Shown one piece after another: positions 1 through 53,295 of a stretch of DNA of 53,295 nt; position 1 is the first letter of the stretch; each line of letters opens with the position of its first letter. The notes under the pieces are model-generated. The model worked only from the letters and a program-made list of their open reading frames with translations, was not told where the DNA came from and ran no database searches. The position numbers and the translations under genes were made by a program. The DNA is taken from positions 1 through 53,295 of the forward strand of contig JAFSVB010000183.1 in the NCBI GenBank assembly GCA_017450325.1, given 5' to 3'. Source of the stretch: Bacilli bacterium. Its GTDB lineage: Bacteria > Bacillota_I > Bacilli_A > RFN20 > CAG-826.

Positions 1-239
1 GGGGCGACTTCGATGTTGATCTTGCCGGCGATGAATGGATAAAAGCCGTTATAGATCGCTCCGCCGATCGGTCCATCGCGGTATACCTGCGCGAGCCATT
101 TCGATAAGAATATGGCGAGGATGATTGAGGCAGCGACCAGGATGATCCAGGATAAGGTCTTGAACGCGCCACGCCAGAAGCCAATCAAGGCGGTAAGGGC
201 GAGGACGACGATGAAGATTACCGTAATGTAGTCAAACAT
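1..239 (-). CDS. CvpA-family integral membrane protein, N-terminal ~79 codons; the gene runs off the left edge
   Basis: Absent from the ORF track because the edge truncates it. Reverse-strand ATG at 239-237 gives MFDYITVIFIVVLALTALIGFWRGAFKTLSWIILVAASIILAIF... This helix / GFxRG / helix N-terminus is typical of colicin-V-production (CvpA) proteins. The frame stays open to position 1. Confidence 0.5.
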   Translation of the reverse strand, partial: MFDYITVIFIVVLALTALIGFWRGAFKTLSWIILVAASIILAIFLSKWLAQVYRDGPIGGAIYNGFYPFIAGKINIEVA

Positions 240-404
240 GGGTTCTTCCTCCGAATTGAGATAAGAATACCGCATTATCCCAAAAACGGCGCAAAAATCG
301 ATATTTTAAAGGAAAATATGTGGTTTTTGCGAAGATTTTGATAATTCAGCATTTTAGTGATTGTGAATATTCGTCATCCATCACGGAAAAGAAAATCTCC
401 TCTG

Positions 405-431
405 GGCAAATTAATCTTTTCTTGATTTGCC
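405..431. repeat. Perfect 7-bp inverted repeat GGCAAAT-N13-ATTTGCC just upstream of the ABC exporter RBS
   Basis: Read directly: GGCAAAT at 405-411 and ATTTGCC at 425-431. GAGGG at 432-436 and GTG 445 follow. Function (operator or leader hairpin) is unknown. Confidence 0.5.
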
Positions 432-444
432 GAGGGACTAAAAT

Positions 445-2241
445 GTGGCGATGAGTTCTTTAGGCAAAACCACAAAAGTCATGCTGAAGGGATGCTGGGG
501 CGTCTATATTGCCTCCTTTATCTTTCAGTTTCTAATGACGTTGCTGACGGTTTTTACTACCTTCTTGTCCAAAGTGCTCGTCGATGCTTTGAACCACGAA
601 CTTGAGCGCGCGGAGTTCCTAGAGTCCTGGGTCATTCAGTTGCTGTCCCGAGGGCAGGGCCCGCAATATATCTATGATCATATGACCATCTTGCCGACCG
701 CCGTTCTCATCTTGGCGCTGGTCACCGTCGCGATTAGCTATTTCCGCTTTTCTTTGCGCGCGAATGCCTCTAGCCGCATCAACAAGCAAATGCAGCTGGC
801 GCTGTTTCACCATTTAGAAAAACTACCTTTCGCTGTGTTCAAGACGGAGAAAAGCGGCGACCTTATTCAGACCTGCACCCGCGACGTGGATGTCGTCCGC
901 CAGTTCCTGGTTATGTTCTTATCGCAGATTACTTATACGATCTTCATTGTCGTCCTATGCTTCTCCATCTTATTTGAAATCTCTTGGAAGCTGACACTTG
1001 TGTCGCTTGCGATGTTCCCGATCATGTTCGTCTATTCTTTCTTCTTGATTAAGGAAGTCCGCAATCGCTTCCGCAAAACGGACGATAGCGAGGCGGAGCT
1101 TGTCGACGCGATTACGCAGAATCTTAACGGCGTGCGCTTGGTGAAGGCCTATAATGCCGAGACGCGCGAAATCGAGCGCTTTGAGGGGCGCCTGAAACAT
1201 TATTCAGCGGCTTTCCGCAGAGAAAAACGGCTTTCTGCGTTCTTTTTCTCCAGCTCGGACATCTTCATTTTCGCCAGTCGATCCGTCGCGATCGTCTACG
1301 CGATCTTCCTTGTGTTCAAAGGAGAAATCACCTCTGGATCCGTCTTCGTCTCTTATACATTCGTCAACATGATGGTATGGCCGCTTCGTAACACCGCAAC
1401 CAACCTTTCGCGCCTTGGGCAAACTCTGGCGGCTACGGATCGCATCCAACGGCTGCTGGAGATCGTTCCGGAGGACTTGGATGAAGGCGAAAGCGTCGTC
1501 GCCCGTGGGGACATCGAGTTCCGCAACGTTTCCTTTGCCTACCCGGACGAACCGGAGAAAGTCGTCATCCATGATGTTTCTTTCCGCGTCCCCAAAGGCT
1601 CCAGCGTCGCCATCATGGGCAAGACCGGTTCCGGAAAGTCGACGCTTTTTCAGTTGCTCACGGGCCTTTACCGTCCCACCGAAGGCCAGATTCTGCTCGA
1701 TGGAAAGGACATTTCAACGCTTTCTCTTCGGAGTCTTCGCCATAACGTCGTTCCCGTCCTACAGGACCCGTTCCTTTTCTCAAAGTCCATCTCGGAGAAC
1801 ATCAAAATCGCGAACAAAGACGCGAGCGAGGACGATATCCGCAACGCCGCGCGCATTGCTTCCCTTGACCAAGCCATCGAATCGTTCGGCGATGGATATG
1901 ACACGGCCGTCGGCGAAAAAGGCGTCACTCTTTCCGGCGGTCAAAAGCAGCGTCTTGCCATCGCCCGTACGGTCCTTTCTGGCGCGCCCGTGCTGCTTTT
2001 CGATGACTCGCTTTCTGCGGTGGACGCCCAGACGGATTTCGCGATTCGGCGCGAATTGAAGGCGCTTGGCTCTCGCTGCACCACCTTGATTATTACCCAC
2101 CGCGTTTCCACGGCAAAGGACGCGGATGTCATTTTCGTCCTGGAGAAGGGAAGAATCGTGGAGAGCGGCACGAATGAAGAACTGCTCGCTGGAAAAGGGC
2201 TATACGCTCGCGTTGCGGACATTCAATCCGCGATGCAATAA
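445..2241 (+). CDS. ABC exporter, fused permease/ATPase; the subunit with a degenerate Walker B (heterodimer partner 1)
   Basis: 598-aa ORF with an N-terminal 6-TM exporter domain. The NBD has Walker A GKTGSGKST, Q-loop VLQDP, signature LSGGQKQRLAIAR, Walker B LLFDD (Asp where the catalytic Glu normally sits) and H-loop ITHR. GAGGG lies 8 nt before GTG 445; ATG 451 is an alternative start. Confidence 0.9.
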   Translation: MAMSSLGKTTKVMLKGCWGVYIASFIFQFLMTLLTVFTTFLSKVLVDALNHELERAEFLESWVIQLLSRGQGPQYIYDHMTILPTAVLILALVTVAISYFRFSLRANASSRINKQMQLALFHHLEKLPFAVFKTEKSGDLIQTCTRDVDVVRQFLVMFLSQITYTIFIVVLCFSILFEISWKLTLVSLAMFPIMFVYSFFLIKEVRNRFRKTDDSEAELVDAITQNLNGVRLVKAYNAETREIERFEGRLKHYSAAFRREKRLSAFFFSSSDIFIFASRSVAIVYAIFLVFKGEITSGSVFVSYTFVNMMVWPLRNTATNLSRLGQTLAATDRIQRLLEIVPEDLDEGESVVARGDIEFRNVSFAYPDEPEKVVIHDVSFRVPKGSSVAIMGKTGSGKSTLFQLLTGLYRPTEGQILLDGKDISTLSLRSLRHNVVPVLQDPFLFSKSISENIKIANKDASEDDIRNAARIASLDQAIESFGDGYDTAVGEKGVTLSGGQKQRLAIARTVLSGAPVLLFDDSLSAVDAQTDFAIRRELKALGSRCTTLIITHRVSTAKDADVIFVLEKGRIVESGTNEELLAGKGLYARVADIQSAMQ

Positions 2242-2255
2242 GAAAGGAGGGGACC

Positions 2256-4190
2256 ATGGCAAGAGGCAGAGGTCGATTTGAAGAAGAACCGCTTCCAGAG
2301 AAACTGAACTTTTCGGTCTGGGTCGATATCGGTCGATATGCGCTTCGGCATTGGAAGATTCTGCTCGCGGGGCTTCTATGCACCGTTTTCGTCACCTTCT
2401 ATGACTCTTCTTTCGTTCCCGTTATGAACGCCGGGGCAATCGCAGCGGCAAATGGGCTTAGTTCTGCGGGGATTTCCGATATAAACGATCTTGTTGTCCC
2501 CGTCACATTTATCTTTGGTATCCACGTTGATTTCAGCTTCGTTTCCTATGCGGTGACGCTCGGGGTGATGATCGTGCTCCGTTCGGTCTTCATCTTCTTG
2601 ACGTTCTATACGACCAACTTGCTTTCCATGCACATCATGACGGATTTGCGCAGGGACTGCTTCAGTAAAATCCAAAACCTTTCGTTCTCCTATTTTGACC
2701 GTAACTCATCGGGTTGGCTCATCTCGCGTCTTCAAAGCGATACTTCTTCTATTGGCGATATTCTTTCCTGGTCGCTTAATAATGTGCTTTGGTCGGTGTT
2801 CCAGATTATCTTCGCCTTGCTGACGATGTTCTCGATTCACGTGTGGATGTCGTTGGTGGTCTTGGCTTCTTTGCCTTTCGTCGCCTTCATCACCCCGTTA
2901 TTCGAAAAGGCGATTCTCAAGGCCCACCGCACTGCGCGTAATGCCTACTCCCATTATGTGGGCTATCTTGCCGAAAGCATCGATGGCGCGAAGACGGTAA
3001 AGACCCTTGGCATCGAGGACGATGTCTATGAAGAGGCCGAGGCCATCACGGAAGACGTGCGGGCAAAGCGACTCTTCGCGGGTAAGCTCAACGCGGGATA
3101 TATTCCTTTGCTCGCCCTTACGAGCCAAGTGATGACCGCCGTTGTCATGTTCGTCGGACTCGCTTGGATTGGCGACCCTTCCTTTGCCGTCAACGCGGCC
3201 CTCGTCGTCTTGTTCTTAAGTTTCGTCGGCTCGATTTACGATCCGATTTCTTCCATCGCTGAGGTCATGACCGAGTTCATGGCGGCTCAGGCTGGGGCCG
3301 AGAAAGTCATGGGGTTGCTCAACGAGAAGATCGAGATCGTCGACTCTCCCGAAGTCCTTGCCAAATACGGTACGGTCCTAGAGCCCAAACCCGAGGCATA
3401 TGAACCCTTCCGAGGCGATATCACCTATGAGAATGTATCCTTCCATTACCAGACGGGACCGGAAGTCATCTTCCCGCTGAACCTTACGATTCAGGAAGGA
3501 ACCTCCGTCGCCCTCGTCGGGGAGACGGGTTCGGGCAAGACGACATTGGTCAATTTGCTTTGCCGTTTCTATGAACCGACGGGCGGGCGGATCCTCATTG
3601 ATGGAAAGGACTATAGGGATCGTTCTTTGGGTTGGCTCCGCAGCAACATCGGCTATGTACAGCAATCCCCGTTTGTATGGAATGGAACCTATTTTGAGAA
3701 CATCGCTTACGGTAAGCCTGGCGCGACCCTAGAAGAAGTGCGCGCTGCGGCGAAGCTCGTCGGCATCGACGACTTCATCATGGAGTCCAAAGACGGGTAC
3801 GACACCTATCTTCGCGATGGTGGTGGCATGCTCTCGCAAGGGCAGAAGCAGCTGATTTCCTTCGCCCGCGCTATTCTTCGCGATCCGCGCGTCCTCATTC
3901 TGGACGAGGCGACTTCCTCCATCGATACCGAGACGGAAGCAGAAGTCCAAAAAGCCCTCAACGCTTTGCTGAAAGGCCGTACCAGCATCGTCATCGCCCA
4001 TAGACTCTCCACGATCGTCAATAGCGACCGCATTCTCTTCCTTGAACACGGCGTCATCGTGGAAGATGGAACGCACAAAGAACTTCTCGCGAAGAAGGGA
4101 AAATACCATAGTCTCTATATGACGCAGTTCCAGCAGTTAAGCGTCGGCGAGCAGATCGACCGTTTTGAGAAAGAGACGGTCAATGTGTAA
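2256..4190 (+). CDS. ABC exporter, fused permease/ATPase; the subunit with a canonical Walker B and non-canonical signature (heterodimer partner 2)
   Basis: 644-aa ORF starting 15 nt after the upstream stop, with AAGGAGG before the ATG. Motifs: Walker A GETGSGKTT, signature LSQGQKQLISFAR (not LSGGQ), Walker B LILDEATSSID, H-loop IAHR. Confidence 0.9.
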   Translation: MARGRGRFEEEPLPEKLNFSVWVDIGRYALRHWKILLAGLLCTVFVTFYDSSFVPVMNAGAIAAANGLSSAGISDINDLVVPVTFIFGIHVDFSFVSYAVTLGVMIVLRSVFIFLTFYTTNLLSMHIMTDLRRDCFSKIQNLSFSYFDRNSSGWLISRLQSDTSSIGDILSWSLNNVLWSVFQIIFALLTMFSIHVWMSLVVLASLPFVAFITPLFEKAILKAHRTARNAYSHYVGYLAESIDGAKTVKTLGIEDDVYEEAEAITEDVRAKRLFAGKLNAGYIPLLALTSQVMTAVVMFVGLAWIGDPSFAVNAALVVLFLSFVGSIYDPISSIAEVMTEFMAAQAGAEKVMGLLNEKIEIVDSPEVLAKYGTVLEPKPEAYEPFRGDITYENVSFHYQTGPEVIFPLNLTIQEGTSVALVGETGSGKTTLVNLLCRFYEPTGGRILIDGKDYRDRSLGWLRSNIGYVQQSPFVWNGTYFENIAYGKPGATLEEVRAAAKLVGIDDFIMESKDGYDTYLRDGGGMLSQGQKQLISFARAILRDPRVLILDEATSSIDTETEAEVQKALNALLKGRTSIVIAHRLSTIVNSDRILFLEHGVIVEDGTHKELLAKKGKYHSLYMTQFQQLSVGEQIDRFEKETVNV

Positions 4191-4343
4191 GGCATAATTT
4201 ACCCGTTTTTCAAAACCAGAGCGTTTCTGCGGTGATTTTTTGGAATCTTTCTATTTCAGACGTTGTTCATAGGCGTTGATTTTAGGAGCCGTAACGACCG
4301 TATTTAGCACGAAATATCTACGATATAATTCGTCATCGTCTTA

Positions 4344-4371
4344 TTGAAATATATGAATGGAACGATACAAT
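4344..4371 (+). promoter_or_regulatory. Sigma-70-type promoter for mscL (TTGAAA-N16-TACAAT)
   Basis: TTGAAA at 4344-4349, a 16-nt spacer, TACAAT at 4366-4371, then AAGGAGG at 4383-4389 and ATG 4404. The intergenic region is AT-rich. Confidence 0.5.
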
Positions 4372-4403
4372 TTCTATATCTTCAAGGAGGATAGAAAAAC
4401 TAT

Positions 4404-5117
4404 ATGACTAAAGAAGAAAAAGCCGCACGCAAAGCCGCGCGGAAGAATGCTGGAAAAGGCATTTGGAACGAATTCAAGGCGTTCATTAACCGTGGCAACG
4501 CCTTCATGCTCGCCGTTGGCGTCGTCATCGGCGGTGCGTTCTCCGCGATCGTCAATGCGTTCGTCGGCATGCTCACCTCGGTTGCGACTTGGCCGGTTCC
4601 AGGAGGCCTTAAGGGACTCGTTACGGTTCTCCCCGCGCTGACCGATGCGCAAAAAGGCGCCGCCTTCCTTCATGAGGGCGCGACCATCAACCGCCAGTTC
4701 TTCAGCATGGCCGAAGCCAATGACATGGTCATCGAATTCGCGGCCGCCCAGGGCAAAACCGGCTTGACCGTCGAATCCGCGGACTTCATCCAGTGGAAGA
4801 ACTCGCTCCTCTCCCTCTATGATCTCCATGGCACCACCTTCACTTCAAAGATGTCCGCCATCATCGACTGGGGTACCCTCATCAACGCGATCATCTCCTT
4901 CATCATCATCGCCGTCGTTCTCTTCATCATCGTGAAGGCCTCCAACGCCGCCGCTGCCAAGAAGGCCGAACTCGACGCCAAAGCTAAGGAAATCTACTAT
5001 CAGAAGCATCCCGAAGAGCGCCCGGTCGAACCCGAGCCCGAGGCACCGAAGCCAACTCAGGAAGAACTCCTCACTGGAATCCTTGCCGAGCTTAAGAAAC
5101 AAAACGCCGGAAAGTAA
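4404..5117 (+). CDS. mscL: Large-conductance mechanosensitive channel MscL, expanded form (237 aa)
   Basis: The N-terminus FKAFINRGNAFMLAVGVVIGGAFSAIVNAFV matches the MscL S1/TM1 signature. IIDWGTLINAIISFIIIAVVLFIIVK matches TM2. A loop of about 90 aa separates them, and there is a charged A/K/E/P-rich C-terminal tail. Confidence 0.85.
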   Translation: MTKEEKAARKAARKNAGKGIWNEFKAFINRGNAFMLAVGVVIGGAFSAIVNAFVGMLTSVATWPVPGGLKGLVTVLPALTDAQKGAAFLHEGATINRQFFSMAEANDMVIEFAAAQGKTGLTVESADFIQWKNSLLSLYDLHGTTFTSKMSAIIDWGTLINAIISFIIIAVVLFIIVKASNAAAAKKAELDAKAKEIYYQKHPEERPVEPEPEAPKPTQEELLTGILAELKKQNAGK

Positions 5118-5132
5118 GCTTTTCGCAAGAAT

Positions 5133-5165
5133 AACGAACGTGGATCGTACTACGTTCGTTTTTTC
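5133..5165 (+). terminator. Rho-independent terminator after mscL
   Basis: Perfect 9-bp stem AACGAACGT (5133-5141) / ACGTTCGTT (5152-5160), a 10-nt loop, then a T-run. Confidence 0.8.
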
Positions 5166-5192
5166 TTGCGCGTATTCGTGTAGAATACCTGC

Positions 5193-6266
5193 ATGCCTAA
5201 CTATGAATTTGAGTATATAGAGAACTTCCGCGATTTCGCGGCCTATCCTTGCCGCTATGGGGAGATGACGAAGGGCGTTATCTTCCGCAGCGCATCGATA
5301 TCCTATGCGACCGAAAAAGACATTAAGGCCCTGCTTTCCCTTGGCATCCGCTCGGAAATCGACCTTCGCGGGGCTCGCATGTGGGAGAAACTACCCTCTC
5401 CCTTAAAAGAACGAGGAGTCGAGGTGGTGGAGATTGAAATTCCCTTCTCCGACCGTTTTGCGACCAAGGAGGAGGACGTGCCCTCTTGGTATCTGAATCT
5501 CGCCTCCGATCCCTATTGCGTCCGCAAGTTGTGCCAGGCGATCATTCGTTTGCCAAAGCCGCTGCTGTTACATTGCGATGCGGGGAAGGACCGCACGGGA
5601 ACCTTCGGGGCGCTGTTGCTGCTTGCTAATGGCGTCTCCCGCAAAGACGCTGCCGATAGCTATAACGAATCGTATCGCGGTCATTTGTCTAAGACGGAAA
5701 TGCGCACAAAGGAAAAGTATCCCGACCTTCCGGATTATGTTTTTCATATGAACGAGGGCACGATTGAGAAGTTCCTGGATCTCTTCTATGAAAAATACGG
5801 TTCCATCGAGGAATATTTGGAATGCATGGGGCTCAACGATTCAGAAATCGACGCCCTCTCCAACATCTTTGGAAAGCAAGAAACATCTGCCGGAGCCGTT
5901 GTATTCCACGACAAGAAGGTTTTGCTCGAGCACATGAAGATGGGACATTACTCCATGCCTAAGGGACACGTTGAGGAAAGCGACTTGAATCTTGAAGAGA
6001 CCGCCATACGCGAAATACGCGAAGAGACGGGTCTTGATGCGACGATTCTCGATGGCTTCCACAAAGAATCCGTTTTCTCGCCAAGGCCAGGAGCCATTAA
6101 ACGCGTCCATTGGTTTGTGGCTACCGTCGAAGGCGAGAAGACGGTCGTTCAACCGGAAGAAGTAAGTGAAATCTATTTCCTTTCGCCTGAGGACGCCCTA
6201 CGTGTTTTGACGCATGATTCCGACCGCGAAATATTAACCGAAGCCTGCAATTTCTATTTCAAATAA
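5193..6266 (+). CDS. Fusion protein: PTP-like (Y_phosphatase3-type, CX5R) phosphatase domain plus NUDIX hydrolase domain
   Basis: The N-terminal ~225 aa have NFRDF...VIFRSAS...EIDLRG and the active-site loop HCDAGKDRTG (CX5R). The C-terminal ~125 aa have the Nudix box GHVEESDLNLEETAIREIREETGL preceded by YSMPKGH, which resembles Ap4A-hydrolase-type Nudix proteins. Confidence 0.8.
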   Translation: MPNYEFEYIENFRDFAAYPCRYGEMTKGVIFRSASISYATEKDIKALLSLGIRSEIDLRGARMWEKLPSPLKERGVEVVEIEIPFSDRFATKEEDVPSWYLNLASDPYCVRKLCQAIIRLPKPLLLHCDAGKDRTGTFGALLLLANGVSRKDAADSYNESYRGHLSKTEMRTKEKYPDLPDYVFHMNEGTIEKFLDLFYEKYGSIEEYLECMGLNDSEIDALSNIFGKQETSAGAVVFHDKKVLLEHMKMGHYSMPKGHVEESDLNLEETAIREIREETGLDATILDGFHKESVFSPRPGAIKRVHWFVATVEGEKTVVQPEEVSEIYFLSPEDALRVLTHDSDREILTEACNFYFK

Positions 6267-6267
6267 A

Positions 6268-6289
6268 CCGTTTTTGCAGAGAAAAACGG
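6268..6289. terminator. Bidirectional terminator hairpin between convergent genes
   Basis: CCGTTTTT (6268-6275) / AAAAACGG (6282-6289), 8-bp perfect stem, loop GCAGAG. The A/T runs are built into the stem flanks on both strands. Confidence 0.6.
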
Positions 6290-6302
6290 AAAAATGCGAA
6301 GA

Positions 6303-7208
6303 TTATTCTCCGTAAATGCAGCGCGCGATATGAGCGGCATACTTTTCCGCAACATTGATTTTGGTAATCTCTTCTGCCCCGCGCATAAAAGCGTTGGAGT
6401 TGACTTCACAAAGGATGGGATCTTCTGGGTCGCCGGATTCGAGTAGGTCGACGCCGCAATAGTCTAGTCCAAGCGCTCTGGCTGCTTTTTCGGCGATGGC
6501 AATCTGACTTTCGGACATTTGATGTGGCTCGCCGATTCCGCCTTGGGCGAGGTTGCTACGGAAGTCACCGTTTAAGTTGCGTCGCACATATCCCGCGACG
6601 AATGTTCCGTTGACGACGATGAGACGGTAGTCGAAGCCTTTTGCAGCCTCAACGAATTCCTGAAAAAGGTGTGCTTTATCTTGGAGCCCCGCTTCCATGG
6701 CCTTGAGTTCGGCGATGTCTTTCACGAGCATGACGCCCGATCCCTGAGACCCGAAGTTCGCTTTCGCGACGAGCGGAAAAGACAAATTAAGCGATACCGT
6801 GTGCAGGAAATCATCGTTTTTAGGCGTGGCATAACATAGGGGGGACGTGATGGTCTTCGGCATATGGATGCCATACCCGCTTAATGCGATGTAGGTCTCC
6901 ATCTTGTCGTCGCAGAGCTCGATAGCTCTCGCCTTGTTAAATAGCCGGTATCCGCGCATCTCAAGCATCTTGGCGATGTAGCGGTCCTTGTCCAAATAAA
7001 GGATGAAGTCATAGGGTAGGGCGGTCGTGGAGACGCTGCCATCCGCTTGAAGAACCGCTTGGACCTCGGCGGCGTTCATGAGGTCTAAATCGATATGGAG
7101 AAAAGAAAATTCCTCCTTCATCCGTTCATGAAAGTGGCGGATAGAGGGATGGAGGGCATAAGCGTTAACGACCGTTAGGCCGCGACGATAATGAGCGGTG
7201 GCTGCCAT
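6303..7208 (-). CDS. RimK-family ATP-grasp ligase (alpha-L-glutamate ligase-like)
   Basis: 301 aa. ATP-grasp motifs: FPLVAKANFGSQGSGVMLV, FQEFVE...GFDYRLIVVNG, SNLAQGG, GLDYCGVDLL...CEVNSNA. Confidence 0.75.
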   Translation of the reverse strand: MAATAHYRRGLTVVNAYALHPSIRHFHERMKEEFSFLHIDLDLMNAAEVQAVLQADGSVSTTALPYDFILYLDKDRYIAKMLEMRGYRLFNKARAIELCDDKMETYIALSGYGIHMPKTITSPLCYATPKNDDFLHTVSLNLSFPLVAKANFGSQGSGVMLVKDIAELKAMEAGLQDKAHLFQEFVEAAKGFDYRLIVVNGTFVAGYVRRNLNGDFRSNLAQGGIGEPHQMSESQIAIAEKAARALGLDYCGVDLLESGDPEDPILCEVNSNAFMRGAEEITKINVAEKYAAHIARCIYGE

Positions 7209-7321
7209 GATCGGTGGAATTATAGCATCCCGCTTGGTATCGAGGGCCGAATATCGTCACCTCTAGTAGAGGAGGAAGCATGTGTGTGGCATCGCCAAGT
7301 CTTTTGCATTATCATTAGCCT

Positions 7322-7681
7322 ATGCAAAAAAGAACGAAATCACAGGAAGATTTTCTCGAAGCCCTCTTAATGCTGGAACAATCGGGGCAGCCGCTTGAGA
7401 CGACGCGCGTAGCAAAAATGCTCGGCATCTCCAAGCCCGCCGTCCACCAAATGGGCCATGAGTTGATCAATCGCGGCTGGATTACCCGCCGGGATTACGG
7501 CGACATGAAGCTTACCGAAGAAGGTCGTCTTATCGCTGAAAAGGTGTTGGAACGTCATCATGTTATAAAGCAGTTCCTGCTGGGACTTGGCGTCTCCGAA
7601 GAAGTCGCCGAACATGATTGTTGCTTGATGGAACACGTTCTCTCCGACGAGACCTTCGAGGCAATCAAAAGCAAACTATAA
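7322..7681 (+). CDS. DtxR/MntR-family metal-dependent transcriptional regulator (short form, 119 aa)
   Basis: SQEDFLEALLMLEQSG...TRVAKMLGISKPAVHQMGHELINRGWI (wHTH), then LTEEGRLIAEKVLERHHVIKQFL and EHDCCLMEHVLS (metal-site / dimerisation region). Confidence 0.8.
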   Translation: MQKRTKSQEDFLEALLMLEQSGQPLETTRVAKMLGISKPAVHQMGHELINRGWITRRDYGDMKLTEEGRLIAEKVLERHHVIKQFLLGLGVSEEVAEHDCCLMEHVLSDETFEAIKSKL

Positions 7682-7688
7682 AGAAAAC

Positions 7689-7708
7689 GCGGCCTCGGCC
7701 GCATTTTC
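7689..7708. terminator. Short GC hairpin plus T-run between convergent genes
   Basis: GCGGCC-TC-GGCCGC (7689-7702) followed by ATTTTC. It overlaps the stop of the minus-strand ORF. Confidence 0.45.
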
Positions 7709-8300
7709 AATTGCTTTTCTTCCGCAAGGGGCGCGTTACGTTCTCTCGGAGGCTGTGCCTTAGGTTTTTGGTTTCTTCCTCTGGCGTTCCCTTGCCCGCT
7801 GCCGCGAAGGCTTCGCCGATATCCAAGACCGATTCTTTAAGTTCCCTTAATGCGTTTTCGTTTTCGCTGATGCCGTTTTTGATGAGCAAGGCGATGACGG
7901 GTTCATAGAGGCGGTCAATCGGCTCTTTTAAGGTCGCGATCAATGCTTCGGCATCCTTCTCGGTGATGGTGCGCAAAGCCTTTTCATCACAAGGCATATC
8001 AATGCCCATCTTGACGGTGTAGGATTCAGCAAAATGGAGAATATCATACGCAAAAGTGCCATATTTTACGATAAAACGAACATGGCTCCTGCGGTCTTTT
8101 GGGCGGAGAATCGCGCTTTCAAGCAACGATAAGCCGATCTCCAAATCAAAGGGGAGCAAGATTCTACGGACGTCATGCTGAAGCGACGCCTTATCCTCTT
8201 CCGACATCTGGTCGAAAAGCGATGTGAGGATGTTCACGGCTGAGTCGTGGCTATCCTGCGCCGAGCGCAATACTTCAGAAAGATCCATCTGCGTTCCCAT
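7707..8300 (-). CDS. Hypothetical protein (no recognisable motif)
   Basis: ORF-track entry 7707..8402. I trimmed it to the ATG at 8300, which sits just after AAGGAG; the ATG at 8288 is also possible. The protein is helical and acidic, and is divergent from glnA. Confidence 0.5.
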   Translation of the reverse strand: MGTQMDLSEVLRSAQDSHDSAVNILTSLFDQMSEEDKASLQHDVRRILLPFDLEIGLSLLESAILRPKDRRSHVRFIVKYGTFAYDILHFAESYTVKMGIDMPCDEKALRTITEKDAEALIATLKEPIDRLYEPVIALLIKNGISENENALRELKESVLDIGEAFAAAGKGTPEEETKNLRHSLRENVTRPLRKKSN

Positions 8301-8576
8301 CTCCTTATTCCTATTTATTATAGGGCCGATGGCAAGCAACGTGGGCAAAGATTTGGAAATCGAGGAAGCGTCGTTTTCTTTCTGACCTCGAAAATCGCCC
8401 AATTTATGTCAATGAAACGCCAAAAATAACGACATGAAAGAAAATAAGGCACATTCTTACTCCTCAAAATATATCGATGAAATCTACATTTTATATTTTT
8501 ATTGGAGTAAAACCTTGCTTTATTTTCCTTTTAGAGCATACTTTTCAGCCGTATTGAGAATGTGAAAGGCAAAATC

Positions 8577-9920
8577 ATGAAAAAATACACGAAATCAGAC
8601 ATCCTCGAAATGGCGAAACGGGAAGAGGTTAGCTATGTGCGCCTCCAGTTCTCGGATATCCTCGGCAACATCAAGGCCGTCGAAATCTCCGTCAGCCAAC
8701 TCTCCGATGCGCTCGACAATAAAATCATCTTCGACGGTTCTTCTGTCGAGGGCTTTGTTCGTATTAAAGAAGCGGACATGTCCCTTCACCCGGATTATGA
8801 CACCTGGACCGTTTTGACCTTTGAAGATAGTTCCTATGGTAAGGTCGCCCGTTTGATCTGCGACGTTTATACCTCTTATGGCAAACCCTTCCAAGGCGAC
8901 CCCCGTTATATCCTCAAACGCCAAATTCGCGCGATGAACGATGCGGGTATTGGCAACTTTGATGTCGGCTTCGAGCCGGAGTTCTTCCTGTTCAAGCTCG
9001 GCCCTGACGGACATCCGGTCGTCGAGCCGATTGACGATGGCTCTTATTTCGACCTTTCGCCGATCGATGGCGCGCAGAATATCCGCCGCGACATCGCCCT
9101 CGAACTCGAAAAGATGGGCTTTGTCATTCAGACCGCCCACCACGAAGTCGCCCCGGGCCAAGAGGAAGTCAATTTCCGCTTCGCCCACGTTCTCGAGGCT
9201 TGCGACAACCTCCAAACCTTTAAGCAGATCGTCAAATGCGTCGCCAGGAAGCATGGCTATCACGCGACCTTCATGCCGAAACCGATTCAGGGAATCAATG
9301 GTTCGGGCATGCACACCAATTGCTCGATCTCCGATAACGAAGGCGTGAACCTTTTCTATGACGCGGAAGACCCGATGAAGCTTTCTTTGGTTTGCCGCCA
9401 GTTCATCACCGGCATCATCAATCACGCCCGTGGCATGGCGGCGATCACCAATCCGACCGTCAATTCCTATAAGCGCCTTATCCCTGGCTACGAAGCTCCT
9501 TGCTATGTCTGCTGGAGCGACGCAAACCGCTCGTCCATGATCCGCATCCCCGCCTCGAGAGGGCAGGGGACCCGCGCAGAGCTCCGCCATGTCGACGCGA
9601 TGAGCAACCCTTATCTCGCCCTCGCTTGCATTATCGCCGCTGGCCTTGATGGCATTAAGAATATTAAAGAAGAGGACCTTATTCCTCCCGTTTACGACAA
9701 CATCTTCACCTTGACCCGTGAGCAGCGTGAAGCCCAAGGCATCATGAATCTTCCCGAGAACCTTAAGGACGCTTTGAAAGAAATGCGTGCAGATCCGCTG
9801 ATTTATCAGACCCTTGGTGAGCACGCCTTCAACAAGTTCCTCGCGGCGAAGAACATCGAATGGGAGACCTATCGCTCCATCATCACCGAGTGGGAACTCA
9901 AGACCTACCTTTCAAAATAA
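8577..9920 (+). CDS. glnA: Glutamine synthetase, type I
   Basis: MKKYTKSDILEMAKREEVSYVRLQFSDILGNIKAVEISVSQL...FDGSSVEGFVRI, then ...MPKPIQGINGSGMHTN... and NPYLALA are classic GSI motifs. The track start GTG 8562 was trimmed to ATG 8577. Confidence 0.95.
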   Translation: MKKYTKSDILEMAKREEVSYVRLQFSDILGNIKAVEISVSQLSDALDNKIIFDGSSVEGFVRIKEADMSLHPDYDTWTVLTFEDSSYGKVARLICDVYTSYGKPFQGDPRYILKRQIRAMNDAGIGNFDVGFEPEFFLFKLGPDGHPVVEPIDDGSYFDLSPIDGAQNIRRDIALELEKMGFVIQTAHHEVAPGQEEVNFRFAHVLEACDNLQTFKQIVKCVARKHGYHATFMPKPIQGINGSGMHTNCSISDNEGVNLFYDAEDPMKLSLVCRQFITGIINHARGMAAITNPTVNSYKRLIPGYEAPCYVCWSDANRSSMIRIPASRGQGTRAELRHVDAMSNPYLALACIIAAGLDGIKNIKEEDLIPPVYDNIFTLTREQREAQGIMNLPENLKDALKEMRADPLIYQTLGEHAFNKFLAAKNIEWETYRSIITEWELKTYLSK

Positions 9921-9978
9921 CATATGTTTTTTGAAAATGTCCTATTCTTTTCCCCATAAGGGGAAGAAAATATAGGGC

Positions 9979-11145
9979 ATGAAAGGCGAGCGTTTGAAAA
10001 TCGGCATCATCGGCGCTTCGGCGTCTGGCATCTACTCTGCCCTCCTTTTGGCTTTGTCGGGTAGGGGTTATGAAATCCACCTATTCGACCACGCGGATAA
10101 AATCGGAAAGAAAGTTCTCGCGACTGGAAACGGCCATTGCAACTTTTTGCATAGACCTTTTTCCCCGCAAGCGTATAACGACCCTTCTTTTGTCGAAAGC
10201 CTATGGAAAAGCGTTGGCGAAGAAAAACTACAGCAATATTTGGACGCCCTCGGTATCGAATCGTTCGTTAAGGGAGAACTCGTCTACCCGCTTTCTTATA
10301 ACGCGGCCGCTTTTGTGCGCCACCTCGGCAATCTCTTAGCGAAGAAAGGCATTCGCGTTTCCTTGAACGAGGAAGTCAAGGACGTCGATGGAGGCAGGGT
10401 CGTAACACCCTCTGGGGTTCATGATTTTGACATTGTCATCTTCGCCTTTGGTGGAAAGTCCCAAAGCAACCTCGGTTCCGACGGCTCCTTATTCTCCGTT
10501 TTGGGTAAGCGCGGATATCACATCACCCCGCTTTCCCCTGGTTTATGCCCGCTTCGTTGCGCGGATGTTCCAAAGTCCCTCGCGGGCGTCCGCCATGGAG
10601 CGCTTGTGACCCTAGAAGACGGAAAAGCCCTTTACCAAGAAGATGGGGAAGTCCTCTTTAAGAAAGATGGCATTTCTGGCATCGCGGTGATGAATGCTTC
10701 GTTGCACTTTCAGCCTGGCACCAGGTTACACCTTGATCTCTTCCCGTCGATTAGCAAGGCGGATCTCGCGGAGAAGCTCGCGCGTTCCTTGTCGCAAAAC
10801 GGCGATGATTTCTTGGTGCCATTCGCGGAAAAGCCTCTAGCGGAATTCCTCGCAAATAAGGCAAAAAATGCTGCAAAAACGCCATCAATTTCTGAAAAAT
10901 CCATGCAATTTGCATCTTTGATGAAAGATCTGATCTTCCACCCGATAGAACGCTATGGGTTTGCGGAATCACAAGTTACTTGCGGCGGCGTCGATCTTGC
11001 AAACGTGAACGAACATCTACAAAGCGCCATAGACCCGCGCCATTATTTCGTCGGCGAGTGCTTGAACATCCATGGTTATTGCGGTGGCCATAACCTTGGC
11101 TTTGCTTTGCTTTCCGCCATCGTCGTCTCGGAGGCCATCGCATGA
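9979..11145 (+). CDS. HI0933/BaiN-like FAD-dependent oxidoreductase
   Basis: N-terminal dinucleotide fold KIGIIGASASGIYSALLLA...IHLFD, then KKVLATGNGHCNF. The C-terminus has VTCGGVDL...GECLNIHGYCGGHNLGFA, typical of the HI0933-like flavoprotein family. Confidence 0.75.
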   Translation: MKGERLKIGIIGASASGIYSALLLALSGRGYEIHLFDHADKIGKKVLATGNGHCNFLHRPFSPQAYNDPSFVESLWKSVGEEKLQQYLDALGIESFVKGELVYPLSYNAAAFVRHLGNLLAKKGIRVSLNEEVKDVDGGRVVTPSGVHDFDIVIFAFGGKSQSNLGSDGSLFSVLGKRGYHITPLSPGLCPLRCADVPKSLAGVRHGALVTLEDGKALYQEDGEVLFKKDGISGIAVMNASLHFQPGTRLHLDLFPSISKADLAEKLARSLSQNGDDFLVPFAEKPLAEFLANKAKNAAKTPSISEKSMQFASLMKDLIFHPIERYGFAESQVTCGGVDLANVNEHLQSAIDPRHYFVGECLNIHGYCGGHNLGFALLSAIVVSEAIA

Positions 11146-12572
11146 AATACGTCGTATCAAAAGTTTTCGTAATGCCCGAAGATGGCCCGGCCATCATCCG
11201 CAAGAAAGTCGCACAAAAACTCGGCGTCCGCGTTACGAGTCTCCATGTCGAGGTTCTTTCGAAGCAGTGGTGGAGAGGAAAAACCGGCGGCATGGTCGAG
11301 CTTTGCGTCGAAGCGGAGACCAACGAGTTCATCCATAACACGGCCTACCTTCCTACTTCTTCCGAGATAATCCCCCTTCCTTCGATACAGATGAAATTAA
11401 GCCCCGTTATCGTGGGGTTTGGACTTCGTGGCGCGCTTACGGCCTTTTTGTTCGCGAAGATGGGCTTAAGGCCAATCGTTCTAGAAGAAGGGGAGGAGCT
11501 TGCGCTTCGAGAGGGCAAACAAAAAGATAAGTCTTTTGATTACATCCGCGGAGAAGGTGGTTTGTCCGTCTATTCTGGCCTGCTGTTCTCTCCCCGCGAG
11601 TTAAGCCCTACGATGCGTTCGTTGCTCCAAGAGGAAGGAATTCTTTTCGAAGGCGTCGATGCGCATCAATATCTCCCGGCCGCCTTCCTAAAATCCCTCG
11701 TCAAGAAACTGCACGAGGTCATCCTTGCAAAGGGCGGAACCATCTTGTTTCAGCATAAATACGCCGGCCAAAAGCGTTTCCTTGGGAAACTTCGTGGCAT
11801 TTATTGCGATTATCATAACGAACGGAAACTCATCCGCGCCTCCACGGTCGTCTTTACAAACGGCATGGGTGATGATGAATTCTTTATCGGGTGCTGCATC
11901 GAGTCTTCCCCTCGTCTTTTTAACCAGTTCGTCTATGGCAAAGCCATCGTCGACGCGAAGTTCCCACCTTATTATGCCGAGTCCGTCTTTAAACCAAGGG
12001 GTGGTAGGGAATCCCTGCTGATGACGGGCCTTCCCAAGGCCACCATGCTCGATGTGTTCTCATATGCTTCTTTGCTTGGCGAGGCGCTTGAATTCAACGC
12101 AAAGGGTAAAAACGCGCTCAGTTACGTCGGCGTCTCGGTTTCCATGGAAGAAGGCGTGAGGCTCATGAAAGAGGGCTATGTCTCCGGCAAGCCCTTTGCG
12201 ACGCCTTATTCCACCATCAGCGATTTCTTCTTCCGCCGCGACCCGCTGAAGCTTGGAACCGTAAAGCCAATCAACGCCTCTCGGGTGATTCTGACCTCGG
12301 TCAATCGGCTTCTTGGGAACGCCGTTTCGCCGGAATTGGAAAAAGCCGTCAAACAATTCGGGAAGGCTTTCCCGTACCTTTTGCAAGAAGACGCCCTTAT
12401 CGGAGGACTGGTTCTTCTCAGGGGGTCCAAAAACGCAGAAAACCAAAATATCGGCGCAAAAGACCAATATTTTGTTTCTGTTCGTGCCCGAAAGTCCCTT
12501 GATTTTTCCTTCATCGCCAACGCTGCTTTCCAGTGCGTTTTGGATGTGGCGCATTCGTGCAAAACACATTGA
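11142..12572 (+). CDS. COG2509-type uncharacterised FAD-dependent protein
   Basis: ATGA overlap with the upstream gene. It has a small N-terminal domain, then VIVGFGLRGALTAFLFAKMGLRPIVLEEG (GxGxxG with an acidic end) and GEGGLSVYSG, resembling the FGEGGAGTFSDG block of this family. Confidence 0.6.
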   Translation: MKYVVSKVFVMPEDGPAIIRKKVAQKLGVRVTSLHVEVLSKQWWRGKTGGMVELCVEAETNEFIHNTAYLPTSSEIIPLPSIQMKLSPVIVGFGLRGALTAFLFAKMGLRPIVLEEGEELALREGKQKDKSFDYIRGEGGLSVYSGLLFSPRELSPTMRSLLQEEGILFEGVDAHQYLPAAFLKSLVKKLHEVILAKGGTILFQHKYAGQKRFLGKLRGIYCDYHNERKLIRASTVVFTNGMGDDEFFIGCCIESSPRLFNQFVYGKAIVDAKFPPYYAESVFKPRGGRESLLMTGLPKATMLDVFSYASLLGEALEFNAKGKNALSYVGVSVSMEEGVRLMKEGYVSGKPFATPYSTISDFFFRRDPLKLGTVKPINASRVILTSVNRLLGNAVSPELEKAVKQFGKAFPYLLQEDALIGGLVLLRGSKNAENQNIGAKDQYFVSVRARKSLDFSFIANAAFQCVLDVAHSCKTH

Positions 12573-12650
12573 CTATCTATCAAAGATAGACTTTAATATT
12601 GGGGCTGCTTTTTCGCGTAAGCGTGTAAAAGCATGATCGTGAGGTAAGTT

Positions 12651-13610
12651 ATGAAATACTCTTCCACCACTCGTTTGATCAATGTTGTCGTCTTCGCCTT
12701 GCTGGCCATCGGATTTGGATTCCTCGGCATTTATTTTGGCATCTTGGTCACCCCGTTCCGCTTTGTTAGCGGTGGCGGCCCTCTCGGAGTCACGTTTGAA
12801 AACGTTGGCTGGGGCCTATTCGCCATGCTTGGCGTCCTCGGCTTGACGGGCCTCCTCGTCAGCGCCTATGGCTTGGTTCAGTCCGTGTTCGCGGTCCTTC
12901 GCGGCAATGATGACCTTCCTGTCCGCAGGGCTTTCTCGAGCTATGTCGCCCTCGGCTATGTCGTCGCCATCTTCTTCTTCCTCAACGCCGTCTGGCTCTA
13001 TCGCCTCACTTCCACCAACATCGGTTATGATGACATGGCGTTCGTCATCATCGTCTACGTCATCCTCTTTCTCGTGGCGATCATCGTTTCCAACATCCCG
13101 CTTCTTCGTATGTACGGCGAAGGCGAGGAACTCAACAAAATCATGAAGGCCATCACCGGTCCGATCGTCGCTGCGACCTTCTCCCTGATGCTCGTCTATG
13201 GCCTGTCCTTCTTCCTTTTGCCCTCCGACGCGTATTCTCGTGCGGTCATGAGCAAGCAGCTTGGCGTTCCTGCTTTGATCTTCCTCGTCGCCTTCCTCCT
13301 CTCCGGCGCTGCCTTCCTTGGCTATGGCCGTGCGGATAAGGCTCAGAAAGTCAGCAAGATGAATGGCTTCCTCTTCGAGGGCTCCCTCCTTGCCATCGGC
13401 GCCGCCATCATCGTCGCGGGCGTGTTCGAGTACTTGAGCCAGTCCGCCAAGAACGCTCCGCTTGTCTCCCTCGTCGGCAAGTCCGTTCCCGCTGGCAACA
13501 GCGCCTACATGGAATTCGCCGTCATGTCCTGGATCGTCGGCGGCCTCCTCGTCATCCTCGCTTGCTTCCTCTGCCTCTCCACCCTTAAGGGCGACAAGAA
13601 AAAGCAGTAA
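12651..13610 (+). CDS. Hypothetical polytopic membrane protein (about 8 TM segments)
   Basis: 319-aa ORF made of successive hydrophobic 20-25-aa stretches, with a K-rich C-terminus. There is no recognisable catalytic motif. Confidence 0.6.
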   Translation: MKYSSTTRLINVVVFALLAIGFGFLGIYFGILVTPFRFVSGGGPLGVTFENVGWGLFAMLGVLGLTGLLVSAYGLVQSVFAVLRGNDDLPVRRAFSSYVALGYVVAIFFFLNAVWLYRLTSTNIGYDDMAFVIIVYVILFLVAIIVSNIPLLRMYGEGEELNKIMKAITGPIVAATFSLMLVYGLSFFLLPSDAYSRAVMSKQLGVPALIFLVAFLLSGAAFLGYGRADKAQKVSKMNGFLFEGSLLAIGAAIIVAGVFEYLSQSAKNAPLVSLVGKSVPAGNSAYMEFAVMSWIVGGLLVILACFLCLSTLKGDKKKQ

Positions 13611-13624
13611 GCGCGAACTCCAAT

Positions 13625-13653
13625 AAAAAACGGGCTCAGATGAGCCCCTTTTT
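13625..13653. terminator. Bidirectional rho-independent terminator
   Basis: AAAAAAC-GGGCTC-AGAT-GAGCCC-CTTTTT. A 6-bp GC stem is flanked by an A-run and a T-run, between convergent genes. Confidence 0.75.
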
Positions 13654-13658
13654 CTTCG

Positions 13659-14153
13659 CTATTTGAGGCGTTGCTCCACGTAATCGCCCTCGATGAGTAT
13701 GTATTCGTCGTAGAGATCCACGACGTCTTTCTGCACTTCCTCAAACTCGCGGAAGAGGCTATACATGGCTTCATCGCAGACGACGCGATCTTTCGTGCGC
13801 ATCTTGTTTTGCCTCATGCAGACATCGAAGGGGATCTTGAACACGACGAGGACGTGTTTATCAAAGCCTGGCGTGTTTTGATGGTAGTAACGGCGGTAGG
13901 CGTTCTGCAGGTTCGTCGCATCGGCGATGACGGTGCAGTCTTCGCACGCATGCGCATTGATATCCGAGAGGAAGGTTTCCCAAACCAGCCGCTCGTTCTT
14001 GAAGCACTGAGCGCTGCCAAATAGTTTGACGCGCACTTGATCGCTGGAAACGATATAGACGTTCTTATGGGTGCGTTGGTACTCTTTTGCCCAGGTGGAT
14101 TTCCCGCTTCCGGGAATGGCAGAGAGAAGGATCATCGTGCTCATACGGCGCAT
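13659..14153 (-). CDS. P-loop kinase-like ATPase (AAA_33 / polynucleotide-kinase-like)
   Basis: MILLSAIPGSGKSTWAKEY is an N-terminal Walker A. SSD and DATN motifs follow. Total 164 aa; the internal Met at 14144 or 14135 may be the true start. Confidence 0.65.
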   Translation of the reverse strand: MRRMSTMILLSAIPGSGKSTWAKEYQRTHKNVYIVSSDQVRVKLFGSAQCFKNERLVWETFLSDINAHACEDCTVIADATNLQNAYRRYYHQNTPGFDKHVLVVFKIPFDVCMRQNKMRTKDRVVCDEAMYSLFREFEEVQKDVVDLYDEYILIEGDYVEQRLK

Positions 14154-14218
14154 ATCTTACCCTCTAGGGTAGAAAATGCTCAAGAAAGTTTTCTGCAAGG
14201 TATACAATTTGTCCGCAC

Positions 14219-15442
14219 ATGAAATCTCTTAAGAACCTCTTCCGATATGGGCCTGGTCCATCTAGTAGCCACACAATAGCGCCCTTTTTGGCCGCGAAAG
14301 CCTTTGCGTCGCAAATAGGGGAGAAAACGAAAGAAGTTCATGTCACGTTCCTAGGATCTTTGGCGCTTACGGGAACCGGCCATCATAGCGCCCTTGCCGT
14401 CAAGGAAGGCCTTAAGGACTATGATGTCACGATTGACTTTGACACCATAACGAAGCCGAAACACCCTCTTACCATGGTTTTCAAAGCCGAGTTGCCCGAG
14501 GGCCCGTTATCGACGACCTATTATTCTCTCGGCGGAGGCGAGCTCTATAGCGAAACCGATTCGACCGTGGTTGAAAAAGACGTCTATCCCTTTGCCACCT
14601 TGAAGGAGATGCGCGCCTATATGATGGATGAAGGAATCGCGACATTCCGCGAACTTTGCCTTCGCTTTGAGGATCCTTCCATCGATGGTTATATGATGAA
14701 AGTCGTCAAGGCGATGATCCAATCCGTCGAGCGGGGCCTCGTCTCCGAAGGACCGATTCCCGCGAACGATAACCCGCGTCTACAAGTCTTCCGCAGTGCG
14801 AAAGGAATCTATGCTCAAGCAAAAAAATTGCGGGGTTCTGCAAGGAAAACGCTGCTTTTAAGCGCTTATGCCTATGCCGTTGCGGAGGGTTCTGCCTGCG
14901 GAGAAGTGGTGGTGACCGCGCCCACTTGCGGTAGTTCGGGCGTGCTTCCAGCCATCATTTATTATGCCCACGCCCATCGTCATATCCCCCTTCCTCGTCT
15001 ACGCGATGCTCTTTATGTCGCAGGGATGTTTGGGAACTTCGTGAAGCAAAACGCCTGTATCGCTGGCTCTATCGGAGGATGTCAAGCGGAAATCGGCACG
15101 GCTTCCTCGATGGCCGCCGCCGCGATCTGCTCGTTGGAAGGACTTGGAATCGGCGCGATGGAATACGCGGCCGAGGCAGCGATGGAGCATTTCCTCGGGC
15201 TTAGCTGCGATCCGGTCGACGGCTATGTCATCATCCCTTGCATCGAGCGCAACGGCATCGCCGCGAACCGCGCCTTAACATGCTTCCATTACGCGAAATA
15301 CATCTCGCCCATCCGCCGGAACAAAGTCAATTTCGACGATGTCGTCGCCGCGATGAAAATGACCGGTGATTCGCTCGCCATGGAATATAAAGAGACGGGA
15401 TTAGGCGGCCTTGCCTACATTCTCGATCCTCGCCACTGCTAA
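14219..15442 (+). CDS. sdaA: L-serine dehydratase, iron-sulfur dependent, single-chain form
   Basis: LFRYGPGPSSSHTIAP at the N-terminus. Alpha-domain motifs VVTAPTCGSSGVLPA, GGCQAEIGTASSMAA and CDPVDGYVIIPCIERNGIAA. Confidence 0.85.
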   Translation: MKSLKNLFRYGPGPSSSHTIAPFLAAKAFASQIGEKTKEVHVTFLGSLALTGTGHHSALAVKEGLKDYDVTIDFDTITKPKHPLTMVFKAELPEGPLSTTYYSLGGGELYSETDSTVVEKDVYPFATLKEMRAYMMDEGIATFRELCLRFEDPSIDGYMMKVVKAMIQSVERGLVSEGPIPANDNPRLQVFRSAKGIYAQAKKLRGSARKTLLLSAYAYAVAEGSACGEVVVTAPTCGSSGVLPAIIYYAHAHRHIPLPRLRDALYVAGMFGNFVKQNACIAGSIGGCQAEIGTASSMAAAAICSLEGLGIGAMEYAAEAAMEHFLGLSCDPVDGYVIIPCIERNGIAANRALTCFHYAKYISPIRRNKVNFDDVVAAMKMTGDSLAMEYKETGLGGLAYILDPRHC

Positions 15443-15538
15443 AGTAGATAAGCGTTAATCCCCAACGAAAGCGCTTGTACGCGCTTGGGCACGCAAGAAA
15501 ACCTCAACAAGGCGGCTTTGTTTTGGTACAATTTTCTT

Positions 15539-16123
15539 ATGGACGAAGTCATTGTCGCAAAAAACAAGAAGTTCATCGTCGAGACGGTCAAGGCGAAACA
15601 CCCGGACCACACGACCTATATTTGCACGTGGTCCAATCGGAAATATTTGCTTCGCACCTTCGTCACGGGCTTCGATCAAGCGCTTAAGGATTACAAGACC
15701 TTGAAACGCGCCGGCATCAACATGGCCAAGGTTTGCTTCCACGATGATGAGAAGAAAATCATCGTCTTTGATTATTTCCCCGAGGACGATTGCCTTACCG
15801 CTCTTTCCAAAGGACCATTGCCCGATATTTACTTCGATGCGCTGTTCTCCCTTTATCGCTTCGCGCGGTTCTCGAAAGTCGCCCTTGATTGGGAGCCGCA
15901 GAACTTCATGCTACGCGGTAGCCAGATGTTCTACCTGCCGACCAAGTGGGCACCTTTGACAGAGGAGAACCCCCTCGAGAAAGAGGGCATCCGTACCTGG
16001 TATCTTGGAAAGGAAGGCCGTGGTCTATTGGCGCGCAAAGGCTACGATATTTCGGGCCTTCCGTCTTTTGAGGACAACGTCGTGAATAAGTCCATTGTTT
16101 TATCGACCGTTCGTTATTGGTGA
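15539..16123 (+). CDS. Hypothetical protein with weak protein-kinase-like features
   Basis: Track ORF 15485..16123 (TTG start); the first ATG is at 15539. IVFDYFPEDD and ALDWEPQNFML loosely resemble the hinge and catalytic-loop regions of small RIO/Kdo-like kinases. Its stop overlaps the tgt start (TGATG). Confidence 0.45.
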   Translation: MDEVIVAKNKKFIVETVKAKHPDHTTYICTWSNRKYLLRTFVTGFDQALKDYKTLKRAGINMAKVCFHDDEKKIIVFDYFPEDDCLTALSKGPLPDIYFDALFSLYRFARFSKVALDWEPQNFMLRGSQMFYLPTKWAPLTEENPLEKEGIRTWYLGKEGRGLLARKGYDISGLPSFEDNVVNKSIVLSTVRYW

Positions 16124-17250
16124 TGAGCAAGTCCTTTGGTCTAGAAATCCTTCACATCGATAAGACTACCGGCGCCCGGTATGGTCTTTTGCATACTCCC
16201 CACGGAACCGTCGAGGTCCCGATGTTCATGCCCGTTGGCACCAACGCCACGTTGAAGATGCTTTCGCCTGAGCAAGTCGCCGCCTGCGGTTCGGGAGTGG
16301 TGCTCGCCAATATCTACCATCTCCATATCCGTCCAGGCGAAAAAATCGTGCAAAACGCGGGCGGTTTGCATGAATTTATGAATTATCATGGCCCGATCCT
16401 CACCGATTCAGGCGGCTTCCAGGTATTCTCTTTAGCGAGCAGAAGGAAGATCACCGAAGAAGGCGTGACCTTCCAAAACGAGATCGACGGCCGGCGAGAG
16501 TTCTTCTCGCCTGAGGAAGCGATTCGCATCGAGGAGGCCCTTGGTGCGGATATCATCATGAGCTTCGACGAATGCATCCCTTATCCCGTCACGAAGGAAT
16601 ATGCCGCGCGTTCCACCGAGCGGACGTTGCGCTGGGCAAAACGCGGGCTTGAAGCCAAGACCAGGGACGACCAAGCGCTTTTTGGCATCGTCCAAGGGGG
16701 CGCGTTCCGCGAATTGCGCGAGCATGCCGCCAAAGAGCTCGCCACGATGCCCTTCGAGGGGTATTCCATCGGTGGCACTTCCATCGGGGAGCCCAAAGAA
16801 GTCTGCTTTGAAATGATTCAGGACGCCATTCGTTTCCTTCCCGCGAATAAGCCCCGTTACCTCATGGGCGTTGGCTCCATCGACTACATCCTCGAAGGCA
16901 TCACCCATGGCGTCGATATGTTCGACTGCGTCTTGCCAACCCGCCTCGCCCGCCATGGAGCGCTCTTGACGCGCCATGGCCGCATCAACATTCAGCGCAA
17001 GGAATACGAAGAGGACTACACGCCGATTGAAGAAGATTGCGACTGCTATGCCTGCCAGCACTATACCAAGGCATATCTGCGCCACCTTTACAAGGCCAAG
17101 GAAGGCTTTGGCCAGACCCTGAATTCCATCCATAACATCCGCTTTCTCATCCGCCTTTGCGAAGAGGCGCGCGTTGCCATTCGCGAGGACCGTTTCGCGG
17201 AATTTAAGGCAGACGTGTATGCGAAATTCGGAGATAAGAGAGGATTCTGA
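16123..17250 (+). CDS. tgt: tRNA-guanine transglycosylase (queuine tRNA-ribosyltransferase)
   Basis: [30 protein letters not shown] and the zinc motif [17 protein letters not shown]. Possible starts are TTG 16117, GTG 16120 and ATG 16123; I chose the ATG. Confidence 0.95.
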
Positions 17251-18299
17251 TGGATATCAATTTGTTCGATTTCTACCTTCCTGAGGAGCAGATTGCCCAA
17301 ACTCCTCTGAAGGCCCGCGATATGGCGAAGCTCATGGTCATCGACCGCGAGCACCAAACCTTGGAGCACAAAGTCTTCTACGACTTGCTCGACTATGTTC
17401 GCCCAGGCGATGTCTTTGTCCGCAACAACACCAAAGTCATCCCCGCGAGGCTTCTCGGCGTAAAAGAGGCCACCAAAGGCAAGGTCGAGGTTTTATTGCT
17501 TCACGAAGTTCCGGAAGAAGGGGAGGACGTGTGGGAATGCCTCGTCGGCTCCGCGAAATCGGTCCGCGTCGGCAGCCGCTGCGTCTTTGGCGAAGGCAAG
17601 CTCATCGCCGAATGCACGGCCGTCTATGACGAAGGCATCCGCCATATGCGCTTCCATTACGAAGGAATCTTCCTCGAAGTCCTTGATCAGCTTGGCGTCA
17701 TGCCATTGCCGCCATATATCAAGGAGCAGTGTGAGGATAAAAACGACTACCAGACCGTTTATGCGCGCGTCCCTGGCTCCGTCGCCGCCCCGACCGCGGG
17801 CTTCCATTTCACCGAAGAGCTCTTCGAGAAAATGAAGGCCAAAGGCGCGGAGATTCTCGATGTCACCCTCAATATCGGCCTAGGCACTTTCCGCCCCGTC
17901 AAAGTGCAGGATACCAAAGACCATGTCATGCACGAAGAAACCTACACGATGGACGAATATACCGCCTCACGTCTGAATCTCGCGAAAAAAGAGGGGCGCA
18001 GGATCATCACGATCGGCACGACCTCGGTCCGAACGCTGGAATCCATCTATGGCAAATACGGAGAGTTCCGTCCTGAATCCAGCGCGACCAGCATCTTCAT
18101 TTCCCCCGGCTATGAATTCGGCGCCGTCGACGCGATGGTCACCAATTTCCATCTGCCGAAGTCGACTTTGGTCATGCTCGTGAGCGCCTTCATGGGACGT
18201 GAATGGACGCTTCATTGCTATGAAGAGGCCGTCCGCTGCAAGTATCGATTCTTCTCGTTCGGAGACGCGATGTTCATTTATGGAGATAAAAGAAAATAA
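17250..18299 (+). CDS. queA: S-adenosylmethionine:tRNA ribosyltransferase-isomerase
   Basis: [21 protein letters not shown]...[25 protein letters not shown] and [10 protein letters not shown]. 1-nt TGATG overlap with tgt. Confidence 0.95.
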
Positions 18300-18954
18300 G
18301 CCCAAAACGAAGGTGAATTATCAGGATATTTGTGAGAAAATCGTCGCAAATCTCCCACAAAATCCAAAACCAAGGCTTTTGCTTCACGCTTGCTGCGGAC
18401 CCTGTTCTTGCTATCCGTTGACCTATCTATGCCCGCTATTCGACGTGACGATTTACTACGCCAATTCCAACATCTACCCCAAGCAGGAATACGACCATCG
18501 CCTCGCGACGCTTCGAGAATTGCTCGCGGATCTAAAGCGCGACCGTGGCTTTGACATCCACCTCATCGTCCCGCCTTATGACAACGAGGGATACATGAAG
18601 CCGCTCCTCCCGCTGAAGGATGAGCCAGAAGGAGGCAAGCGCTGCTTCCTTTGCTATACCATGCGCATGGAGGAAGCCTATCGTTATGCTGCGGAGCAAG
18701 GCTATGACTATTTCACGACCGTCATGACCGTCTCCCGTCAAAAGGATTCCCAAAAGTTCAATGAAATCGGTAAGGCCCTTTCCGCCAAATATCCTTCTGT
18801 CTCTTATCTTTTCAGCGACTTCAAGAAGAACAAGGGTCAGGAAATCGGAACGTCCATCCGCAAGCAATACGACCTTTATAACCAGGATTATTGCGGCTGC
18901 CAAATCAGCTATGAAGAGGCGCTTATCCGCAGGGAAAGGAGCGCCAAACCATGA
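18280..18954 (+). CDS. queH: Epoxyqueuosine reductase QueH (DUF208 type)
   Basis: [44 protein letters not shown] and DYCGC. The track ORF (18199) was trimmed to ATG 18280, which overlaps the queA 3' end by 20 nt. Confidence 0.85.
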
Positions 18955-19541
18955 GCAGAGTCAAAGACCGCGCGATGACCGACATCGAGAAAATGGACCT
19001 CCGCCTAATGCCAGAAGAGGAAGTGCTTTACGTCGCCCGTCCTGGCAAACGGATGGACCTCTTCTTTTTGATCGTTTTCCTCGCGATTGTCGGCTTTTGC
19101 ATCGCCCTTTATTTTCTCGGCGCTTGGGGGCTCAGGGTCAATAACCCCGCCGGTGGAGGATCGAGCATCTCCGTCGCCTCCGTCGGCGTGATCGCCGCGG
19201 TGGCGGTGGTCATCTACCGCTTCATCGTCATGGGCCACGCCTTTGTGTTAACCAACCATCGCGTCATCGTCCTAAAAGGCGGCAAGTTCCGTTCCCGCAA
19301 GTTCCTCAACCTCGACGAAATCGGTGGGGCGGAAATCGACCAAGGTTTCCTTTACCGTCTCTTTGGCCTAGCCACGATCGACTTCTTCTCGCCATCCTCC
19401 CAGCCGAAAGTGAAGACGTTCCTCATCATCTCCTTCTCGTCCACGTCCTTTAAGTTCATCTACCTCGCCCGCAAGGACGGCGAGGCGATTTACAACCTCC
19501 TTACCGAGGAGCTTGAGAAGCTGCCAAAAAGAAAAAAATAA
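18951..19541 (+). CDS. Membrane protein with bacterial PH (bPH_2 / YdbS-YdbT-like) domain
   Basis: Two TM helices, then FVLTNHRVIVLKGG...FLNLDEIGGAEIDQGFLYRLFGLATIDF. ATGA overlap with the queH stop. Confidence 0.7.
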   Translation: MSRVKDRAMTDIEKMDLRLMPEEEVLYVARPGKRMDLFFLIVFLAIVGFCIALYFLGAWGLRVNNPAGGGSSISVASVGVIAAVAVVIYRFIVMGHAFVLTNHRVIVLKGGKFRSRKFLNLDEIGGAEIDQGFLYRLFGLATIDFFSPSSQPKVKTFLIISFSSTSFKFIYLARKDGEAIYNLLTEELEKLPKRKK

Positions 19542-19584
19542 ACGTTCTCGATTTGTCAAATATTGTGCACGATGCACAAAGGTT

Positions 19585-19610
19585 GTGCGGGGTGACCCCA
19601 CACCTTTTTT
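19585..19610 (+). terminator. Rho-independent terminator after the tgt-queA-queH-bPH cluster
   Basis: GTGCGGGG-TGA-CCCCACAC (one mismatch) followed by CTTTTTT. It is preceded by a second perfect hairpin, TTGTGCA-CGA-TGCACAA (19563-19579). Confidence 0.7.
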
Positions 19611-19676
19611 CAACGTTTTTTCTTCGATGAAATCGAGGGTTTTGCCATTATAGCAGTAGGGGATGTACGAAAATGT

Positions 19677-19705
19677 TTGACGTATTACGCCTATACGCGT
19701 ATATT
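19677..19705 (+). promoter_or_regulatory. Sigma-70-type promoter of the S10 ribosomal operon (TTGACG-N17-TATATT)
   Basis: TTGACG at 19677-19682, an exact 17-nt spacer, and TATATT at 19700-19705, about 130 nt upstream of rpsJ. Confidence 0.6.
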
Positions 19706-19741
19706 TACCAACGCTGGCGCTTGCGTTGACATGCGAGGTTG

Positions 19742-19780
19742 CCGAAACACCGACAGGCGTTGTCATGAAGAGGTGTTCGG
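19742..19780 (+). promoter_or_regulatory. Stem-loop in the S10 operon 5' leader (possible r-protein autoregulatory or attenuator structure)
   Basis: CCGAA(A)CACC (19742-19751) pairs with GGTGTTCGG (19772-19780). The inner stem is GACA/TGTC (19752-19755 / 19761-19764). It lies between the promoter and the rpsJ RBS. Confidence 0.4.
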
Positions 19781-19835
19781 GGAATTCGCACCGAGGAAGC
19801 GTCAGAAGCCTGAAATACATCAAGGAGGAAAATTC

Positions 19836-20147
19836 ATGGCGAAAGAGAAAGCGATCCGCGTTCGCTTAATGGCCTATGACCACAAGATTCTTGATCAAAG
19901 CGTCGAGAAGATTCTGGAAGTGGCCAAGAAAACCGGTGCTGGCGTGAAGGGACCCATCCCGCTGCCCACCGAAAAGCAGGTCTACACGATTCTCCGCGCG
20001 ACCTTCATATACAAGGACAGCCGCGAGCAATTCGAGATCCGCACCCACAAAAGATTGGTCTACATCACCAATCCGACCAAAGAGACGATCGACACCCTTC
20101 GTAGGTTAGACCTCGCAAGCGGCGTCGACATCGACATCAAACTGTAA
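19836..20147 (+). CDS. rpsJ: 30S ribosomal protein S10
   Basis: Track ORF trimmed to ATG 19836, 7 nt after AAGGAGG (19822-19828). [22 protein letters not shown]...THKRLVYI. Confidence 0.97.
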
Positions 20148-20164
20148 AAGGAGGACAAGTAATC

Positions 20165-20857
20165 ATGAAATCCATCGTCGGAAGAAAAGTGGGCATGACT
20201 ACGGTCTTCGCCCCGGACGGAACGATGTATCCCGTTACCGTCATTGAAGTTCTTCCCAACGTGGTCCTCGACAAGCGGACCAAAGAGAAGAACGGTTATG
20301 AGGCCTTGGTGGTCGGTTACGAGGACAAACCCGCCCGTACTGTCTCCAAGCCGAAAATGGGCCTGTTCAAGAAAGCCAACGTCAGCCCCAAGGCCAACGT
20401 CCTTGAGCTCAAGGGCGACGAGATCTATGGCAAGAACGTCGGCGAGAGCCTAACCTGCGACATCTTCGCTACCGGAGAAGTCGTCGACCTCGTCGGTCAT
20501 AACAAAGGACACGGCTACACTGGTACGATCAAGCGTTACCATCACTCCGTTGGTCCTCGCGGACACGGTTCCGGCTACCATCGCCAGATCGGTTCGCTCG
20601 CCAACAACGGCCGCTGCAACAACCGCGTCATCCCCGGCAAGAAGATGTCCGGACATTGGGGACCCAAGCAGTGCACCGTCCAGAACGTCACGATCGTCGA
20701 GTCCAACGCCGAGAAGGGCTACATCCTCGTCAAGGGTGGCTGCCCCGGACCCAAGAAAGCGCTCGTCGTGCTCCGTACGCCTGCGCGCTTCCAATTCAAA
20801 AAGCCCGAAGTGAAGGAACTCGTCAAGAATTCCCCCGCTGAGGCGAAAGGAGAATAA
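20165..20857 (+). CDS. rplC: 50S ribosomal protein L3
   Basis: MKSIVGRKVGMTTVF...VTVIEVLPNVV...GHNKGHGYTG. Confidence 0.97.
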   Translation: MKSIVGRKVGMTTVFAPDGTMYPVTVIEVLPNVVLDKRTKEKNGYEALVVGYEDKPARTVSKPKMGLFKKANVSPKANVLELKGDEIYGKNVGESLTCDIFATGEVVDLVGHNKGHGYTGTIKRYHHSVGPRGHGSGYHRQIGSLANNGRCNNRVIPGKKMSGHWGPKQCTVQNVTIVESNAEKGYILVKGGCPGPKKALVVLRTPARFQFKKPEVKELVKNSPAEAKGE

Positions 20858-20859
20858 CC

Positions 20860-21504
20860 ATGGCCAAAGAAAAGAAAATCACTGTGGCCGTCGTGAACCT
20901 CTCCGGTGAATCGGTTGGCGAAATCGAGCTTAGCCCCGTCGTCTTCGGCGCTAAGGACGTGAACCCGCAAGTCGTCAAAGACGCGGTCACCGTCTACCTC
21001 GCCAATCGCCGTCAGGCCACCGCGAAGACCAAGAAGCGTCACGAAATCCACGGCACCAACCGCAAGCCCTGGAGACAAAAAGGAACCGGCCGCGCCCGCT
21101 CGGGCGACTGCAAGTCCCCGATCTGGACTGGCGGCGGAACCGTCTTCGGACCTGACGGAACCCAGAACTACAAACTTGCCCAGAACAAGAAAGCCCACAA
21201 GCTCGCCCTTCGTTCTGTGCTCACCGAGAAAGTCGGCAACGGCCTGATCGTCGTCGATTCGTTCGAGCTGAGCGCCATCTCCACCAAGGCCTTCGCGGGT
21301 TCGCTCAAGGTCCTCGGCGTGGAAGGCAAGAAGAACCTCATCGTCGTCGACGGTGAGAACGACAAGCTCATCCTCTCCGCCCGCTGCATCGAAAACGTCG
21401 GCCTCGTGGAAAGCGACAACATCGCCGTCTACGACGTCCTCCACTTCGATAACCTCATCGTGAGCAAGGATGACATCAAGAAAATTGAGGAGGCGTTGCA
21501 ATAA
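20860..21504 (+). CDS. rplD: 50S ribosomal protein L4
   Basis: [33 protein letters not shown]...GGGTVFGP. Confidence 0.97.
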
Positions 21505-21914
21505 TGGCTGAAGAAAAAGTCGTCGAAGCGGTCGAGACCGCCGAGAAGCCGGCCAAGAAGGCCACCCGCAAACCCAAGGCGAAGAAGGAAGAAGCCCCTG
21601 CGAAGGCCTCCTTCCCCGCCCCGACCGCCCATGATTACGAAGTGATCGTCGCTCCGTTAATCACCGAGAAGACCATGGCGCTCATGCAGAACGCCAACAA
21701 GGTCACCGTCAAGGTCGCCAAGAATTCCAACAAGGTCGAGATCAAGGAAGCCTTCCAGAGGATCTTCCAGGTCAAAGTCACCGACGTGAAGGTCGTCAAC
21801 CAAATCGCGAAGACGACCACCCGCGGCGGACGCTACAAAGGCACGATCGCCGGTTTCAAGAAAGCCGTGATCACCATCGCCGAAGGCGAAGCCATCGACC
21901 TGTTCAAAGAGTAG
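21504..21914 (+). CDS. rplW: 50S ribosomal protein L23 with a ~40-aa K/A/E-rich N-terminal extension
   Basis: The core HDYEVIVAPLITEKTMALMQ...VKVTDVKVVN is preceded by [40 protein letters not shown]. Confidence 0.95.
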   Translation: MAEEKVVEAVETAEKPAKKATRKPKAKKEEAPAKASFPAPTAHDYEVIVAPLITEKTMALMQNANKVTVKVAKNSNKVEIKEAFQRIFQVKVTDVKVVNQIAKTTTRGGRYKGTIAGFKKAVITIAEGEAIDLFKE

Positions 21915-21976
21915 GACACACCCTCGCGTATATATAAAGGAAAACGCGTAAAGAAAACCAATATAGGAGAAAGTCA

Positions 21977-22810
21977 ATGGCAATAAGAACATATCGTCCT
22001 TATACCCCGTCGCGTCGCGCCATGAGCAACTCGACGTTCGAGGACATCACCAAATCCACTCCTGAAAAATCGCTTCTCGTCCCGATGAAGAAAACGGGCG
22101 GGCGCAACAATCAGGGCAAAATCACTTGCCGTCACATCGGTGGTGGCAACAAGCGCAAATACCGCATCATCGACTTCCGTCGCCGCAAAGATGGCATCCC
22201 CGCCACCGTCAAGGCGATCGAATACGACCCCAACCGCAACGCCAACATCGCGCTCATCTGCTATGCGGATGGCACCAAGGCGTACATCATCGAGCCCCAG
22301 GGCCTCAACGTCGGCGACAAGATCGTCTCCGGCGAAGCGACCGACATCAAAGTCGGCAACTGCCTCGAGCTCCAGAACATCCCCGATGGAACCTTCGTTC
22401 ACTGCGTCGAGCTCCAGCCGGGCAAAGGCGCTCAGCTCTGCCGCGCTGCCGGCACGAGCGCCCAGGTCCTTGGTTCTGAAGGCAAGTACGTCACCGTGCG
22501 TCTCGCCTCGGGCGAAGTCCGCAAGCTCCTCAAGAACTGCCGCGCTACCGTCGGCATCGTCGGCAATGAGGACTGGAACCTCGTCAACCTCGGCAAAGCC
22601 GGTAAGACCCGCTGGAACGGCACCCGTCCCACGGTCCGCGGCTCCGCGATGAACCCCTGCGACCACCCCCACGGCGGTGGTGAAGGTAAATGCCCCGTCG
22701 GCCGCGATGCTCCCCGTTCTCCGTGGGGCAAGCGCACCCAGGGCGTCAAGACCCGTCGCCTCAAGAAGAACTCCACCCGCCTCATCGTCAGGCGCCGTGG
22801 CCAGAAGTAA
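21977..22810 (+). CDS. rplB: 50S ribosomal protein L2
   Basis: [14 protein letters not shown]...[15 protein letters not shown]...[13 protein letters not shown]. Confidence 0.98.
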
Positions 22811-22825
22811 GAAAGGAGAGATTGA

Positions 22826-23113
22826 ATGTCTCGTTCACTCAAGAAAGAGCCCTTCGTGGACGCTTACCTCATGAAGAAGGTCGAAGCGCTCCAGAAGTCC
22901 GGCAAAAAAGAGATCATCAAGACATGGTCTCGCCGCTCGACGATCTATCCAGCGTTCGTCGAACACACCTTCGCCGTGTATAACGGCAAAGAGCACATCA
23001 CCGTCTATGTCGTCGAAGACATGGTTGGCCACAAGCTCGGCGAGTTCGCCCCGACGCGTAACTTCCCCGGTCACCGTGGCAACAACCTCAACGACAAGGG
23101 CGCCAAGAAGTAA
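22826..23113 (+). CDS. rpsS: 30S ribosomal protein S19
   Basis: [12 protein letters not shown]...[12 protein letters not shown]...VYNGKEH...[13 protein letters not shown]. Confidence 0.97.
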
Positions 23114-23124
23114 GGAGGTCCCCA

Positions 23125-23712
23125 ATGGCTGAAGAAAAGAAAACCGTGAAGAAGGCCACCGCTAAGAAAGCGGAAGAAGCGCCCGAATCCGAGAAGGCCA
23201 CCAAGGCCCCTGCCAAGAAAGCGGTGAAGAAAGAAACCGCCGACGCGGCCAAAGAAACCAAAAAAGCCACCAAGGCTGCCGAAAAGGAAGCCAAGGCTGC
23301 TGAGAAAGAAGCGAAGAAAGCCGAAAAGGCCGCCAAGAAAGAAGCGGCCAAGAAGGTCGAAGAGAAGCCCAAGGCAACCCAAGCGACCGCCTTCGCCCGC
23401 GATGTCCGCATCACCCCGCGCAAAGTCCGCCTCGTGGCCGACCTCGTCCGCGGCAAGGACGTCAAGGACGCCCTCGGCATCCTCGCCATCTGCAACAAAG
23501 TCGCTGTGACCCCGGTTGAGAAGATCATCCGCTCCGCCAGCGCCAACGCCGTCAACAACTTCGGGATGGACGAGAAGAAACTCTACATCGCCGAAATCCA
23601 GGTCGGAGATGGCCTCAAGATCAAGAGGTACATCCCCCGCGCCAAGGGCAGCGCTTCCCCGATCATCAAGCGCAACAGCCACATTCGCATCGTCGTGAAG
23701 GAAAGGAACTAG
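23125..23712 (+). CDS. rplV: 50S ribosomal protein L22 with a ~85-aa K/A/E-rich N-terminal extension
   Basis: The core ARDVRITPRKVRLVADLVRGKDVKDALGIL... is preceded by AKKA/EKEAK-type low-complexity sequence. Total 195 aa. Confidence 0.95.
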   Translation: MAEEKKTVKKATAKKAEEAPESEKATKAPAKKAVKKETADAAKETKKATKAAEKEAKAAEKEAKKAEKAAKKEAAKKVEEKPKATQATAFARDVRITPRKVRLVADLVRGKDVKDALGILAICNKVAVTPVEKIIRSASANAVNNFGMDEKKLYIAEIQVGDGLKIKRYIPRAKGSASPIIKRNSHIRIVVKERN

Positions 23713-23718
23713 TCAAGC

Positions 23719-24480
23719 ATGGGACACAAAGTTAACCCCGTAGGACTCCGCGTCGGCATCAACCGCGATTGGAATTCCAAGTGGTTCGCCACCGGCGACG
23801 ACTATGCCGCCTTCCTCAAAGAAGACATCCGCATTCGCCGCTACCTCGACGGCCAGCTCAAGACCGCGATGCTCTCCCGCATCGAAATCGGCCGCGTCAA
23901 GAATGACAAGGGCTATTCCGTCAAGGTCGCCGTCTACGTCGGCCGCCCGGGCGACGTCATCGGCCAGGAGGGCGAGAACGTCAAGCGCCTCCGCACCGAA
24001 CTCGGCAAGCTCGTCAATTCGTCCAACGTCCACCTCGACGTCGTCGAAGTGAAGAACCCGGACCTCGACGCCGTGCTCGTGGCCAAGTGGATCGCCGCGG
24101 AACTTGAGAACCGCGCCGCCTTCCGCTCCACCATGAAGAAGGCTCTTACCAAGATGCGCAAAGCCGGCGCCAAAGGCTGCAGGACGCTCTGCTCCGGTCG
24201 CCTTGGCGGTGCTGAAATCGCCCGCGCCGAAGGCTATAAAGAAGGTGTCGTGCCTCTGCACACCCTCCGCGCCGACATCGACTTCGCCGCGGTCCACGCC
24301 GCGACCACCTACGGCAACATCGGCGTCAAAGTCTGGATCTGCCGTTCCCTCAACAAGACCGACACCGAAATGATCAACGAGCCCGCTCCCCGCGATCCCC
24401 GCGATGAGCGCCGCGACGCTCCCCGTCGCCGTCCGGCTCCGAAAGGAGATGTGAACAATGCTTCAACCAAAACGCGTTAA
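23719..24480 (+). CDS. rpsC: 30S ribosomal protein S3 with a basic/Pro-rich C-terminal tail
   Basis: [24 protein letters not shown]... The tail is ...[23 protein letters not shown]. The 3' end overlaps rplP by 23 nt. Confidence 0.97.
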
Positions 24481-24874
24481 GTATCGTCGCCCCCATTCCC
24501 TCTCTTATGAAGGAAAAGCCAAAGGCGGCACCAAGGTTGAATTCGGCGAATTCGGCCTCGTCGCCCTCGAGGGCAATTACATCACCGACCACCAGATCGA
24601 ATCCGCCCGTATCGTCCTCTCCCGTTGCACGGACAGGACTGGCAAAGTCTGGATCCGCATCTTCCCCCATATGGCCAAGACCAAGAAACCGGCCGAAGTT
24701 CGTATGGGTAGCGGCAAAGGCTCCCCGGAAGGCTGGGTCGCCGTGGTCAAGCAGGGCACCGTCATGTTCGAAATCGGCGGTACCACCCCGGAAGTCGCGA
24801 TGGAAGCGCTCCGCCTCGCCAGCTACAAGCTGCCGGTGAAGACCAAGATCATCGCTAAAGAGAAGGGAGAATAA
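24458..24874 (+). CDS. rplP: 50S ribosomal protein L16
   Basis: [13 protein letters not shown]...GEFGL...[17 protein letters not shown] lies 9 nt upstream. Confidence 0.97.
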
Positions 24875-24876
24875 CC

Positions 24877-25077
24877 ATGAACGTCAACGAACTTCGTGAA
24901 CTCACCCCCGCCGAGCTCGACGCCAAGATCTACGAGCTCAAGCAACAACTCTTCGAACTCCGCCGCAAGAAAGCGGTCGGCCAGCTCGAACACGGCGAAG
25001 AAATCCGCGCTGCGCGCAAGACCCTCGCCAAAGCCGAAACCGTCAAGCGCCAGCGTGCCCTTGGCATCGATAAGTAA
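24877..25077 (+). CDS. rpmC: 50S ribosomal protein L29
   Basis: MNVNELRELTPAELDAKIYELKQQLFELRRKKAVGQLE. Confidence 0.95.
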   Translation: MNVNELRELTPAELDAKIYELKQQLFELRRKKAVGQLEHGEEIRAARKTLAKAETVKRQRALGIDK

Positions 25078-25090
25078 GGAGGAAAACGCA

Positions 25091-25417
25091 ATGGAAAGAA
25101 ATCATCGTATCGCGATTCAAGGCGTCGTCACTTCGGTGAAGATGGCCAAGACCATCGTCGTCACTGTTTCCACCGAGCGCAATGACCCCCTCTACGTCAA
25201 GCGTGTCGGCTATTCCAAGAAATACTATGCCCATGACGAGAAAGGCGAGGCCGCCCTTGGCGACACCGTCACCATCATGGCCTGCCGCCCCATGTCGAAA
25301 CTCAAGAGGTTCCGCTTGGTGAGCGTCGACAAGAAAGCCCTCGTCGAGGACGTCGCGGCCGTCGAGGAAGCCCTCGAGAAGCAAGAAGGCGTCGTCGAGG
25401 ATAAGGAGGCCGAATAA
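25091..25417 (+). CDS. rpsQ: 30S ribosomal protein S17 with an acidic C-terminal extension
   Basis: Internal ATG 25091 of track ORF 24896..25417. [26 protein letters not shown]...YAHDE...[20 protein letters not shown], then ...[17 protein letters not shown]. Confidence 0.95.
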
Positions 25418-25785
25418 TGATTCAGACCGAAACCAACCTCGTGGTGGCCGATAACTCGGGCGCCAAGTCGGTGCGTGCCTTCCGCCTCTATGGCGGCAGC
25501 TACCGCAAGTCCTCGTCCATCGGGGACGTCATCCTCTGCGCCGTCAAGGACGCCATCCCCAACGGCAAAATCAAGAAATCCGACGTCGTCAAGGCCGTCA
25601 TCGTCCGCGTCAAGCATCCGCTTCAGCGCAAAGATGGCAGCACCATCGCCTTCGACGATAACGCGGTCGTCCTCATCGACAACGATGGCAACCCCATCGG
25701 CACCCGCGTCTTCGGGCCCGTCGCCCGTGAACTTCGCGACAAGGGATACATGAAGATCGTCTCCCTCGCCCCCGAGGTCCTATAA
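25417..25785 (+). CDS. rplN: 50S ribosomal protein L14
   Basis: [17 protein letters not shown]...[31 protein letters not shown] overlap with rpsQ. Confidence 0.98.
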
Positions 25786-25803
25786 GGAAAGGAGTCACAA
25801 AGC

Positions 25804-26109
25804 ATGAACATCAAAAAAGGTGATAAGGTCCGCGTGATCTCCGGCGCTGACAAAGGCAAAGAAGGCATCGTTCAGCGCGTCTATCCCAAGCTCAACAAAG
25901 TCGTCGTGGAAGGCGTCAACGTCCACAAGAAGCACCGCAAGCCCACCCAGGGCTCCCCCGAGGGCACGGTCGTGGACATCTATGTCCCCATCGATGCCAG
26001 CAACGTCGCGTTGCTCGATCCCAAAACCAAAAAGCCCACCCGCGTCCACTATGGCGTCGTGAAGGGTAAGAAAGTCCGCCTCGCCAAGTCCGGCGAGAGC
26101 CTCGACTAA
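25804..26109 (+). CDS. rplX: 50S ribosomal protein L24
   Basis: [23 protein letters not shown] (KOW motif). Confidence 0.96.
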
Positions 26110-26123
26110 AGAAAGGAGTCCCC

Positions 26124-26771
26124 ATGGCAGAAGAAACCAAAAAGAAAACGACCGCCAAGGCGGCCCCGAAAGCGGAAGCTCCTGCGAAAGAGCCCGCTGC
26201 CAAAAAGGAAAAGTTCGTCGCCCCTGAGCCGGCCAACCGCCTCGCGAAGAAATATCGCTCCGAGGTCGTCCCTGCGCTGGTGAAGGAGTTCGGCTATTCC
26301 TCCGTGATGATGACCCCGAAGATCGAGAAGATCGTCATCAACATGGGCGTTGGCGATGCCACCAGCAACTCCAAGGCCCTCGACGATGCGGTCGCCGACC
26401 TCACCACCCTCTCGGGCCAGAAGCCGGTCATCACCAAAGCGAAGAAATCCATCGCCTCCTTCAAGGTGCGCGAAGGTCAGTCCATCGGCTGCAAAGTCAC
26501 CCTCCGCGGCCAGCGCATGTATGAGTTCCTCGATAAGCTCATCTCCATCGCGCTTCCCCGCGTCCGCGACTTCCGCGGCATCTCCCGCAATTCCTTTGAC
26601 GGCCATGGCAACTACACCCTCGGCGTCAAGGAACAGTTGATCTTCCCCGAAATCGACTACGATAAGGTCAACAAGATCCGCGGTATGGACGTCGTCATCG
26701 TCACCACCGCGAAATCGGATAAAGAAGCGGAAGCCCTTCTCGAGAAGATGGGCATGCCCTTCCGTAAATAA
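26124..26771 (+). CDS. rplE: 50S ribosomal protein L5 with a ~35-aa K/A/E/P-rich N-terminal extension
   Basis: The core [42 protein letters not shown]... is preceded by [37 protein letters not shown]. Confidence 0.96.
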
Positions 26772-26783
26772 GGAGCAACGAAC

Positions 26784-26969
26784 ATGGCAAAGAAAAGCTT
26801 AGTTGCGAAATCGCACCGCAAACAGAAATTCGCCGTGCGCGAATACACCCGCTGCAACCGTTGCGGACGCCCCCATGGCGTCATCCGCAAGTTCGGCCTG
26901 TGCCGCATCTGCCTCCGCGAACTCGCCTACAAGGGTGAGATCCCCGGCATGAAGAAGGCCTCTTGGTAA
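26784..26969 (+). CDS. rpsN: 30S ribosomal protein S14, type Z (zinc-binding, 61 aa)
   Basis: [46 protein letters not shown]; the CxxC...CxxC motif is present. Confidence 0.96.
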
Positions 26970-26985
26970 GGAAAGGAGAGAAACA

Positions 26986-27381
26986 ATGAACGCAGATCCC
27001 ATCGCAGATATGCTCACTCGCATCCGTAACGCCAACGCGCTACGCTACGAGGAAGTGTCCATGCCCTCCTCCTCCATCAAGGTCGGCATCGCGGAAATCC
27101 TGAAAAACGAAGGCTTCATCAACGACTTCTCGGTCTCCGAGGAGAAGGGGAAGAAGACCCTCAACATCGTCTTGAAGTACTCCACCTCCGGCGAGCGCGT
27201 CATCACCAACCTGAAGCGCGTCTCCAAGCCTGGTCTTCGCGTGTACGCCCAAGCCGATAAGATCCCGAGCGTCCTCAAGGGCCTCGGCATCGCCATCGTG
27301 AGCACCCCCAACGGCTTGCTCACCGACAAACAAGCGCGCAAAGCGGGCGTTGGCGGCGAAGTCCTCGCCTACGTCTGGTAA
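26986..27381 (+). CDS. rpsH: 30S ribosomal protein S8
   Basis: [16 protein letters not shown]...[33 protein letters not shown]. Confidence 0.97.
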
Positions 27382-27404
27382 GCGCAGAAAGGAAGAAAAC
27401 TTAT

Positions 27405-27953
27405 ATGTCTCGCATCGGACTCAAACCCGTGGTTCTTCCTGAAGGCGTCACCCTTGAAGTCAAGGATGGCGTCGTCGCCGTCAAAGGTCCCAAAGGCGAA
27501 TTGAGCGTCAGCTATCCCAGCTGCGTAAGCGTCTCTGTGGAAAACGGCGTCGCCCATGTCGCTCGTAAAGACGACCAACCGAAGTCGGTCACGAACCATG
27601 GAACCGTCAGAGCCAACCTCGCCAACGCCGTCAAAGGCGTCCACGAGGGCTATAAAAAAGAACTCGAAATCCAGGGCATCGGCTATCGTTGCTCCATGAG
27701 GGGAACCTCCATTGTCCTCAATGTCGGCTACTCCCATGAGGTCGTCATCGCTCCCGTCGAGGGCGTGACCATCTCCGCCAAAGACGACACCCACATCGCC
27801 GTCGAAGGCATTGACAAGCAGAAGGTCGGCCAAATCGCCGCCCTCATCCACGACACCAAGCGCCCTGAGCCCTACGGCGGCAAGGGCATCCGCTACAAAG
27901 GTGAAGTCGTCCACCTCAAAGAAGGTAAGCGCGCCACCGGTGGCAAGAAGTAA
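27405..27953 (+). CDS. rplF: 50S ribosomal protein L6
   Basis: MSRIGLKPVVLPEGVTLEVKDGVVAVKGPKGEL...PEPYGGKGIRYKGE. Confidence 0.97.
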   Translation: MSRIGLKPVVLPEGVTLEVKDGVVAVKGPKGELSVSYPSCVSVSVENGVAHVARKDDQPKSVTNHGTVRANLANAVKGVHEGYKKELEIQGIGYRCSMRGTSIVLNVGYSHEVVIAPVEGVTISAKDDTHIAVEGIDKQKVGQIAALIHDTKRPEPYGGKGIRYKGEVVHLKEGKRATGGKK

Positions 27954-27969
27954 TAGGAGGGGATAAACA

Positions 27970-28326
27970 ATGATCGAAAAGACACCGAAGAACGTCGCTC
28001 GTGTTCGCAAGCACCTCCGCGTTCGCGCCAAGATCTCCGGCACGGCCGAAAAGCCCCGCCTCTGCGTCTTCCGTTCCAACAAGCACATCGAAGCTCAGAT
28101 CATCGATGACGTCAAAGGCGTCACGCTCTGCTCGGCTTCGTCCGTCCAACTCAAGCTCGCCAACGGCTCCAACTGCGAAGCCGCGGCCAAAGTCGGCGCC
28201 GAGCTCGCCAAGCGCGCCCTCGCCAAGGGTATCGAAGTCGTCGCGTTCGATCGCGGCGGATATCTCTATCATGGCCGCGTTGCCGCGTTAGCCGATGCCG
28301 CCCGCGAAGGCGGACTCAAGTTCTAA
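27970..28326 (+). CDS. rplR: 50S ribosomal protein L18
   Basis: [35 protein letters not shown]...[26 protein letters not shown]. Confidence 0.97.
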
Positions 28327-28338
28327 GGAGAAGCGACA

Positions 28339-29049
28339 ATGGAAGAAGAAAATAAAGTCGTTACCGCGCCCGCCGCGGAAGAAAATACTTCGGAGCAGCC
28401 CCGCGGCCGTGAGCCGCATGGCTCCGCCTCCGCCCCGCGTCCTGGCGATCGCAAGGATGGGTCCCATCGTGGCCGTCCCTCCGAGCGCCGTGGCGGCCGT
28501 GGCGGATTCCGCCGCGATGGCGATGACCTCCTTGAAAGGGTCGTCGCGATCAACCGCGTCTCCAAAACCGTCCAAGGCGGCAAGCACGTCCGTTTCTCGG
28601 CCTTGACCGTCGTCGGTGATGGCAAGGGCTCCTATGGCTTCGCCACCGCGAAGTCCGGCGAAGTCCCCGACGCCATCAAGAAAGCCCTTGAGCGTTCCCG
28701 CAAGGCCATGTTCAAGATCGAGATCGTCCGTGGCAATACCATCGCCCACGATGTCGAAGGCACCTTTGGTTCCACCAAGGTCGTCCTCAAGCCCGCTAAC
28801 CCCGGTACCGGCGTCGTCGCCGGTGGCCCGGTCCGCGCCATCCTTGAGCTCGCCGGCGTCAAGAACGTCGTCTCCAAAGTCTATGGCTCCCGCGCCCCGA
28901 TCAACATCATCCGCGCGACCGATGCCGCCCTCCATAGCCTGAAGTCCTACGACAAGGTCATGGTCCTCCGCGGCAAGAAGACCGAGGAAGAAATCCGCGC
29001 CGCGAAGGCCAATAAGGCCCCCGTCGCCGCCCCGAAAGGAGATAAATAA
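28339..29049 (+). CDS. rpsE: 30S ribosomal protein S5 with a ~65-aa R/G/P/E-rich N-terminal extension
   Basis: The core LERVVAINRVSKTVQGGKHVRFSALTVVGDGKGSYGFATAKSGEVPDAIKKA is preceded by ...EPHGSASAPRPGDRKDGSHRGRPSERRGGRGGFRRDGDD. There is also an A/K-rich C-terminal tail. Confidence 0.96.
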   Translation: MEEENKVVTAPAAEENTSEQPRGREPHGSASAPRPGDRKDGSHRGRPSERRGGRGGFRRDGDDLLERVVAINRVSKTVQGGKHVRFSALTVVGDGKGSYGFATAKSGEVPDAIKKALERSRKAMFKIEIVRGNTIAHDVEGTFGSTKVVLKPANPGTGVVAGGPVRAILELAGVKNVVSKVYGSRAPINIIRATDAALHSLKSYDKVMVLRGKKTEEEIRAAKANKAPVAAPKGDK

Positions 29050-29051
29050 TT

Positions 29052-29501
29052 ATGTCCTCTCTTTCCAACCTTAAAAACGCCGCCGGCGCCCGCACCGATT
29101 CCTTCCGCAAGGGTAGGGGTCGTGGCACGGGCAACGGCAAAACCGCCGGCAAGGGACAGAAAGGCCAGGGTGCCCACGCCCACACCAAAGCCAATGGCTT
29201 CGAAGGTGGACAGACCCCGATCGCCCGCCGTCTCCCGAAGTTCGGCGTCCGCAAGACCCACAAGGGTCGCAAGACCAACTACGCCACCGTTAATCTCGCC
29301 CGCCTCAATTGCTTCGAGGATGGTGCCACCGTCAATGCAGCCGCTTTGATTGAAAAACGTATTATCAAAGAGGAGCTCGATGGTGTTAAAATCCTCGGGA
29401 AAGGCACCTTAGAGAGGAAGCTCGTCGTGGAAGCCAAGGCCTTCAGCGCCTCGGCCAAAGCCGCGATCGAAGCCCTCGGTGGTGAAGCGAAGGTCCTCTA
29501 A
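29052..29501 (+). CDS. rplO: 50S ribosomal protein L15
   Basis: LSNLKNAAGAR...RGRGTGNGKTAGKGQKGQ. It starts 2 nt after the rpsE stop, which leaves no room for rpmD. Confidence 0.96.
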   Translation: MSSLSNLKNAAGARTDSFRKGRGRGTGNGKTAGKGQKGQGAHAHTKANGFEGGQTPIARRLPKFGVRKTHKGRKTNYATVNLARLNCFEDGATVNAAALIEKRIIKEELDGVKILGKGTLERKLVVEAKAFSASAKAAIEALGGEAKVL

Positions 29502-30868
29502 TGCGCAAATTCGTCTCAATCTTCAAAAACAAAGAAATCGTCGGTCGCATTTTCTTCACGATCATGATTCTCTTCGTGGTCAGGATTGGGGCGGCCATCA
29601 CGGTACCGCTGGTTCAACCCAAAAGCGGTCTAGCCGATGCCATGAATTCGGGCAACGCCTTAGCCCTTATGGACTTGCTCGGAGGCGGCGCGTTAAGCAA
29701 CTTCTCCGTCTTCGCGTTAGGCGTATCGCCCTACATTACGTCACAGATTATCGTCGAGCTTCTCAGCAAAGACGTCTTGCCCGCACTGACTGAGCTATCC
29801 AAGCAAGGTCAGTACGGCCGCAAGAAGATCGAGATGTCGACGCGTTACCTGTGCCTGCTCCTTGGCGCCGTCCAAGGCTATGGCATCATCAAGACGATGG
29901 AGAATTCCGATTACATCGGATTTATCGACTCCTCACTGCAGGGGAGCTTCTGGTCCTACGCCTACATCGTCACGGTCCTGCTCGCTGGAACGATGCTCTC
30001 GCTCTGGCTCGGCGACCAAATCACCGAAAAAGGCTTAGGCAACGGCATCTCCGTCATCATCTTCGCCGGATGCGTCCGTTCCCTCCCCATCCAAATCTCC
30101 ACCGCATGGCAGAAGTGGGTCATGGTCAATATCGGCCATGGCGACCAGGCGGTCATTCAGGGCTCCTTCCAATTCGCCCTCTATGTCCTCGCCTTGCTGC
30201 TCATCGTCTCGGGCGTCGTATTCTTCGAGCTCGCCAGACGCAAAATCCCCGTACAGCATGCGGGCAAAGGCGGCGCAAGCGCCTCGATGGCCAAGGCCTC
30301 GTTCCTTCCCATCAAGGTCAACAGCGCCGGCGTCATCCCCGTCATCTTCGCCTCCTCCATCCTCATGGCGCCTTCCGTCATCGCGAGCTTCATCTCCGCC
30401 GATGCCGGCAACGCCCAATGGCTCAAGATCTTCTCCTACAGTGAGATGTTCCCGATGCCGTGGTTCAATGGGGATACGTGGTATATGCCTTGGGGACTCA
30501 TCATCTATATCGTTTTGATCCTCGCGTTCACCTTCTTCTACTCCGAGATGCAAATGGATCCGGAGAACATGGCGGACAATTTCCAGAAGAACGGCTCCTA
30601 CATCCCGGGCATCCGTCCGGGCAAAGAGACGGAACGCTATGTGCGCAAGGTTCTTAACCGCGTGACCTGCATCGGCGCGATCGCCCTTGCCGTCATTGCG
30701 GCCATCCCCATCACTCTGACCCTTTCCGGCGTATTCGGCGCGGATAGCTCGCTCGCCATCGGCGGCACGGGCATGATCATCGTCGTCGGCGTCTGCATCG
30801 AGCTCAATGCGCAGATCGATGGCTTGCTCGCCGGAAAATCCTTTGAAGAAGTACAAGGAGGCATGTAA
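29501..30868 (+). CDS. secY: Preprotein translocase subunit SecY
   Basis: 455 aa, 10 TM. FALGVSPYITSQIIVELL and GNGISVIIFAG motifs. Confidence 0.97.
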   Translation: MRKFVSIFKNKEIVGRIFFTIMILFVVRIGAAITVPLVQPKSGLADAMNSGNALALMDLLGGGALSNFSVFALGVSPYITSQIIVELLSKDVLPALTELSKQGQYGRKKIEMSTRYLCLLLGAVQGYGIIKTMENSDYIGFIDSSLQGSFWSYAYIVTVLLAGTMLSLWLGDQITEKGLGNGISVIIFAGCVRSLPIQISTAWQKWVMVNIGHGDQAVIQGSFQFALYVLALLLIVSGVVFFELARRKIPVQHAGKGGASASMAKASFLPIKVNSAGVIPVIFASSILMAPSVIASFISADAGNAQWLKIFSYSEMFPMPWFNGDTWYMPWGLIIYIVLILAFTFFYSEMQMDPENMADNFQKNGSYIPGIRPGKETERYVRKVLNRVTCIGAIALAVIAAIPITLTLSGVFGADSSLAIGGTGMIIVVGVCIELNAQIDGLLAGKSFEEVQGGM

Positions 30869-31521
30869 TGCTGAATATCATCCTCATGGGGCCCCCTGGG
30901 GCTGGCAAAGGCACCCAAGCCGTCCGCATCATCGATGAATTCCATCTTCCCCATATCTCGACGGGAGATATCTTCCGCGAGAACATCTCCAAGGGAACCG
31001 AACTCGGTCTCAAGGCCAAGGCCATCATCGAGCGTGGCGATCTCGTCCCCGACGACCTCACCATCGACTTAGTGAAGTCCCGCCTCAGTCAAGAAGACTG
31101 CGCGAATGGCTATCTTTTGGATGGCTTCCCGCGCACCATCGCCCAAGCCGAAGCCCTCAAGAAGATGGGCCCGGAAATCGGGCGCGCCGTGAACCTCGTC
31201 GTCGACATCACCGTCCCCGACGAAGTGCTCGTGCAGCGCATCGCTGGGCGGAGGGTCTGTCCCAAGTGCGGCGCCTCCTACAACGTGGTTTCGATGAAGC
31301 CCGCGGTGGAAGGTATCTGCGATCGGTGCGGATCCGCGCTCATCCAGCGCAAGGACGACAATCCAGAGTCGTTTAAAATCCGTCTGGATAACTACTATGC
31401 TCAAACTGCTCCCCTTGTCGATTTCTACAAGGCGGAGGGACTCTACCACCATTTCGATGGCATGGAAGGATTGGAGAAGGTTTCTGCGCAAATCGCGGAC
31501 CTTTTGAAGAAAACCCTATGA
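30868..31521 (+). CDS. adk: Adenylate kinase (zinc-lid form)
   Basis: ILMGPPGAGKGTQA, LLDGFPRT, and lid CPKCGASYN...CDRCGS. Confidence 0.97.
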   Translation: MLNIILMGPPGAGKGTQAVRIIDEFHLPHISTGDIFRENISKGTELGLKAKAIIERGDLVPDDLTIDLVKSRLSQEDCANGYLLDGFPRTIAQAEALKKMGPEIGRAVNLVVDITVPDEVLVQRIAGRRVCPKCGASYNVVSMKPAVEGICDRCGSALIQRKDDNPESFKIRLDNYYAQTAPLVDFYKAEGLYHHFDGMEGLEKVSAQIADLLKKTL

Positions 31522-32267
31522 TCATCGTGAAGTCGCCGCGGGAAATCGGCCTCGTCCGCGAGGCCGCCCGCGTCGTCGCTGTGGCCTTGGAGGAGATTCG
31601 GGAATTCGTCGTTCCTGGCGTCTCCACCCAAGAGCTCAACGACAAGATCGACGCGATCGTCCGTCGCGAGGGCGCCTACCCAGCCGAACTTGGCTACTAT
31701 GGCTACCCTGGCTCGGTGTGCGCCTCGGTCAACGAATGCATCCTGCATGGCATCCCCTCTCCAAAGAAGGTCCTCCGGGATGGGGACATCATCACGTTGG
31801 ACCTCGTCGCGAAGAAAAACGGGTACTGCGGAGACGCGGCTCGGACCTATTTGGTCGGCATTTGCGGCGAAAGACAAAAAAGAATGGTAGCCATCGCGGA
31901 AGAATGCTTCTATAATGCTATGTCCCTGGTGAAACCAGGGGCGCACGTTGGAGACATCTCCCACGCGATTGAGGAGACCGCGAAGAAGTACGGCTGCTCG
32001 GTACCCCGCGAATACACGGGGCACGGCATCGGCACCTCGATGCACGAGGATCCTGCCATCCCATGTTACGGACGCCCGGGAACGGGCCCTGTTTTACGGG
32101 AGGGCATGACCATCTGCGTCGAACCGATGATCCTCGAGGGCAAGCCGAACGTCCGCGTCCTCGGCGATGGATGGACGGTGCTCGCCAAAGATGGCAAGCT
32201 CACCAGCCATTACGAGAACACGCTGGTGGTCACTTCCGATGGCTATGAGATCCTCAGCAAGCTATAA
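31518..32267 (+). CDS. map: Methionine aminopeptidase, type I
   Basis: VCASVNECILHGIP, ITLDLVAKKNGYCGDAARTY, YTGHGIG, EPMI, and HYENTLVVT. Confidence 0.96.
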   Translation: MIIVKSPREIGLVREAARVVAVALEEIREFVVPGVSTQELNDKIDAIVRREGAYPAELGYYGYPGSVCASVNECILHGIPSPKKVLRDGDIITLDLVAKKNGYCGDAARTYLVGICGERQKRMVAIAEECFYNAMSLVKPGAHVGDISHAIEETAKKYGCSVPREYTGHGIGTSMHEDPAIPCYGRPGTGPVLREGMTICVEPMILEGKPNVRVLGDGWTVLAKDGKLTSHYENTLVVTSDGYEILSKL

Positions 32268-32288
32268 GGCAGAAAGGAGTTCGTCAAT

Positions 32289-32513
32289 TTGAGCAAAGAA
32301 GACTGCATCGAAGTAGAGGCGACGGTGTTGGAATGTCTACCCAACGCCAACTTCAAGGTGAAGCTCGCCAACAACGGAGCCGTGGTCCAAGCCTGCGTTT
32401 CGGGCAAAATCCGCATGAACTACATTCGGATTCTCCCCGGTGATCGGGTCACGGTCCAATTCTCACCTTACGACTTAACACGTGGGCGAATTACGTTCCG
32501 GTACCGTAACTGA
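32289..32513 (+). CDS. infA: Translation initiation factor IF-1
   Basis: TTG start 9 nt after [29 protein letters not shown]...[36 protein letters not shown]. Confidence 0.95.
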
Positions 32514-32547
32514 AGAAGTACCGATTCTCGAATTAGGAGCAAAAACA

Positions 32548-32661
32548 ATGAAAGTCAGACCGTCTGTCAAGCCGATCTGTGACAAGTGCAGGGTCATCCG
32601 CCGTCACGGTAAGCTAATGGTTATCTGCTCCAACCCCAAGCACAAGCAGCGTCAGGGTTGA
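32548..32661 (+). CDS. rpmJ: 50S ribosomal protein L36
   Basis: Not in the ORF track because it is under 60 aa. ATG 32548 follows TAGGAG; [37 protein letters not shown], stop at 32659-32661. Confidence 0.93.
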
Positions 32662-32682
32662 GCCAGAAAGGAATAATCGAAA

Positions 32683-33057
32683 ATGGCACGTATTGTCGGG
32701 GTCGATATCCCCAATGAAAAGCGCATCGTCGTCTCCCTCACCTACATCTATGGGATCGGCGACACCACGGCGAAGAAAATCTGCGCCGCCGTCAACATCA
32801 GCGAAGACATTCGCACCAAGAACCTCACCGATGAGCAATTGACCGCTCTTCGTGCCGAGGTCGCCAAATACCACACCGAGGGTGATCTCCGCCGCGAGGT
32901 CGCGCTCAACATCAAGCGCCTCACCGAAATCGGCTGCTACCGTGGCATCCGCCACAAAAAGGGCCTTCCGGTCCGCGGCCAGCGCACTCGTACCAATGCC
33001 CGTACCCGCAAAGGTAAGAGGAAGACCATCGCCAACAAGAAAGAGGCCGGCAAGTAA
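32683..33057 (+). CDS. rpsM: 30S ribosomal protein S13
   Basis: [26 protein letters not shown]...[26 protein letters not shown]. Confidence 0.97.
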
Positions 33058-33073
33058 TACGGAGTAAGTAATC

Positions 33074-33472
33074 ATGGCTAATAACAAGAAATCCACGACC
33101 GCCCGTAAGAAAAAGATCAAACGGTCTTATACCAAAGGCGTGGCCCACATCCACGCCACCTTCAATAACACCATCGTGACCATCACCGACGTCCAAGGCA
33201 ACGTCATCGCCTGGAGCTCCGCCGGTGCCCTCGGTTACAAAGGTGCGAAGAAGTCCACCCCCTTCGCGGCCCAACTCGCCGCGGAAGCCGCTGCGAAGAC
33301 CGCCTTCGACCAAGGCCTTCGCACCGTCGACGTCGAGGTCAAAGGACCTGGCGCCGGCCGTGAATCCGCCGTCCGTGCCCTCACCGTCGTCGGACTCCAG
33401 GTCACCTCGATTGAAGATACGACTCCGATCCCCCATAACGGTTGCCGCCCTCCAAAGCGCCCCCGTGGTTAA
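33074..33472 (+). CDS. rpsK: 30S ribosomal protein S11
   Basis: [30 protein letters not shown]...[17 protein letters not shown]. Confidence 0.97.
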
Positions 33473-33521
33473 TCTCTAACCGAAACGCTTCTTCGTTACG
33501 AACCATATAGGAGGAAAATCA

Positions 33522-34526
33522 ATGGCAAATAAAGCCGAAAACAAAGTCGAAGAGATCAAACTCCCCAACCCGTTCGAACCTGTGAGGATCGGCATCGTCG
33601 TCAACGACGAGACTGAGAACTATGCGAAAATCGTCGCCAGCCCGCTTGAAAGGGGCTTCGGCATCACCCTTGGCAACGCGCTTCGCCGCGTCTTGCTAAG
33701 CGCTCTCCCCGGCGCCTCCGTGGTCGCCGTCCAAATCGAGGGCGCCCGTCACGAATTCACCGCTCTTAAGGGCGTTGAGGAAGACGTCACCGCGATCATC
33801 CTCAACCTCAAGGAACTCGTTCTCAAGATCGACGACAACTCTTCCGACCTCAAGCGCATCGAAGTCGACGTCAAGGGACCCTGCGTCCTCAAAGCCGGCG
33901 ACCTCGAGCTCCCCGCCTTGGTCTCCTGCTGCAATCCCGACCTCGAGATTGCGCACCTCAATGCGGATGCGCACCTCGTCATGACGATCTTCGCCGCCAA
34001 TGGCCGTGGATACGTCACCGCCGAGGCCAACAAGTCCGAGCGCCGCATCGATACCGTCGGCGTCATCACCACCGACTCCAACTACTCGCCGGTCGTCAAA
34101 GTCGCCTATAGCGTCGAGCCGACCCGCGTCCTTCACGATTCGAAGTTCGATGAGCTCACCCTCGAAGTCACCACCAATGGGTCCGTCAAGCCGCACGAAG
34201 CCGTCGCCCTTGCCGCCCAATTGCTGATCTCGCACTTCCAGCAGTTCATCACCCTCGAAGAGAAAGTCCAGGGCATCCGCCTCGTCAAAGAGGAGGTCCG
34301 CACCGAGGACAACAAGTTCCAGAACATGTTCATCGAGGAACTCGACCTCAGCGTCCGTTCCAATAACTGCCTGAAGAGGGCGGGAATCACCACCGTGTTG
34401 GAACTCACCCAAAAGACCGAGGAGGAAATGATGAAAGTCCGCAACCTCGGCAAGAAATCGCTCAAGGAAGTCAAAGAGAAACTCGCGGCCCACGGCCTAC
34501 ACTTCCGCGATTATGTAGGAGAATAA
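33522..34526 (+). CDS. rpoA: DNA-directed RNA polymerase subunit alpha
   Basis: GFGITLGNALRRVLLSALPGASV, and the C-terminal domain IEELDLSVRSNNCLKRAGITTVLELT. Confidence 0.97.
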   Translation: MANKAENKVEEIKLPNPFEPVRIGIVVNDETENYAKIVASPLERGFGITLGNALRRVLLSALPGASVVAVQIEGARHEFTALKGVEEDVTAIILNLKELVLKIDDNSSDLKRIEVDVKGPCVLKAGDLELPALVSCCNPDLEIAHLNADAHLVMTIFAANGRGYVTAEANKSERRIDTVGVITTDSNYSPVVKVAYSVEPTRVLHDSKFDELTLEVTTNGSVKPHEAVALAAQLLISHFQQFITLEEKVQGIRLVKEEVRTEDNKFQNMFIEELDLSVRSNNCLKRAGITTVLELTQKTEEEMMKVRNLGKKSLKEVKEKLAAHGLHFRDYVGE

Positions 34527-34529
34527 ACC

Positions 34530-34913
34530 ATGGCTGCACAAGGTAGAAAGAACGTTCATGGCAAGGCTGGCGTCCGCTTCAAGACCGGCTACACCGCCTC
34601 CAAGAACAAAGCGATGCTCCGCAACGTCGTGACCGACCTCATCGTCCACGAAGAAGTCAAGGTCACCAGCGGTGTCACCAAAGAGCTCAAGAAGCTCGCC
34701 GACCACATGATCACCCTCGCGAAGAGGAACGACCTCCATGCCCGTCGTCTCGCGGCGCAGACCGTCCGCTCCGAAGAAGCCCTCAAAAAGCTCTTCGCCG
34801 AACTCGGCCCCCGCATGGCGAACCGCAATGGCGGCTACACCCGTTCCTTCAAGCTCGGCGAACGTCGTGGCGACGCGGCGGAAGTCACGCTCGTCCGTTG
34901 GTCCGATCGCTAA
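34530..34913 (+). CDS. rplQ: 50S ribosomal protein L17
   Basis: LRNVVTDLIVHEEVKVTSGVTKELKKLADHMITLAK...NRNGGYTRSFKLGERRGDAAE. Confidence 0.96.
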   Translation: MAAQGRKNVHGKAGVRFKTGYTASKNKAMLRNVVTDLIVHEEVKVTSGVTKELKKLADHMITLAKRNDLHARRLAAQTVRSEEALKKLFAELGPRMANRNGGYTRSFKLGERRGDAAEVTLVRWSDR

Positions 34914-34934
34914 TTCGATTCGACATACTCGAAT

Positions 34935-34958
34935 AGGCGTCTCCTGTAGGCGCCTTTT
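34935..34958 (+). terminator. Weak candidate terminator after rplQ
   Basis: AGGCG...CGCCT 5-bp stem plus an inner CC/GG pair, followed by TTTTC. It is short and imperfect, so read-through into the next gene is plausible. Confidence 0.35.
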
Positions 34959-35103
34959 CTCATGCCATTTTCAAAAGGAGTGGGGTTTTGCGAGGATATT
35001 CCGATATTTACGGTTTCTCTTTCGCAGTGCGATAAACGACAACGACGAACAACCCGTGCGGATGCGTTATAAAAACGATAAAATGATGGTTGCTTAACGC
35101 GGG

Positions 35104-35134
35104 GGATATCAATCCAACTCCGACGACGATATCC
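35104..35134. repeat. Perfect 7-bp inverted repeat GGATATC-N17-GATATCC upstream of the TIR-NACHT gene
   Basis: GGATATC at 35104-35110 and GATATCC at 35128-35134. It ends 13 nt before the AGGAG RBS (35147-35151). Confidence 0.5.
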
Positions 35135-35156
35135 TCGAAAATTGTTAGGAGCATTC

Positions 35157-38012
35157 ATGATCAACGTCTTTATCAGCTATGGACATAACGACTATGACCA
35201 CGTCGCGCGCCGCATCGTGGAGGATCTAAGGGCGCGGGGCGACCTCGATGTTTTCTTCGACGTCGATTGCCTTGAGCGCGACGATTGGGAACAACTCATC
35301 ACCCAGGCCATCGAACGGTGCGATTATTTCGTCTTCTGCGTGAGCCAAAAATCCATCAGCCGCGACGGATATTGTCTCAATGAATTGTCGCGGGCTTGCG
35401 AGCTTAAGAAGACCTGCATCCCCTTGATGCTCGATGAGTCTTTCGTCCCCCTTTCCATTACGCGCCTGCAGCGGATTTTCTTCAATCGCTGCTGCAGCCT
35501 CGATAAGACCATCATCGAGGAAGTCTACGAGCCGAGCCTGCAGAAACTCATCAAGATCGTCACGGGCCAGGAAACACTTGGCTTCTATAACAAAGACATC
35601 GTCATCGAGGACCAACTCCAGACCTTCGACCCCTATGAAATCGTTCAGAATTCTCTTGATTTCGAAGGGCGCGACGCCTTCTTCAAGGACTTCGAGGAAT
35701 GGCTTAATAATCCAAGCGCCCTCCCGTTATATTTACTCGAAGCCGCTCCTGGCGTCGGCAAGACGGCGATGGCTTCGGCTTTGGCTACGCGCTATACCGC
35801 TTCGGTCGCCGGCATCCATTTCTGCGTCCATAATAACGCCGCGAAGACCAACCCCAAGAAAATCATCCTTTCGCTCGCTTGCCAGCTTGCTTATCGCTCC
35901 CCTGATTACCAAGAGACCCTGGCGGATATCCTCAAGAAAGAAGGGGGAGGCGAAGAGGGGGCGAAACGCCTATTCGAAATCTTCATCATTGAGCCATGTC
36001 GCAAAATTAAGTTCGATTCTGCACAGATTTTCGTCATCGACGGCTTGGATGAAGCGGTGGCGAATGGCAAGAACGAACTCGCGGAGATCATCGTCGCGAG
36101 CCAAGGCGCGCTTCCTTCTTGGCTACGCTTCCTCGTCACCTCCAGGCCCGAAGAAGATGTGCGCGGCTATTTCCAGGCATGCCACCGTTATGCGATGGAA
36201 GAATCTAGCGCCGAGAATAACGCCGACATCCGTCGTTTCTACGATAAGGCCTTTCAGTCTTATCACCCCGATGAGAAGTCCATGCAACTGCTCATGGAAA
36301 AGACCCATGGCTCATTTCTTTACGCCAGCGTCATCGTCAAATCGGTGAAGGCGAGGGAACTAGACATCCATAACGTCGAGAGTTTTCCAAACGGCATCTA
36401 TTCCTACTACAAGATGTGGTTCCATCGCATCTTTGATGACGGGCGGATTCCCTATGAAAAAGTCCGCTCCATCTTGTCGTTATTAAGCGTCGTCCAAGCG
36501 CCTCCAGATGTGTCCTTCCTCGCCGATGCGGCCTCGATGGAAGAAAAAGACGCCTATCGTTATGTCGATGCGCTTTCTTCTTTCTTGCGCGTGCAAAACG
36601 GCCTCGTCCGCCCACGTCATAAATCCATCATGGATTGGCTGACCACGCCGTCAATCTGCCCGAGCGAGTATCTCGTTTTGCCTAACGACGGCTATAAACT
36701 TCTTTACGCCTATATCAAAAAAGTCCGCGAGGCGGGCCGCGGCTGGAAGACCAATTACTATGTCATCCACGAATATAGCCGCTGCCTCCGCAACCTCAAA
36801 CTCTACGACGAACTTTGCTCGGTGATGCAGGATAGCAAGTACCTGCTCTCTTGCCTGAAGTCTCCTTTCTATAACTTATATGAAGGACTAGAGGAATACA
36901 TGATTAGCCTCGCTTGTCTCTATGCGGTCGACGAGGACTATTGCTTCGACGTCTACGATTCGGAGTGTTTTGCCTCAATCCTAGGCTCCTACCGCATGAA
37001 AATCTATAACGCGGGCTATTTCCTCGAGCTCCGCACCTGCGGCTTTGAGGATTATCTCTCCGAGAAATACGGCAGCAAAATCGGCGACAACATCGACTAT
37101 GAAATCGGCGTCGTCCATTTCTTCTATATCTCGTTGAACTTCCAAAAGGCGTCCAAGCGCCTTGCCGCGCTTGTGGCGAAGCACCCCTTAGACACCCTCG
37201 ACCTCGACCAACGCTCCGAGATTGAGCGCATGATGCTTCTTACTTACCGCAAGGAAGCGTTATTTGGGCAGATGGAAGAGGTGGCCCCCGCTGCCATCGC
37301 GGATGCGCGCGCTTCCAATAACGCATTCGAGGAATCCTTGGATTATCTCACGATGTCCAAGGTCTATTGCCGCGAACTCAAGAAGAAAGAATCCTTCGAA
37401 GCGGCGGAGGAAGCGGTGCGGATCCTTTCCGAGCAAATCGAGGCGGAGACGGACGAAAGCAATACCCAGATGGGCGACCATCTCTTCCTCGCCGAGGATT
37501 ATCGCGTCTATGCGGACGCGGCGATTTGGCATGGAGAATACGACCTTGCGGCGAACCTTCTTGGCAAGGCGCAGGCCATCTATACGCTCTATCACACGGT
37601 GGATCGTTATTATCCGCGTTTCCTCTATACGTCGCTTTTCTTGGAGATCGCTCGTCATGGCGAGACCAAGCGGATTGAAGAACTTCGCACGAAGCTCGAG
37701 AAAGTCCTTAGCAGCAGCAAAGATAAATACGATAAAGCACAGTTCCTATTCTTAGACGCGCTTTATTATTTCTTAGAGGGCAAGAACAATCCGGAATCGC
37801 TTCAAAAAGTGGAGCCGCGGCTAAAGCAAGCCATCGCCTTCGACAAAGACATCAGCGTGCCCCTAGAGGCCCTCGAGGCAAAATGCCTGATGAACCTCTA
37901 TGACGAAGCGTGTGACCGTCCCGCCCGATTTAACGACAAACATAACGAATATACGGATGTCTGGATTGCCTACGTCGAGCAAAAGATCCGGGAATGGAGG
38001 CAAAATCGATGA
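35157..38012 (+). CDS. TIR-NACHT-helical repeat STAND NTPase (bacterial NLR-like; candidate anti-phage defence protein)
   Basis: The track ORF begins at TTG 35142; ATG 35157 lies 5 nt after AGGAG. TIR_2-like N-terminus VFISYGHNDYDHVARRIVEDL...DVFFDVDCLERDDWEQLITQAIERCDYFVFCVSQKSISRDGYCLNELSRA, with putative catalytic Glu76 (GAA 35382-35384). NACHT motifs: Walker A EAAPGVGKTAMA (Lys202, 35760-35762), Walker B IFVIDGLDEA, and signature LVTSRPEE. The C-terminal ~500 aa are helical and TPR-like (for example AEDYRVYADAAIWHGEYDLAANLLGKAQAIY). Confidence 0.85.
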   Translation: MINVFISYGHNDYDHVARRIVEDLRARGDLDVFFDVDCLERDDWEQLITQAIERCDYFVFCVSQKSISRDGYCLNELSRACELKKTCIPLMLDESFVPLSITRLQRIFFNRCCSLDKTIIEEVYEPSLQKLIKIVTGQETLGFYNKDIVIEDQLQTFDPYEIVQNSLDFEGRDAFFKDFEEWLNNPSALPLYLLEAAPGVGKTAMASALATRYTASVAGIHFCVHNNAAKTNPKKIILSLACQLAYRSPDYQETLADILKKEGGGEEGAKRLFEIFIIEPCRKIKFDSAQIFVIDGLDEAVANGKNELAEIIVASQGALPSWLRFLVTSRPEEDVRGYFQACHRYAMEESSAENNADIRRFYDKAFQSYHPDEKSMQLLMEKTHGSFLYASVIVKSVKARELDIHNVESFPNGIYSYYKMWFHRIFDDGRIPYEKVRSILSLLSVVQAPPDVSFLADAASMEEKDAYRYVDALSSFLRVQNGLVRPRHKSIMDWLTTPSICPSEYLVLPNDGYKLLYAYIKKVREAGRGWKTNYYVIHEYSRCLRNLKLYDELCSVMQDSKYLLSCLKSPFYNLYEGLEEYMISLACLYAVDEDYCFDVYDSECFASILGSYRMKIYNAGYFLELRTCGFEDYLSEKYGSKIGDNIDYEIGVVHFFYISLNFQKASKRLAALVAKHPLDTLDLDQRSEIERMMLLTYRKEALFGQMEEVAPAAIADARASNNAFEESLDYLTMSKVYCRELKKKESFEAAEEAVRILSEQIEAETDESNTQMGDHLFLAEDYRVYADAAIWHGEYDLAANLLGKAQAIYTLYHTVDRYYPRFLYTSLFLEIARHGETKRIEELRTKLEKVLSSSKDKYDKAQFLFLDALYYFLEGKNNPESLQKVEPRLKQAIAFDKDISVPLEALEAKCLMNLYDEACDRPARFNDKHNEYTDVWIAYVEQKIREWRQNR

Positions 38013-38797
38013 ACGAACGCATAAAACCCTTCCTTTTTGAGTCCTATGAAAAGGCGAAGATAATCCTCTTGGGACTATCCTCGGAAGCGGTGTGCCATAA
38101 AAGCGCGAACGACCTCCTCACCAAGGCCGATTTGGCGTTAAACGACTTCTTCATCCACGCGATTCAGGAAGCCTTCCCCGAGGCTTGCATCATCGCCGAG
38201 GAGAGCGAAAACGGCACCTTGACCGATGCTTTGACGTTCATCGTCGACCCGCTTGATGGGACGTGCAATTTCTCGCGTGGCGTGAAGATGCATGGCATCC
38301 AAATCGCGGTGATGGAGCAAAAAGAATGCGTGGCCTCGTTGATCGGGCTCCCGCATTTTGATTTGGTCTATTACGCGGAAAAAGGAAAAGGCGCTTACCG
38401 CAATGGCGAGCGGATTTTCCTTGATAAAAACATCGCGCACGAAGATGGCATCCTTTCGTTAAGCGACTTCTATCACGATGAGAAAGATATCGCCTTTGAG
38501 GATCAATATCGCCTTGTTTCTTCCTTGCAGGACGACTTCCTAAAGACCCGCTTATACGGAGCTTCTTGCTATGACTTCGCCGCATTATCCGAGAGCCAAT
38601 CGCAGGCATATATTTGCTATTACCGTTGCATCTGGGACATCGCCCCGGGCTTATTGCTCGCTTTAGAAGCGGGGGCGGTGGCGAAGCGTCTAAATGGCGA
38701 GCCATATCAATATGGCGATCAATCCATCGTTGTCGCGAACTGCGCGGACACATTGGAGCATATCCTGAAAAAGGCCAAACCTTTCCTGAGGAAATAA
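38009..38797 (+). CDS. Inositol monophosphatase / CysQ / FBPase-superfamily phosphatase, translationally coupled to the TIR-NACHT gene
   Basis: ATG 38009 overlaps the upstream TGA (ATGA); an in-frame ATG also exists at 37994. Motifs: IIAEESENG, FIVDPLDGTCNF, and CIWDIAPGLLLALEAGA (WDxAxGxxxxxEAGx). Confidence 0.85.
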   Translation: MNERIKPFLFESYEKAKIILLGLSSEAVCHKSANDLLTKADLALNDFFIHAIQEAFPEACIIAEESENGTLTDALTFIVDPLDGTCNFSRGVKMHGIQIAVMEQKECVASLIGLPHFDLVYYAEKGKGAYRNGERIFLDKNIAHEDGILSLSDFYHDEKDIAFEDQYRLVSSLQDDFLKTRLYGASCYDFAALSESQSQAYICYYRCIWDIAPGLLLALEAGAVAKRLNGEPYQYGDQSIVVANCADTLEHILKKAKPFLRK

Positions 38798-38839
38798 AGT
38801 AGACAATATAAAATTGATGGCCGTTTTGCGGTGGAATTT

Positions 38840-39306
38840 TTAGATTGGGCAAGAAGGGATAGGAAACTCCCTTCTCTCATAATGCGTCAGGTCATCCAGA
38901 AGGAACGGCAGGGCGAAATGAGGCAAGGAACGATAGAAGGAACCAATACCAAAATTGTTCGCCATGATCTTATAGCATGTGTAGTGGTGGTAGGGCGTCG
39001 TATTCTCGACGAGGCTTTTGATAGAACCGTTCGTGGACTTTGCCTCAAGTAGAGTAATGCCGTCCTTGGACTCGAGGACAAAGTCGATTTTTTATGCTTT
39101 AGGCTATTCGCGTAATAGTACACGCCATGGTTTTGGGGTTGGAGCGCGGAATGGCCATATTTAAATTCAAAAGACAAAAATGGTATTTTTTGAAAAGCCT
39201 GCCATCGTATCCTTTGGGGAAATGGTTTAAAGAACATAGAGGCAATATCCTCTATGGAACATGTTATGGGAAAAAGAAACGCAAAGGTCGCGCGAGATTT
39301 ATGCAA
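38840..39306 (-). pseudogene. Truncated, frameshifted remnant of a DUF4143/COG1373-type AAA ATPase gene (C-terminal third only)
   Basis: Reverse-strand translation gives ...SIEDIASMFFKPFPQR...NHGVYYYANSLKHKK. After a -1/+1 shift at an A6 run (about 39087-39092) it continues KIDFVLESKDGITLLEAKSTNGSIKSLVENT...LPHFALPFLLDDL, with the stop at 38842-38840. The YYY..(E)IDFVLE...EAKS block is typical of the restriction-endonuclease-like C-terminus of DUF4143 ATPases. There is no P-loop part and no intact start. Confidence 0.45.
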
Positions 39307-39514
39307 AGTGATTTTGGTATGAATTTTGCTTCATATTTCCAAAAATAATAGGGTTTTGCAGTATATATTTCGTTATTTAAAACGAAGGAGAAGAAGCGCT
39401 GAAAAGTTAACTATAGATAACATTCTTATAGCCATCAAAAAATGCTAGCGCACACATATGCGCGTTTATAAAATAGTCGCGTAACGCCACGAAAAGTGGC
39501 ACGGAGGTTTACGC

Positions 39515-39997
39515 ATGGCAATCAAGCCTGAAGTTGTGCAGGGTGTCAAAGACATTTGCGATTCGTACGCGAATGAGCCCTCGCCGCTGATGATGATCCT
39601 CTCCGCCGTCCAGAAGAAGTATGGCTACATTCCTCTGGAGGTGCAGCAGATCATCTCTGAAAAGACGGGCATCCCCGTCGCCGAGATCTATGGAGTAGTC
39701 ACCTTCTATTCCTTCTTCTCACTCAAACCCAAGGGTAAATATGTCTTGGGCATCTGCCTTGGTACCGCTTGCTACGTCAAGGGTTCCCAACAGGTCGTCG
39801 ATAAGTTCTCTTCTTTGCTCGGCATCCAGCCGGGCGAAACGACCAAAGACGGATTATTCACGATTGAAGCCATCCGCTGCATCGGCGCTTGCGCTCTTGC
39901 GCCGGCGATGTCGGTCAATGGCAAGGTCTTCCCGAAGGTCACCCCGGACCAGGTTGGCAAGATCATCGATGAATATCGCGCTCTGGAGGCTGCTTAA
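39515..39997 (+). CDS. NuoE-like [2Fe-2S] subunit of NAD(P)H-dependent/bifurcating [FeFe]-hydrogenase (HydC/HndA type)
   Basis: Thioredoxin-like ferredoxin motifs CLGTACYVKG and CIGACALAPAMSVNG. 160 aa. Confidence 0.9.
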   Translation: MAIKPEVVQGVKDICDSYANEPSPLMMILSAVQKKYGYIPLEVQQIISEKTGIPVAEIYGVVTFYSFFSLKPKGKYVLGICLGTACYVKGSQQVVDKFSSLLGIQPGETTKDGLFTIEAIRCIGACALAPAMSVNGKVFPKVTPDQVGKIIDEYRALEAA

Positions 39998-39999
39998 TC

Positions 40000-41913
40000 A
40001 TGGAAAGAATCACTTCTCCCTCGTGCTTAGAAAAGCACATCGGCGAATGTAGCGAAGCCCTCAAGGCCAAGCTCGAAGGCCAAGGCGGTAAGCGCGCGGT
40101 CGTCGTCTGCGGCGGCACGGGCTGCATCGCCAACAATTCCGTCGATATCGAAGAAGAACTCCGCAAGGAAATCAAGGCGCACGGACTTGAGGATCAGATT
40201 TCGCTCAACCACGTCGGTTGCTTCGGCTTCTGCTCCCAGGGTCCCTTCGTCAAGATCTTCCCGGAGGACACGCTCTACCGCGCCGTCAAGGTCTCCGACG
40301 TCAAAGCCATCGTCGAGAAGGACCTCATTGGCCATGAGATTTGCGAGAATCTCCTCTACGTCGACCCGACCACCAAAGAAAAGGTTCAGCGTCAGGACGA
40401 CATCAATTTCTACAAGAAACAAATCCGTATTGCCCTTCACGGCTGCTCCCTCATCAATCCGGACCTCCTCGAGGAAGCCCTTGGTTATGATGGATTCAAA
40501 GGCCTGAAGCGCGCGCTCACCACCATGACCCCGCAGGAAGTCATCGACGAAGTCCTTGCTTCTGGCATCCGTGGCCGTGGCGGCGGTGGATTCCCCACCG
40601 GCCGTAAGTGGCAGTTCGCCGCCAACATCAAGGCGGATCAGAAGTACGTGGTCTGCAACGGCGACGAGGGCGACCCCGGCGCGTTCATGGACCGTTCCAT
40701 CCTCGAAGGCAACCCCTTTGAGGTCATCGAAGGCATGATGATCGCCGGCTATGCGTTCGGCGCTTCCGAAGGCTACTTCTACGTCCGTGCCGAATACCCG
40801 ATTGCCGTCTCGCGTCTGCAGCGCGCCATCGAGGATATGGAAAAGGTCGGCCTGCTTGGCGACAACATCCTCGGTACCGATTTCTCCTTCCGTGCCCACA
40901 TCCGTTTGGGCGCCGGCGCGTTCGTCTGCGGCGAAGAAACCGCTCTTCTGAACTCCATCGAGGGCCAGCGCGGCATGCCTCGCCCCCGTCCGCCTTTCCC
41001 CGCCATCAAAGGTCTTTGGGGAAAGCCGACCTGCGTCAATAACGTCGAGACCTTGGCTCAGATCCCCTTCATCCTCCGCGAAGGGGCGGCTAAGTTCGCG
41101 TCCATTGGCACCGAAGGCTCCAAAGGCACCAAAGTCTTCGCCCTCGGCGGCAAAGTCAACAACGTCGGCCTCGTCGAGGTCCCGATGGGCACCACGCTCC
41201 GCGAGCTCATCTATGACATCGGCGGCGGCATCCCCGGCAACAAGAAATTCAAAGCCATTCAGACCGGCGGTCCTTCCGGCGGCTGCTTGACCGAGAAAGA
41301 CCTCGATACCCCGATCGACTACGACACCCTCGTGGCCCGTGGCTCGATGATGGGTTCTGGCGGCGCCATCGTCATGGACGAAGATAACTGCGCCGTCGAC
41401 GTCGCCCACTTCTACATGTCCTTCATCTGCGACGAATCCTGCGGTAAGTGCTCGCCCTGCCGTATCGGCACGAAGCGCCTCTATGAGATGCTCACCGACG
41501 TCACACAAGGCAAAGGCACCGAGAAGACCCTTGAGGATATGCGCGACCTCGCGACCGTCATCAAGAACGGCTCCCTCTGCGCCCTCGGCCAGACCGCGGC
41601 CAACCCGATTCTCTCGACGATGAACAACTTCCCCGAGGAATATCGCGCCCACGTCGTGGACAAGAAGTGCCCCGCCCACGTCTGCAAGAAGCTCATGGCC
41701 TACGTCATCGACAAGACGAAGTGCGTCGGCTGCACCCTTTGCTCCCGCAACTGCCCCGTCTCTTGCATCCACGTCACCGATGTCCCCGCCAAACCGATGG
41801 TTCCTGGCAAGGTCATCCCTGGCAAGTTCGCCCACGAAATCGACCAGAGCAAGTGCATTAAGTGCGGCTCTTGTATGTCCGGCTGCCGCTTTGGCGCCAT
41901 CGAGAAGAAATAA
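40000..41913 (+). CDS. NuoF-like flavoprotein subunit (HydB/HndC type) with N-terminal [2Fe-2S] and C-terminal 2x[4Fe-4S] domains
   Basis: VVVCGGTGC...CFGFCSQGP. GRGGGGFPTGRKW (FMN). CNGDEGDPGAF (NADH). ESCGKCSPCRIG (N3 cluster). CVGCTLCSRNCP and CIKCGSCMSGC. Confidence 0.92.
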   Translation: MERITSPSCLEKHIGECSEALKAKLEGQGGKRAVVVCGGTGCIANNSVDIEEELRKEIKAHGLEDQISLNHVGCFGFCSQGPFVKIFPEDTLYRAVKVSDVKAIVEKDLIGHEICENLLYVDPTTKEKVQRQDDINFYKKQIRIALHGCSLINPDLLEEALGYDGFKGLKRALTTMTPQEVIDEVLASGIRGRGGGGFPTGRKWQFAANIKADQKYVVCNGDEGDPGAFMDRSILEGNPFEVIEGMMIAGYAFGASEGYFYVRAEYPIAVSRLQRAIEDMEKVGLLGDNILGTDFSFRAHIRLGAGAFVCGEETALLNSIEGQRGMPRPRPPFPAIKGLWGKPTCVNNVETLAQIPFILREGAAKFASIGTEGSKGTKVFALGGKVNNVGLVEVPMGTTLRELIYDIGGGIPGNKKFKAIQTGGPSGGCLTEKDLDTPIDYDTLVARGSMMGSGGAIVMDEDNCAVDVAHFYMSFICDESCGKCSPCRIGTKRLYEMLTDVTQGKGTEKTLEDMRDLATVIKNGSLCALGQTAANPILSTMNNFPEEYRAHVVDKKCPAHVCKKLMAYVIDKTKCVGCTLCSRNCPVSCIHVTDVPAKPMVPGKVIPGKFAHEIDQSKCIKCGSCMSGCRFGAIEKK

Positions 41914-41927
41914 GGAGGGGATGAATC

Positions 41928-43739
41928 ATGGAAAACGTCGAAATGATCAATATCAAAATCGAAGGCAAAATCTATAGTGTCCCGAAGAACATGACCGTCC
42001 TCGAGGCGGCCCGCCTTTGCGGATACAACATCCCCACCCTCTGCTACTGGAACCATGGTCATAACTCCTTGGCTTCCTGCCGCGTCTGCTTGGTCGAAAT
42101 CGCGACCGCTCGCGGTGGCAAACTCTTCGCGTCCTGCGTCTATCCCGTCGCGGACATCCCCGCCGAGAAGGGCTTCGAAATCAAAATCTCGAGCCCCATG
42201 GCCGTCAAAGCGCGCCGCGCCTCGGTGGAACTCCTTCTTTCCAACCACTCCAAAGATTGCCAGACCTGCGTGAAGAACGGCCATTGCGAACTCCTTCACG
42301 TGGCCGGCGTCACCGGTGCCCGCGACAACGTCTTCGAAGGCGAAAAGACCGCGACCACCTATGACGAATGCGCCCCTGGCATCATCCGCGATACCTCCAA
42401 GTGCATCCTCTGCGGCCGCTGCATCGAGCGCTGCAAAGAAGCCCAGGGCATCGGCATCCTCGGCTTTGAGAAGCGTGGCTTCAACACCATCGTTGGCCCC
42501 GCTCAGAACGCTTCCTTCGCGAAGGTTCCTTGCCTCCAGTGCGGCCAGTGCATCAACGTCTGCCCGACCGGTGCGCTCTCCGAACACCGCGAAATCGACC
42601 TCGTCGACAAGGCGATGGCCGAAGGCAAATACGTCGTCGTCCAGACCGCTCCGGCCGTCCGCGCCGCCATCGCCGAGGAATTCGGCCATAAGATCGGCGA
42701 GCAAAACGGCACCGGCAGGATGGTCGCTGCGCTTCACCGCCTTGGCTTCTACCGCGTCTACGATACCAACTTCGGCGCGGACCTCACCATCATGGAAGAG
42801 GCGACCGAGTTGCTCCACCGTATCCAAGGCAAGGGCGTCCTCCCGCAGATCACCTCGTGCTCCCCGGGCTGGATCAACTACATGGAATTCTTCTATAGCG
42901 ACCTGATTCCGAACGTCTCCACCTGCAAGTCCCCGCACGAAATGGAAGGCGCGATCATCAAGTCCTATATGGCCGAAAAGCACGGCCTTAAGCCGGAAGA
43001 CATCTTTGTCGTCTCGGTCATGCCCTGCACCGCGAAGAAGTATGAAGCCGACCGTAAGCAGAACGCGGCGGTCAAGGGTCTCCCCGATGTGGACGCTGTC
43101 CTTACCACCCGCGAACTCGCGGTCATGATCAAGCGTGCCGGTATCCTTTGGGATCAGCTTCCTGAAGAGGAATTCGACCAAGATCTCCTCGGGCAATACT
43201 CCGGCGCTGGCGCCATCTTCGGCGTCACCGGCGGCGTCATGGAAGCGGCCCTTCGTACCGCGTACCATGCCCTCACCGGCGAAGAATACGGCCCCATCGA
43301 GTTCCACGAAGTCCGTGGCCTCGAGGCCGTCAAGGAAGCCACGATCGACATCAAAGGCACCGTCGTGAAAGTCGCGGTCACCTCGGGCATGAAGAACGCG
43401 AAGAAACTCCTCGATGACATCCGCGCGGGCAAGTCCGATTACACCTTCATCGAGATCATGTGCTGCCCCGGCGGCTGCATCAACGGCGGCGGACAACCCT
43501 TCGTCAAGCCGTCCATGCAGACCAACGAAGACCCCGACATCCTCGATACCTATCGTCAGAAGAGAGCCGCCGTTCTCTATAACATCGATAAGGAATTGCC
43601 GCTTCGTCAGTCCCATAACAACCCGGACATCATCAAGCTCTATGAGGACTTCCTCGGCGAGCCGTGCTCCGAGAAGTCGGAAGAACTCCTCCACACCACC
43701 TATGTGGCGGATCGTCCTTGCTACATCGACGAAGAATAA
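41928..43739 (+). CDS. hydA: [FeFe]-hydrogenase catalytic subunit HydA (M3-type with N-terminal 2Fe-2S and FeS domains)
   Basis: N-terminal IKIEGKIYSVPKNMTVLEAARLCGYNIPTLCY. CILCGRCIERC and CLQCGQCINVCP. H-cluster motifs TSCSPGW (variant of TSCCPxW), VMPCTAKKYE, and EIMCCPGGCINGGGQP. Confidence 0.92.
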   Translation: MENVEMINIKIEGKIYSVPKNMTVLEAARLCGYNIPTLCYWNHGHNSLASCRVCLVEIATARGGKLFASCVYPVADIPAEKGFEIKISSPMAVKARRASVELLLSNHSKDCQTCVKNGHCELLHVAGVTGARDNVFEGEKTATTYDECAPGIIRDTSKCILCGRCIERCKEAQGIGILGFEKRGFNTIVGPAQNASFAKVPCLQCGQCINVCPTGALSEHREIDLVDKAMAEGKYVVVQTAPAVRAAIAEEFGHKIGEQNGTGRMVAALHRLGFYRVYDTNFGADLTIMEEATELLHRIQGKGVLPQITSCSPGWINYMEFFYSDLIPNVSTCKSPHEMEGAIIKSYMAEKHGLKPEDIFVVSVMPCTAKKYEADRKQNAAVKGLPDVDAVLTTRELAVMIKRAGILWDQLPEEEFDQDLLGQYSGAGAIFGVTGGVMEAALRTAYHALTGEEYGPIEFHEVRGLEAVKEATIDIKGTVVKVAVTSGMKNAKKLLDDIRAGKSDYTFIEIMCCPGGCINGGGQPFVKPSMQTNEDPDILDTYRQKRAAVLYNIDKELPLRQSHNNPDIIKLYEDFLGEPCSEKSEELLHTTYVADRPCYIDEE

Positions 43740-43820
43740 GCCTAATATAGCCTAGACATGGGGCTGTAATAAAAACACCGAGTTAACTTTCGGCGGAACT
43801 ATGACCGTTCCGAATTAAGA

Positions 43821-43865
43821 AAAGCGCCGCTATATCATTTCTCATGGCGGCGCTTTATCTTTTTG
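43821..43865. terminator. Bidirectional rho-independent terminator between hydA and the convergent lipoprotein operon
   Basis: Perfect 10-bp stem AAAGCGCCGC (43821-43830) / GCGGCGCTTT (43847-43856) with T-runs on both strands. Confidence 0.8.
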
Positions 43866-43876
43866 CTTTGACCGTT

Positions 43877-45055
43877 TTAAAGAAGGATTGACCTTACTTT
43901 CTCCAACGTGGATTCTTCGATTTCGCAAGAGAGAAGGCAATTCTTGGCTTTTTCGGATAAAGTAGTTCCGGAAAAGGAATTGACGACGCCGGAAGCGCCG
44001 CTTGCCTTGGTGAGGTCCGTGAGATCTTTGTAAGTCGGGTCGCTGTCATAGGCGTTTGGGACGGCGATCAAACCGAAGTTAGAGAACATATAGTCATAAA
44101 AGAGGTCGATCTCATTCACGCCGAGGAATGCGTTGAGCAAATAAGCGATCATCCCCGTTCGGTCGGTTCCGATATTGCAATGGAAGTAGATGGGATAGTT
44201 CTCTTCGATGGCGAAGAGGTCGAACACCTGCTTTATTTGCTCTTTGCAGGCATTGATGTTGGCGGAGCCTCCGGTGGGGATGGGAATATAGTTCACCCCA
44301 TCGACCGCCGAGAAAAGTTCTTCTTCCGGAGGAAGGCCTGGATAGCCATTTCTTTGTAAGAGGCGCAGGTCGATCTCGGTTTTGATGCCAAGATCCTCCT
44401 GAAATACCTTTTCGCCTTCCTTGGTGATTTCCTTTTCAAAGGAATAGCCGAGATCTCCCCCATCTTTCGTCCAGCCTTCGGGATAGGAATTGTTCAATCT
44501 GGCCCCCCGATAGAGCAGACCTTGGCGGATTCTTTTGCCTCCGCCGACTTCCCAACCCCCGATATCGCGGACGTTGGTCACGCCATCGACGTCGAGATTC
44601 CTTGGGCCTACGCCAATCGTGGAGAAAGAAGAAACCGCGCTCTCCATTCCTCCTTGGCGCACCTTCCAATAATAAGTGGTCGCTAGTTTAAGGTTCGACA
44701 CTTCGACGTTTTCGCTTTCCGTTTGCAATCTTTTCGCCTTTTCAAAGGAGGGGTCTTCGCTTAAGAGGACTTCGAAGGAGCCCTCCTCTTGCGTGCTTTC
44801 CCAAGAAAGATTGAGGGGAACGGGCTTTGAGTTTTCGTGCTTCCCATCGGCGATCGAATGGTCGATTTCCTCGGGGATACCGCCATCAAGGTAATCTTTT
44901 TGGACCGGAGAATGGAAATCGACGATGCCGCTCACTTCATTCAAAACGATGGCATCATTGGCGGAAGGTTGGCTCGCCGATGAGGAAGAAGGGGCTTTCG
45001 CGCAGCTAGCGAATAGAAGCGGAATCAAAAAGATAAGGCAGCGTTTCGTTTTCAT
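43877..45055 (-). CDS. Lipoprotein: secreted PTP-like (Y_phosphatase3, CX5R) phosphatase with an N-terminal beta-rich domain
   Basis: Signal peptide and lipobox MKTKRCLIFLIPLLFASC. NVRDIGGWEVGGGKRIRQGLLYRGARLN, and active-site HCNIGTDRTG. Confidence 0.75.
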   Translation of the reverse strand: MKTKRCLIFLIPLLFASCAKAPSSSSASQPSANDAIVLNEVSGIVDFHSPVQKDYLDGGIPEEIDHSIADGKHENSKPVPLNLSWESTQEEGSFEVLLSEDPSFEKAKRLQTESENVEVSNLKLATTYYWKVRQGGMESAVSSFSTIGVGPRNLDVDGVTNVRDIGGWEVGGGKRIRQGLLYRGARLNNSYPEGWTKDGGDLGYSFEKEITKEGEKVFQEDLGIKTEIDLRLLQRNGYPGLPPEEELFSAVDGVNYIPIPTGGSANINACKEQIKQVFDLFAIEENYPIYFHCNIGTDRTGMIAYLLNAFLGVNEIDLFYDYMFSNFGLIAVPNAYDSDPTYKDLTDLTKASGASGVVNSFSGTTLSEKAKNCLLSCEIEESTLEKVRSILL

Positions 45056-45056
45056 A

Positions 45057-46070
45057 TCAAAAACTCCTTTCCTTCAAAAATGAGGTGGCTGTTTGCATCC
45101 ACGCTTTCGCTTCCGCAAGCCCTTCGTTCACCCCAAAGCCATGTAAGGGCGCATCATCGCTTGCATCGTCGGCGAAGCGGTCGTAACGGTGGTCGATGTC
45201 GAAAAAGGTAAGTTCCGCATCAAGCCTTTCGCTTCCTTGGATGGAAACGGTCGGGTCTTTCTCTTCATGGAAAAGGTAAGTCGAAGGAAAATCTTCGTCC
45301 ACGTGGAGTTCTGCCGAAAAGGTCTCGTAAAGAGAAGGATCGTTTCCGGTGAACGTCTTTCTTGTCGAAGCATGGGTCCGCCCATCCAGGAAAGAAACGA
45401 CCGGATAGCCAAGGATCAAAGAATCGATTTCGATCGGCAATTGGTCAATGTCGTCTTTTTGATAAGAGGCATCATCAATGTCGAAGCTCTTTTGCTCATG
45501 CGCCATCAAAGCTAGATGCCCGCCCGCGGAAAAACCTTGGACCGCCAAATGGTCGAAGCGGTATTCCTCCGCCAAAGAAGAAACGACCCTCACCGCTCGG
45601 AGCACATCGGAAAGCAAGCCATGGTAATCGAGGCTTTGGTCGATGACGGTCGTCCGATAATTGAGGATGAATACCGAGATTCCCGTCTTATTGTAGTAAG
45701 GAGCGATCGCCGCGGCTTCTTTGGGGTCTCCATCGTTATTGCTGCCGCCGAAGCGACTTCCTTCTTCGGGGGTCGAATTGGATAAATGGGTATATCCGCC
45801 TCCGGGAAGGACGATCACCGCGCCTCCAGTAGGATCGCTGGCCAAATAAGGCGTCAAGAAAGCGTATTTCTCCCCATTTCCGCCGTCATAAGGGACGTTC
45901 CCGGCTTGATAAAGGGGAATCCTTTCGTGGTCATCGCTTGGCAAAGGAGGCAAGGGGGACAATGAGGTGCTTCCGGCTTCTTCGCTTTCGCTTTGGGAGA
46001 TGGACTCCGCTTTGCCGCAGGAAGCCAAAAGAAGCAGCGGCAGCAGCCAATATTTACGCATAAGGGGCAT
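45057..46070 (-). CDS. Lipoprotein: alpha/beta-hydrolase esterase
   Basis: Lipobox LLLLASC. Oxyanion-type VIVLPGGGY and nucleophile elbow GFSAGGHLA. Confidence 0.8.
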   Translation of the reverse strand: MPLMRKYWLLPLLLLASCGKAESISQSESEEAGSTSLSPLPPLPSDDHERIPLYQAGNVPYDGGNGEKYAFLTPYLASDPTGGAVIVLPGGGYTHLSNSTPEEGSRFGGSNNDGDPKEAAAIAPYYNKTGISVFILNYRTTVIDQSLDYHGLLSDVLRAVRVVSSLAEEYRFDHLAVQGFSAGGHLALMAHEQKSFDIDDASYQKDDIDQLPIEIDSLILGYPVVSFLDGRTHASTRKTFTGNDPSLYETFSAELHVDEDFPSTYLFHEEKDPTVSIQGSERLDAELTFFDIDHRYDRFADDASDDAPLHGFGVNEGLAEAKAWMQTATSFLKERSF

Positions 46071-46980
46071 CCTCCATCAAAATATCAGCGATGATGGGGC
46101 AGTGGTCTGAGGCTTTAAGCGCCTTCGCGCCCCGCTCGATGTCGTGGGTTTTTAGCCAAAGGTTCCGATCGGCGAATATATGATCGATGGTTTTGCCTTC
46201 ATTCGGAGCCGCCGCCAGGGTATGGGAGCTCTTTAAGCCATCTTGGCAACGGGCATCGGTCGCGGTGGTTTCGGCATCGAAATAGCCGCTTTCCAACACC
46301 GCTTGGTATGCTTTGGAATCTTCGTCGAAGTTGCAGTCGCCGGAAAAGCAGACGCCGGCTTCCCCGAATTGGAGTTTCAGTTCCTCGGCTTTTGCCATTA
46401 GCTGCTTGGCGTTTCCTTCCCGCCATTTGGCGGCGATGGCTTGGCGCTGCTCGTCGGTATAATCTTCATAGCCATCGTAGTTGGCGGTGCAGACCGCGCC
46501 ATGGAAGTTGAGGTCGATGAGGATCTTCTCGCTTTCTTTTTCTTCGAAAACCGCCCAAGCAAGCGATTTCGTCGTGACGCCTGGATAAGCATCAACCAGC
46601 ATCTCGGTCCCGCTTTCTAGAAGGTTGAAGCGCGAAGAATCGAAGATGATCGGAGTTGCGCAGAGGATGTTGTTCACCTGATCGTCGATCAAAACATAAT
46701 CGGGACTCTTTTCGAGCAGCCGCTTCTTCATCGCATCGCAGGGGACGGTGCATTCTTGGAAGTGGATGATGTCGGGGTTTTTCTCTCTAACGATCTCGAC
46801 GACATAGTCCATGTTGCCCCTGCCAAGATAGACGTTCCAGCTTAGCAGGCGAAACGAAGGGGCTTCTTTTTCTTGAACGCTCAGAGAAGCCTCCTCCTTA
46901 GAAGAGGATCTCAGGGCAACGCTTTCTTTCGCGCAGGAAAGCAAGATAAGGGCAAAAGGAAGTAATAGGATCTTTTTCAT
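46054..46980 (-). CDS. Lipoprotein: endonuclease/exonuclease/phosphatase (EEP) family enzyme
   Basis: Lipobox LILLSC. LLSWNVY, IIHFQE, and C-terminal SDHCPIIADI. 17-nt overlap with the downstream gene. Confidence 0.8.
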   Translation of the reverse strand: MKKILLLPFALILLSCAKESVALRSSSKEEASLSVQEKEAPSFRLLSWNVYLGRGNMDYVVEIVREKNPDIIHFQECTVPCDAMKKRLLEKSPDYVLIDDQVNNILCATPIIFDSSRFNLLESGTEMLVDAYPGVTTKSLAWAVFEEKESEKILIDLNFHGAVCTANYDGYEDYTDEQRQAIAAKWREGNAKQLMAKAEELKLQFGEAGVCFSGDCNFDEDSKAYQAVLESGYFDAETTATDARCQDGLKSSHTLAAAPNEGKTIDHIFADRNLWLKTHDIERGAKALKASDHCPIIADILMEDAPYA

Positions 46981-47915
46981 GAAGCATCACCTTCTTGAAA
47001 AGGGAGTAGCTTAGGCACTACGCCTTCTTCAAGGTATTTGGCCACATTCGCCCCGGCATCGAGGCCGACGATGTTATAGGCTTCCTGATAGAAGTGGTTT
47101 TTGTCGTGCATCATCGATTCGGGGACGCCGGAAAGCTTGATGGAGCATAAATCGACATCTTCCATCTCTTCCGCCATCTTGATTTGGTTTTGATGGAAGA
47201 TCTTATAAAGATCGTGCTTTTCTTGGGATTCGGAAGCCATATACGGCCCGATTTGGATCGTGAAGCAATGCTCCACGCCGGCATCCTTCATGACATCGAC
47301 GATGTTTTGAAGATTGTTTTTGTATGTTTCGTAGCTCACGGCGTTGCCGGCATCATTTTCTCCTTGGAGCCAAACCATCTCGATGTGGGCGATGGAAAGA
47401 TCGTCGAGCGAATAAAGGTAGTTCAGGCAATCCGATAAACGGGACGCGGCCTCTTCGACCATCCCTCCGCCTGGTTGCCATTGGGTGGAGCTGGTCCCGC
47501 CTTGGGAAGCGGAGACCCCGATGATGGGGACGTTCCGGATCTGGTAATAAGCCTCGCAGAAACTAGAGACGAGCGACCCGGTCTTCTTCGTTCCGTCATT
47601 GATGTGGGGATTGTTCTCGTTGACCCCGAACGGCTCTTCTAGATCATAAAGCTTGCTGGGGTCGCTCACGGCTCGGAATTCATAGCCATGGCCTTCGGGG
47701 CAAGGCGTGGCTTTTTCTTTGTCTCCTCTGCCAGCCATATTCGACTGGCCCATGAAGACAAAGACGTCCACCTCCTTCTCCTTATCCTCGGCTTGGCTGG
47801 AAGAAGGGCTGATGCTTTCTTCCTGGCTTGAGGTCTTCATGGAAGAAGAAGCGGGGCTTTCTTTGGCGCAGGAAGCGAGCAGGAGCAAGAAAAACAAAGG
47901 AAATACTTTATTCAT
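46977..47915 (-). CDS. Lipoprotein: SASA-type (sialate O-acetylesterase-like, SGNH-related) carbohydrate esterase
   Basis: Lipobox LLLLASC. VFVFMGQSNMAGRG is the GQSNMxG motif of the SASA/DUF303 family. ATGA overlap with the downstream gene. Confidence 0.7.
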   Translation of the reverse strand: MNKVFPLFFLLLLASCAKESPASSSMKTSSQEESISPSSSQAEDKEKEVDVFVFMGQSNMAGRGDKEKATPCPEGHGYEFRAVSDPSKLYDLEEPFGVNENNPHINDGTKKTGSLVSSFCEAYYQIRNVPIIGVSASQGGTSSTQWQPGGGMVEEAASRLSDCLNYLYSLDDLSIAHIEMVWLQGENDAGNAVSYETYKNNLQNIVDVMKDAGVEHCFTIQIGPYMASESQEKHDLYKIFHQNQIKMAEEMEDVDLCSIKLSGVPESMMHDKNHFYQEAYNIVGLDAGANVAKYLEEGVVPKLLPFQEGDAS

Positions 47916-47930
47916 AATCCATTCCTTTCC

Positions 47931-47959
47931 GGGAGGCCCCCAAAAAACGGGGGCCTCCC
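47931..47959 (-). promoter_or_regulatory. Very strong intra-operon GC hairpin (11-bp perfect stem) between the Ig-repeat lipoprotein and esterase genes
   Basis: GGGAGGCCCCC (47931-47941) / GGGGGCCTCCC (47949-47959) with a 7-nt loop. On the transcribed (minus) strand it is followed by GGAAAGGAATGGATT-ATG, not by a U-run. Confidence 0.6.
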
Positions 47960-47971
47960 ACTAGAAACGCC

Positions 47972-50008
47972 TTAGTCCAAGACGGAGGCGTAATAGATGT
48001 TGGCGGCGACTTTTTCGTTGGTTAGATCAAGCGCGCCTTTCTCCGCTGCATAGCCGATGGAGACGGCGTTTTCGTCATCAAGATAAACTTCGGCCAACGA
48101 AGCGGTGAAGTCCTTGGTGGCGGTATAGCCGAAGAAGCCGGTGGCGCCTGCATCGATTTTCGTGTTCATCTGACCGAAATTGAGGCCGACGAGGTTATCG
48201 CCATCTTTGACGATCGTCGCCGAGGTATTCCCGCTTCCGATCGCCCCGGCGTTGCCAAGCCCGCCGAAAGCGCTTAGTTCGCCAGCGAAAGTCATAACGC
48301 CATCGGCAACGGCATAAGTGCCGGTGGCGATTTTGCCTTTGGAGGCAGTCGCCAAAGCATAGTAGGAATAAGTCCCGGATTCTAAGTCGCCCGTGAGTTC
48401 GAGGGCGCCGTTGATCTTATTGCTGCCTTTGGTGTAGTAGGAGAAGAAAGAATAAGTGGCCGTCGAATTCTTGAAGACATCGATCGGGGCGTAGTAGGAA
48501 ATGGAAACGTCATTGATCGTGCAGGTGAAGTCTTCTTCGCCTTCGGTATAGGAGACCTGGTAGGATTTCCCGGTCTCCGTAAGCGAAGTCAGGCTGATGA
48601 GGGTATCGCCATCGACGACTTCAGCGCCGGTGATCGTCTTTTCGCTGTCATCGCTATAAACGCCTTTGACGGTCAAAGAAGAAAGGTTGACCAAATCCGC
48701 GAGGGTCTTTTCTTCCCCGGCTTTGAAAGCTAGTTTCTTCGGCGCGTCTTCCACTTTGATGGAAACCAAGGTCGCTTCCACCGGAGCCGCTTCGACTTCG
48801 ATGGCGATTTCGACGCTCTTGCCGCCATAGCTGACGGTGACTTTTTCATCTTCCAGGGTGAGGGCGCCTTCCTTATCGATGGTCCAGCCTTCGGTGATGA
48901 TTTCCTTGGTGGTGTCTTCGTAGGTGACCGCCAGGGTCAAGCCATCCGCGGAGAAGGTGTCGCCTTCATAGTATTTTAGACGCGAGGGCTGGGTTTCGAC
49001 CGCGATCGAGGCGACCACTTTCTCGGAAGAACCATAATAGGTCTTCAGGTTGTCGGCGAAGACGTTGTTTTCGATCCGCTGCATATAGACGGTGGAAGCA
49101 GGGTGGTCATATTGGGTGGCCAAAGATTCGACGAAGGCGGATTCCTTGGTTTTGCCCCAACCGAAGAAGGTGTCGACCGAATTCAGCATCGAACCGAAGT
49201 AAAGGCCGCTGATTTCATCGCCGGTTTTGATGATTTCCGCGCTTTCTTTGCCCGCCGAGCTTAATTTGGCGGTGCCATCCATATGCTCGATGAGGGTGGT
49301 GTAGAAGGTCATCGTGCTTTCTTTGATGGACCAATTGCCGCTGACGGAGGCGATTTTGACGCCCACGGCGGGGTCGATGGCGTTAAATTCCGTGTACTTG
49401 AAGCTGCCTTTGTCTTGGCTTCCTTCTTCGTAATCAAGCTCCATCGCGCCGTCCATCTGCATCGTCGTGGAATCGTAATAGGTGTAGAAGAGAAGATCGG
49501 CATCGCTGGTCTTGACGATGTCGTAAGGATAGGAGAAATGATCCCACGGGCTCTCGGTTTCGTGGTCGTAGGAGATTTCCTGGGCGACCGGGACTTCTTC
49601 TGCTTTGACGGTGATGGTGACCGCCACGGATTTGGTCTTTCCTTCGTAGACGTATTTGACGTAGAAATTCTTGTCGTTCGCCGTCAAGGCGACCCCGTCT
49701 TTGTTGGTCGTGCATTCGGATGTGACGATTCTGGTCGAAGAATCAGAGAAAGTCGCGGTGACTTCCATGCCGGTCAGATCGAGGAATTCGCCTTCTTCGT
49801 ATTCCAATTTGTTGGGGAGCTTGGTCACTTCGATCTTGGAAAGGGTGACTTGGGCGAGGGAAGTGGTGGAACCATCCCCTCCTTCCTCGATGGAGGTGGA
49901 AGCGGCGTCTTGGCTAGAGGAGGGCGCCGGCTTATTTCCGCAGCCCGAAATCAGCAAGGCGGAGGGAAGGATGGAGAGACTTAGAACTTTCAACCATGTT
50001 TTTTTCAT
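47972..50008 (-). CDS. Lipoprotein with three Big_3-like Ig domains and two copies of an uncharacterised ~180-aa domain
   Basis: Lipobox ALLISGC. Ig-like repeats such as KLEYEEGEFLDLTGMEVTATFSDSS, RLKYYEGDTFSADGLTLAVTYEDTT, and KLAFKAGEEK...LTVKGVYSDDS. There are two paralogous non-Ig modules (see findings). Confidence 0.65.
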   Translation of the reverse strand: MKKTWLKVLSLSILPSALLISGCGNKPAPSSSQDAASTSIEEGGDGSTTSLAQVTLSKIEVTKLPNKLEYEEGEFLDLTGMEVTATFSDSSTRIVTSECTTNKDGVALTANDKNFYVKYVYEGKTKSVAVTITVKAEEVPVAQEISYDHETESPWDHFSYPYDIVKTSDADLLFYTYYDSTTMQMDGAMELDYEEGSQDKGSFKYTEFNAIDPAVGVKIASVSGNWSIKESTMTFYTTLIEHMDGTAKLSSAGKESAEIIKTGDEISGLYFGSMLNSVDTFFGWGKTKESAFVESLATQYDHPASTVYMQRIENNVFADNLKTYYGSSEKVVASIAVETQPSRLKYYEGDTFSADGLTLAVTYEDTTKEIITEGWTIDKEGALTLEDEKVTVSYGGKSVEIAIEVEAAPVEATLVSIKVEDAPKKLAFKAGEEKTLADLVNLSSLTVKGVYSDDSEKTITGAEVVDGDTLISLTSLTETGKSYQVSYTEGEEDFTCTINDVSISYYAPIDVFKNSTATYSFFSYYTKGSNKINGALELTGDLESGTYSYYALATASKGKIATGTYAVADGVMTFAGELSAFGGLGNAGAIGSGNTSATIVKDGDNLVGLNFGQMNTKIDAGATGFFGYTATKDFTASLAEVYLDDENAVSIGYAAEKGALDLTNEKVAANIYYASVLD

Positions 50009-53000
50009 TGGATACCTCCTTGGTTCATAGGTTCTTTATCTTTTTTCTTGATCGCGGCTAGGATCTCGATGGGCAAAGCCGCGCAAGAAATAAGAGCGAA
50101 AGCGATGATGGAAGAAGTTTTGGCGGTGGTGACGGCCTTCTTCCAGTCGGGGGTGACGTAACGGAGAACGGTGTCGGAATCTAAGCCGTTCATCGCGTTG
50201 CTATGAAGCGTCGCATAGAGGATGTGTTTGGCGGATTCCCGCATCGCCTGGGCAAAGCCGCCATAGCCTTCTTTAAAGGGCTCGAGGATCGATGGATCCA
50301 AATCGGAATCCGTCAAGGACATGCCTGCTTTTATGCAATGGGGGAGTTGAGAATTGAGGTAACGCCCCGTCCACATATCGGAGACGATGAGCCCCTTCAT
50401 GCCGCATTCTTCGCGCAGGAAGCCTTGAAGCAGCGCTGCACTGGCCGGGCATAAAGTGGTGCCGATCCTGGTATAGGAAGTCATCGCGTTCATCGCCCTG
50501 CCTTCTACGCAGGCGATTTTGAATGGGCGGAGATAAATCTCGCGATAGGCTTGTTCATTGCACCACACCGATAAACCGACGCGGTTGTTCTGCTGCTCAT
50601 AACCGGCGATATGTTTCAGATAGGCGTTGCAGCCTTTGCTTTGCAAGCCGAGGGTGAGTTTGGCCGCTTGCTTTCCAGATAAAACGCCGTCTTCGGAATA
50701 ATATTCGAAGGCCCTGCCGTCATATGCCGAGCGATGGGTGTTGACGCCGACTCCATAGAAGCCGGAGAAGCCGGCCCACAAAGCGTCTTCACCCAGCATC
50801 TCGCCCATTTTCTCGGCAAGGGTTTTGCTGAAAGTGGAAGCAAGGATCCCTAAGCACGGGTAATAAGGCGGGGAATAATCGCCACCAGGATCGCCTAAAC
50901 GGGCGGCTAAGCCATCGCTTTGGCCATAAGGAAGCACCAAACCAGTCGGGCCGTTATGGTCGACGGTGGCGGGCTTGGCGAGAGATTCGACGCCGCTAGT
51001 CTTCCTAAGGCCGGTGACGAGGAGCTTGGCTGTCTCCTCAAAGGTCAATTCATCGAGCAAATCATCCCAAATCGGGTTATCCAAAGGGATGACTTCCCCA
51101 TTTTCATCTACTCTGAGATCGATTAATTTCAGGCCATTGTCCAGCCCATAGTTCGGATAGGCTTCATCGTCTTTTTCGGTTTCCCCATTTTGTCGAAGGA
51201 GATCTTCCATCATGCCGTCGGTCAGATTCAGTTTGACGTTGGTGTTTGGCAGGGTATCGATCCAGTCTTTCCGGGAAAGGTATTCGATGTGATTATCTTC
51301 CGCGTTTTTATAGCGGTTGATGTCCATTGAGTCGAAGAGGTTTTTGACGGAGGGGTCGGTTTTTTCCGCCATCGCCACCTTCTTCACCAAAGCGGAATCG
51401 CCTTCTTCATCCATCCCATCGGATATCGAATAGCCTTTTTCGGACAGAATATTGTTGATTGCCTGATGGGCGTTTGCCCCGAAGGCGAAGCGATATTCGT
51501 CCGATTCCTCGATGAGGTAGCATCCGTTTCCATAAGCGTCATAGGAGGCGAAGTCCTCGTCTTTGACTTCAAAAGAAAGGAGTTGGCTTTCTCCCGGCTG
51601 AAGCAAATCGGTCTTCGCGTAATCGACGAGCTCGATGGCAGGCTTTTCGATGCCCTTTTCCTCGTCATAGGCCGTATAGGGCTTTTGCAGATAAAGCTGA
51701 ACGCTTTCTTTCCCAGGAACGCTTCCGACGTTCTTCACTTTTAAGCTGAGAGAATGAAGGCCGAGGGAAGAATCGTAGGAATGGGTTGCATCCGAATAGG
51801 AGAAGTCCGTGTAACTGAGCCCATAGCCAAAGGGGAAGGCGATGATGGACGAATAATCGAAGTCGCCACATAAATCACGCTGCATCACGCAATCTTCATA
51901 ACGGGTCTCCGAGTAGCGGTAGCCGACATAAACCCCTTCTTGATAAGCGACGTAGCTCGCGTATTGCATCGAGGAATAGGATTTCCCGCCGAAAGAAGGG
52001 AGCTGGTCCAGATAATCCTCGTAATTCTGATAGGTGAAGGAACCCCAATTCGCCATGACTGGGTTATCCCGATGATGGTAATAGAAGGTGTCGGAGAGTT
52101 TTCCGGAAGGATTGACCGACCCCGAAACGATTTTCGCGACCCCACGGAAACCGGTTTGGCCCACCGAGCCGATCCATAAGCAGGCATCGATGCCATAATC
52201 GTCCAAGAAGGAGAACTCTGGCTGATTGGGCGTATTGAGGAGGACGATCAATTTGGAGAAAGTGGTGCCTTTGGCGGAACTAAGGGCCGCAAGGACGCTT
52301 TTTTCGTTCTCATTGAGGCAAAGGTAGTTCCCGCCTTCCCCATCGCAGGAGGCTTCTTTGTAGGCGACGTCCGTATTCTCGCCGCGGATCCTCTTCAAGA
52401 CGAAGATGGCCGCATCGCCATATTCCGAGAAGGAAGAGACGATCGAGGAATCACCGGAGAAAGCGCTCCAAGGGGCGTCTTTGATCTGATAGCCGGTGGG
52501 GGTGTAGCTGCTTTTATGGGACTGATACCAGTTGGAAAGCAGCGGATTCGCTTCGATATCCTCTTCTTCAAGGGCTTCGATTAGGGTGGTGGGCGGCGCC
52601 GGCCTTGTCGATGCGGAAGAGCCTTCTCCTCCATAGGCTGGATCGATAGAAGAAAGCGAGAACAAAGAAACCCTGCTTCCTTTTTCTAGCGGGAGGGCAT
52701 CGTTCTCATTCGTCAAAAGAACCGCTCCTTCCTCTTCGATGTCTTCCACGAGTTTTTCGCCGTCTTTTCTCAAAGAGGCGATGTCTTCGTATTCGGTTTC
52801 GAAATAGTCGGTGTTGAGGGATCCTTCGCCTTTCTCCATCACATAAGGGTTGATGCGAAGCTCCGCGTTGATGAAGCCTTCGTTTTCAAAGCTGATTTTC
52901 TCGCCCGCATAGGCAAAGCTCACGGCAATGGCAGCCACGCCGAAGAGGATCTTAGAAGAAAGGCGAAGAGGGAGGGGGAGTTTGCTTTTCCCATGCTCGA

Positions 53001-53187
53001 AAGGCACGAACAAGGCGACGACCGCCCCAAGCAAATCAAGCGAGAAGAGAATCGTCAAAGCGATGAATTCGGCGGAATAGCCATGAAGATCGATATCGGC
53101 GATGACGACGGAGACATAGTAATAAATCCCATAGATATAGCCGAAAAAGGCGACCGCATTCCCAATTAAAAGCAGGAAACGGGACAC
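50005..53187 (-). CDS. Membrane-anchored glycoside hydrolase family 3 enzyme with permuted domain order; the N-terminus may extend beyond the window
   Basis: GH3 alpha/beta-sandwich (C-terminal) domain motifs come first: AVLLTNENDALPL, and WIGSVGQTGFRGVAKIVSGSVNPSGKLSDTF. FPFGYGLSYTDF and an Fn3-like block (VQLYLQKPY...ELVDYAKTDLLQPGESQ) follow. The TIM-barrel catalytic domain comes last: DHNGPTGL, KHIAGYEQQNNR, and GLIVSDMW. TM helices lie at both ends. The frame stays open upstream of GTG 53187 to position 53295. Confidence 0.85.
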   Translation of the reverse strand: MSRFLLLIGNAVAFFGYIYGIYYYVSVVIADIDLHGYSAEFIALTILFSLDLLGAVVALFVPFEHGKSKLPLPLRLSSKILFGVAAIAVSFAYAGEKISFENEGFINAELRINPYVMEKGEGSLNTDYFETEYEDIASLRKDGEKLVEDIEEEGAVLLTNENDALPLEKGSRVSLFSLSSIDPAYGGEGSSASTRPAPPTTLIEALEEEDIEANPLLSNWYQSHKSSYTPTGYQIKDAPWSAFSGDSSIVSSFSEYGDAAIFVLKRIRGENTDVAYKEASCDGEGGNYLCLNENEKSVLAALSSAKGTTFSKLIVLLNTPNQPEFSFLDDYGIDACLWIGSVGQTGFRGVAKIVSGSVNPSGKLSDTFYYHHRDNPVMANWGSFTYQNYEDYLDQLPSFGGKSYSSMQYASYVAYQEGVYVGYRYSETRYEDCVMQRDLCGDFDYSSIIAFPFGYGLSYTDFSYSDATHSYDSSLGLHSLSLKVKNVGSVPGKESVQLYLQKPYTAYDEEKGIEKPAIELVDYAKTDLLQPGESQLLSFEVKDEDFASYDAYGNGCYLIEESDEYRFAFGANAHQAINNILSEKGYSISDGMDEEGDSALVKKVAMAEKTDPSVKNLFDSMDINRYKNAEDNHIEYLSRKDWIDTLPNTNVKLNLTDGMMEDLLRQNGETEKDDEAYPNYGLDNGLKLIDLRVDENGEVIPLDNPIWDDLLDELTFEETAKLLVTGLRKTSGVESLAKPATVDHNGPTGLVLPYGQSDGLAARLGDPGGDYSPPYYPCLGILASTFSKTLAEKMGEMLGEDALWAGFSGFYGVGVNTHRSAYDGRAFEYYSEDGVLSGKQAAKLTLGLQSKGCNAYLKHIAGYEQQNNRVGLSVWCNEQAYREIYLRPFKIACVEGRAMNAMTSYTRIGTTLCPASAALLQGFLREECGMKGLIVSDMWTGRYLNSQLPHCIKAGMSLTDSDLDPSILEPFKEGYGGFAQAMRESAKHILYATLHSNAMNGLDSDTVLRYVTPDWKKAVTTAKTSSIIAFALISCAALPIEILAAIKKKDKEPMNQGGIQ

Positions 53188-53295
53188 GCTTCCGATTTTG
53201 GGGATGAAGGTGAAGCCAAGGGAAATGATCCCGGTGATTAGCAGCGCAAAGCAAGCGAACGGATTGAGTTCATTGCTTCCGCGGTAGATAAGGAA

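Follow-up and report, generated by a model that had tools for sequence, protein, structure and literature searches.

A TIR-STAND gene with NLR-like architecture and its conserved phosphatase partner in gut and rumen Firmicutes

The TIR-STAND gene that follows the ribosomal operon in this Bacilli contig forms part of a conserved two-gene cassette, the second member of which encodes a phosphatase of the IMPase family. By comparative genomics the phosphatase was shown to be integral to the module, and the phosphatase cassette is the most informative feature of the locus. We put at about an even chance the interpretation that the two genes make up an NLR-like module, in which a TIR domain, a NACHT-clan STAND NTPase and a TPR-like sensor work together with a competent, coupled IMPase, gating on the input side being the favoured version. 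The features discussed below are the following; coordinates refer to the window, that is, the whole stretch of 53,295 nucleotides analysed.

34935 to 34955, forward strand: terminator-like hairpin with T-run (pattern scan; 8-bp stem with 5 GC pairs, TTTCTC tail)
35147 to 35151, forward strand: Shine-Dalgarno sequence AGGAG, 5 nt upstream of the ATG at 35157 (read from the sequence)
35157 to 38012, forward strand: TIR-STAND-sensor gene, intact ORF of 951 aa plus stop
35157 to 35561, forward strand: TIR domain, aa 1 to 135 (Pfam TIR_2; Glu76 in GYCLNEL)
35667 to 36206, forward strand: NACHT-clan P-loop NTPase, aa 171 to 350 (Pfam NPHP3_N, invariant motifs)
36210 to 36656, forward strand: helical and winged-helix-like STAND arm, aa 352 to 500 (AF2 secondary structure)
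36657 to 38009, forward strand: TPR-like all-helical sensor domain, aa 501 to 951 (AF2, Foldseek, profile search)
37996 to 38000, forward strand: Shine-Dalgarno sequence GGAGG of the phosphatase gene, within the 3' end of the TIR-STAND coding sequence and 8 nt upstream of the start codon at 38009
38009 to 38797, forward strand: IMPase-family phosphatase gene, 262 aa (Pfam Inositol_P, PF00459; AF2 fold)

The single 951-aa ORF originally predicted at 35157 to 38012 proved to be intact, and an identical protein (P0001) is present in public data. While the ORF listing extends it to 35142 when a TTG at that position is used, the ATG at 35157 was preferred as the start because the AGGAG sequence precedes it. 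The position of the gene directly after the ribosomal operon was likewise borne out, with rpoA (33522 to 34526) and rplQ (34530 to 34913) lying upstream. The hairpin directly 3' of the rplQ stop codon, a consensus match only, is a putative terminator that would separate the ribosomal/rpoA operon from the cassette. The GC content of the cassette (51 to 52%) equals the window average and is therefore uninformative on horizontal acquisition, so that it was dropped as a sign of it. Rfam, tRNA and flanking-repeat searches revealed no mobile-element signature at the cassette, and no further defence genes were found in the window.

Homologous loci, with 31 to 97% identity, were recovered from gut and rumen Firmicutes MAGs, 33 of them complete. 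An orthologous IMPase gene directly adjoined the TIR-STAND gene on the same strand in 30 of these 33 (the window and 29 of the 32 others), the distance between both genes ranging from -4 to +25 nt. This arrangement suggests that both genes are almost always co-transcribed. In L036 the order is inverted and the IMPase gene lies upstream. L023 lacks a same-strand partner. The remaining neighbours all differed: rpoA-rplQ and hydABC in the window, ksgA and ispE in L049, carbonic anhydrase and GFO_IDH in L001, and PTS EIIC and MntP in L004. Pairwise distances between the TIR-STAND proteins correlated with those between the IMPases, with r = 0.72 for the whole set and r = 0.79 when the larger clade was taken by itself. 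A metagenome scan that started from the IMPase showed all the IMPases of at least 320 bits on the clade profile to abut the sensor where upstream DNA exists. No phosphatase was found beside distant TIR-NPHP3_N proteins of other phyla, which served as a negative control. The original single-gene reading was correct as to the architecture of the ORF but incomplete, given that the ORF is only the first half of a conserved cassette.

The possibility that the TIR-STAND protein acts as a single-gene defence system, with the IMPase as a hitch-hiking passenger or a housekeeping gene, was weighed against these data. The distant TIR-NPHP3_N proteins do stand alone in their loci, bNACHT and Avs are usually single-gene systems (10.1101/2022.07.19.500537), and P0162, an IMPase of the same clade (44% identity), occurs by itself next to the housekeeping genes dnaG-rpoD, on 16 contigs. 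The latter led us to reject the idea that the IMPase clade is exclusive to the module, and suggests that the IMPase may have, or derive from, a housekeeping role. However, a passenger gene is very unlikely in view of the adjacency maintained despite changing flanks, the overlap of start and stop codons, the inversion in L036, the co-divergence of the two proteins, and the presence of unrelated phosphatases in the same slot, one of them fused in frame (see below).

The phosphatase ATG at 38009 overlaps the TIR-STAND stop codon (TGA, 38010 to 38012) in an ATGA arrangement, through which, judging from the sequence, the phosphatase is predicted to be translationally coupled to the TIR-STAND gene. 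An alternative ATG lies upstream, at 37994. The product scored 141.6 bits with Pfam Inositol_P (cutoff, 27), and its AF2 model (pLDDT 96.8) gave TM values of 0.86 to 0.89 against IMPase/SuhB structures, the nearest solved relatives being TM1415, SuhB and human IMPase. The metal-binding and catalytic motifs EE, DPxDGT and WD are invariant in the partner clade, and these intact residues predict a catalytically competent enzyme. The partner IMPases form a separate clade, with pocket residues of its own. All the NCBIfam equivalogs tried with the phosphatase, FBPase/IMPase among them, fell far below their cutoffs, including HisN (99.1 versus 275), CysQ (75.9 versus 229), SuhB (68.2 versus 332) and NADP phosphatase/NAD kinase (36 versus 493); no equivalog matched the TIR-STAND gene. 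No substrate was identified by fold and profile comparison, in which the phosphatase grouped with promiscuous IMPase/SuhB enzymes. Its model lies near promiscuous IMPases that include S. aureus IMPase-I and -II, the SaIMPase-II entry 5dw8 holding 2'-AMP.

The TIR-STAND protein is supported as a bacterial NLR-like protein, built of a TIR enzyme, a NACHT-type STAND NTPase and a helical TPR-like sensor. The effector-STAND-sensor architecture originally proposed was upheld by the HMMs, the invariant motifs, the AF2 model and fold matches to Avs3, RPP1, Apaf-1 and MalT. The TIR_2-type domain was clearly recovered (PF13676, 66.7 bits versus a cutoff of 28, residues 4 to 110), and its motifs FISYG (F5, S7, Y8 and G9) and GYCLNEL (C73, N75 and E76) are invariant in 53 full-length homologues. 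The profile of the family TIR matched the bacterial TIR 7uxr (1e-9), TIR-1/SARM1 (1e-7) and AbTIR (7e-7), and also SPARTA TIR-APAZ, Cat1, Roq1 and RPP1. Glu76, a conserved glutamate of the alpha-C helix as in NADase-type TIR domains, is presumed to be catalytic. Its assignment to the NADase catalytic position held in the profile-to-PDB alignment with C. elegans TIR-1/SARM1, where it coincides with the catalytic Glu, but not with AbTir-type TIRs, where the register is ambiguous by 3 residues and C73 falls under the catalytic Glu. The GYCLNEL block presumably resembles the plant SWCLxEL sequence, and we take the invariant Cys73, three residues ahead of Glu76, to recall the plant TIR motif WCLxEL. 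This plant motif is linked to 2',3'-cNMP synthetase activity.

The NACHT NTPase of the original prediction was confirmed at the level of the clan. The motifs GVGKT (Walker A, 199 to 203), DGLDE (Walker B/NACHT signature, 295 to 299) and TSRP (327 to 330) are present, and residues G199, G201, K202, D295, L297, D298, E299 and R330 are invariant in the same 53 homologues. The best Pfam model was NPHP3_N (PF24883, NACHT clan; 82.3 bits versus a cutoff of 24.8, residues 178 to 330), whereas the NACHT model itself (PF05729) remained below its cutoff in the window protein (19.4 versus 26.7 bits). Both elements of the NACHT-clade sequence definition, Walker A GxxGK[ST] and the Walker B signature D[GAS]hDE taken from the bNACHT preprint (10.1101/2022.07.19.500537), were found. 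For its part, the STAND arm showed a helices-plus-hairpin unit at aa 433 to 496 of the AF2 model; HTH_TANC1 matched weakly in the window protein (13.2 bits) and significantly, with 35 to 43 bits, in the sensor-sharing relatives P0255, P0258 and P0268.

The C-terminal helices, described originally as TPR-like repeats, cover about 450 aa. Residues 509 to 950 are all-helical in the AF2 model (whole-model pLDDT, 87.8), and Foldseek matched the domain with the STAND-TPR protein 6mfv, MalT (8bob), NprR (TMt 0.67) and the TPR of LGN (TMt 0.51 to 0.56). The TPR-like fold was thus sustained by the structural comparisons but not by Pfam, since no TPR family matched the window protein at E ≤ 1. Faint TPR_1/TPR_12 matches were seen in a few homologues. 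The domain is rare, with about 70 clusters at E ≤ 1e-10 in a profile search of 1.84 billion representatives, and it diverges no more than the remainder of the protein does (mean column identity of 50% versus 53%).

At least three phosphomonoesterase folds, unrelated to one another, occur in the slot next to the STAND-sensor protein: IMPase, HAD (Hydrolase_3, 225 bits, in L031) and a fused His_Phos_1. The last is found in P0277, an in-frame fusion protein of 1218 aa present on 7 contigs, in which His_Phos_1 (134 bits) occupies the C terminus, no TIR is recognisable and the N-terminal domain is unknown. PHP phosphoesterase, MBL hydrolase and PPTase occupy the same position in other loci. L039 and L040 carry a PHP phosphoesterase beside TIR-less relatives, and L045 carries no phosphatase but an Sfp-like PPTase, a phosphopantetheinyl transferase with borderline Pfam scores. 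An Apyc1-like MBL hydrolase (43 to 46 bits versus an Apyc1 cutoff of 50; Lactamase_B_2 above cutoff) is an extra third gene in 11 loci and replaces the IMPase as the sole partner in L053 and L056. The presence of unrelated phosphomonoesterase folds in a conserved, coupled slot points to a small phosphorylated molecule in the control or the output of the switch.

Similar pairings recurred independently elsewhere. Sister-clade IMPases follow TIR-like-DUF5919 proteins (L070, L078 and L079) and a HEPN-DUF5919 protein without TIR (L048), and L053 has a generic-type IMPase downstream of an unrelated TIR-NB-ARC-TPR protein. TIR-RuBisCO-like proteins were paired with His_Phos_1, and split TIR/STAND proteins with MBL. 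The notion that the phosphatase tracks the sensor only and never the TIR was weakened, as the seemingly TIR-less P0255 has its TIR as a separate ORF and other TIR architectures have phosphatases of their own. Islands with these TIR pairings also encode large RyR-domain proteins.

In a working model that follows the analogy with Avs, bNACHT, Apaf-1 and plant TNLs, the NTPase would be held off by the C-terminal helical domain until binding of a trigger permits nucleotide-dependent oligomerisation. The TIR domains thus gathered would cleave NAD(P)+ through Glu76, and either NAD+ depletion or an ADPR-derived product would lead to growth arrest or abortive infection. The phosphatase, for its part, would hydrolyse a phosphorylated small molecule that gates the switch. 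We favour a role on the input side, where the enzyme would control how much of a phosphorylated ligand the sensor sees; in the simplest form the ligand would be cleared, and the switch kept off, until an infection either increases the ligand or inhibits the enzyme. This reading draws on the fact that the phosphatase slot stays with the STAND-sensor or regulatory part while the effector changes (TIR, HEPN or the N terminus of P0277). It rests mainly on HEPN-DUF5919 and P0277, the TIR-specific pairings fitting the output side equally well. Its most developed version remains tentative and rather doubtful: a phosphorylated small molecule would gate the bacterial NLR-like receptor, and a dedicated phosphatase would determine the level of that molecule. 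This enzyme might clear or create the ligand or be a guarded or sensing subunit on the TPR. The result would be a metabolite-gated immune switch, and its logic would recur where TIR or HEPN is the output and where the enzyme is an IMPase, HAD, histidine-phosphatase, PHP or MBL protein.

Alternatively, the phosphatase might act on the TIR reaction rather than on sensing, either feeding it (NADP+ to NAD+, a conversion carried out by some members of the IMPase family) or processing or clearing a phosphorylated product of the TIR. 2'-phospho-ADPR, pRib-AMP-like molecules and 2'/3'-nucleotides would be examples of such a product, and the MBL hydrolase would first open cyclic or diester bonds. Such signal maturation or reset would recall the ring nucleases of type III CRISPR. 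In line with this, most partners adjoin TIR proteins of several unrelated architectures, the IMPase model lies near promiscuous enzymes that include the 2'-AMP-bound SaIMPase-II, and Cys73 may recall WCLxEL. SaIMPase-I is also active on NADP(H). The same islands encode RyR-domain proteins, and RyR domains have recently been shown to bind or cleave 2'/3'cADPR (PMC13232231), which also fits an output role. However, a sister IMPase pairs with the TIR-lacking HEPN-DUF5919 protein, P0277 keeps its fused phosphatase without a recognisable TIR, no conserved effector that would read a TIR signal is present in the cassette, and the stable isomers of cADPR lack a phosphomonoester on which an IMPase could act. 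An output-side role is thus possible, but we consider it somewhat unlikely.

An anti-phage role may be attributed to the TIR-STAND gene by analogy. The original prediction had likened the protein to Avs/bNACHT-type systems, which PADLOC v2 did not corroborate: no bNACHT or Avs model matched, and the only matches were at the level of the TIR domain (SAVED_TIR, 4e-8; Aga_TIR; ThsB), together with a weak STAND_TPR match (7e-5). Applied to both window genes and ten neighbour or partner proteins, PADLOC gave nothing beyond the TIR-domain level. No relevant copies were detected on phages or plasmids (tblastn) or on viral contigs (IMG/VR scan).

It is also conceivable that the module does not serve immunity. 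It would then act in gut Firmicutes as a metabolic or cell-fate switch under STAND control, coupling a phosphorylated metabolite to NAD(P)+ turnover, for instance on entry into dormancy or stress. Housekeeping settings, rather than defence islands, occur in the window and several other loci (after rplQ, between ksgA and ispE, or near dnaA), and they agree with such a role, as do the ordinary divergence of the sensor, the lack of mobile-element signatures, tRNA, flanking repeats and phage or plasmid copies in our searches, and the fold match with MalT, the STANDs of this type being metabolite-gated regulators. Against this, the module is patchily distributed, with 39 loci found among 185,579 species genomes, and the insertion site varies even among copies that are 63 to 100% identical. 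Moreover, some loci lie among defence- or prophage-like genes, with a second TIR protein and a Macro protein in L044, a methyltransferase, PIN, CI repressor and Nudix in L045, and multi-TIR islands in L053 and L056. To our knowledge, all bacterial TIR-STAND proteins tested so far are anti-phage. Taken together, a function outside immunity appears improbable.

Among the immune receptors of bacteria, TIR-STAND (NLR-like) proteins form an established class. The pairing described here may reveal how such immune switches are gated, and since the 262-aa phosphatase should be easily purified, substrate screening could address the question of the phosphorylated molecule directly. Given that further TIR and HEPN proteins of gut Firmicutes are paired in this way, the pairing may mark a wider, unannotated layer around TIR immunity, in which nucleotides or metabolites would be processed in gut and rumen communities. 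Literature searches found no paper on TIR/STAND proteins paired with an IMPase, a phosphatase or DUF5919, and the term "phosphatase" had no mentions in the bNACHT preprint or in a 2026 STAND survey. The pairing is undescribed in the literature found, and no PADLOC model, phage or plasmid covers it.

Among known systems, bNACHT proteins (Kibby et al., 10.1101/2022.07.19.500537) share with the window protein an N-terminal effector, a C-terminal repeat sensor and a NACHT module in which the D[GAS]hDE signature (DGLDE in our case) is found; their accessory domains include both TIR and TPR. In contrast, NPHP3_N rather than NACHT is the best model here, no PADLOC model of a tested bNACHT matched, the sensor is a rare family of its own, and a phosphatase partner is not mentioned in that preprint. 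Avs3 (PDB 8dgc) was the best Foldseek match (E = 3.5e-10) and has the same effector-STAND-helical sensor logic, but what the two share is only the general STAND/TPR scaffold (11% identity and a TM of 0.21 over the query), and recognition of terminase or portal by the window sensor has no support. We know of no Avs system with a phosphatase partner. The order of TIR and NTPase matches that of the plant TIR-NLR RPP1 over about 550 columns, and in the alignment of the TIR profile Glu76 falls on the catalytic Glu of SARM1/TIR-1; unlike RPP1 and Roq1, to which identity is very low, the window protein has a NACHT-clan instead of an NB-ARC NTPase and a TPR-like instead of an LRR sensor. With Thoeris, the TIR is related to ThsB at the domain level through weak PADLOC matches, and NAD+ chemistry would be the expected output. 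However, the TIR is fused here to its own STAND sensor, and a ThsA-type effector (SIR2/SLOG or Macro) is absent from the cassette and the window, none being recurrent in 38 related loci. Signal-clearing enzymes (type III CRISPR ring nucleases, NrN, phage Apyc1 and RyDEP) offer the parallel of a small hydrolase that adjoins or targets a generator of nucleotide signals, although none of those systems uses an IMPase-fold phosphomonoesterase. Finally, the partner shares the full fold and all the metal motifs of the IMPase/SuhB/CysQ/HisN/NADP-phosphatase superfamily (PF00459), while falling below every equivalog cutoff within it.

The original prediction of a single ORF encoding a 951-aa TIR-STAND protein was borne out, with one intact reading frame observed directly after ribosomal genes as described. 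The single-gene reading, however, had overlooked a conserved second gene, which encodes an IMPase-family phosphatase. The features of this region are as follows.

33522-34526, rpoA, upstream of the TIR-STAND gene
34530-34913, rplQ, upstream of the TIR-STAND gene
34935-34955, terminator-like hairpin between rplQ and the TIR-STAND gene (consensus match only)
35142-38012, plus strand, uninterrupted ORF (ORF listing)
35147-35151, Shine-Dalgarno AGGAG upstream of the ATG at 35157 (read from the sequence)
38009-38797, plus strand, IMPase-family phosphatase gene
38798-39514, spacer of 717 nt separating the phosphatase gene from the hydrogenase operon
39515-43739, plus strand, HydABC-type three-gene set (thioredoxin-like 2Fe-2S protein, NuoF-like flavoprotein, [FeFe]-hydrogenase large subunit)

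Translation from the ATG at 35157 yielded the 951-aa product, and an identical protein (P0001) was found in public metagenome data. The spacer had the lowest G+C content in that part of the window (∼46 to 49%), contained short ORFs only and gave no Rfam match, and the HydABC-type set (59 to 61% G+C) was markedly above the cassette. Elsewhere in the window, a 476-aa ORF (11142-12572), flanked by the gene for an HI0933-like flavoprotein and by other metabolic genes, gave no Pfam match at an E value of ≤1e-5.

The domain architecture of the TIR-STAND protein is real. The following domains were delimited with Pfam and with an AlphaFold2 model built from a 53-sequence alignment (mean pLDDT, 87.8).

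Residues 4-110, TIR_2, 66.7 bits against a cutoff of 28 (Pfam)
Residues 178-330, NPHP3_N (NACHT clan), 82.3 bits against a cutoff of 24.8 (Pfam)
Residues 196-356, NACHT (PF05729), 19.4 bits, below the cutoff of 26.7 (Pfam)
Residues 1-135, flavodoxin-like TIR, followed by a low-confidence linker (AlphaFold2)
Residues 171-350, NTPase, followed by a helical/winged-helix arm (AlphaFold2)
Residues 509-950, all-helical solenoid (AlphaFold2)

When the protein was aligned with 52 full-length homologues (32 to 70% identity, all ∼941 to 970 aa), each of the motifs named in the original prediction proved invariant in 53/53 sequences, with F5, S7, Y8 and G9 (FISYG) and C73, N75 and E76 (GYCLNEL) in the TIR domain, as well as G199, G201 and K202 (Walker A), D295, L297, D298 and E299 (DGLDE) and R330 (TSRP). 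The predicted NACHT NTPase was upheld at the level of the clan and its motifs, although not by PF05729 itself; its DGLDE motif fits the D[GAS]hDE signature by which the bNACHT study sets NACHT apart from other STANDs (preprint 10.1101/2022.07.19.500537). Similarly, the TPR-like repeats were recovered as a solenoid, but the Pfam scan of the 951-aa protein matched no TPR model. In Foldseek comparisons with the PDB, the model matched Avs3 (3.5e-10), the archaeal STAND-TPR protein 6mfv, Apaf-1, MalT, CED-4 and NLRP3, as well as the plant TIR-NLR RPP1 over ∼550 columns, and its C terminus matched TPR proteins, LGN and NprR among them.

The profile of the family TIR domain matched the bacterial TIR 7uxr (1e-9) and TIR-1/SARM1 (∼1e-7), as well as AbTIR, SPARTA TIR-APAZ, Cat1, Roq1 and RPP1. 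The TIR-1/SARM1 alignment placed Glu76 under the catalytic Glu, the position assigned to it originally, whereas the AbTir-type alignment was off register by three residues. Because of this shift, Glu76 is considered very probable, short of proven, as the predicted catalytic residue.

The next ORF matched Inositol_P with 141.6 bits (Pfam). Its start is most likely the ATG at 38009, which overlaps the TGA stop codon of the TIR-STAND gene (38010-38012) in the sequence ATGA and has GGAGG upstream of it (37996-38000); this start gives 262 aa, the length of the 96%-identical public homologue P0121. The same arrangement was present in the first two homologue neighbourhoods examined. A scan of one genome per GTDB species (185,579 species genomes) yielded 39 loci, all from gut or rumen Firmicutes MAGs, one of them (97% identity) an Erysipelotrichaceae MAG that is probably closely related to the organism of the window. 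Among the 33 complete loci whose flanks were long enough to judge, 30 had an orthologous IMPase gene immediately next to the TIR-STAND gene on the same strand, typically with gaps of −4 to +25 nt; the order was reversed in the Anaeroplasma locus L036, with the IMPase gene first. All other neighbours varied between loci, even among close relatives, as the following examples illustrate.

Window: upstream rpoA-rplQ, downstream hydABC-like genes
L049 (63% identity): upstream ksgA, downstream ispE
L001: upstream carbonic anhydrase, downstream GFO_IDH
L004: upstream PTS EIIC, downstream MntP

Clustering of all flanking ORFs revealed only one other recurrent neighbour, a gene for an MBL-fold hydrolase. 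Pairwise distances of the TIR-STAND and IMPase proteins were correlated (r = 0.72 for 378 pairs; r = 0.79 within the larger clade). In the reverse search, metagenome contigs were scanned with the partner-IMPase profile: IMPases scoring at least 320 bits all abutted the sensor domain (residues 501-951 in the window protein) wherever upstream DNA was present, and generic IMPases (<175 bits) never did. Judged from these comparisons, the gene pair forms a single unit of inheritance and expression, and it is very unlikely that the phosphatase is a passenger gene. In two MAGs (L034:795-3166; L037 and L038), the TIR-STAND gene was interrupted, giving two ORFs, or divided between contigs; such copies may be pseudogenes or assembly breaks.

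The partner clade is monophyletic with respect to generic IMPases. The residues with which the IMPase fold binds metal and catalyses (EE, DPxDGT, WD, E..G) were all invariant in it, and a set of pocket residues was conserved specifically in this clade. The window phosphatase fell below every NCBIfam equivalog cutoff and resembled classical IMPase/SuhB more than CysQ or HisN in profile comparisons. Its AlphaFold2 model (pLDDT, 96.8) superposed on TM1415, SuhB, human IMPase and S. aureus IMPases with TM scores of 0.78 to 0.89; no substrate could be deduced from profile and fold comparison. Exclusivity of the clade to the module was ruled out, since the sub-branch with P0162 (44% identity) occurs apart from the module on 16 contigs, next to dnaG-rpoD and PPDK.

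Where the IMPase gene was absent beside the TIR-STAND gene, another enzyme was usually present instead. L031 (28% identity) carried an overlapping HAD Hydrolase_3 phosphatase gene (225 bits), and L045 an overlapping gene for an Sfp-like phosphopantetheinyl transferase, with borderline Pfam scores. The distant TIR-less relatives in L039 (8937-13715) and L040, STAND proteins of 829 aa, were immediately preceded by the gene for a PHP phosphoesterase and followed by one for a 435-aa multi-pass membrane protein. Their hosts are a Roseburia MAG and Petralouisia muris isolate NM01_1-7b, the latter a cultured strain that would allow work on a sensor relative. The sensor domain is rare (∼70 clusters at an E value of ≤1e-10 when its profile was searched against 1.84 billion representative proteins) and always C-terminal, in STANDs of 830 to 1200 aa. 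In P0277 (L050:2043-5699), a 1218-aa STAND with the same sensor domain and an unassigned 250-aa N-terminal domain without recognizable TIR, a His_Phos_1 histidine phosphatase with an intact RHG motif (134 bits) was fused in frame at the C terminus. This protein was present on seven independent contigs; an overlapping 48-aa ORF followed the gene on all three contigs shown. In 11 loci outside the window (L007:9304-9993, L012:9290-9964, L044:9316-10008 and 8 further loci), the gene for a 225-aa metallo-beta-lactamase-fold hydrolase lay directly upstream of the TIR-STAND gene, forming a three-gene operon that the window cassette does not share. The hydrolase retained HxHxDH, passed the Lactamase_B_2 cutoff and scored 43 to 46 bits with the anti-Pycsar Apyc1 model (cutoff, 50). 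Taken as comparative evidence, these loci argue that the slot is functional, beyond mere synteny, and that the second position requires a phosphoesterase.

Gene neighbourhoods further indicate that the phosphatase-pairing theme reaches past this family. A multi-TIR island (L053:1-12511, also L054 and L055) contained several TIR/enzyme pairs. In L053 and L055, a relative of the window protein was split into a 113-aa TIR ORF and an 836-aa STAND, with an Apyc1-like MBL gene next in line, and an unrelated TIR-NB-ARC/nSTAND3-TPR protein was followed after 9 nt by an IMPase. The latter scored 106 bits with the clade profile and is thus a generic IMPase, recruited independently. The same island encoded a 585-aa TIR_2-RuBisCO_large fusion followed by a His_Phos_1 gene, the joining of TIR to a RuBisCO-like protein being unusual, and a large RyR-domain protein. 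The order in L056 was RyR/TrkA_N, TIR-nSTAND5, TIR-NPHP3_N and an Apyc1-like MBL gene; a 2026 paper reports binding or cleavage of 2'/3'cADPR by RyR domains (PMC13232231). The sister group of the partner IMPases followed 344- to 400-aa proteins with DUF5919 C termini, the gene starts overlapping or nearly so; the N terminus was TIR-like in L070:74-1883, L078:2395-4257 and L079:129-2068 (344 to 384 aa) and HEPN in L048:6775-8801. A literature search on DUF5919 found no paper. Distant TIR-NPHP3_N proteins of other phyla (P0055 and P0102), taken as a negative control, lacked a phosphatase neighbour. Separately, a co-oriented cluster without TIR (L076:2406-6765) combined enzyme families that also surround the TIR genes (Nudix, a 123-aa nucleoside-deoxyribosyltransferase-like protein with a weak match, His_Phos_1, MBL hydrolase and IMPase), and IMPase-HAD fusions, with two phosphatase domains in one chain (L071:87-1535, L072:1049-2485, L073:951-2318), adjoined a gene for a thioredoxin-like [2Fe-2S] ferredoxin.

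By analogy with STAND/NLR proteins, the sensor would hold the NTPase closed until a trigger permits nucleotide-dependent oligomerization; clustered TIR domains would then, as in TIR enzymes, cleave NAD(P)+ via Glu76, and NAD+ loss or an ADPR-derived product would lead to growth arrest. We tentatively favor a phosphatase acting on the input side, setting the level of a phosphorylated ligand sensed by the sensor, because the slot is kept where the effector is a different one (HEPN-DUF5919, or P0277, which has no TIR), because the phosphatase is fused or coupled at the sensor's C terminus, and because unrelated folds replace each other in the slot, which implies that they have a substrate in common and not a surface. 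Action on the output side, with the phosphatase feeding NADP+ into the NAD+ pool or maturing or clearing the TIR product with help from the MBL hydrolase, is a slightly less likely alternative, to which the predominance of TIR proteins of several architectures among the pairings lends support.

The defense role, originally assigned from the family, is favored by the architecture itself, the patchy spread (39 loci among 185,579 species genomes), insertion sites that differ among close relatives and the location of some loci among defense-like or prophage-like genes. Against it, or neutral, are the housekeeping neighbourhood in the window, the lack of cassette copies in phage, plasmid and IMG/VR collections, and the lack of a tRNA, Rfam element or flanking repeat around the cassette. 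PADLOC, named as a check in the original prediction, likewise matched no system model with the cassette genes or the neighbour and partner proteins. A non-immune metabolic switch is unlikely. No IMPase or phosphatase partner was described in the papers returned by literature searches, nor did term searches within the bNACHT preprint and within a STAND survey of 2026 bring one up; TIR-NACHT-TPR proteins are already known as a kind.

Follow-up and report, generated by a model that had tools for sequence, protein, structure and literature searches.

A candidate variant of TIR-STAND immunity in which a TIR-NACHT gene is coupled to a gene for an inositol-monophosphatase-family phosphatase

The DNA analyzed here (the window) is a stretch of 53,295 nucleotides from a Bacilli bacterium (assembly GCA_017450325.1, contig JAFSVB010000183.1), and comparison showed that its host is a rumen Erysipelotrichaceae-like bacterium. 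An island between two core genes carries a gene for a TIR-NACHT-solenoid protein, a gene of the inositol monophosphatase (IMPase) family and a degenerate tail.

34530-34913: rplQ, the core gene left of the island
34907-39482, no strand: variable island between core genes, comprising the cassette and a degenerate tail
34935-34955, plus strand: terminator-like hairpin and T-run after rplQ (consensus scan, pattern match only)
35157-38012, plus strand: TIR-NACHT-solenoid gene, 951 aa, STAND/NLR-like (Pfam, AF2 model, Foldseek)
35157-35501, plus strand: TIR domain, residues 1-115 (alignment A2, PADLOC)
35664-36680, plus strand: NACHT NTPase module, about residues 170-508 (A2 columns, AF2 secondary structure)
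35751-35765, plus strand: Walker A GxGKT, residues 199-203
36039-36053, plus strand: Walker B DxLDE, residues 295-299
36681-38009, plus strand: C-terminal all-alpha solenoid, residues 509-951, presumed sensor (AF2 model)
37996-38012, plus strand: coupling junction with Shine-Dalgarno GGAGG, IMPase ATG and TIR-NACHT TGA
38009-38797, plus strand: IMPase-family phosphomonoesterase gene, 262 aa (Pfam, alignment A1, AF2)
38198-38203, plus strand: metal/catalytic E64/E65
38246-38263, plus strand: metal/catalytic DPLDGT, residues 80-85
38615-38617, plus strand: C203 codon in the clade-specific pocket Y201-x-C203-x-Y205
38633-38638, plus strand: metal/catalytic W209-D210
38798-39482, minus strand: AT-rich island tail, remnant of a degenerate AAA_14-type ATPase gene
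39515-39997: hydC/nuoE-like gene, the core gene right of the island

The start of the TIR-NACHT gene was placed at ATG 35157, which has AGGAG 5 nt upstream, and TTG 35142 was rejected in its favor. The protein matched TIR_2 (66.7 bits, 3.5e-18) and NPHP3_N/NACHT (82.3 bits, 6.1e-23) in Pfam, and its AF2 model (pLDDT 86.8) matched Avs3, STAND-TPR 6mfv, RPP1 and Apaf-1, and also MalT (8bob), in Foldseek. In the alignment of 29 clade members (A2), the invariant columns of the TIR domain were F5, S7, Y8, G9, W44, G71, Y72, C73, N75 and E76. The invariant GYCxNE motif contains the putative catalytic Glu76 (codon 35382-35384), which we take to be the catalytic Glu as in TIR NADases. The best PADLOC matches of this domain were the TIR-SAVED and pAgo-associated TIR effector models. 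The NACHT module includes a winged-helix region with the invariant H488, and its other invariant columns were G199, G201, K202, D295, L297, D298, E299, R330 and K489. Residues 509-950 were modeled as helices only. When this solenoid was searched by phmmer against 1.84 billion representatives, 53 matches were obtained at E <= 1e-3, nearly all with the same architecture. The solenoid family is rare and strongly conserved, with many invariant charged and aromatic residues (R613, Y617, R698, K699, E780, R783, D816, R817, Y818, R821 and Y824). No DNA-binding output domain was found in the protein by Pfam or in A2, and the output is a TIR domain with a catalytic-type Glu. PADLOC gave only weak domain-level matches for the TIR-NACHT protein (STAND_TPR, 7e-5), has no model for the IMPase, and named no complete system for either gene.

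The earlier note on this DNA had described a stop/start overlap between the two genes, and the letters confirm it. ATG 38009-38011 and TGA 38010-38012 form an ATGA, GGAGG lies at 37996-38000, and a second in-frame ATG is present at 37994, from which the frame 37994-38797 encodes 267 aa. The IMPase probably starts at ATG 38009 (262 aa), because GGAGG sits 8 nt upstream, because ATG 37994 overlaps this Shine-Dalgarno sequence, and because all homologues begin at the matching residue (P0001 = 262 aa). Among 26 distinct homologous loci, the junction ranged from an 11-nt overlap to a 25-nt gap, and the 4-nt overlap of the window was present in 14. So tight a junction is not a matter of chance, and this comparison supports the proposed translational coupling of the IMPase to the TIR-NACHT gene.

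The IMPase motifs that had been described as intact (IIAEESENG, DPLDGTCNF and WDIAPGLLLALEAGA) are all present, and the protein matched Inositol_P with 141.6 bits (E = 4.3e-41, cut-off 27). Its AF2 model (pLDDT 94.2) was aligned with IMPase structures at TM 0.84-0.88, and the sequence identity to solved structures was 21-24%. The metal-binding and catalytic residues were invariant across the IMPase clade (A1; 42-96% identity). The dN/dS value was 0.072 for the IMPase and 0.065 for the TIR-NACHT gene against the homologous locus L001, and purifying selection on both genes is indicated by comparison. From the invariant residues, the dN/dS of 0.07 and the confirmed fold, the IMPase is predicted to be catalytically active. 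The protein was below the cut-off for every NCBIfam equivalog, with 68 bits for SuhB (cut-off 332) and 36 bits for the NADP phosphatase/NAD kinase (cut-off 493). At the column of human IMPA1 E213, the clade has Cys, Thr or Ser between invariant Tyr residues (Y-x-[CTS]-x-Y), and Glu is retained there in distant IMPases. The closest relatives of the clade by sequence profile and fold are IMPA1/SuhB-type proteins. The replacement of this inositol-binding Glu column and the failure to reach any equivalog cut-off suggest a specialized enzyme.

To delimit the island, the window was compared with locus L096 by blastn. Homology ended at window position 34906 and restarted at 39483, and the flanks of the two loci were 87-88% identical in nucleotides and 94-95% in amino acids. 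The GC content was 49-54% in the cassette, 41-43% in the tail and 57-62% in the flanks. Between two strains, dS of the cassette was 0.24-0.28 as against 0.02 for the flanking rpoA, about a tenfold difference. In near-identical strains and relatives, the rplQ/hydC hotspot was empty (L104 and L108) or occupied by other cargo (L096, L102, L103, L105 and L116). The earlier note had named an IMPase retained at this locus without the TIR-NACHT gene as the sign of a housekeeping suhB; no such case was seen at the rplQ/hydC site of the relatives, where both genes were absent together. The window IMPase is therefore unlikely to be a housekeeping suhB, since none of these relatives, whose sites are empty or filled with other cargo, has the IMPase there by itself. 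By comparison, the two genes at 35157-38797 form a module that moves horizontally and lies in a variable rplQ-hydABC hydrogenase hotspot. The hairpin at 34935-34955, detected by a consensus scan as a pattern match only, has an 8-bp stem with 5 GC pairs followed by TTTCTCATGC, and this putative terminator may set the ribosomal operon apart from the cassette. The tail at 38798-39482 is probably outside the system. Its reverse frames are interrupted by stops, the matching stretch of L001 was called as a 93-aa AAA_14 fragment with only 70-78% identity and gaps, and a 139-aa ORF within it (38887-39306, minus strand) had no Pfam match.

The linkage of the two genes was analyzed across species-representative genomes, a check proposed in the earlier note. 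A full-length TIR-NACHT homologue adjoined the IMPase clade, defined at >=42% identity, in 24 of 24 testable loci, and adjoined more distant IMPases in 0 of 52 (Fisher p = 2.7e-20). The pair was found in at least 15 unrelated neighborhoods, and the two proteins co-diverged (Mantel r = 0.81, a value reached in 0 of 5000 permutations). Orphan IMPases of the clade (L007-9 and L091) represent one orphan lineage. Every clade TIR-NACHT gene seen, in about 35 loci, had the IMPase; these loci were mostly retrieved via the IMPase, and the search from the TIR-NACHT side supplied only two of them (P0173 and P0279). Comparison indicates that the two genes are gained and lost together. The distribution of the pair is patchy and accessory in gut and rumen Firmicutes, and its neighbors are mainly housekeeping genes and not defence islands. 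Searches of viral contigs and plasmids did not recover the cassette, nor was a mobile-element or phage link found.

About one quarter of the cassettes have an additional upstream gene for an Apyc1-like metallo-beta-lactamase (MBL) phosphodiesterase, which is absent from the window. It lies directly against the start of the TIR-NACHT gene in 7 loci representing 4 contexts. The best Pfam match of the MBL protein was PF23023 (Anti-Pycsar_Apyc1), and the HxHxDH motif is carried. The two members scanned scored 43.5 and 46 bits, under the cut-off of 50, and PF23023 is given for the whole MBL clade in the precomputed Pfam annotation. The gene also occurs without the cassette (L177 and L178). A further variant is P0361, a single distant cluster on 7 contigs, with a NACHT and solenoid homologous to the window protein (BLASTP 3e-43; 24% identity). 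No TIR was detected in it by Pfam or PADLOC, and a His_Phos_1 domain is fused at its C-terminus (4e-39). The top score of this phosphatase, below the cut-off, was to the alpha-ribazole-5'-phosphate phosphatase CobC, a ribotide phosphatase. A non-homologous phosphatase thus stands at the place that the IMPase gene occupies beside the sensor.

The pairing of a bacterial NLR-like TIR-NACHT protein with a phosphatase suggests that the phosphatase controls or assists an NAD-cleaving immune sensor; an anti-phage function of the pair is suggested by its domain architecture. We tentatively propose, as a reading that could well be wrong, that the phosphatase, as an obligate and catalytically active partner, gates the sensor by removing a phosphorylated small molecule. 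Binding of a trigger by the solenoid would free the NACHT module to oligomerize, as in other TIR-STAND proteins, and the oligomers would gather TIR domains for NAD(P)+ cleavage and abortive infection. The phosphatase, synthesized next to the C-terminus of the sensor, would probably bind it and act as a safety catch, continuously hydrolyzing a phosphorylated molecule that would otherwise activate the TIR-NACHT protein or that would arise from its leaky activity. The activation threshold would thus be set and the system reset. The substrate would likely be a nucleotide or NAD-pathway monoester, for example a ribotide like NMN, a compound of the 2'-phospho-ADPR/NADP type, or a 2'/3'-phosphonucleotide. 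In the three-gene variants, this compound would start out in a cyclic or diester form, which the Apyc1-like phosphodiesterase would open beforehand. The occurrence of the MBL gene alone in L177 and L178 counts against such sequential hydrolysis.

A regulatory or clearing role linked to the NACHT sensor is somewhat favored over pure TIR-product chemistry by the fused histidine phosphatase of P0361, in which no TIR was detected, and by the existence of orphan IMPases but no orphan TIR-NACHT gene. The linkage of the two genes, the unusual conservation of the solenoid with its invariant Arg, Lys and Tyr residues, and the MBL gene next to the TIR-NACHT start in some loci also speak for the safety catch. 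Several observations count against it. P0361 is a single distant cluster. The putative regulator lies downstream, unlike the usual antitoxin-first order; the housekeeping neighbors and the failure to find the cassette on viral contigs or plasmids do not suit an immune role; and the orphan/obligate asymmetry comes from one orphan lineage and mostly IMPase-retrieved loci.

A strong rival, which we nevertheless hold to be doubtful, is the main idea of the earlier note, that the phosphatase widens or locks in NAD(P) depletion after TIR activation. The enzyme could supply the TIR domain with substrate made from NADP(H), strip the phosphate from 2'-phospho-ADPR, or destroy the phosphorylated intermediates from which phages rebuild NAD+ (NMN, PRPP and ADPR-pyrophosphate). 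The intact catalytic-type Glu of the TIR domain and its resemblance to the NAD(P)ase effector TIRs of PADLOC suit this role, and the IMPase model matched the dual IMPase/NADP phosphatases 4g61 and 5f24 and the 2'-AMP-bound SaIMPase-II 5dw8 at TM ~0.8. The CobC-like score of the P0361 phosphatase, below cut-off, fits as well, and the N-terminal domain of P0361 may be a NAD-targeting effector that escaped detection; this would suit the rival equally. However, an enhancer ought not to be essential, and still the IMPase accompanied every clade TIR-NACHT gene seen, whereas hundreds of other TIR-NACHT proteins with WD40/TPR sensors have no fused phosphatase domain by Pfam of the proteins themselves. 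P0361 retains a phosphatase without a detectable TIR, and the score against the NADP phosphatase/NAD kinase equivalog was far below its cut-off. In addition, ADPR and cADPR isomers derived from NAD+ contain no phosphomonoester. Phosphatases already matter in the NAD+ arms race (bioRxiv 10.64898/2026.01.28.702374), which speaks for the rival.

The housekeeping neighbors, the lack of a mobile-element or phage link, the strong conservation of the sensor and the Foldseek match to MalT would also suit a conserved regulatory or metabolic module of gut Firmicutes that is not immune, for example one in which the phosphatase acts on a metabolite that the STAND protein senses, in the manner of MalT-type STANDs, and the TIR domain serves signaling or NAD homeostasis. 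This is improbable in view of the scattered occurrence of the pair as an accessory element at a variable site that is empty or differently filled in near-identical strains and relatives, the GC content of the cassette below that of its flanks, its high dS relative to rpoA, and an output consisting of a TIR with a catalytic-type Glu and no DNA-binding domain.

It is very improbable that the IMPase is a guardee, decoy or structural subunit, that is, an adaptor or SuhB-like bait that a phage protein disturbs, with the solenoid sensing the disturbance and the enzymatic activity of the IMPase being secondary. The clade is closest to IMPA1/SuhB types, which include SuhB in the rrn antitermination complex (6tqn and 6ib8), translational coupling favors co-assembly, and a bacterial NACHT protein that reportedly senses a host protein is a precedent (bNACHT25/DnaJ, PMC12169576). 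Against this stand the invariant catalytic residues, the low dN/dS, the SuhB score far under its cut-off, and the phosphatase of wholly different fold at the same position in P0361, which argues that activity matters and not the SuhB shape. Chance adjacency of a housekeeping suhB-like gene and an inserted TIR-NACHT gene is scarcely credible and was rejected: the window IMPase alone looks ordinary for its family and sits among core genes, but the 24/24 versus 0/52 association, the maintenance of the pair in at least 15 contexts, the empty sites without either gene and the absence of any equivalog assignment all oppose it.

The pair is a candidate undescribed variant of TIR-STAND immunity with a hypothetical mechanism, in support of the earlier proposal of an undescribed two-gene system; no paper joining inositol monophosphatase with phage defence was found in the literature searched, and the pairing turned up neither there nor in PADLOC. 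The window protein shares with the Avs/bNACHT TIR-STANDs an N-terminal TIR, a central NACHT with intact Walker A/B and a C-terminal helical-repeat sensor, but its solenoid is a rare private family (53 representative matches in 1.84 billion) and its loci lie outside defence islands. To our knowledge, the described Avs and bNACHT systems are single-gene or have other accessory proteins, none with an IMPase-fold phosphatase. SARM1 (ARM-SAM-TIR) is gated by the NMN/NAD+ ratio, with NMNAT2 as its ligand-removing safety enzyme. If the gating role proposed above is correct, both would have a TIR NADase restrained by an alpha-solenoid, a phosphorylated ribotide as the activating ligand and an enzyme removing it for safety. 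SARM1 differs in having no sequence relationship beyond the TIR, no NACHT domain and a genetically unlinked ligand-removing enzyme.

Ring nucleases of type III CRISPR and the DtcB buffer of Detocs are operon-encoded clearing or buffering partners that prevent autoimmunity and reset their systems. The proposed IMPase role would be analogous as that of a dedicated hydrolytic or buffering operon partner, but these proteins have other folds and act by phosphodiester ring cleavage or phospho-relay, not phosphomonoester hydrolysis, and in their systems the signal synthase and the effector are separate components, of which none is evident in the window cassette. The IMPase shares its fold and full metal/catalytic motif set with IMPase/NADP(H) phosphatases and IMPase/SuhB, its structural neighbors being the S. 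aureus IMPase/NADP phosphatase (4g61 and 5f24), TM1415, IMPA1 and SuhB. Unlike canonical IMPase/SuhB, it is encoded by an accessory gene linked to a TIR-NACHT gene, and the IMPA1 Glu213 column is Cys/Thr/Ser. Osterman et al. (2026, bioRxiv 10.64898/2026.01.28.702374) reported that aRES produces ADPR-1''-P and that NARP1 is restored by a phosphatase from phage. As would hold in the proposed system, the outcome of NAD+-depletion immunity in aRES/NARP1-Adpp can turn on a phosphate monoester of an ADPR-type product and on a dedicated phosphatase, although there the phosphatase is phage-encoded for counter-defence and the NAD+ cleaver is a RES domain, not a TIR-STAND protein. The optional cassette MBL gene resembles Apyc1, the phage anti-Pycsar MBL-fold cyclic-nucleotide phosphodiesterase, in PF23023 and HxHxDH, but it is host-encoded, lies inside a putative defence operon and also occurs alone.

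The features around the gene pair are as follows.

33522-34913: rpoA-rplQ, with a terminator-like hairpin after rplQ
34907-39482: island that contains the pair
35157-38012, + strand: TIR-NACHT gene, 951 aa, with AGGAG 5 nt ahead of its ATG
37994-38797, + strand: open reading frame of the inositol monophosphatase (IMPase) family, 267 aa
38798-39482, - strand: AT-rich tail with a degenerate remnant of an AAA_14-type ATPase, its frames broken by stops
39515-43739: hydrogenase operon of the hydABC type

The phosphatase reading frame proposed in the earlier note was confirmed, and the motifs quoted for it are all present. The ATGA shared by the TIR-NACHT stop (TGA, 38010-38012) and the IMPase start (ATG, 38009-38011) was also read from the sequence. 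The ATG at 38009, which gives a protein of 262 aa, is the more likely start, because GGAGG (37996-38000) sits 8 nt upstream of it, the alternative ATG at 37994 overlaps this ribosome-binding site, and the first residue of all homologues aligns with 38009.

A search with the IMPase yielded a tight clade at 40-96% identity, after which the identity fell to about 33% or less. The pairing was analysed with one genome per species, by a scan with the clade profile followed by tblastn of both window proteins on the loci. The earlier note had suggested testing whether the two genes are immediate neighbours more often than chance. In 24/24 loci with an IMPase of at least 42% identity and readable flanks, the phosphatase gene directly adjoined, on the same strand, a TIR-NACHT homologue that was full-length (31-97% identity). 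Among more distant IMPase loci, 0 of 52 had a TIR-NACHT neighbour (Fisher p = 2.7e-20). Chance adjacency is refuted. The two genes shared a 4-nt start/stop overlap in 14 of 26 distinct loci, and the remaining junctions ranged from an 11-nt overlap to a 25-nt gap. The pairwise distances of the two proteins were correlated (r = 0.81), a value reached in 0 of 5000 permutations. In one Anaeroplasma MAG (L023:5899-9531; L-numbers denote comparison loci from other genomes) the order is reversed, with the IMPase gene first and the TIR-NACHT gene about 18 nt downstream. What is kept is adjacency, rather than one fixed gene order.

At least 15 unrelated types of flanking context were distinguished for the cassette, such as dnaA-gidA/TetR, ClpB/PTS, transketolase/nusB, MerR and PHP/PGI. 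The scanned loci came from MAGs labelled by their submitters as Erysipelotrichaceae, Bacilli, Clostridia, Oscillospiraceae, Christensenellaceae, Lachnospiraceae and Anaeroplasma, and the nearest public genome was an uncultured rumen Erysipelotrichaceae MAG (L014, 96% identity). The cassette seems to be restricted to uncultured Firmicutes of the gut and rumen. No TIR-NACHT gene of the clade was seen without an IMPase gene in this set, in which most loci were retrieved via the IMPase and only two via the TIR-NACHT gene or the third gene described below. Orphan IMPases do occur. One lineage with 44-46% identity lies, in divergent orientation, beside dnaG-rpoD (L007-9, with L007:10001-10786, and L091:6001-6783); it keeps the active-site signature of the clade and nests beside the paired protein cluster P0048 in a neighbour-joining tree without support values. 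In L092 (55-837) the same protein (cluster P0035) adjoins an IS element with an rve transposase, on a contig with almost no upstream DNA.

The site between rplQ and hydC was compared in relatives by using loci fetched with the L17 protein.

Content of the rplQ-hydC interval in relatives of the window
L104 (7379-7645): flanks 72-78% identical in amino acids; 268 nt, empty
L108: about 540 nt, empty
L102 (7409-10258), L103, L105 and L116: LemA and DUF3137 genes
L096 (7385-12890): flanks 94-95% identical in amino acids and 87-88% in nucleotides; 5.5 kb with a thiol-cytolysin-like gene, two unknown genes and an ATPase_2/DUF234 gene

An IMPase gene standing alone at this site, which the earlier note had named as the sign of a housekeeping suhB, was absent, and all seven of these loci lack both the IMPase and the TIR-NACHT gene. 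In this lineage, the interval between rplQ and hydC serves as a hotspot for cargo. The borders of the island were set from L096, as homology with this locus ends at window position 34906 and restarts at 39483. The GC content of the island was 49-54%, with 41-43% in the tail, against 57-62% in the flanks. In the comparison with the near-identical strain L001, the nucleotide identity was 98.8-99.8% in the flanks, 91-98% in the cassette and 70-78% in the tail. For the cassette genes (35157-38797 vs L001:7149-10789), dS was 0.24-0.28 as compared with 0.02 for rpoA, a contrast that may be inflated by the strong codon bias of rpoA, and dN/dS was about 0.07 in both genes. The divergence of the cassette suggests an exchange of alleles by recombination or a faster evolution of the island. 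The pair appears to form an accessory island at a variable hotspot, with both genes under purifying selection. The reading frame in the tail (38887-39306, - strand) was rejected as a component, for it has no Pfam match, its frames are broken by stops and its conservation is poor even in L001, a strain of 99% identity, where the counterpart of the tail is called as a 93-aa AAA_14 fragment.

The alternative cargo of the hotspot, the lower GC content, the at least 15 contexts and the divergence above that of the flanks point to an accessory, mobile distribution or a defence hotspot, whereas the housekeeping neighbours, the lack of known defence genes nearby and the absence of hits in viral contigs and plasmids point the other way. 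No relative of either cassette gene was detected in IMG/VR viral contigs, no TIR-NACHT match was detected in PLSDB plasmids, and the IMPase matches in GenBank phage records had only 26-31% identity and belonged to unannotated records; on these searches, carriage of the cassette by phages or plasmids was rejected. The comparison of loci shows the cassette to be a conserved, apparently mobile module that comprises two genes and in some loci three.

The third gene encodes a protein of about 225 aa with a metallo-beta-lactamase (MBL) fold and the HxHxDH motif. It abuts the TIR-NACHT start in seven loci (L018, L030, L031, L034, L037, L044 and L176), which represent four otherwise unrelated contexts, and forms a three-gene operon with the pair there; in L176 (6001-10302) it overlaps the TIR-NACHT start by 4 nt. 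Its best Pfam match was Anti-Pycsar_Apyc1, just under the cut-off, and Lactamase_B_2 scored above the cut-off. At least eight further MBL clusters were tied to cassette clusters by coinciding contig sizes. The MBL gene is not in the window. A universal third gene was rejected, since the genes next to the pair vary from locus to locus (carbonic anhydrase, PTS EIIC, ZIP transporter, ATP-grasp, HAD, NYN, PHP and shikimate-kinase-like genes), only the MBL gene recurs, and this gene also occurs alone elsewhere (L177, L178). Three other neighbours lie on the same strand as the pair: a GFO_IDH_MocA oxidoreductase gene 40 nt downstream (L003:10820-11788), whose family includes inositol dehydrogenases, a PHP-family phosphoesterase gene 60 nt upstream (L094:5230-5940), and a HAD phosphatase reading frame upstream (L032). 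They may be there by chance, as none of them recurs.

The phosphatase matched the Pfam family PF00459 (Inositol_P) over residues 35-260 with 141.6 bits (cut-off 27, E = 4.3e-41). Its EE, DPxDGT and WD motifs are intact (E64, E65, D80, P81, D83, G84, T85, W209 and D210), and these metal-binding and catalytic residues were invariant in 22 clade members and then in all 50+ clade sequences. The AF2 model (pLDDT 94.2, pTM 0.92) has the five-layer alpha/beta sandwich fold and superimposed on TM1415, IMPA1 and SuhB with TM scores of 0.84-0.88, or 0.8-0.88 when the S. aureus IMPase/NADP phosphatase was included. In a sequence-profile search of the PDB, the clade was nearest to IMPA1 (116 bits) and SuhB (105 bits), and CysQ was distant (48 bits). 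The protein scored below the cut-off of each of the NCBIfam equivalogs: SuhB (NF008027; 68.2 bits, cut-off 332), HisN (99.1 vs 275), CysQ (75.9 vs 228.8), FBPase/IMPase (75.7 vs 264) and NADP phosphatase/NAD kinase (36 vs 493). The position aligned to E213 of human IMPA1 is C203 in the window protein and C, T or S across the clade, within an invariant Y-x-[CTS]-x-Y motif. Distant IMPases retain Glu at this position, and Glu213 of IMPA1 contacts the inositol hydroxyls. The clade enzyme is predicted to be an active phosphomonoesterase, and its substrate is probably other than inositol-1-phosphate. A housekeeping suhB at a fixed locus was rejected on the empty or otherwise occupied rplQ/hydC sites together with the sub-threshold equivalog scores, and no second IMPase match was found within the 53-kb window. 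The phosphatase is shown to be a specialised, apparently catalytically intact, non-housekeeping gene.

The partner protein carries the Pfam domains TIR_2 and NPHP3_N/NACHT. Its AF2 model (pLDDT 86.8) consists of a TIR domain, a linker, an NTPase, a winged-helix region and an all-helical solenoid at residues 509-950, and the Foldseek neighbours of this model were Avs3, a STAND-TPR protein, RPP1, Apaf-1 and MalT. The gene thus has the effector-NTPase-sensor layout of antiviral STAND and bacterial NACHT proteins. In 29 clade members the GYCxNE motif of the TIR domain, with the putative catalytic Glu76, the Walker A (GxGK) and Walker B (DxLDE) motifs and many solenoid residues were invariant. The TIR-NACHT clade is sharply bounded and comprises 53 clusters, all of 941-970 aa and matched in full length; below it, matches covered the TIR and NACHT parts alone, in proteins that end in WD40 or TPR tails. 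The most distant member, P0173, is still paired. No fusion of TIR-NACHT with the IMPase was present among the 120 homologues listed.

When the solenoid alone was searched against 1.84 billion representative proteins, only 53 hits were obtained, nearly all of the same architecture. One of these hits differs, the distant relative P0361 (1218 aa; L180:2043-5699, also L181 and L182), which was found on seven contigs. Its NACHT domain and solenoid are homologous to those of the window protein (BLASTP 3e-43 over residues 194-874, with common signature motifs). In its N-terminal domain of about 250 aa, no TIR was detected by Pfam or PADLOC, and at its C-terminus a His_Phos_1 phosphatase domain is fused (4e-39), for which the best NCBIfam match, below the cut-off, was the alpha-ribazole phosphatase CobC. 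From this fusion, a non-homologous phosphatase holds the place of the IMPase gene in the P0361 relative. A 48-aa reading frame overlaps the P0361 stop by 4 nt. A His_Phos_1 gene two genes upstream of the L003 pair was considered as a relative of the P0361 domain and rejected, since tblastn gave no match.

The databases and the literature searched are consistent with the surmise of the earlier note that the pairing had not been described. Neither the IMPase nor the MBL protein nor P0361 is covered by a PADLOC model. With the TIR-NACHT protein PADLOC gave no full-length match, and its partial domain matches were SAVED_TIR (4e-8), pAgo TIR (1e-6) and STAND_TPR (7e-5). Among the PADLOC models a known defence system was rejected, as these weak TIR and STAND domain matches fall on the NLR gene alone. 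Thoeris was rejected as well, since no ThsA-type effector (SIR2/SLOG or Macro) was present in the island or in any homologous locus; the ThsB match was weak (E = 0.0068). Outside subscription-only papers, no article was found that joins 'inositol monophosphatase' with phage defence, and none that joins it meaningfully with the TIR domain, the co-mentions being irrelevant. A systematic STAND survey of 2026 does not mention inositol or phosphatase (PMC13581612). The cassette was filed as TIR-STAND/NLR-like immunity with an obligate phosphatase partner.

TIR-STAND/NLR-like proteins form a central branch of immunity that is conserved from bacteria to plants and animals. To our knowledge, how bacterial TIR-STANDs are gated and how their TIR activity is kept safe are largely unknown. 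A strictly conserved operon partner with the well-understood phosphomonoesterase fold, in a relative exchanged for another phosphatase fold and at times joined by a phosphodiesterase of the cyclic-nucleotide type, offers a direct experimental handle on these questions, and its substrate would probably reveal a molecule that controls the NLR-like sensor or belongs to its NAD(P)-directed killing chemistry. The location of the pair further shows that a candidate immune module may lie unnoticed between housekeeping genes, beside a ribosomal protein operon, where searches of defence islands do not reach.

We infer an immune function of the module from the TIR-STAND architecture and from its accessory behaviour in a hotspot; that it is instead a non-immune regulatory module seems unlikely. 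As for the phosphatase, we tentatively favour a role as an obligate, sensor-associated partner, which would act as a safety catch by removing a small phosphorylated compound. This compound would be the ligand that activates the solenoid, or else a product that arises when the TIR is leaky. This reading is favoured because what stays conserved beside the module of NACHT and sensor is the phosphatase activity and not the IMPase fold, also in the relative in which no TIR was detected. The dependence also appears to be one-sided, as orphan IMPases exist and no orphan TIR-NACHT was seen. Furthermore, the conservation of the sensor is unusually high, with an abundance of invariant residues that are basic or aromatic, and the full breakdown of a cyclic or diester nucleotide calls for a phosphodiesterase and then a monoesterase.

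In the main alternative, which takes up an idea of the earlier note, the phosphatase would be a co-effector, acting on NADP(H) or 2'-phospho-ADPR or destroying intermediates from which NAD+ is rebuilt. This possibility is timely, since phosphatases have been shown to decide outcomes in NAD+-depletion immunity (bioRxiv 10.64898/2026.01.28.702374), but it accounts less well for the strict co-occurrence and for the relative in which no TIR was detected, and we consider it somewhat less likely than the safety catch. The idea that the sensor guards a SuhB-like phosphatase is weakened, as the catalytic residues are invariant and the relative has a phosphatase of a different fold instead.

A more specific form of the safety catch, which we regard as speculative and improbable, is that the solenoid serves as the receptor of a small ribotide in phosphorylated form, NMN-like or ADPR-phosphate-like, made or unmasked in phage infection, and that the cognate phosphatase sets the threshold of firing. 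The threshold enzyme would be the IMPase here and the fused histidine phosphatase in the P0361 relative, and in the three-gene variants an Apyc1-like phosphodiesterase would precede the IMPase. If this is true, the cassette would be a bacterial counterpart of the metabolite-gated SARM1 and the first NLR-type receptor with a ligand-clearing enzyme in the same operon.

Several other features were observed elsewhere in the window. Synteny with the near-identical strain ends just after hydA, at about 43740 (L001:15640 onward), and a second variable region begins there. In the window, this region starts with a Y_phosphatase3 gene (43877-45055, - strand), after which come genes for esterases and glycosidases, where L001 has ABC transporter, HAD and cysS genes instead. 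A 357-aa fusion of Y_phosphatase3 (DSP-PTPase-like) and NUDIX is encoded at 5193-6266 (+ strand), 29 kb from the cassette, and represents another combination of a phosphatase and a nucleotide-diphosphate hydrolase in the same genome. Three queuosine genes, tgt, queA and queH, follow one another at 16117-18954 (+ strand), upstream of the ribosomal protein cluster, in an ordinary housekeeping context.
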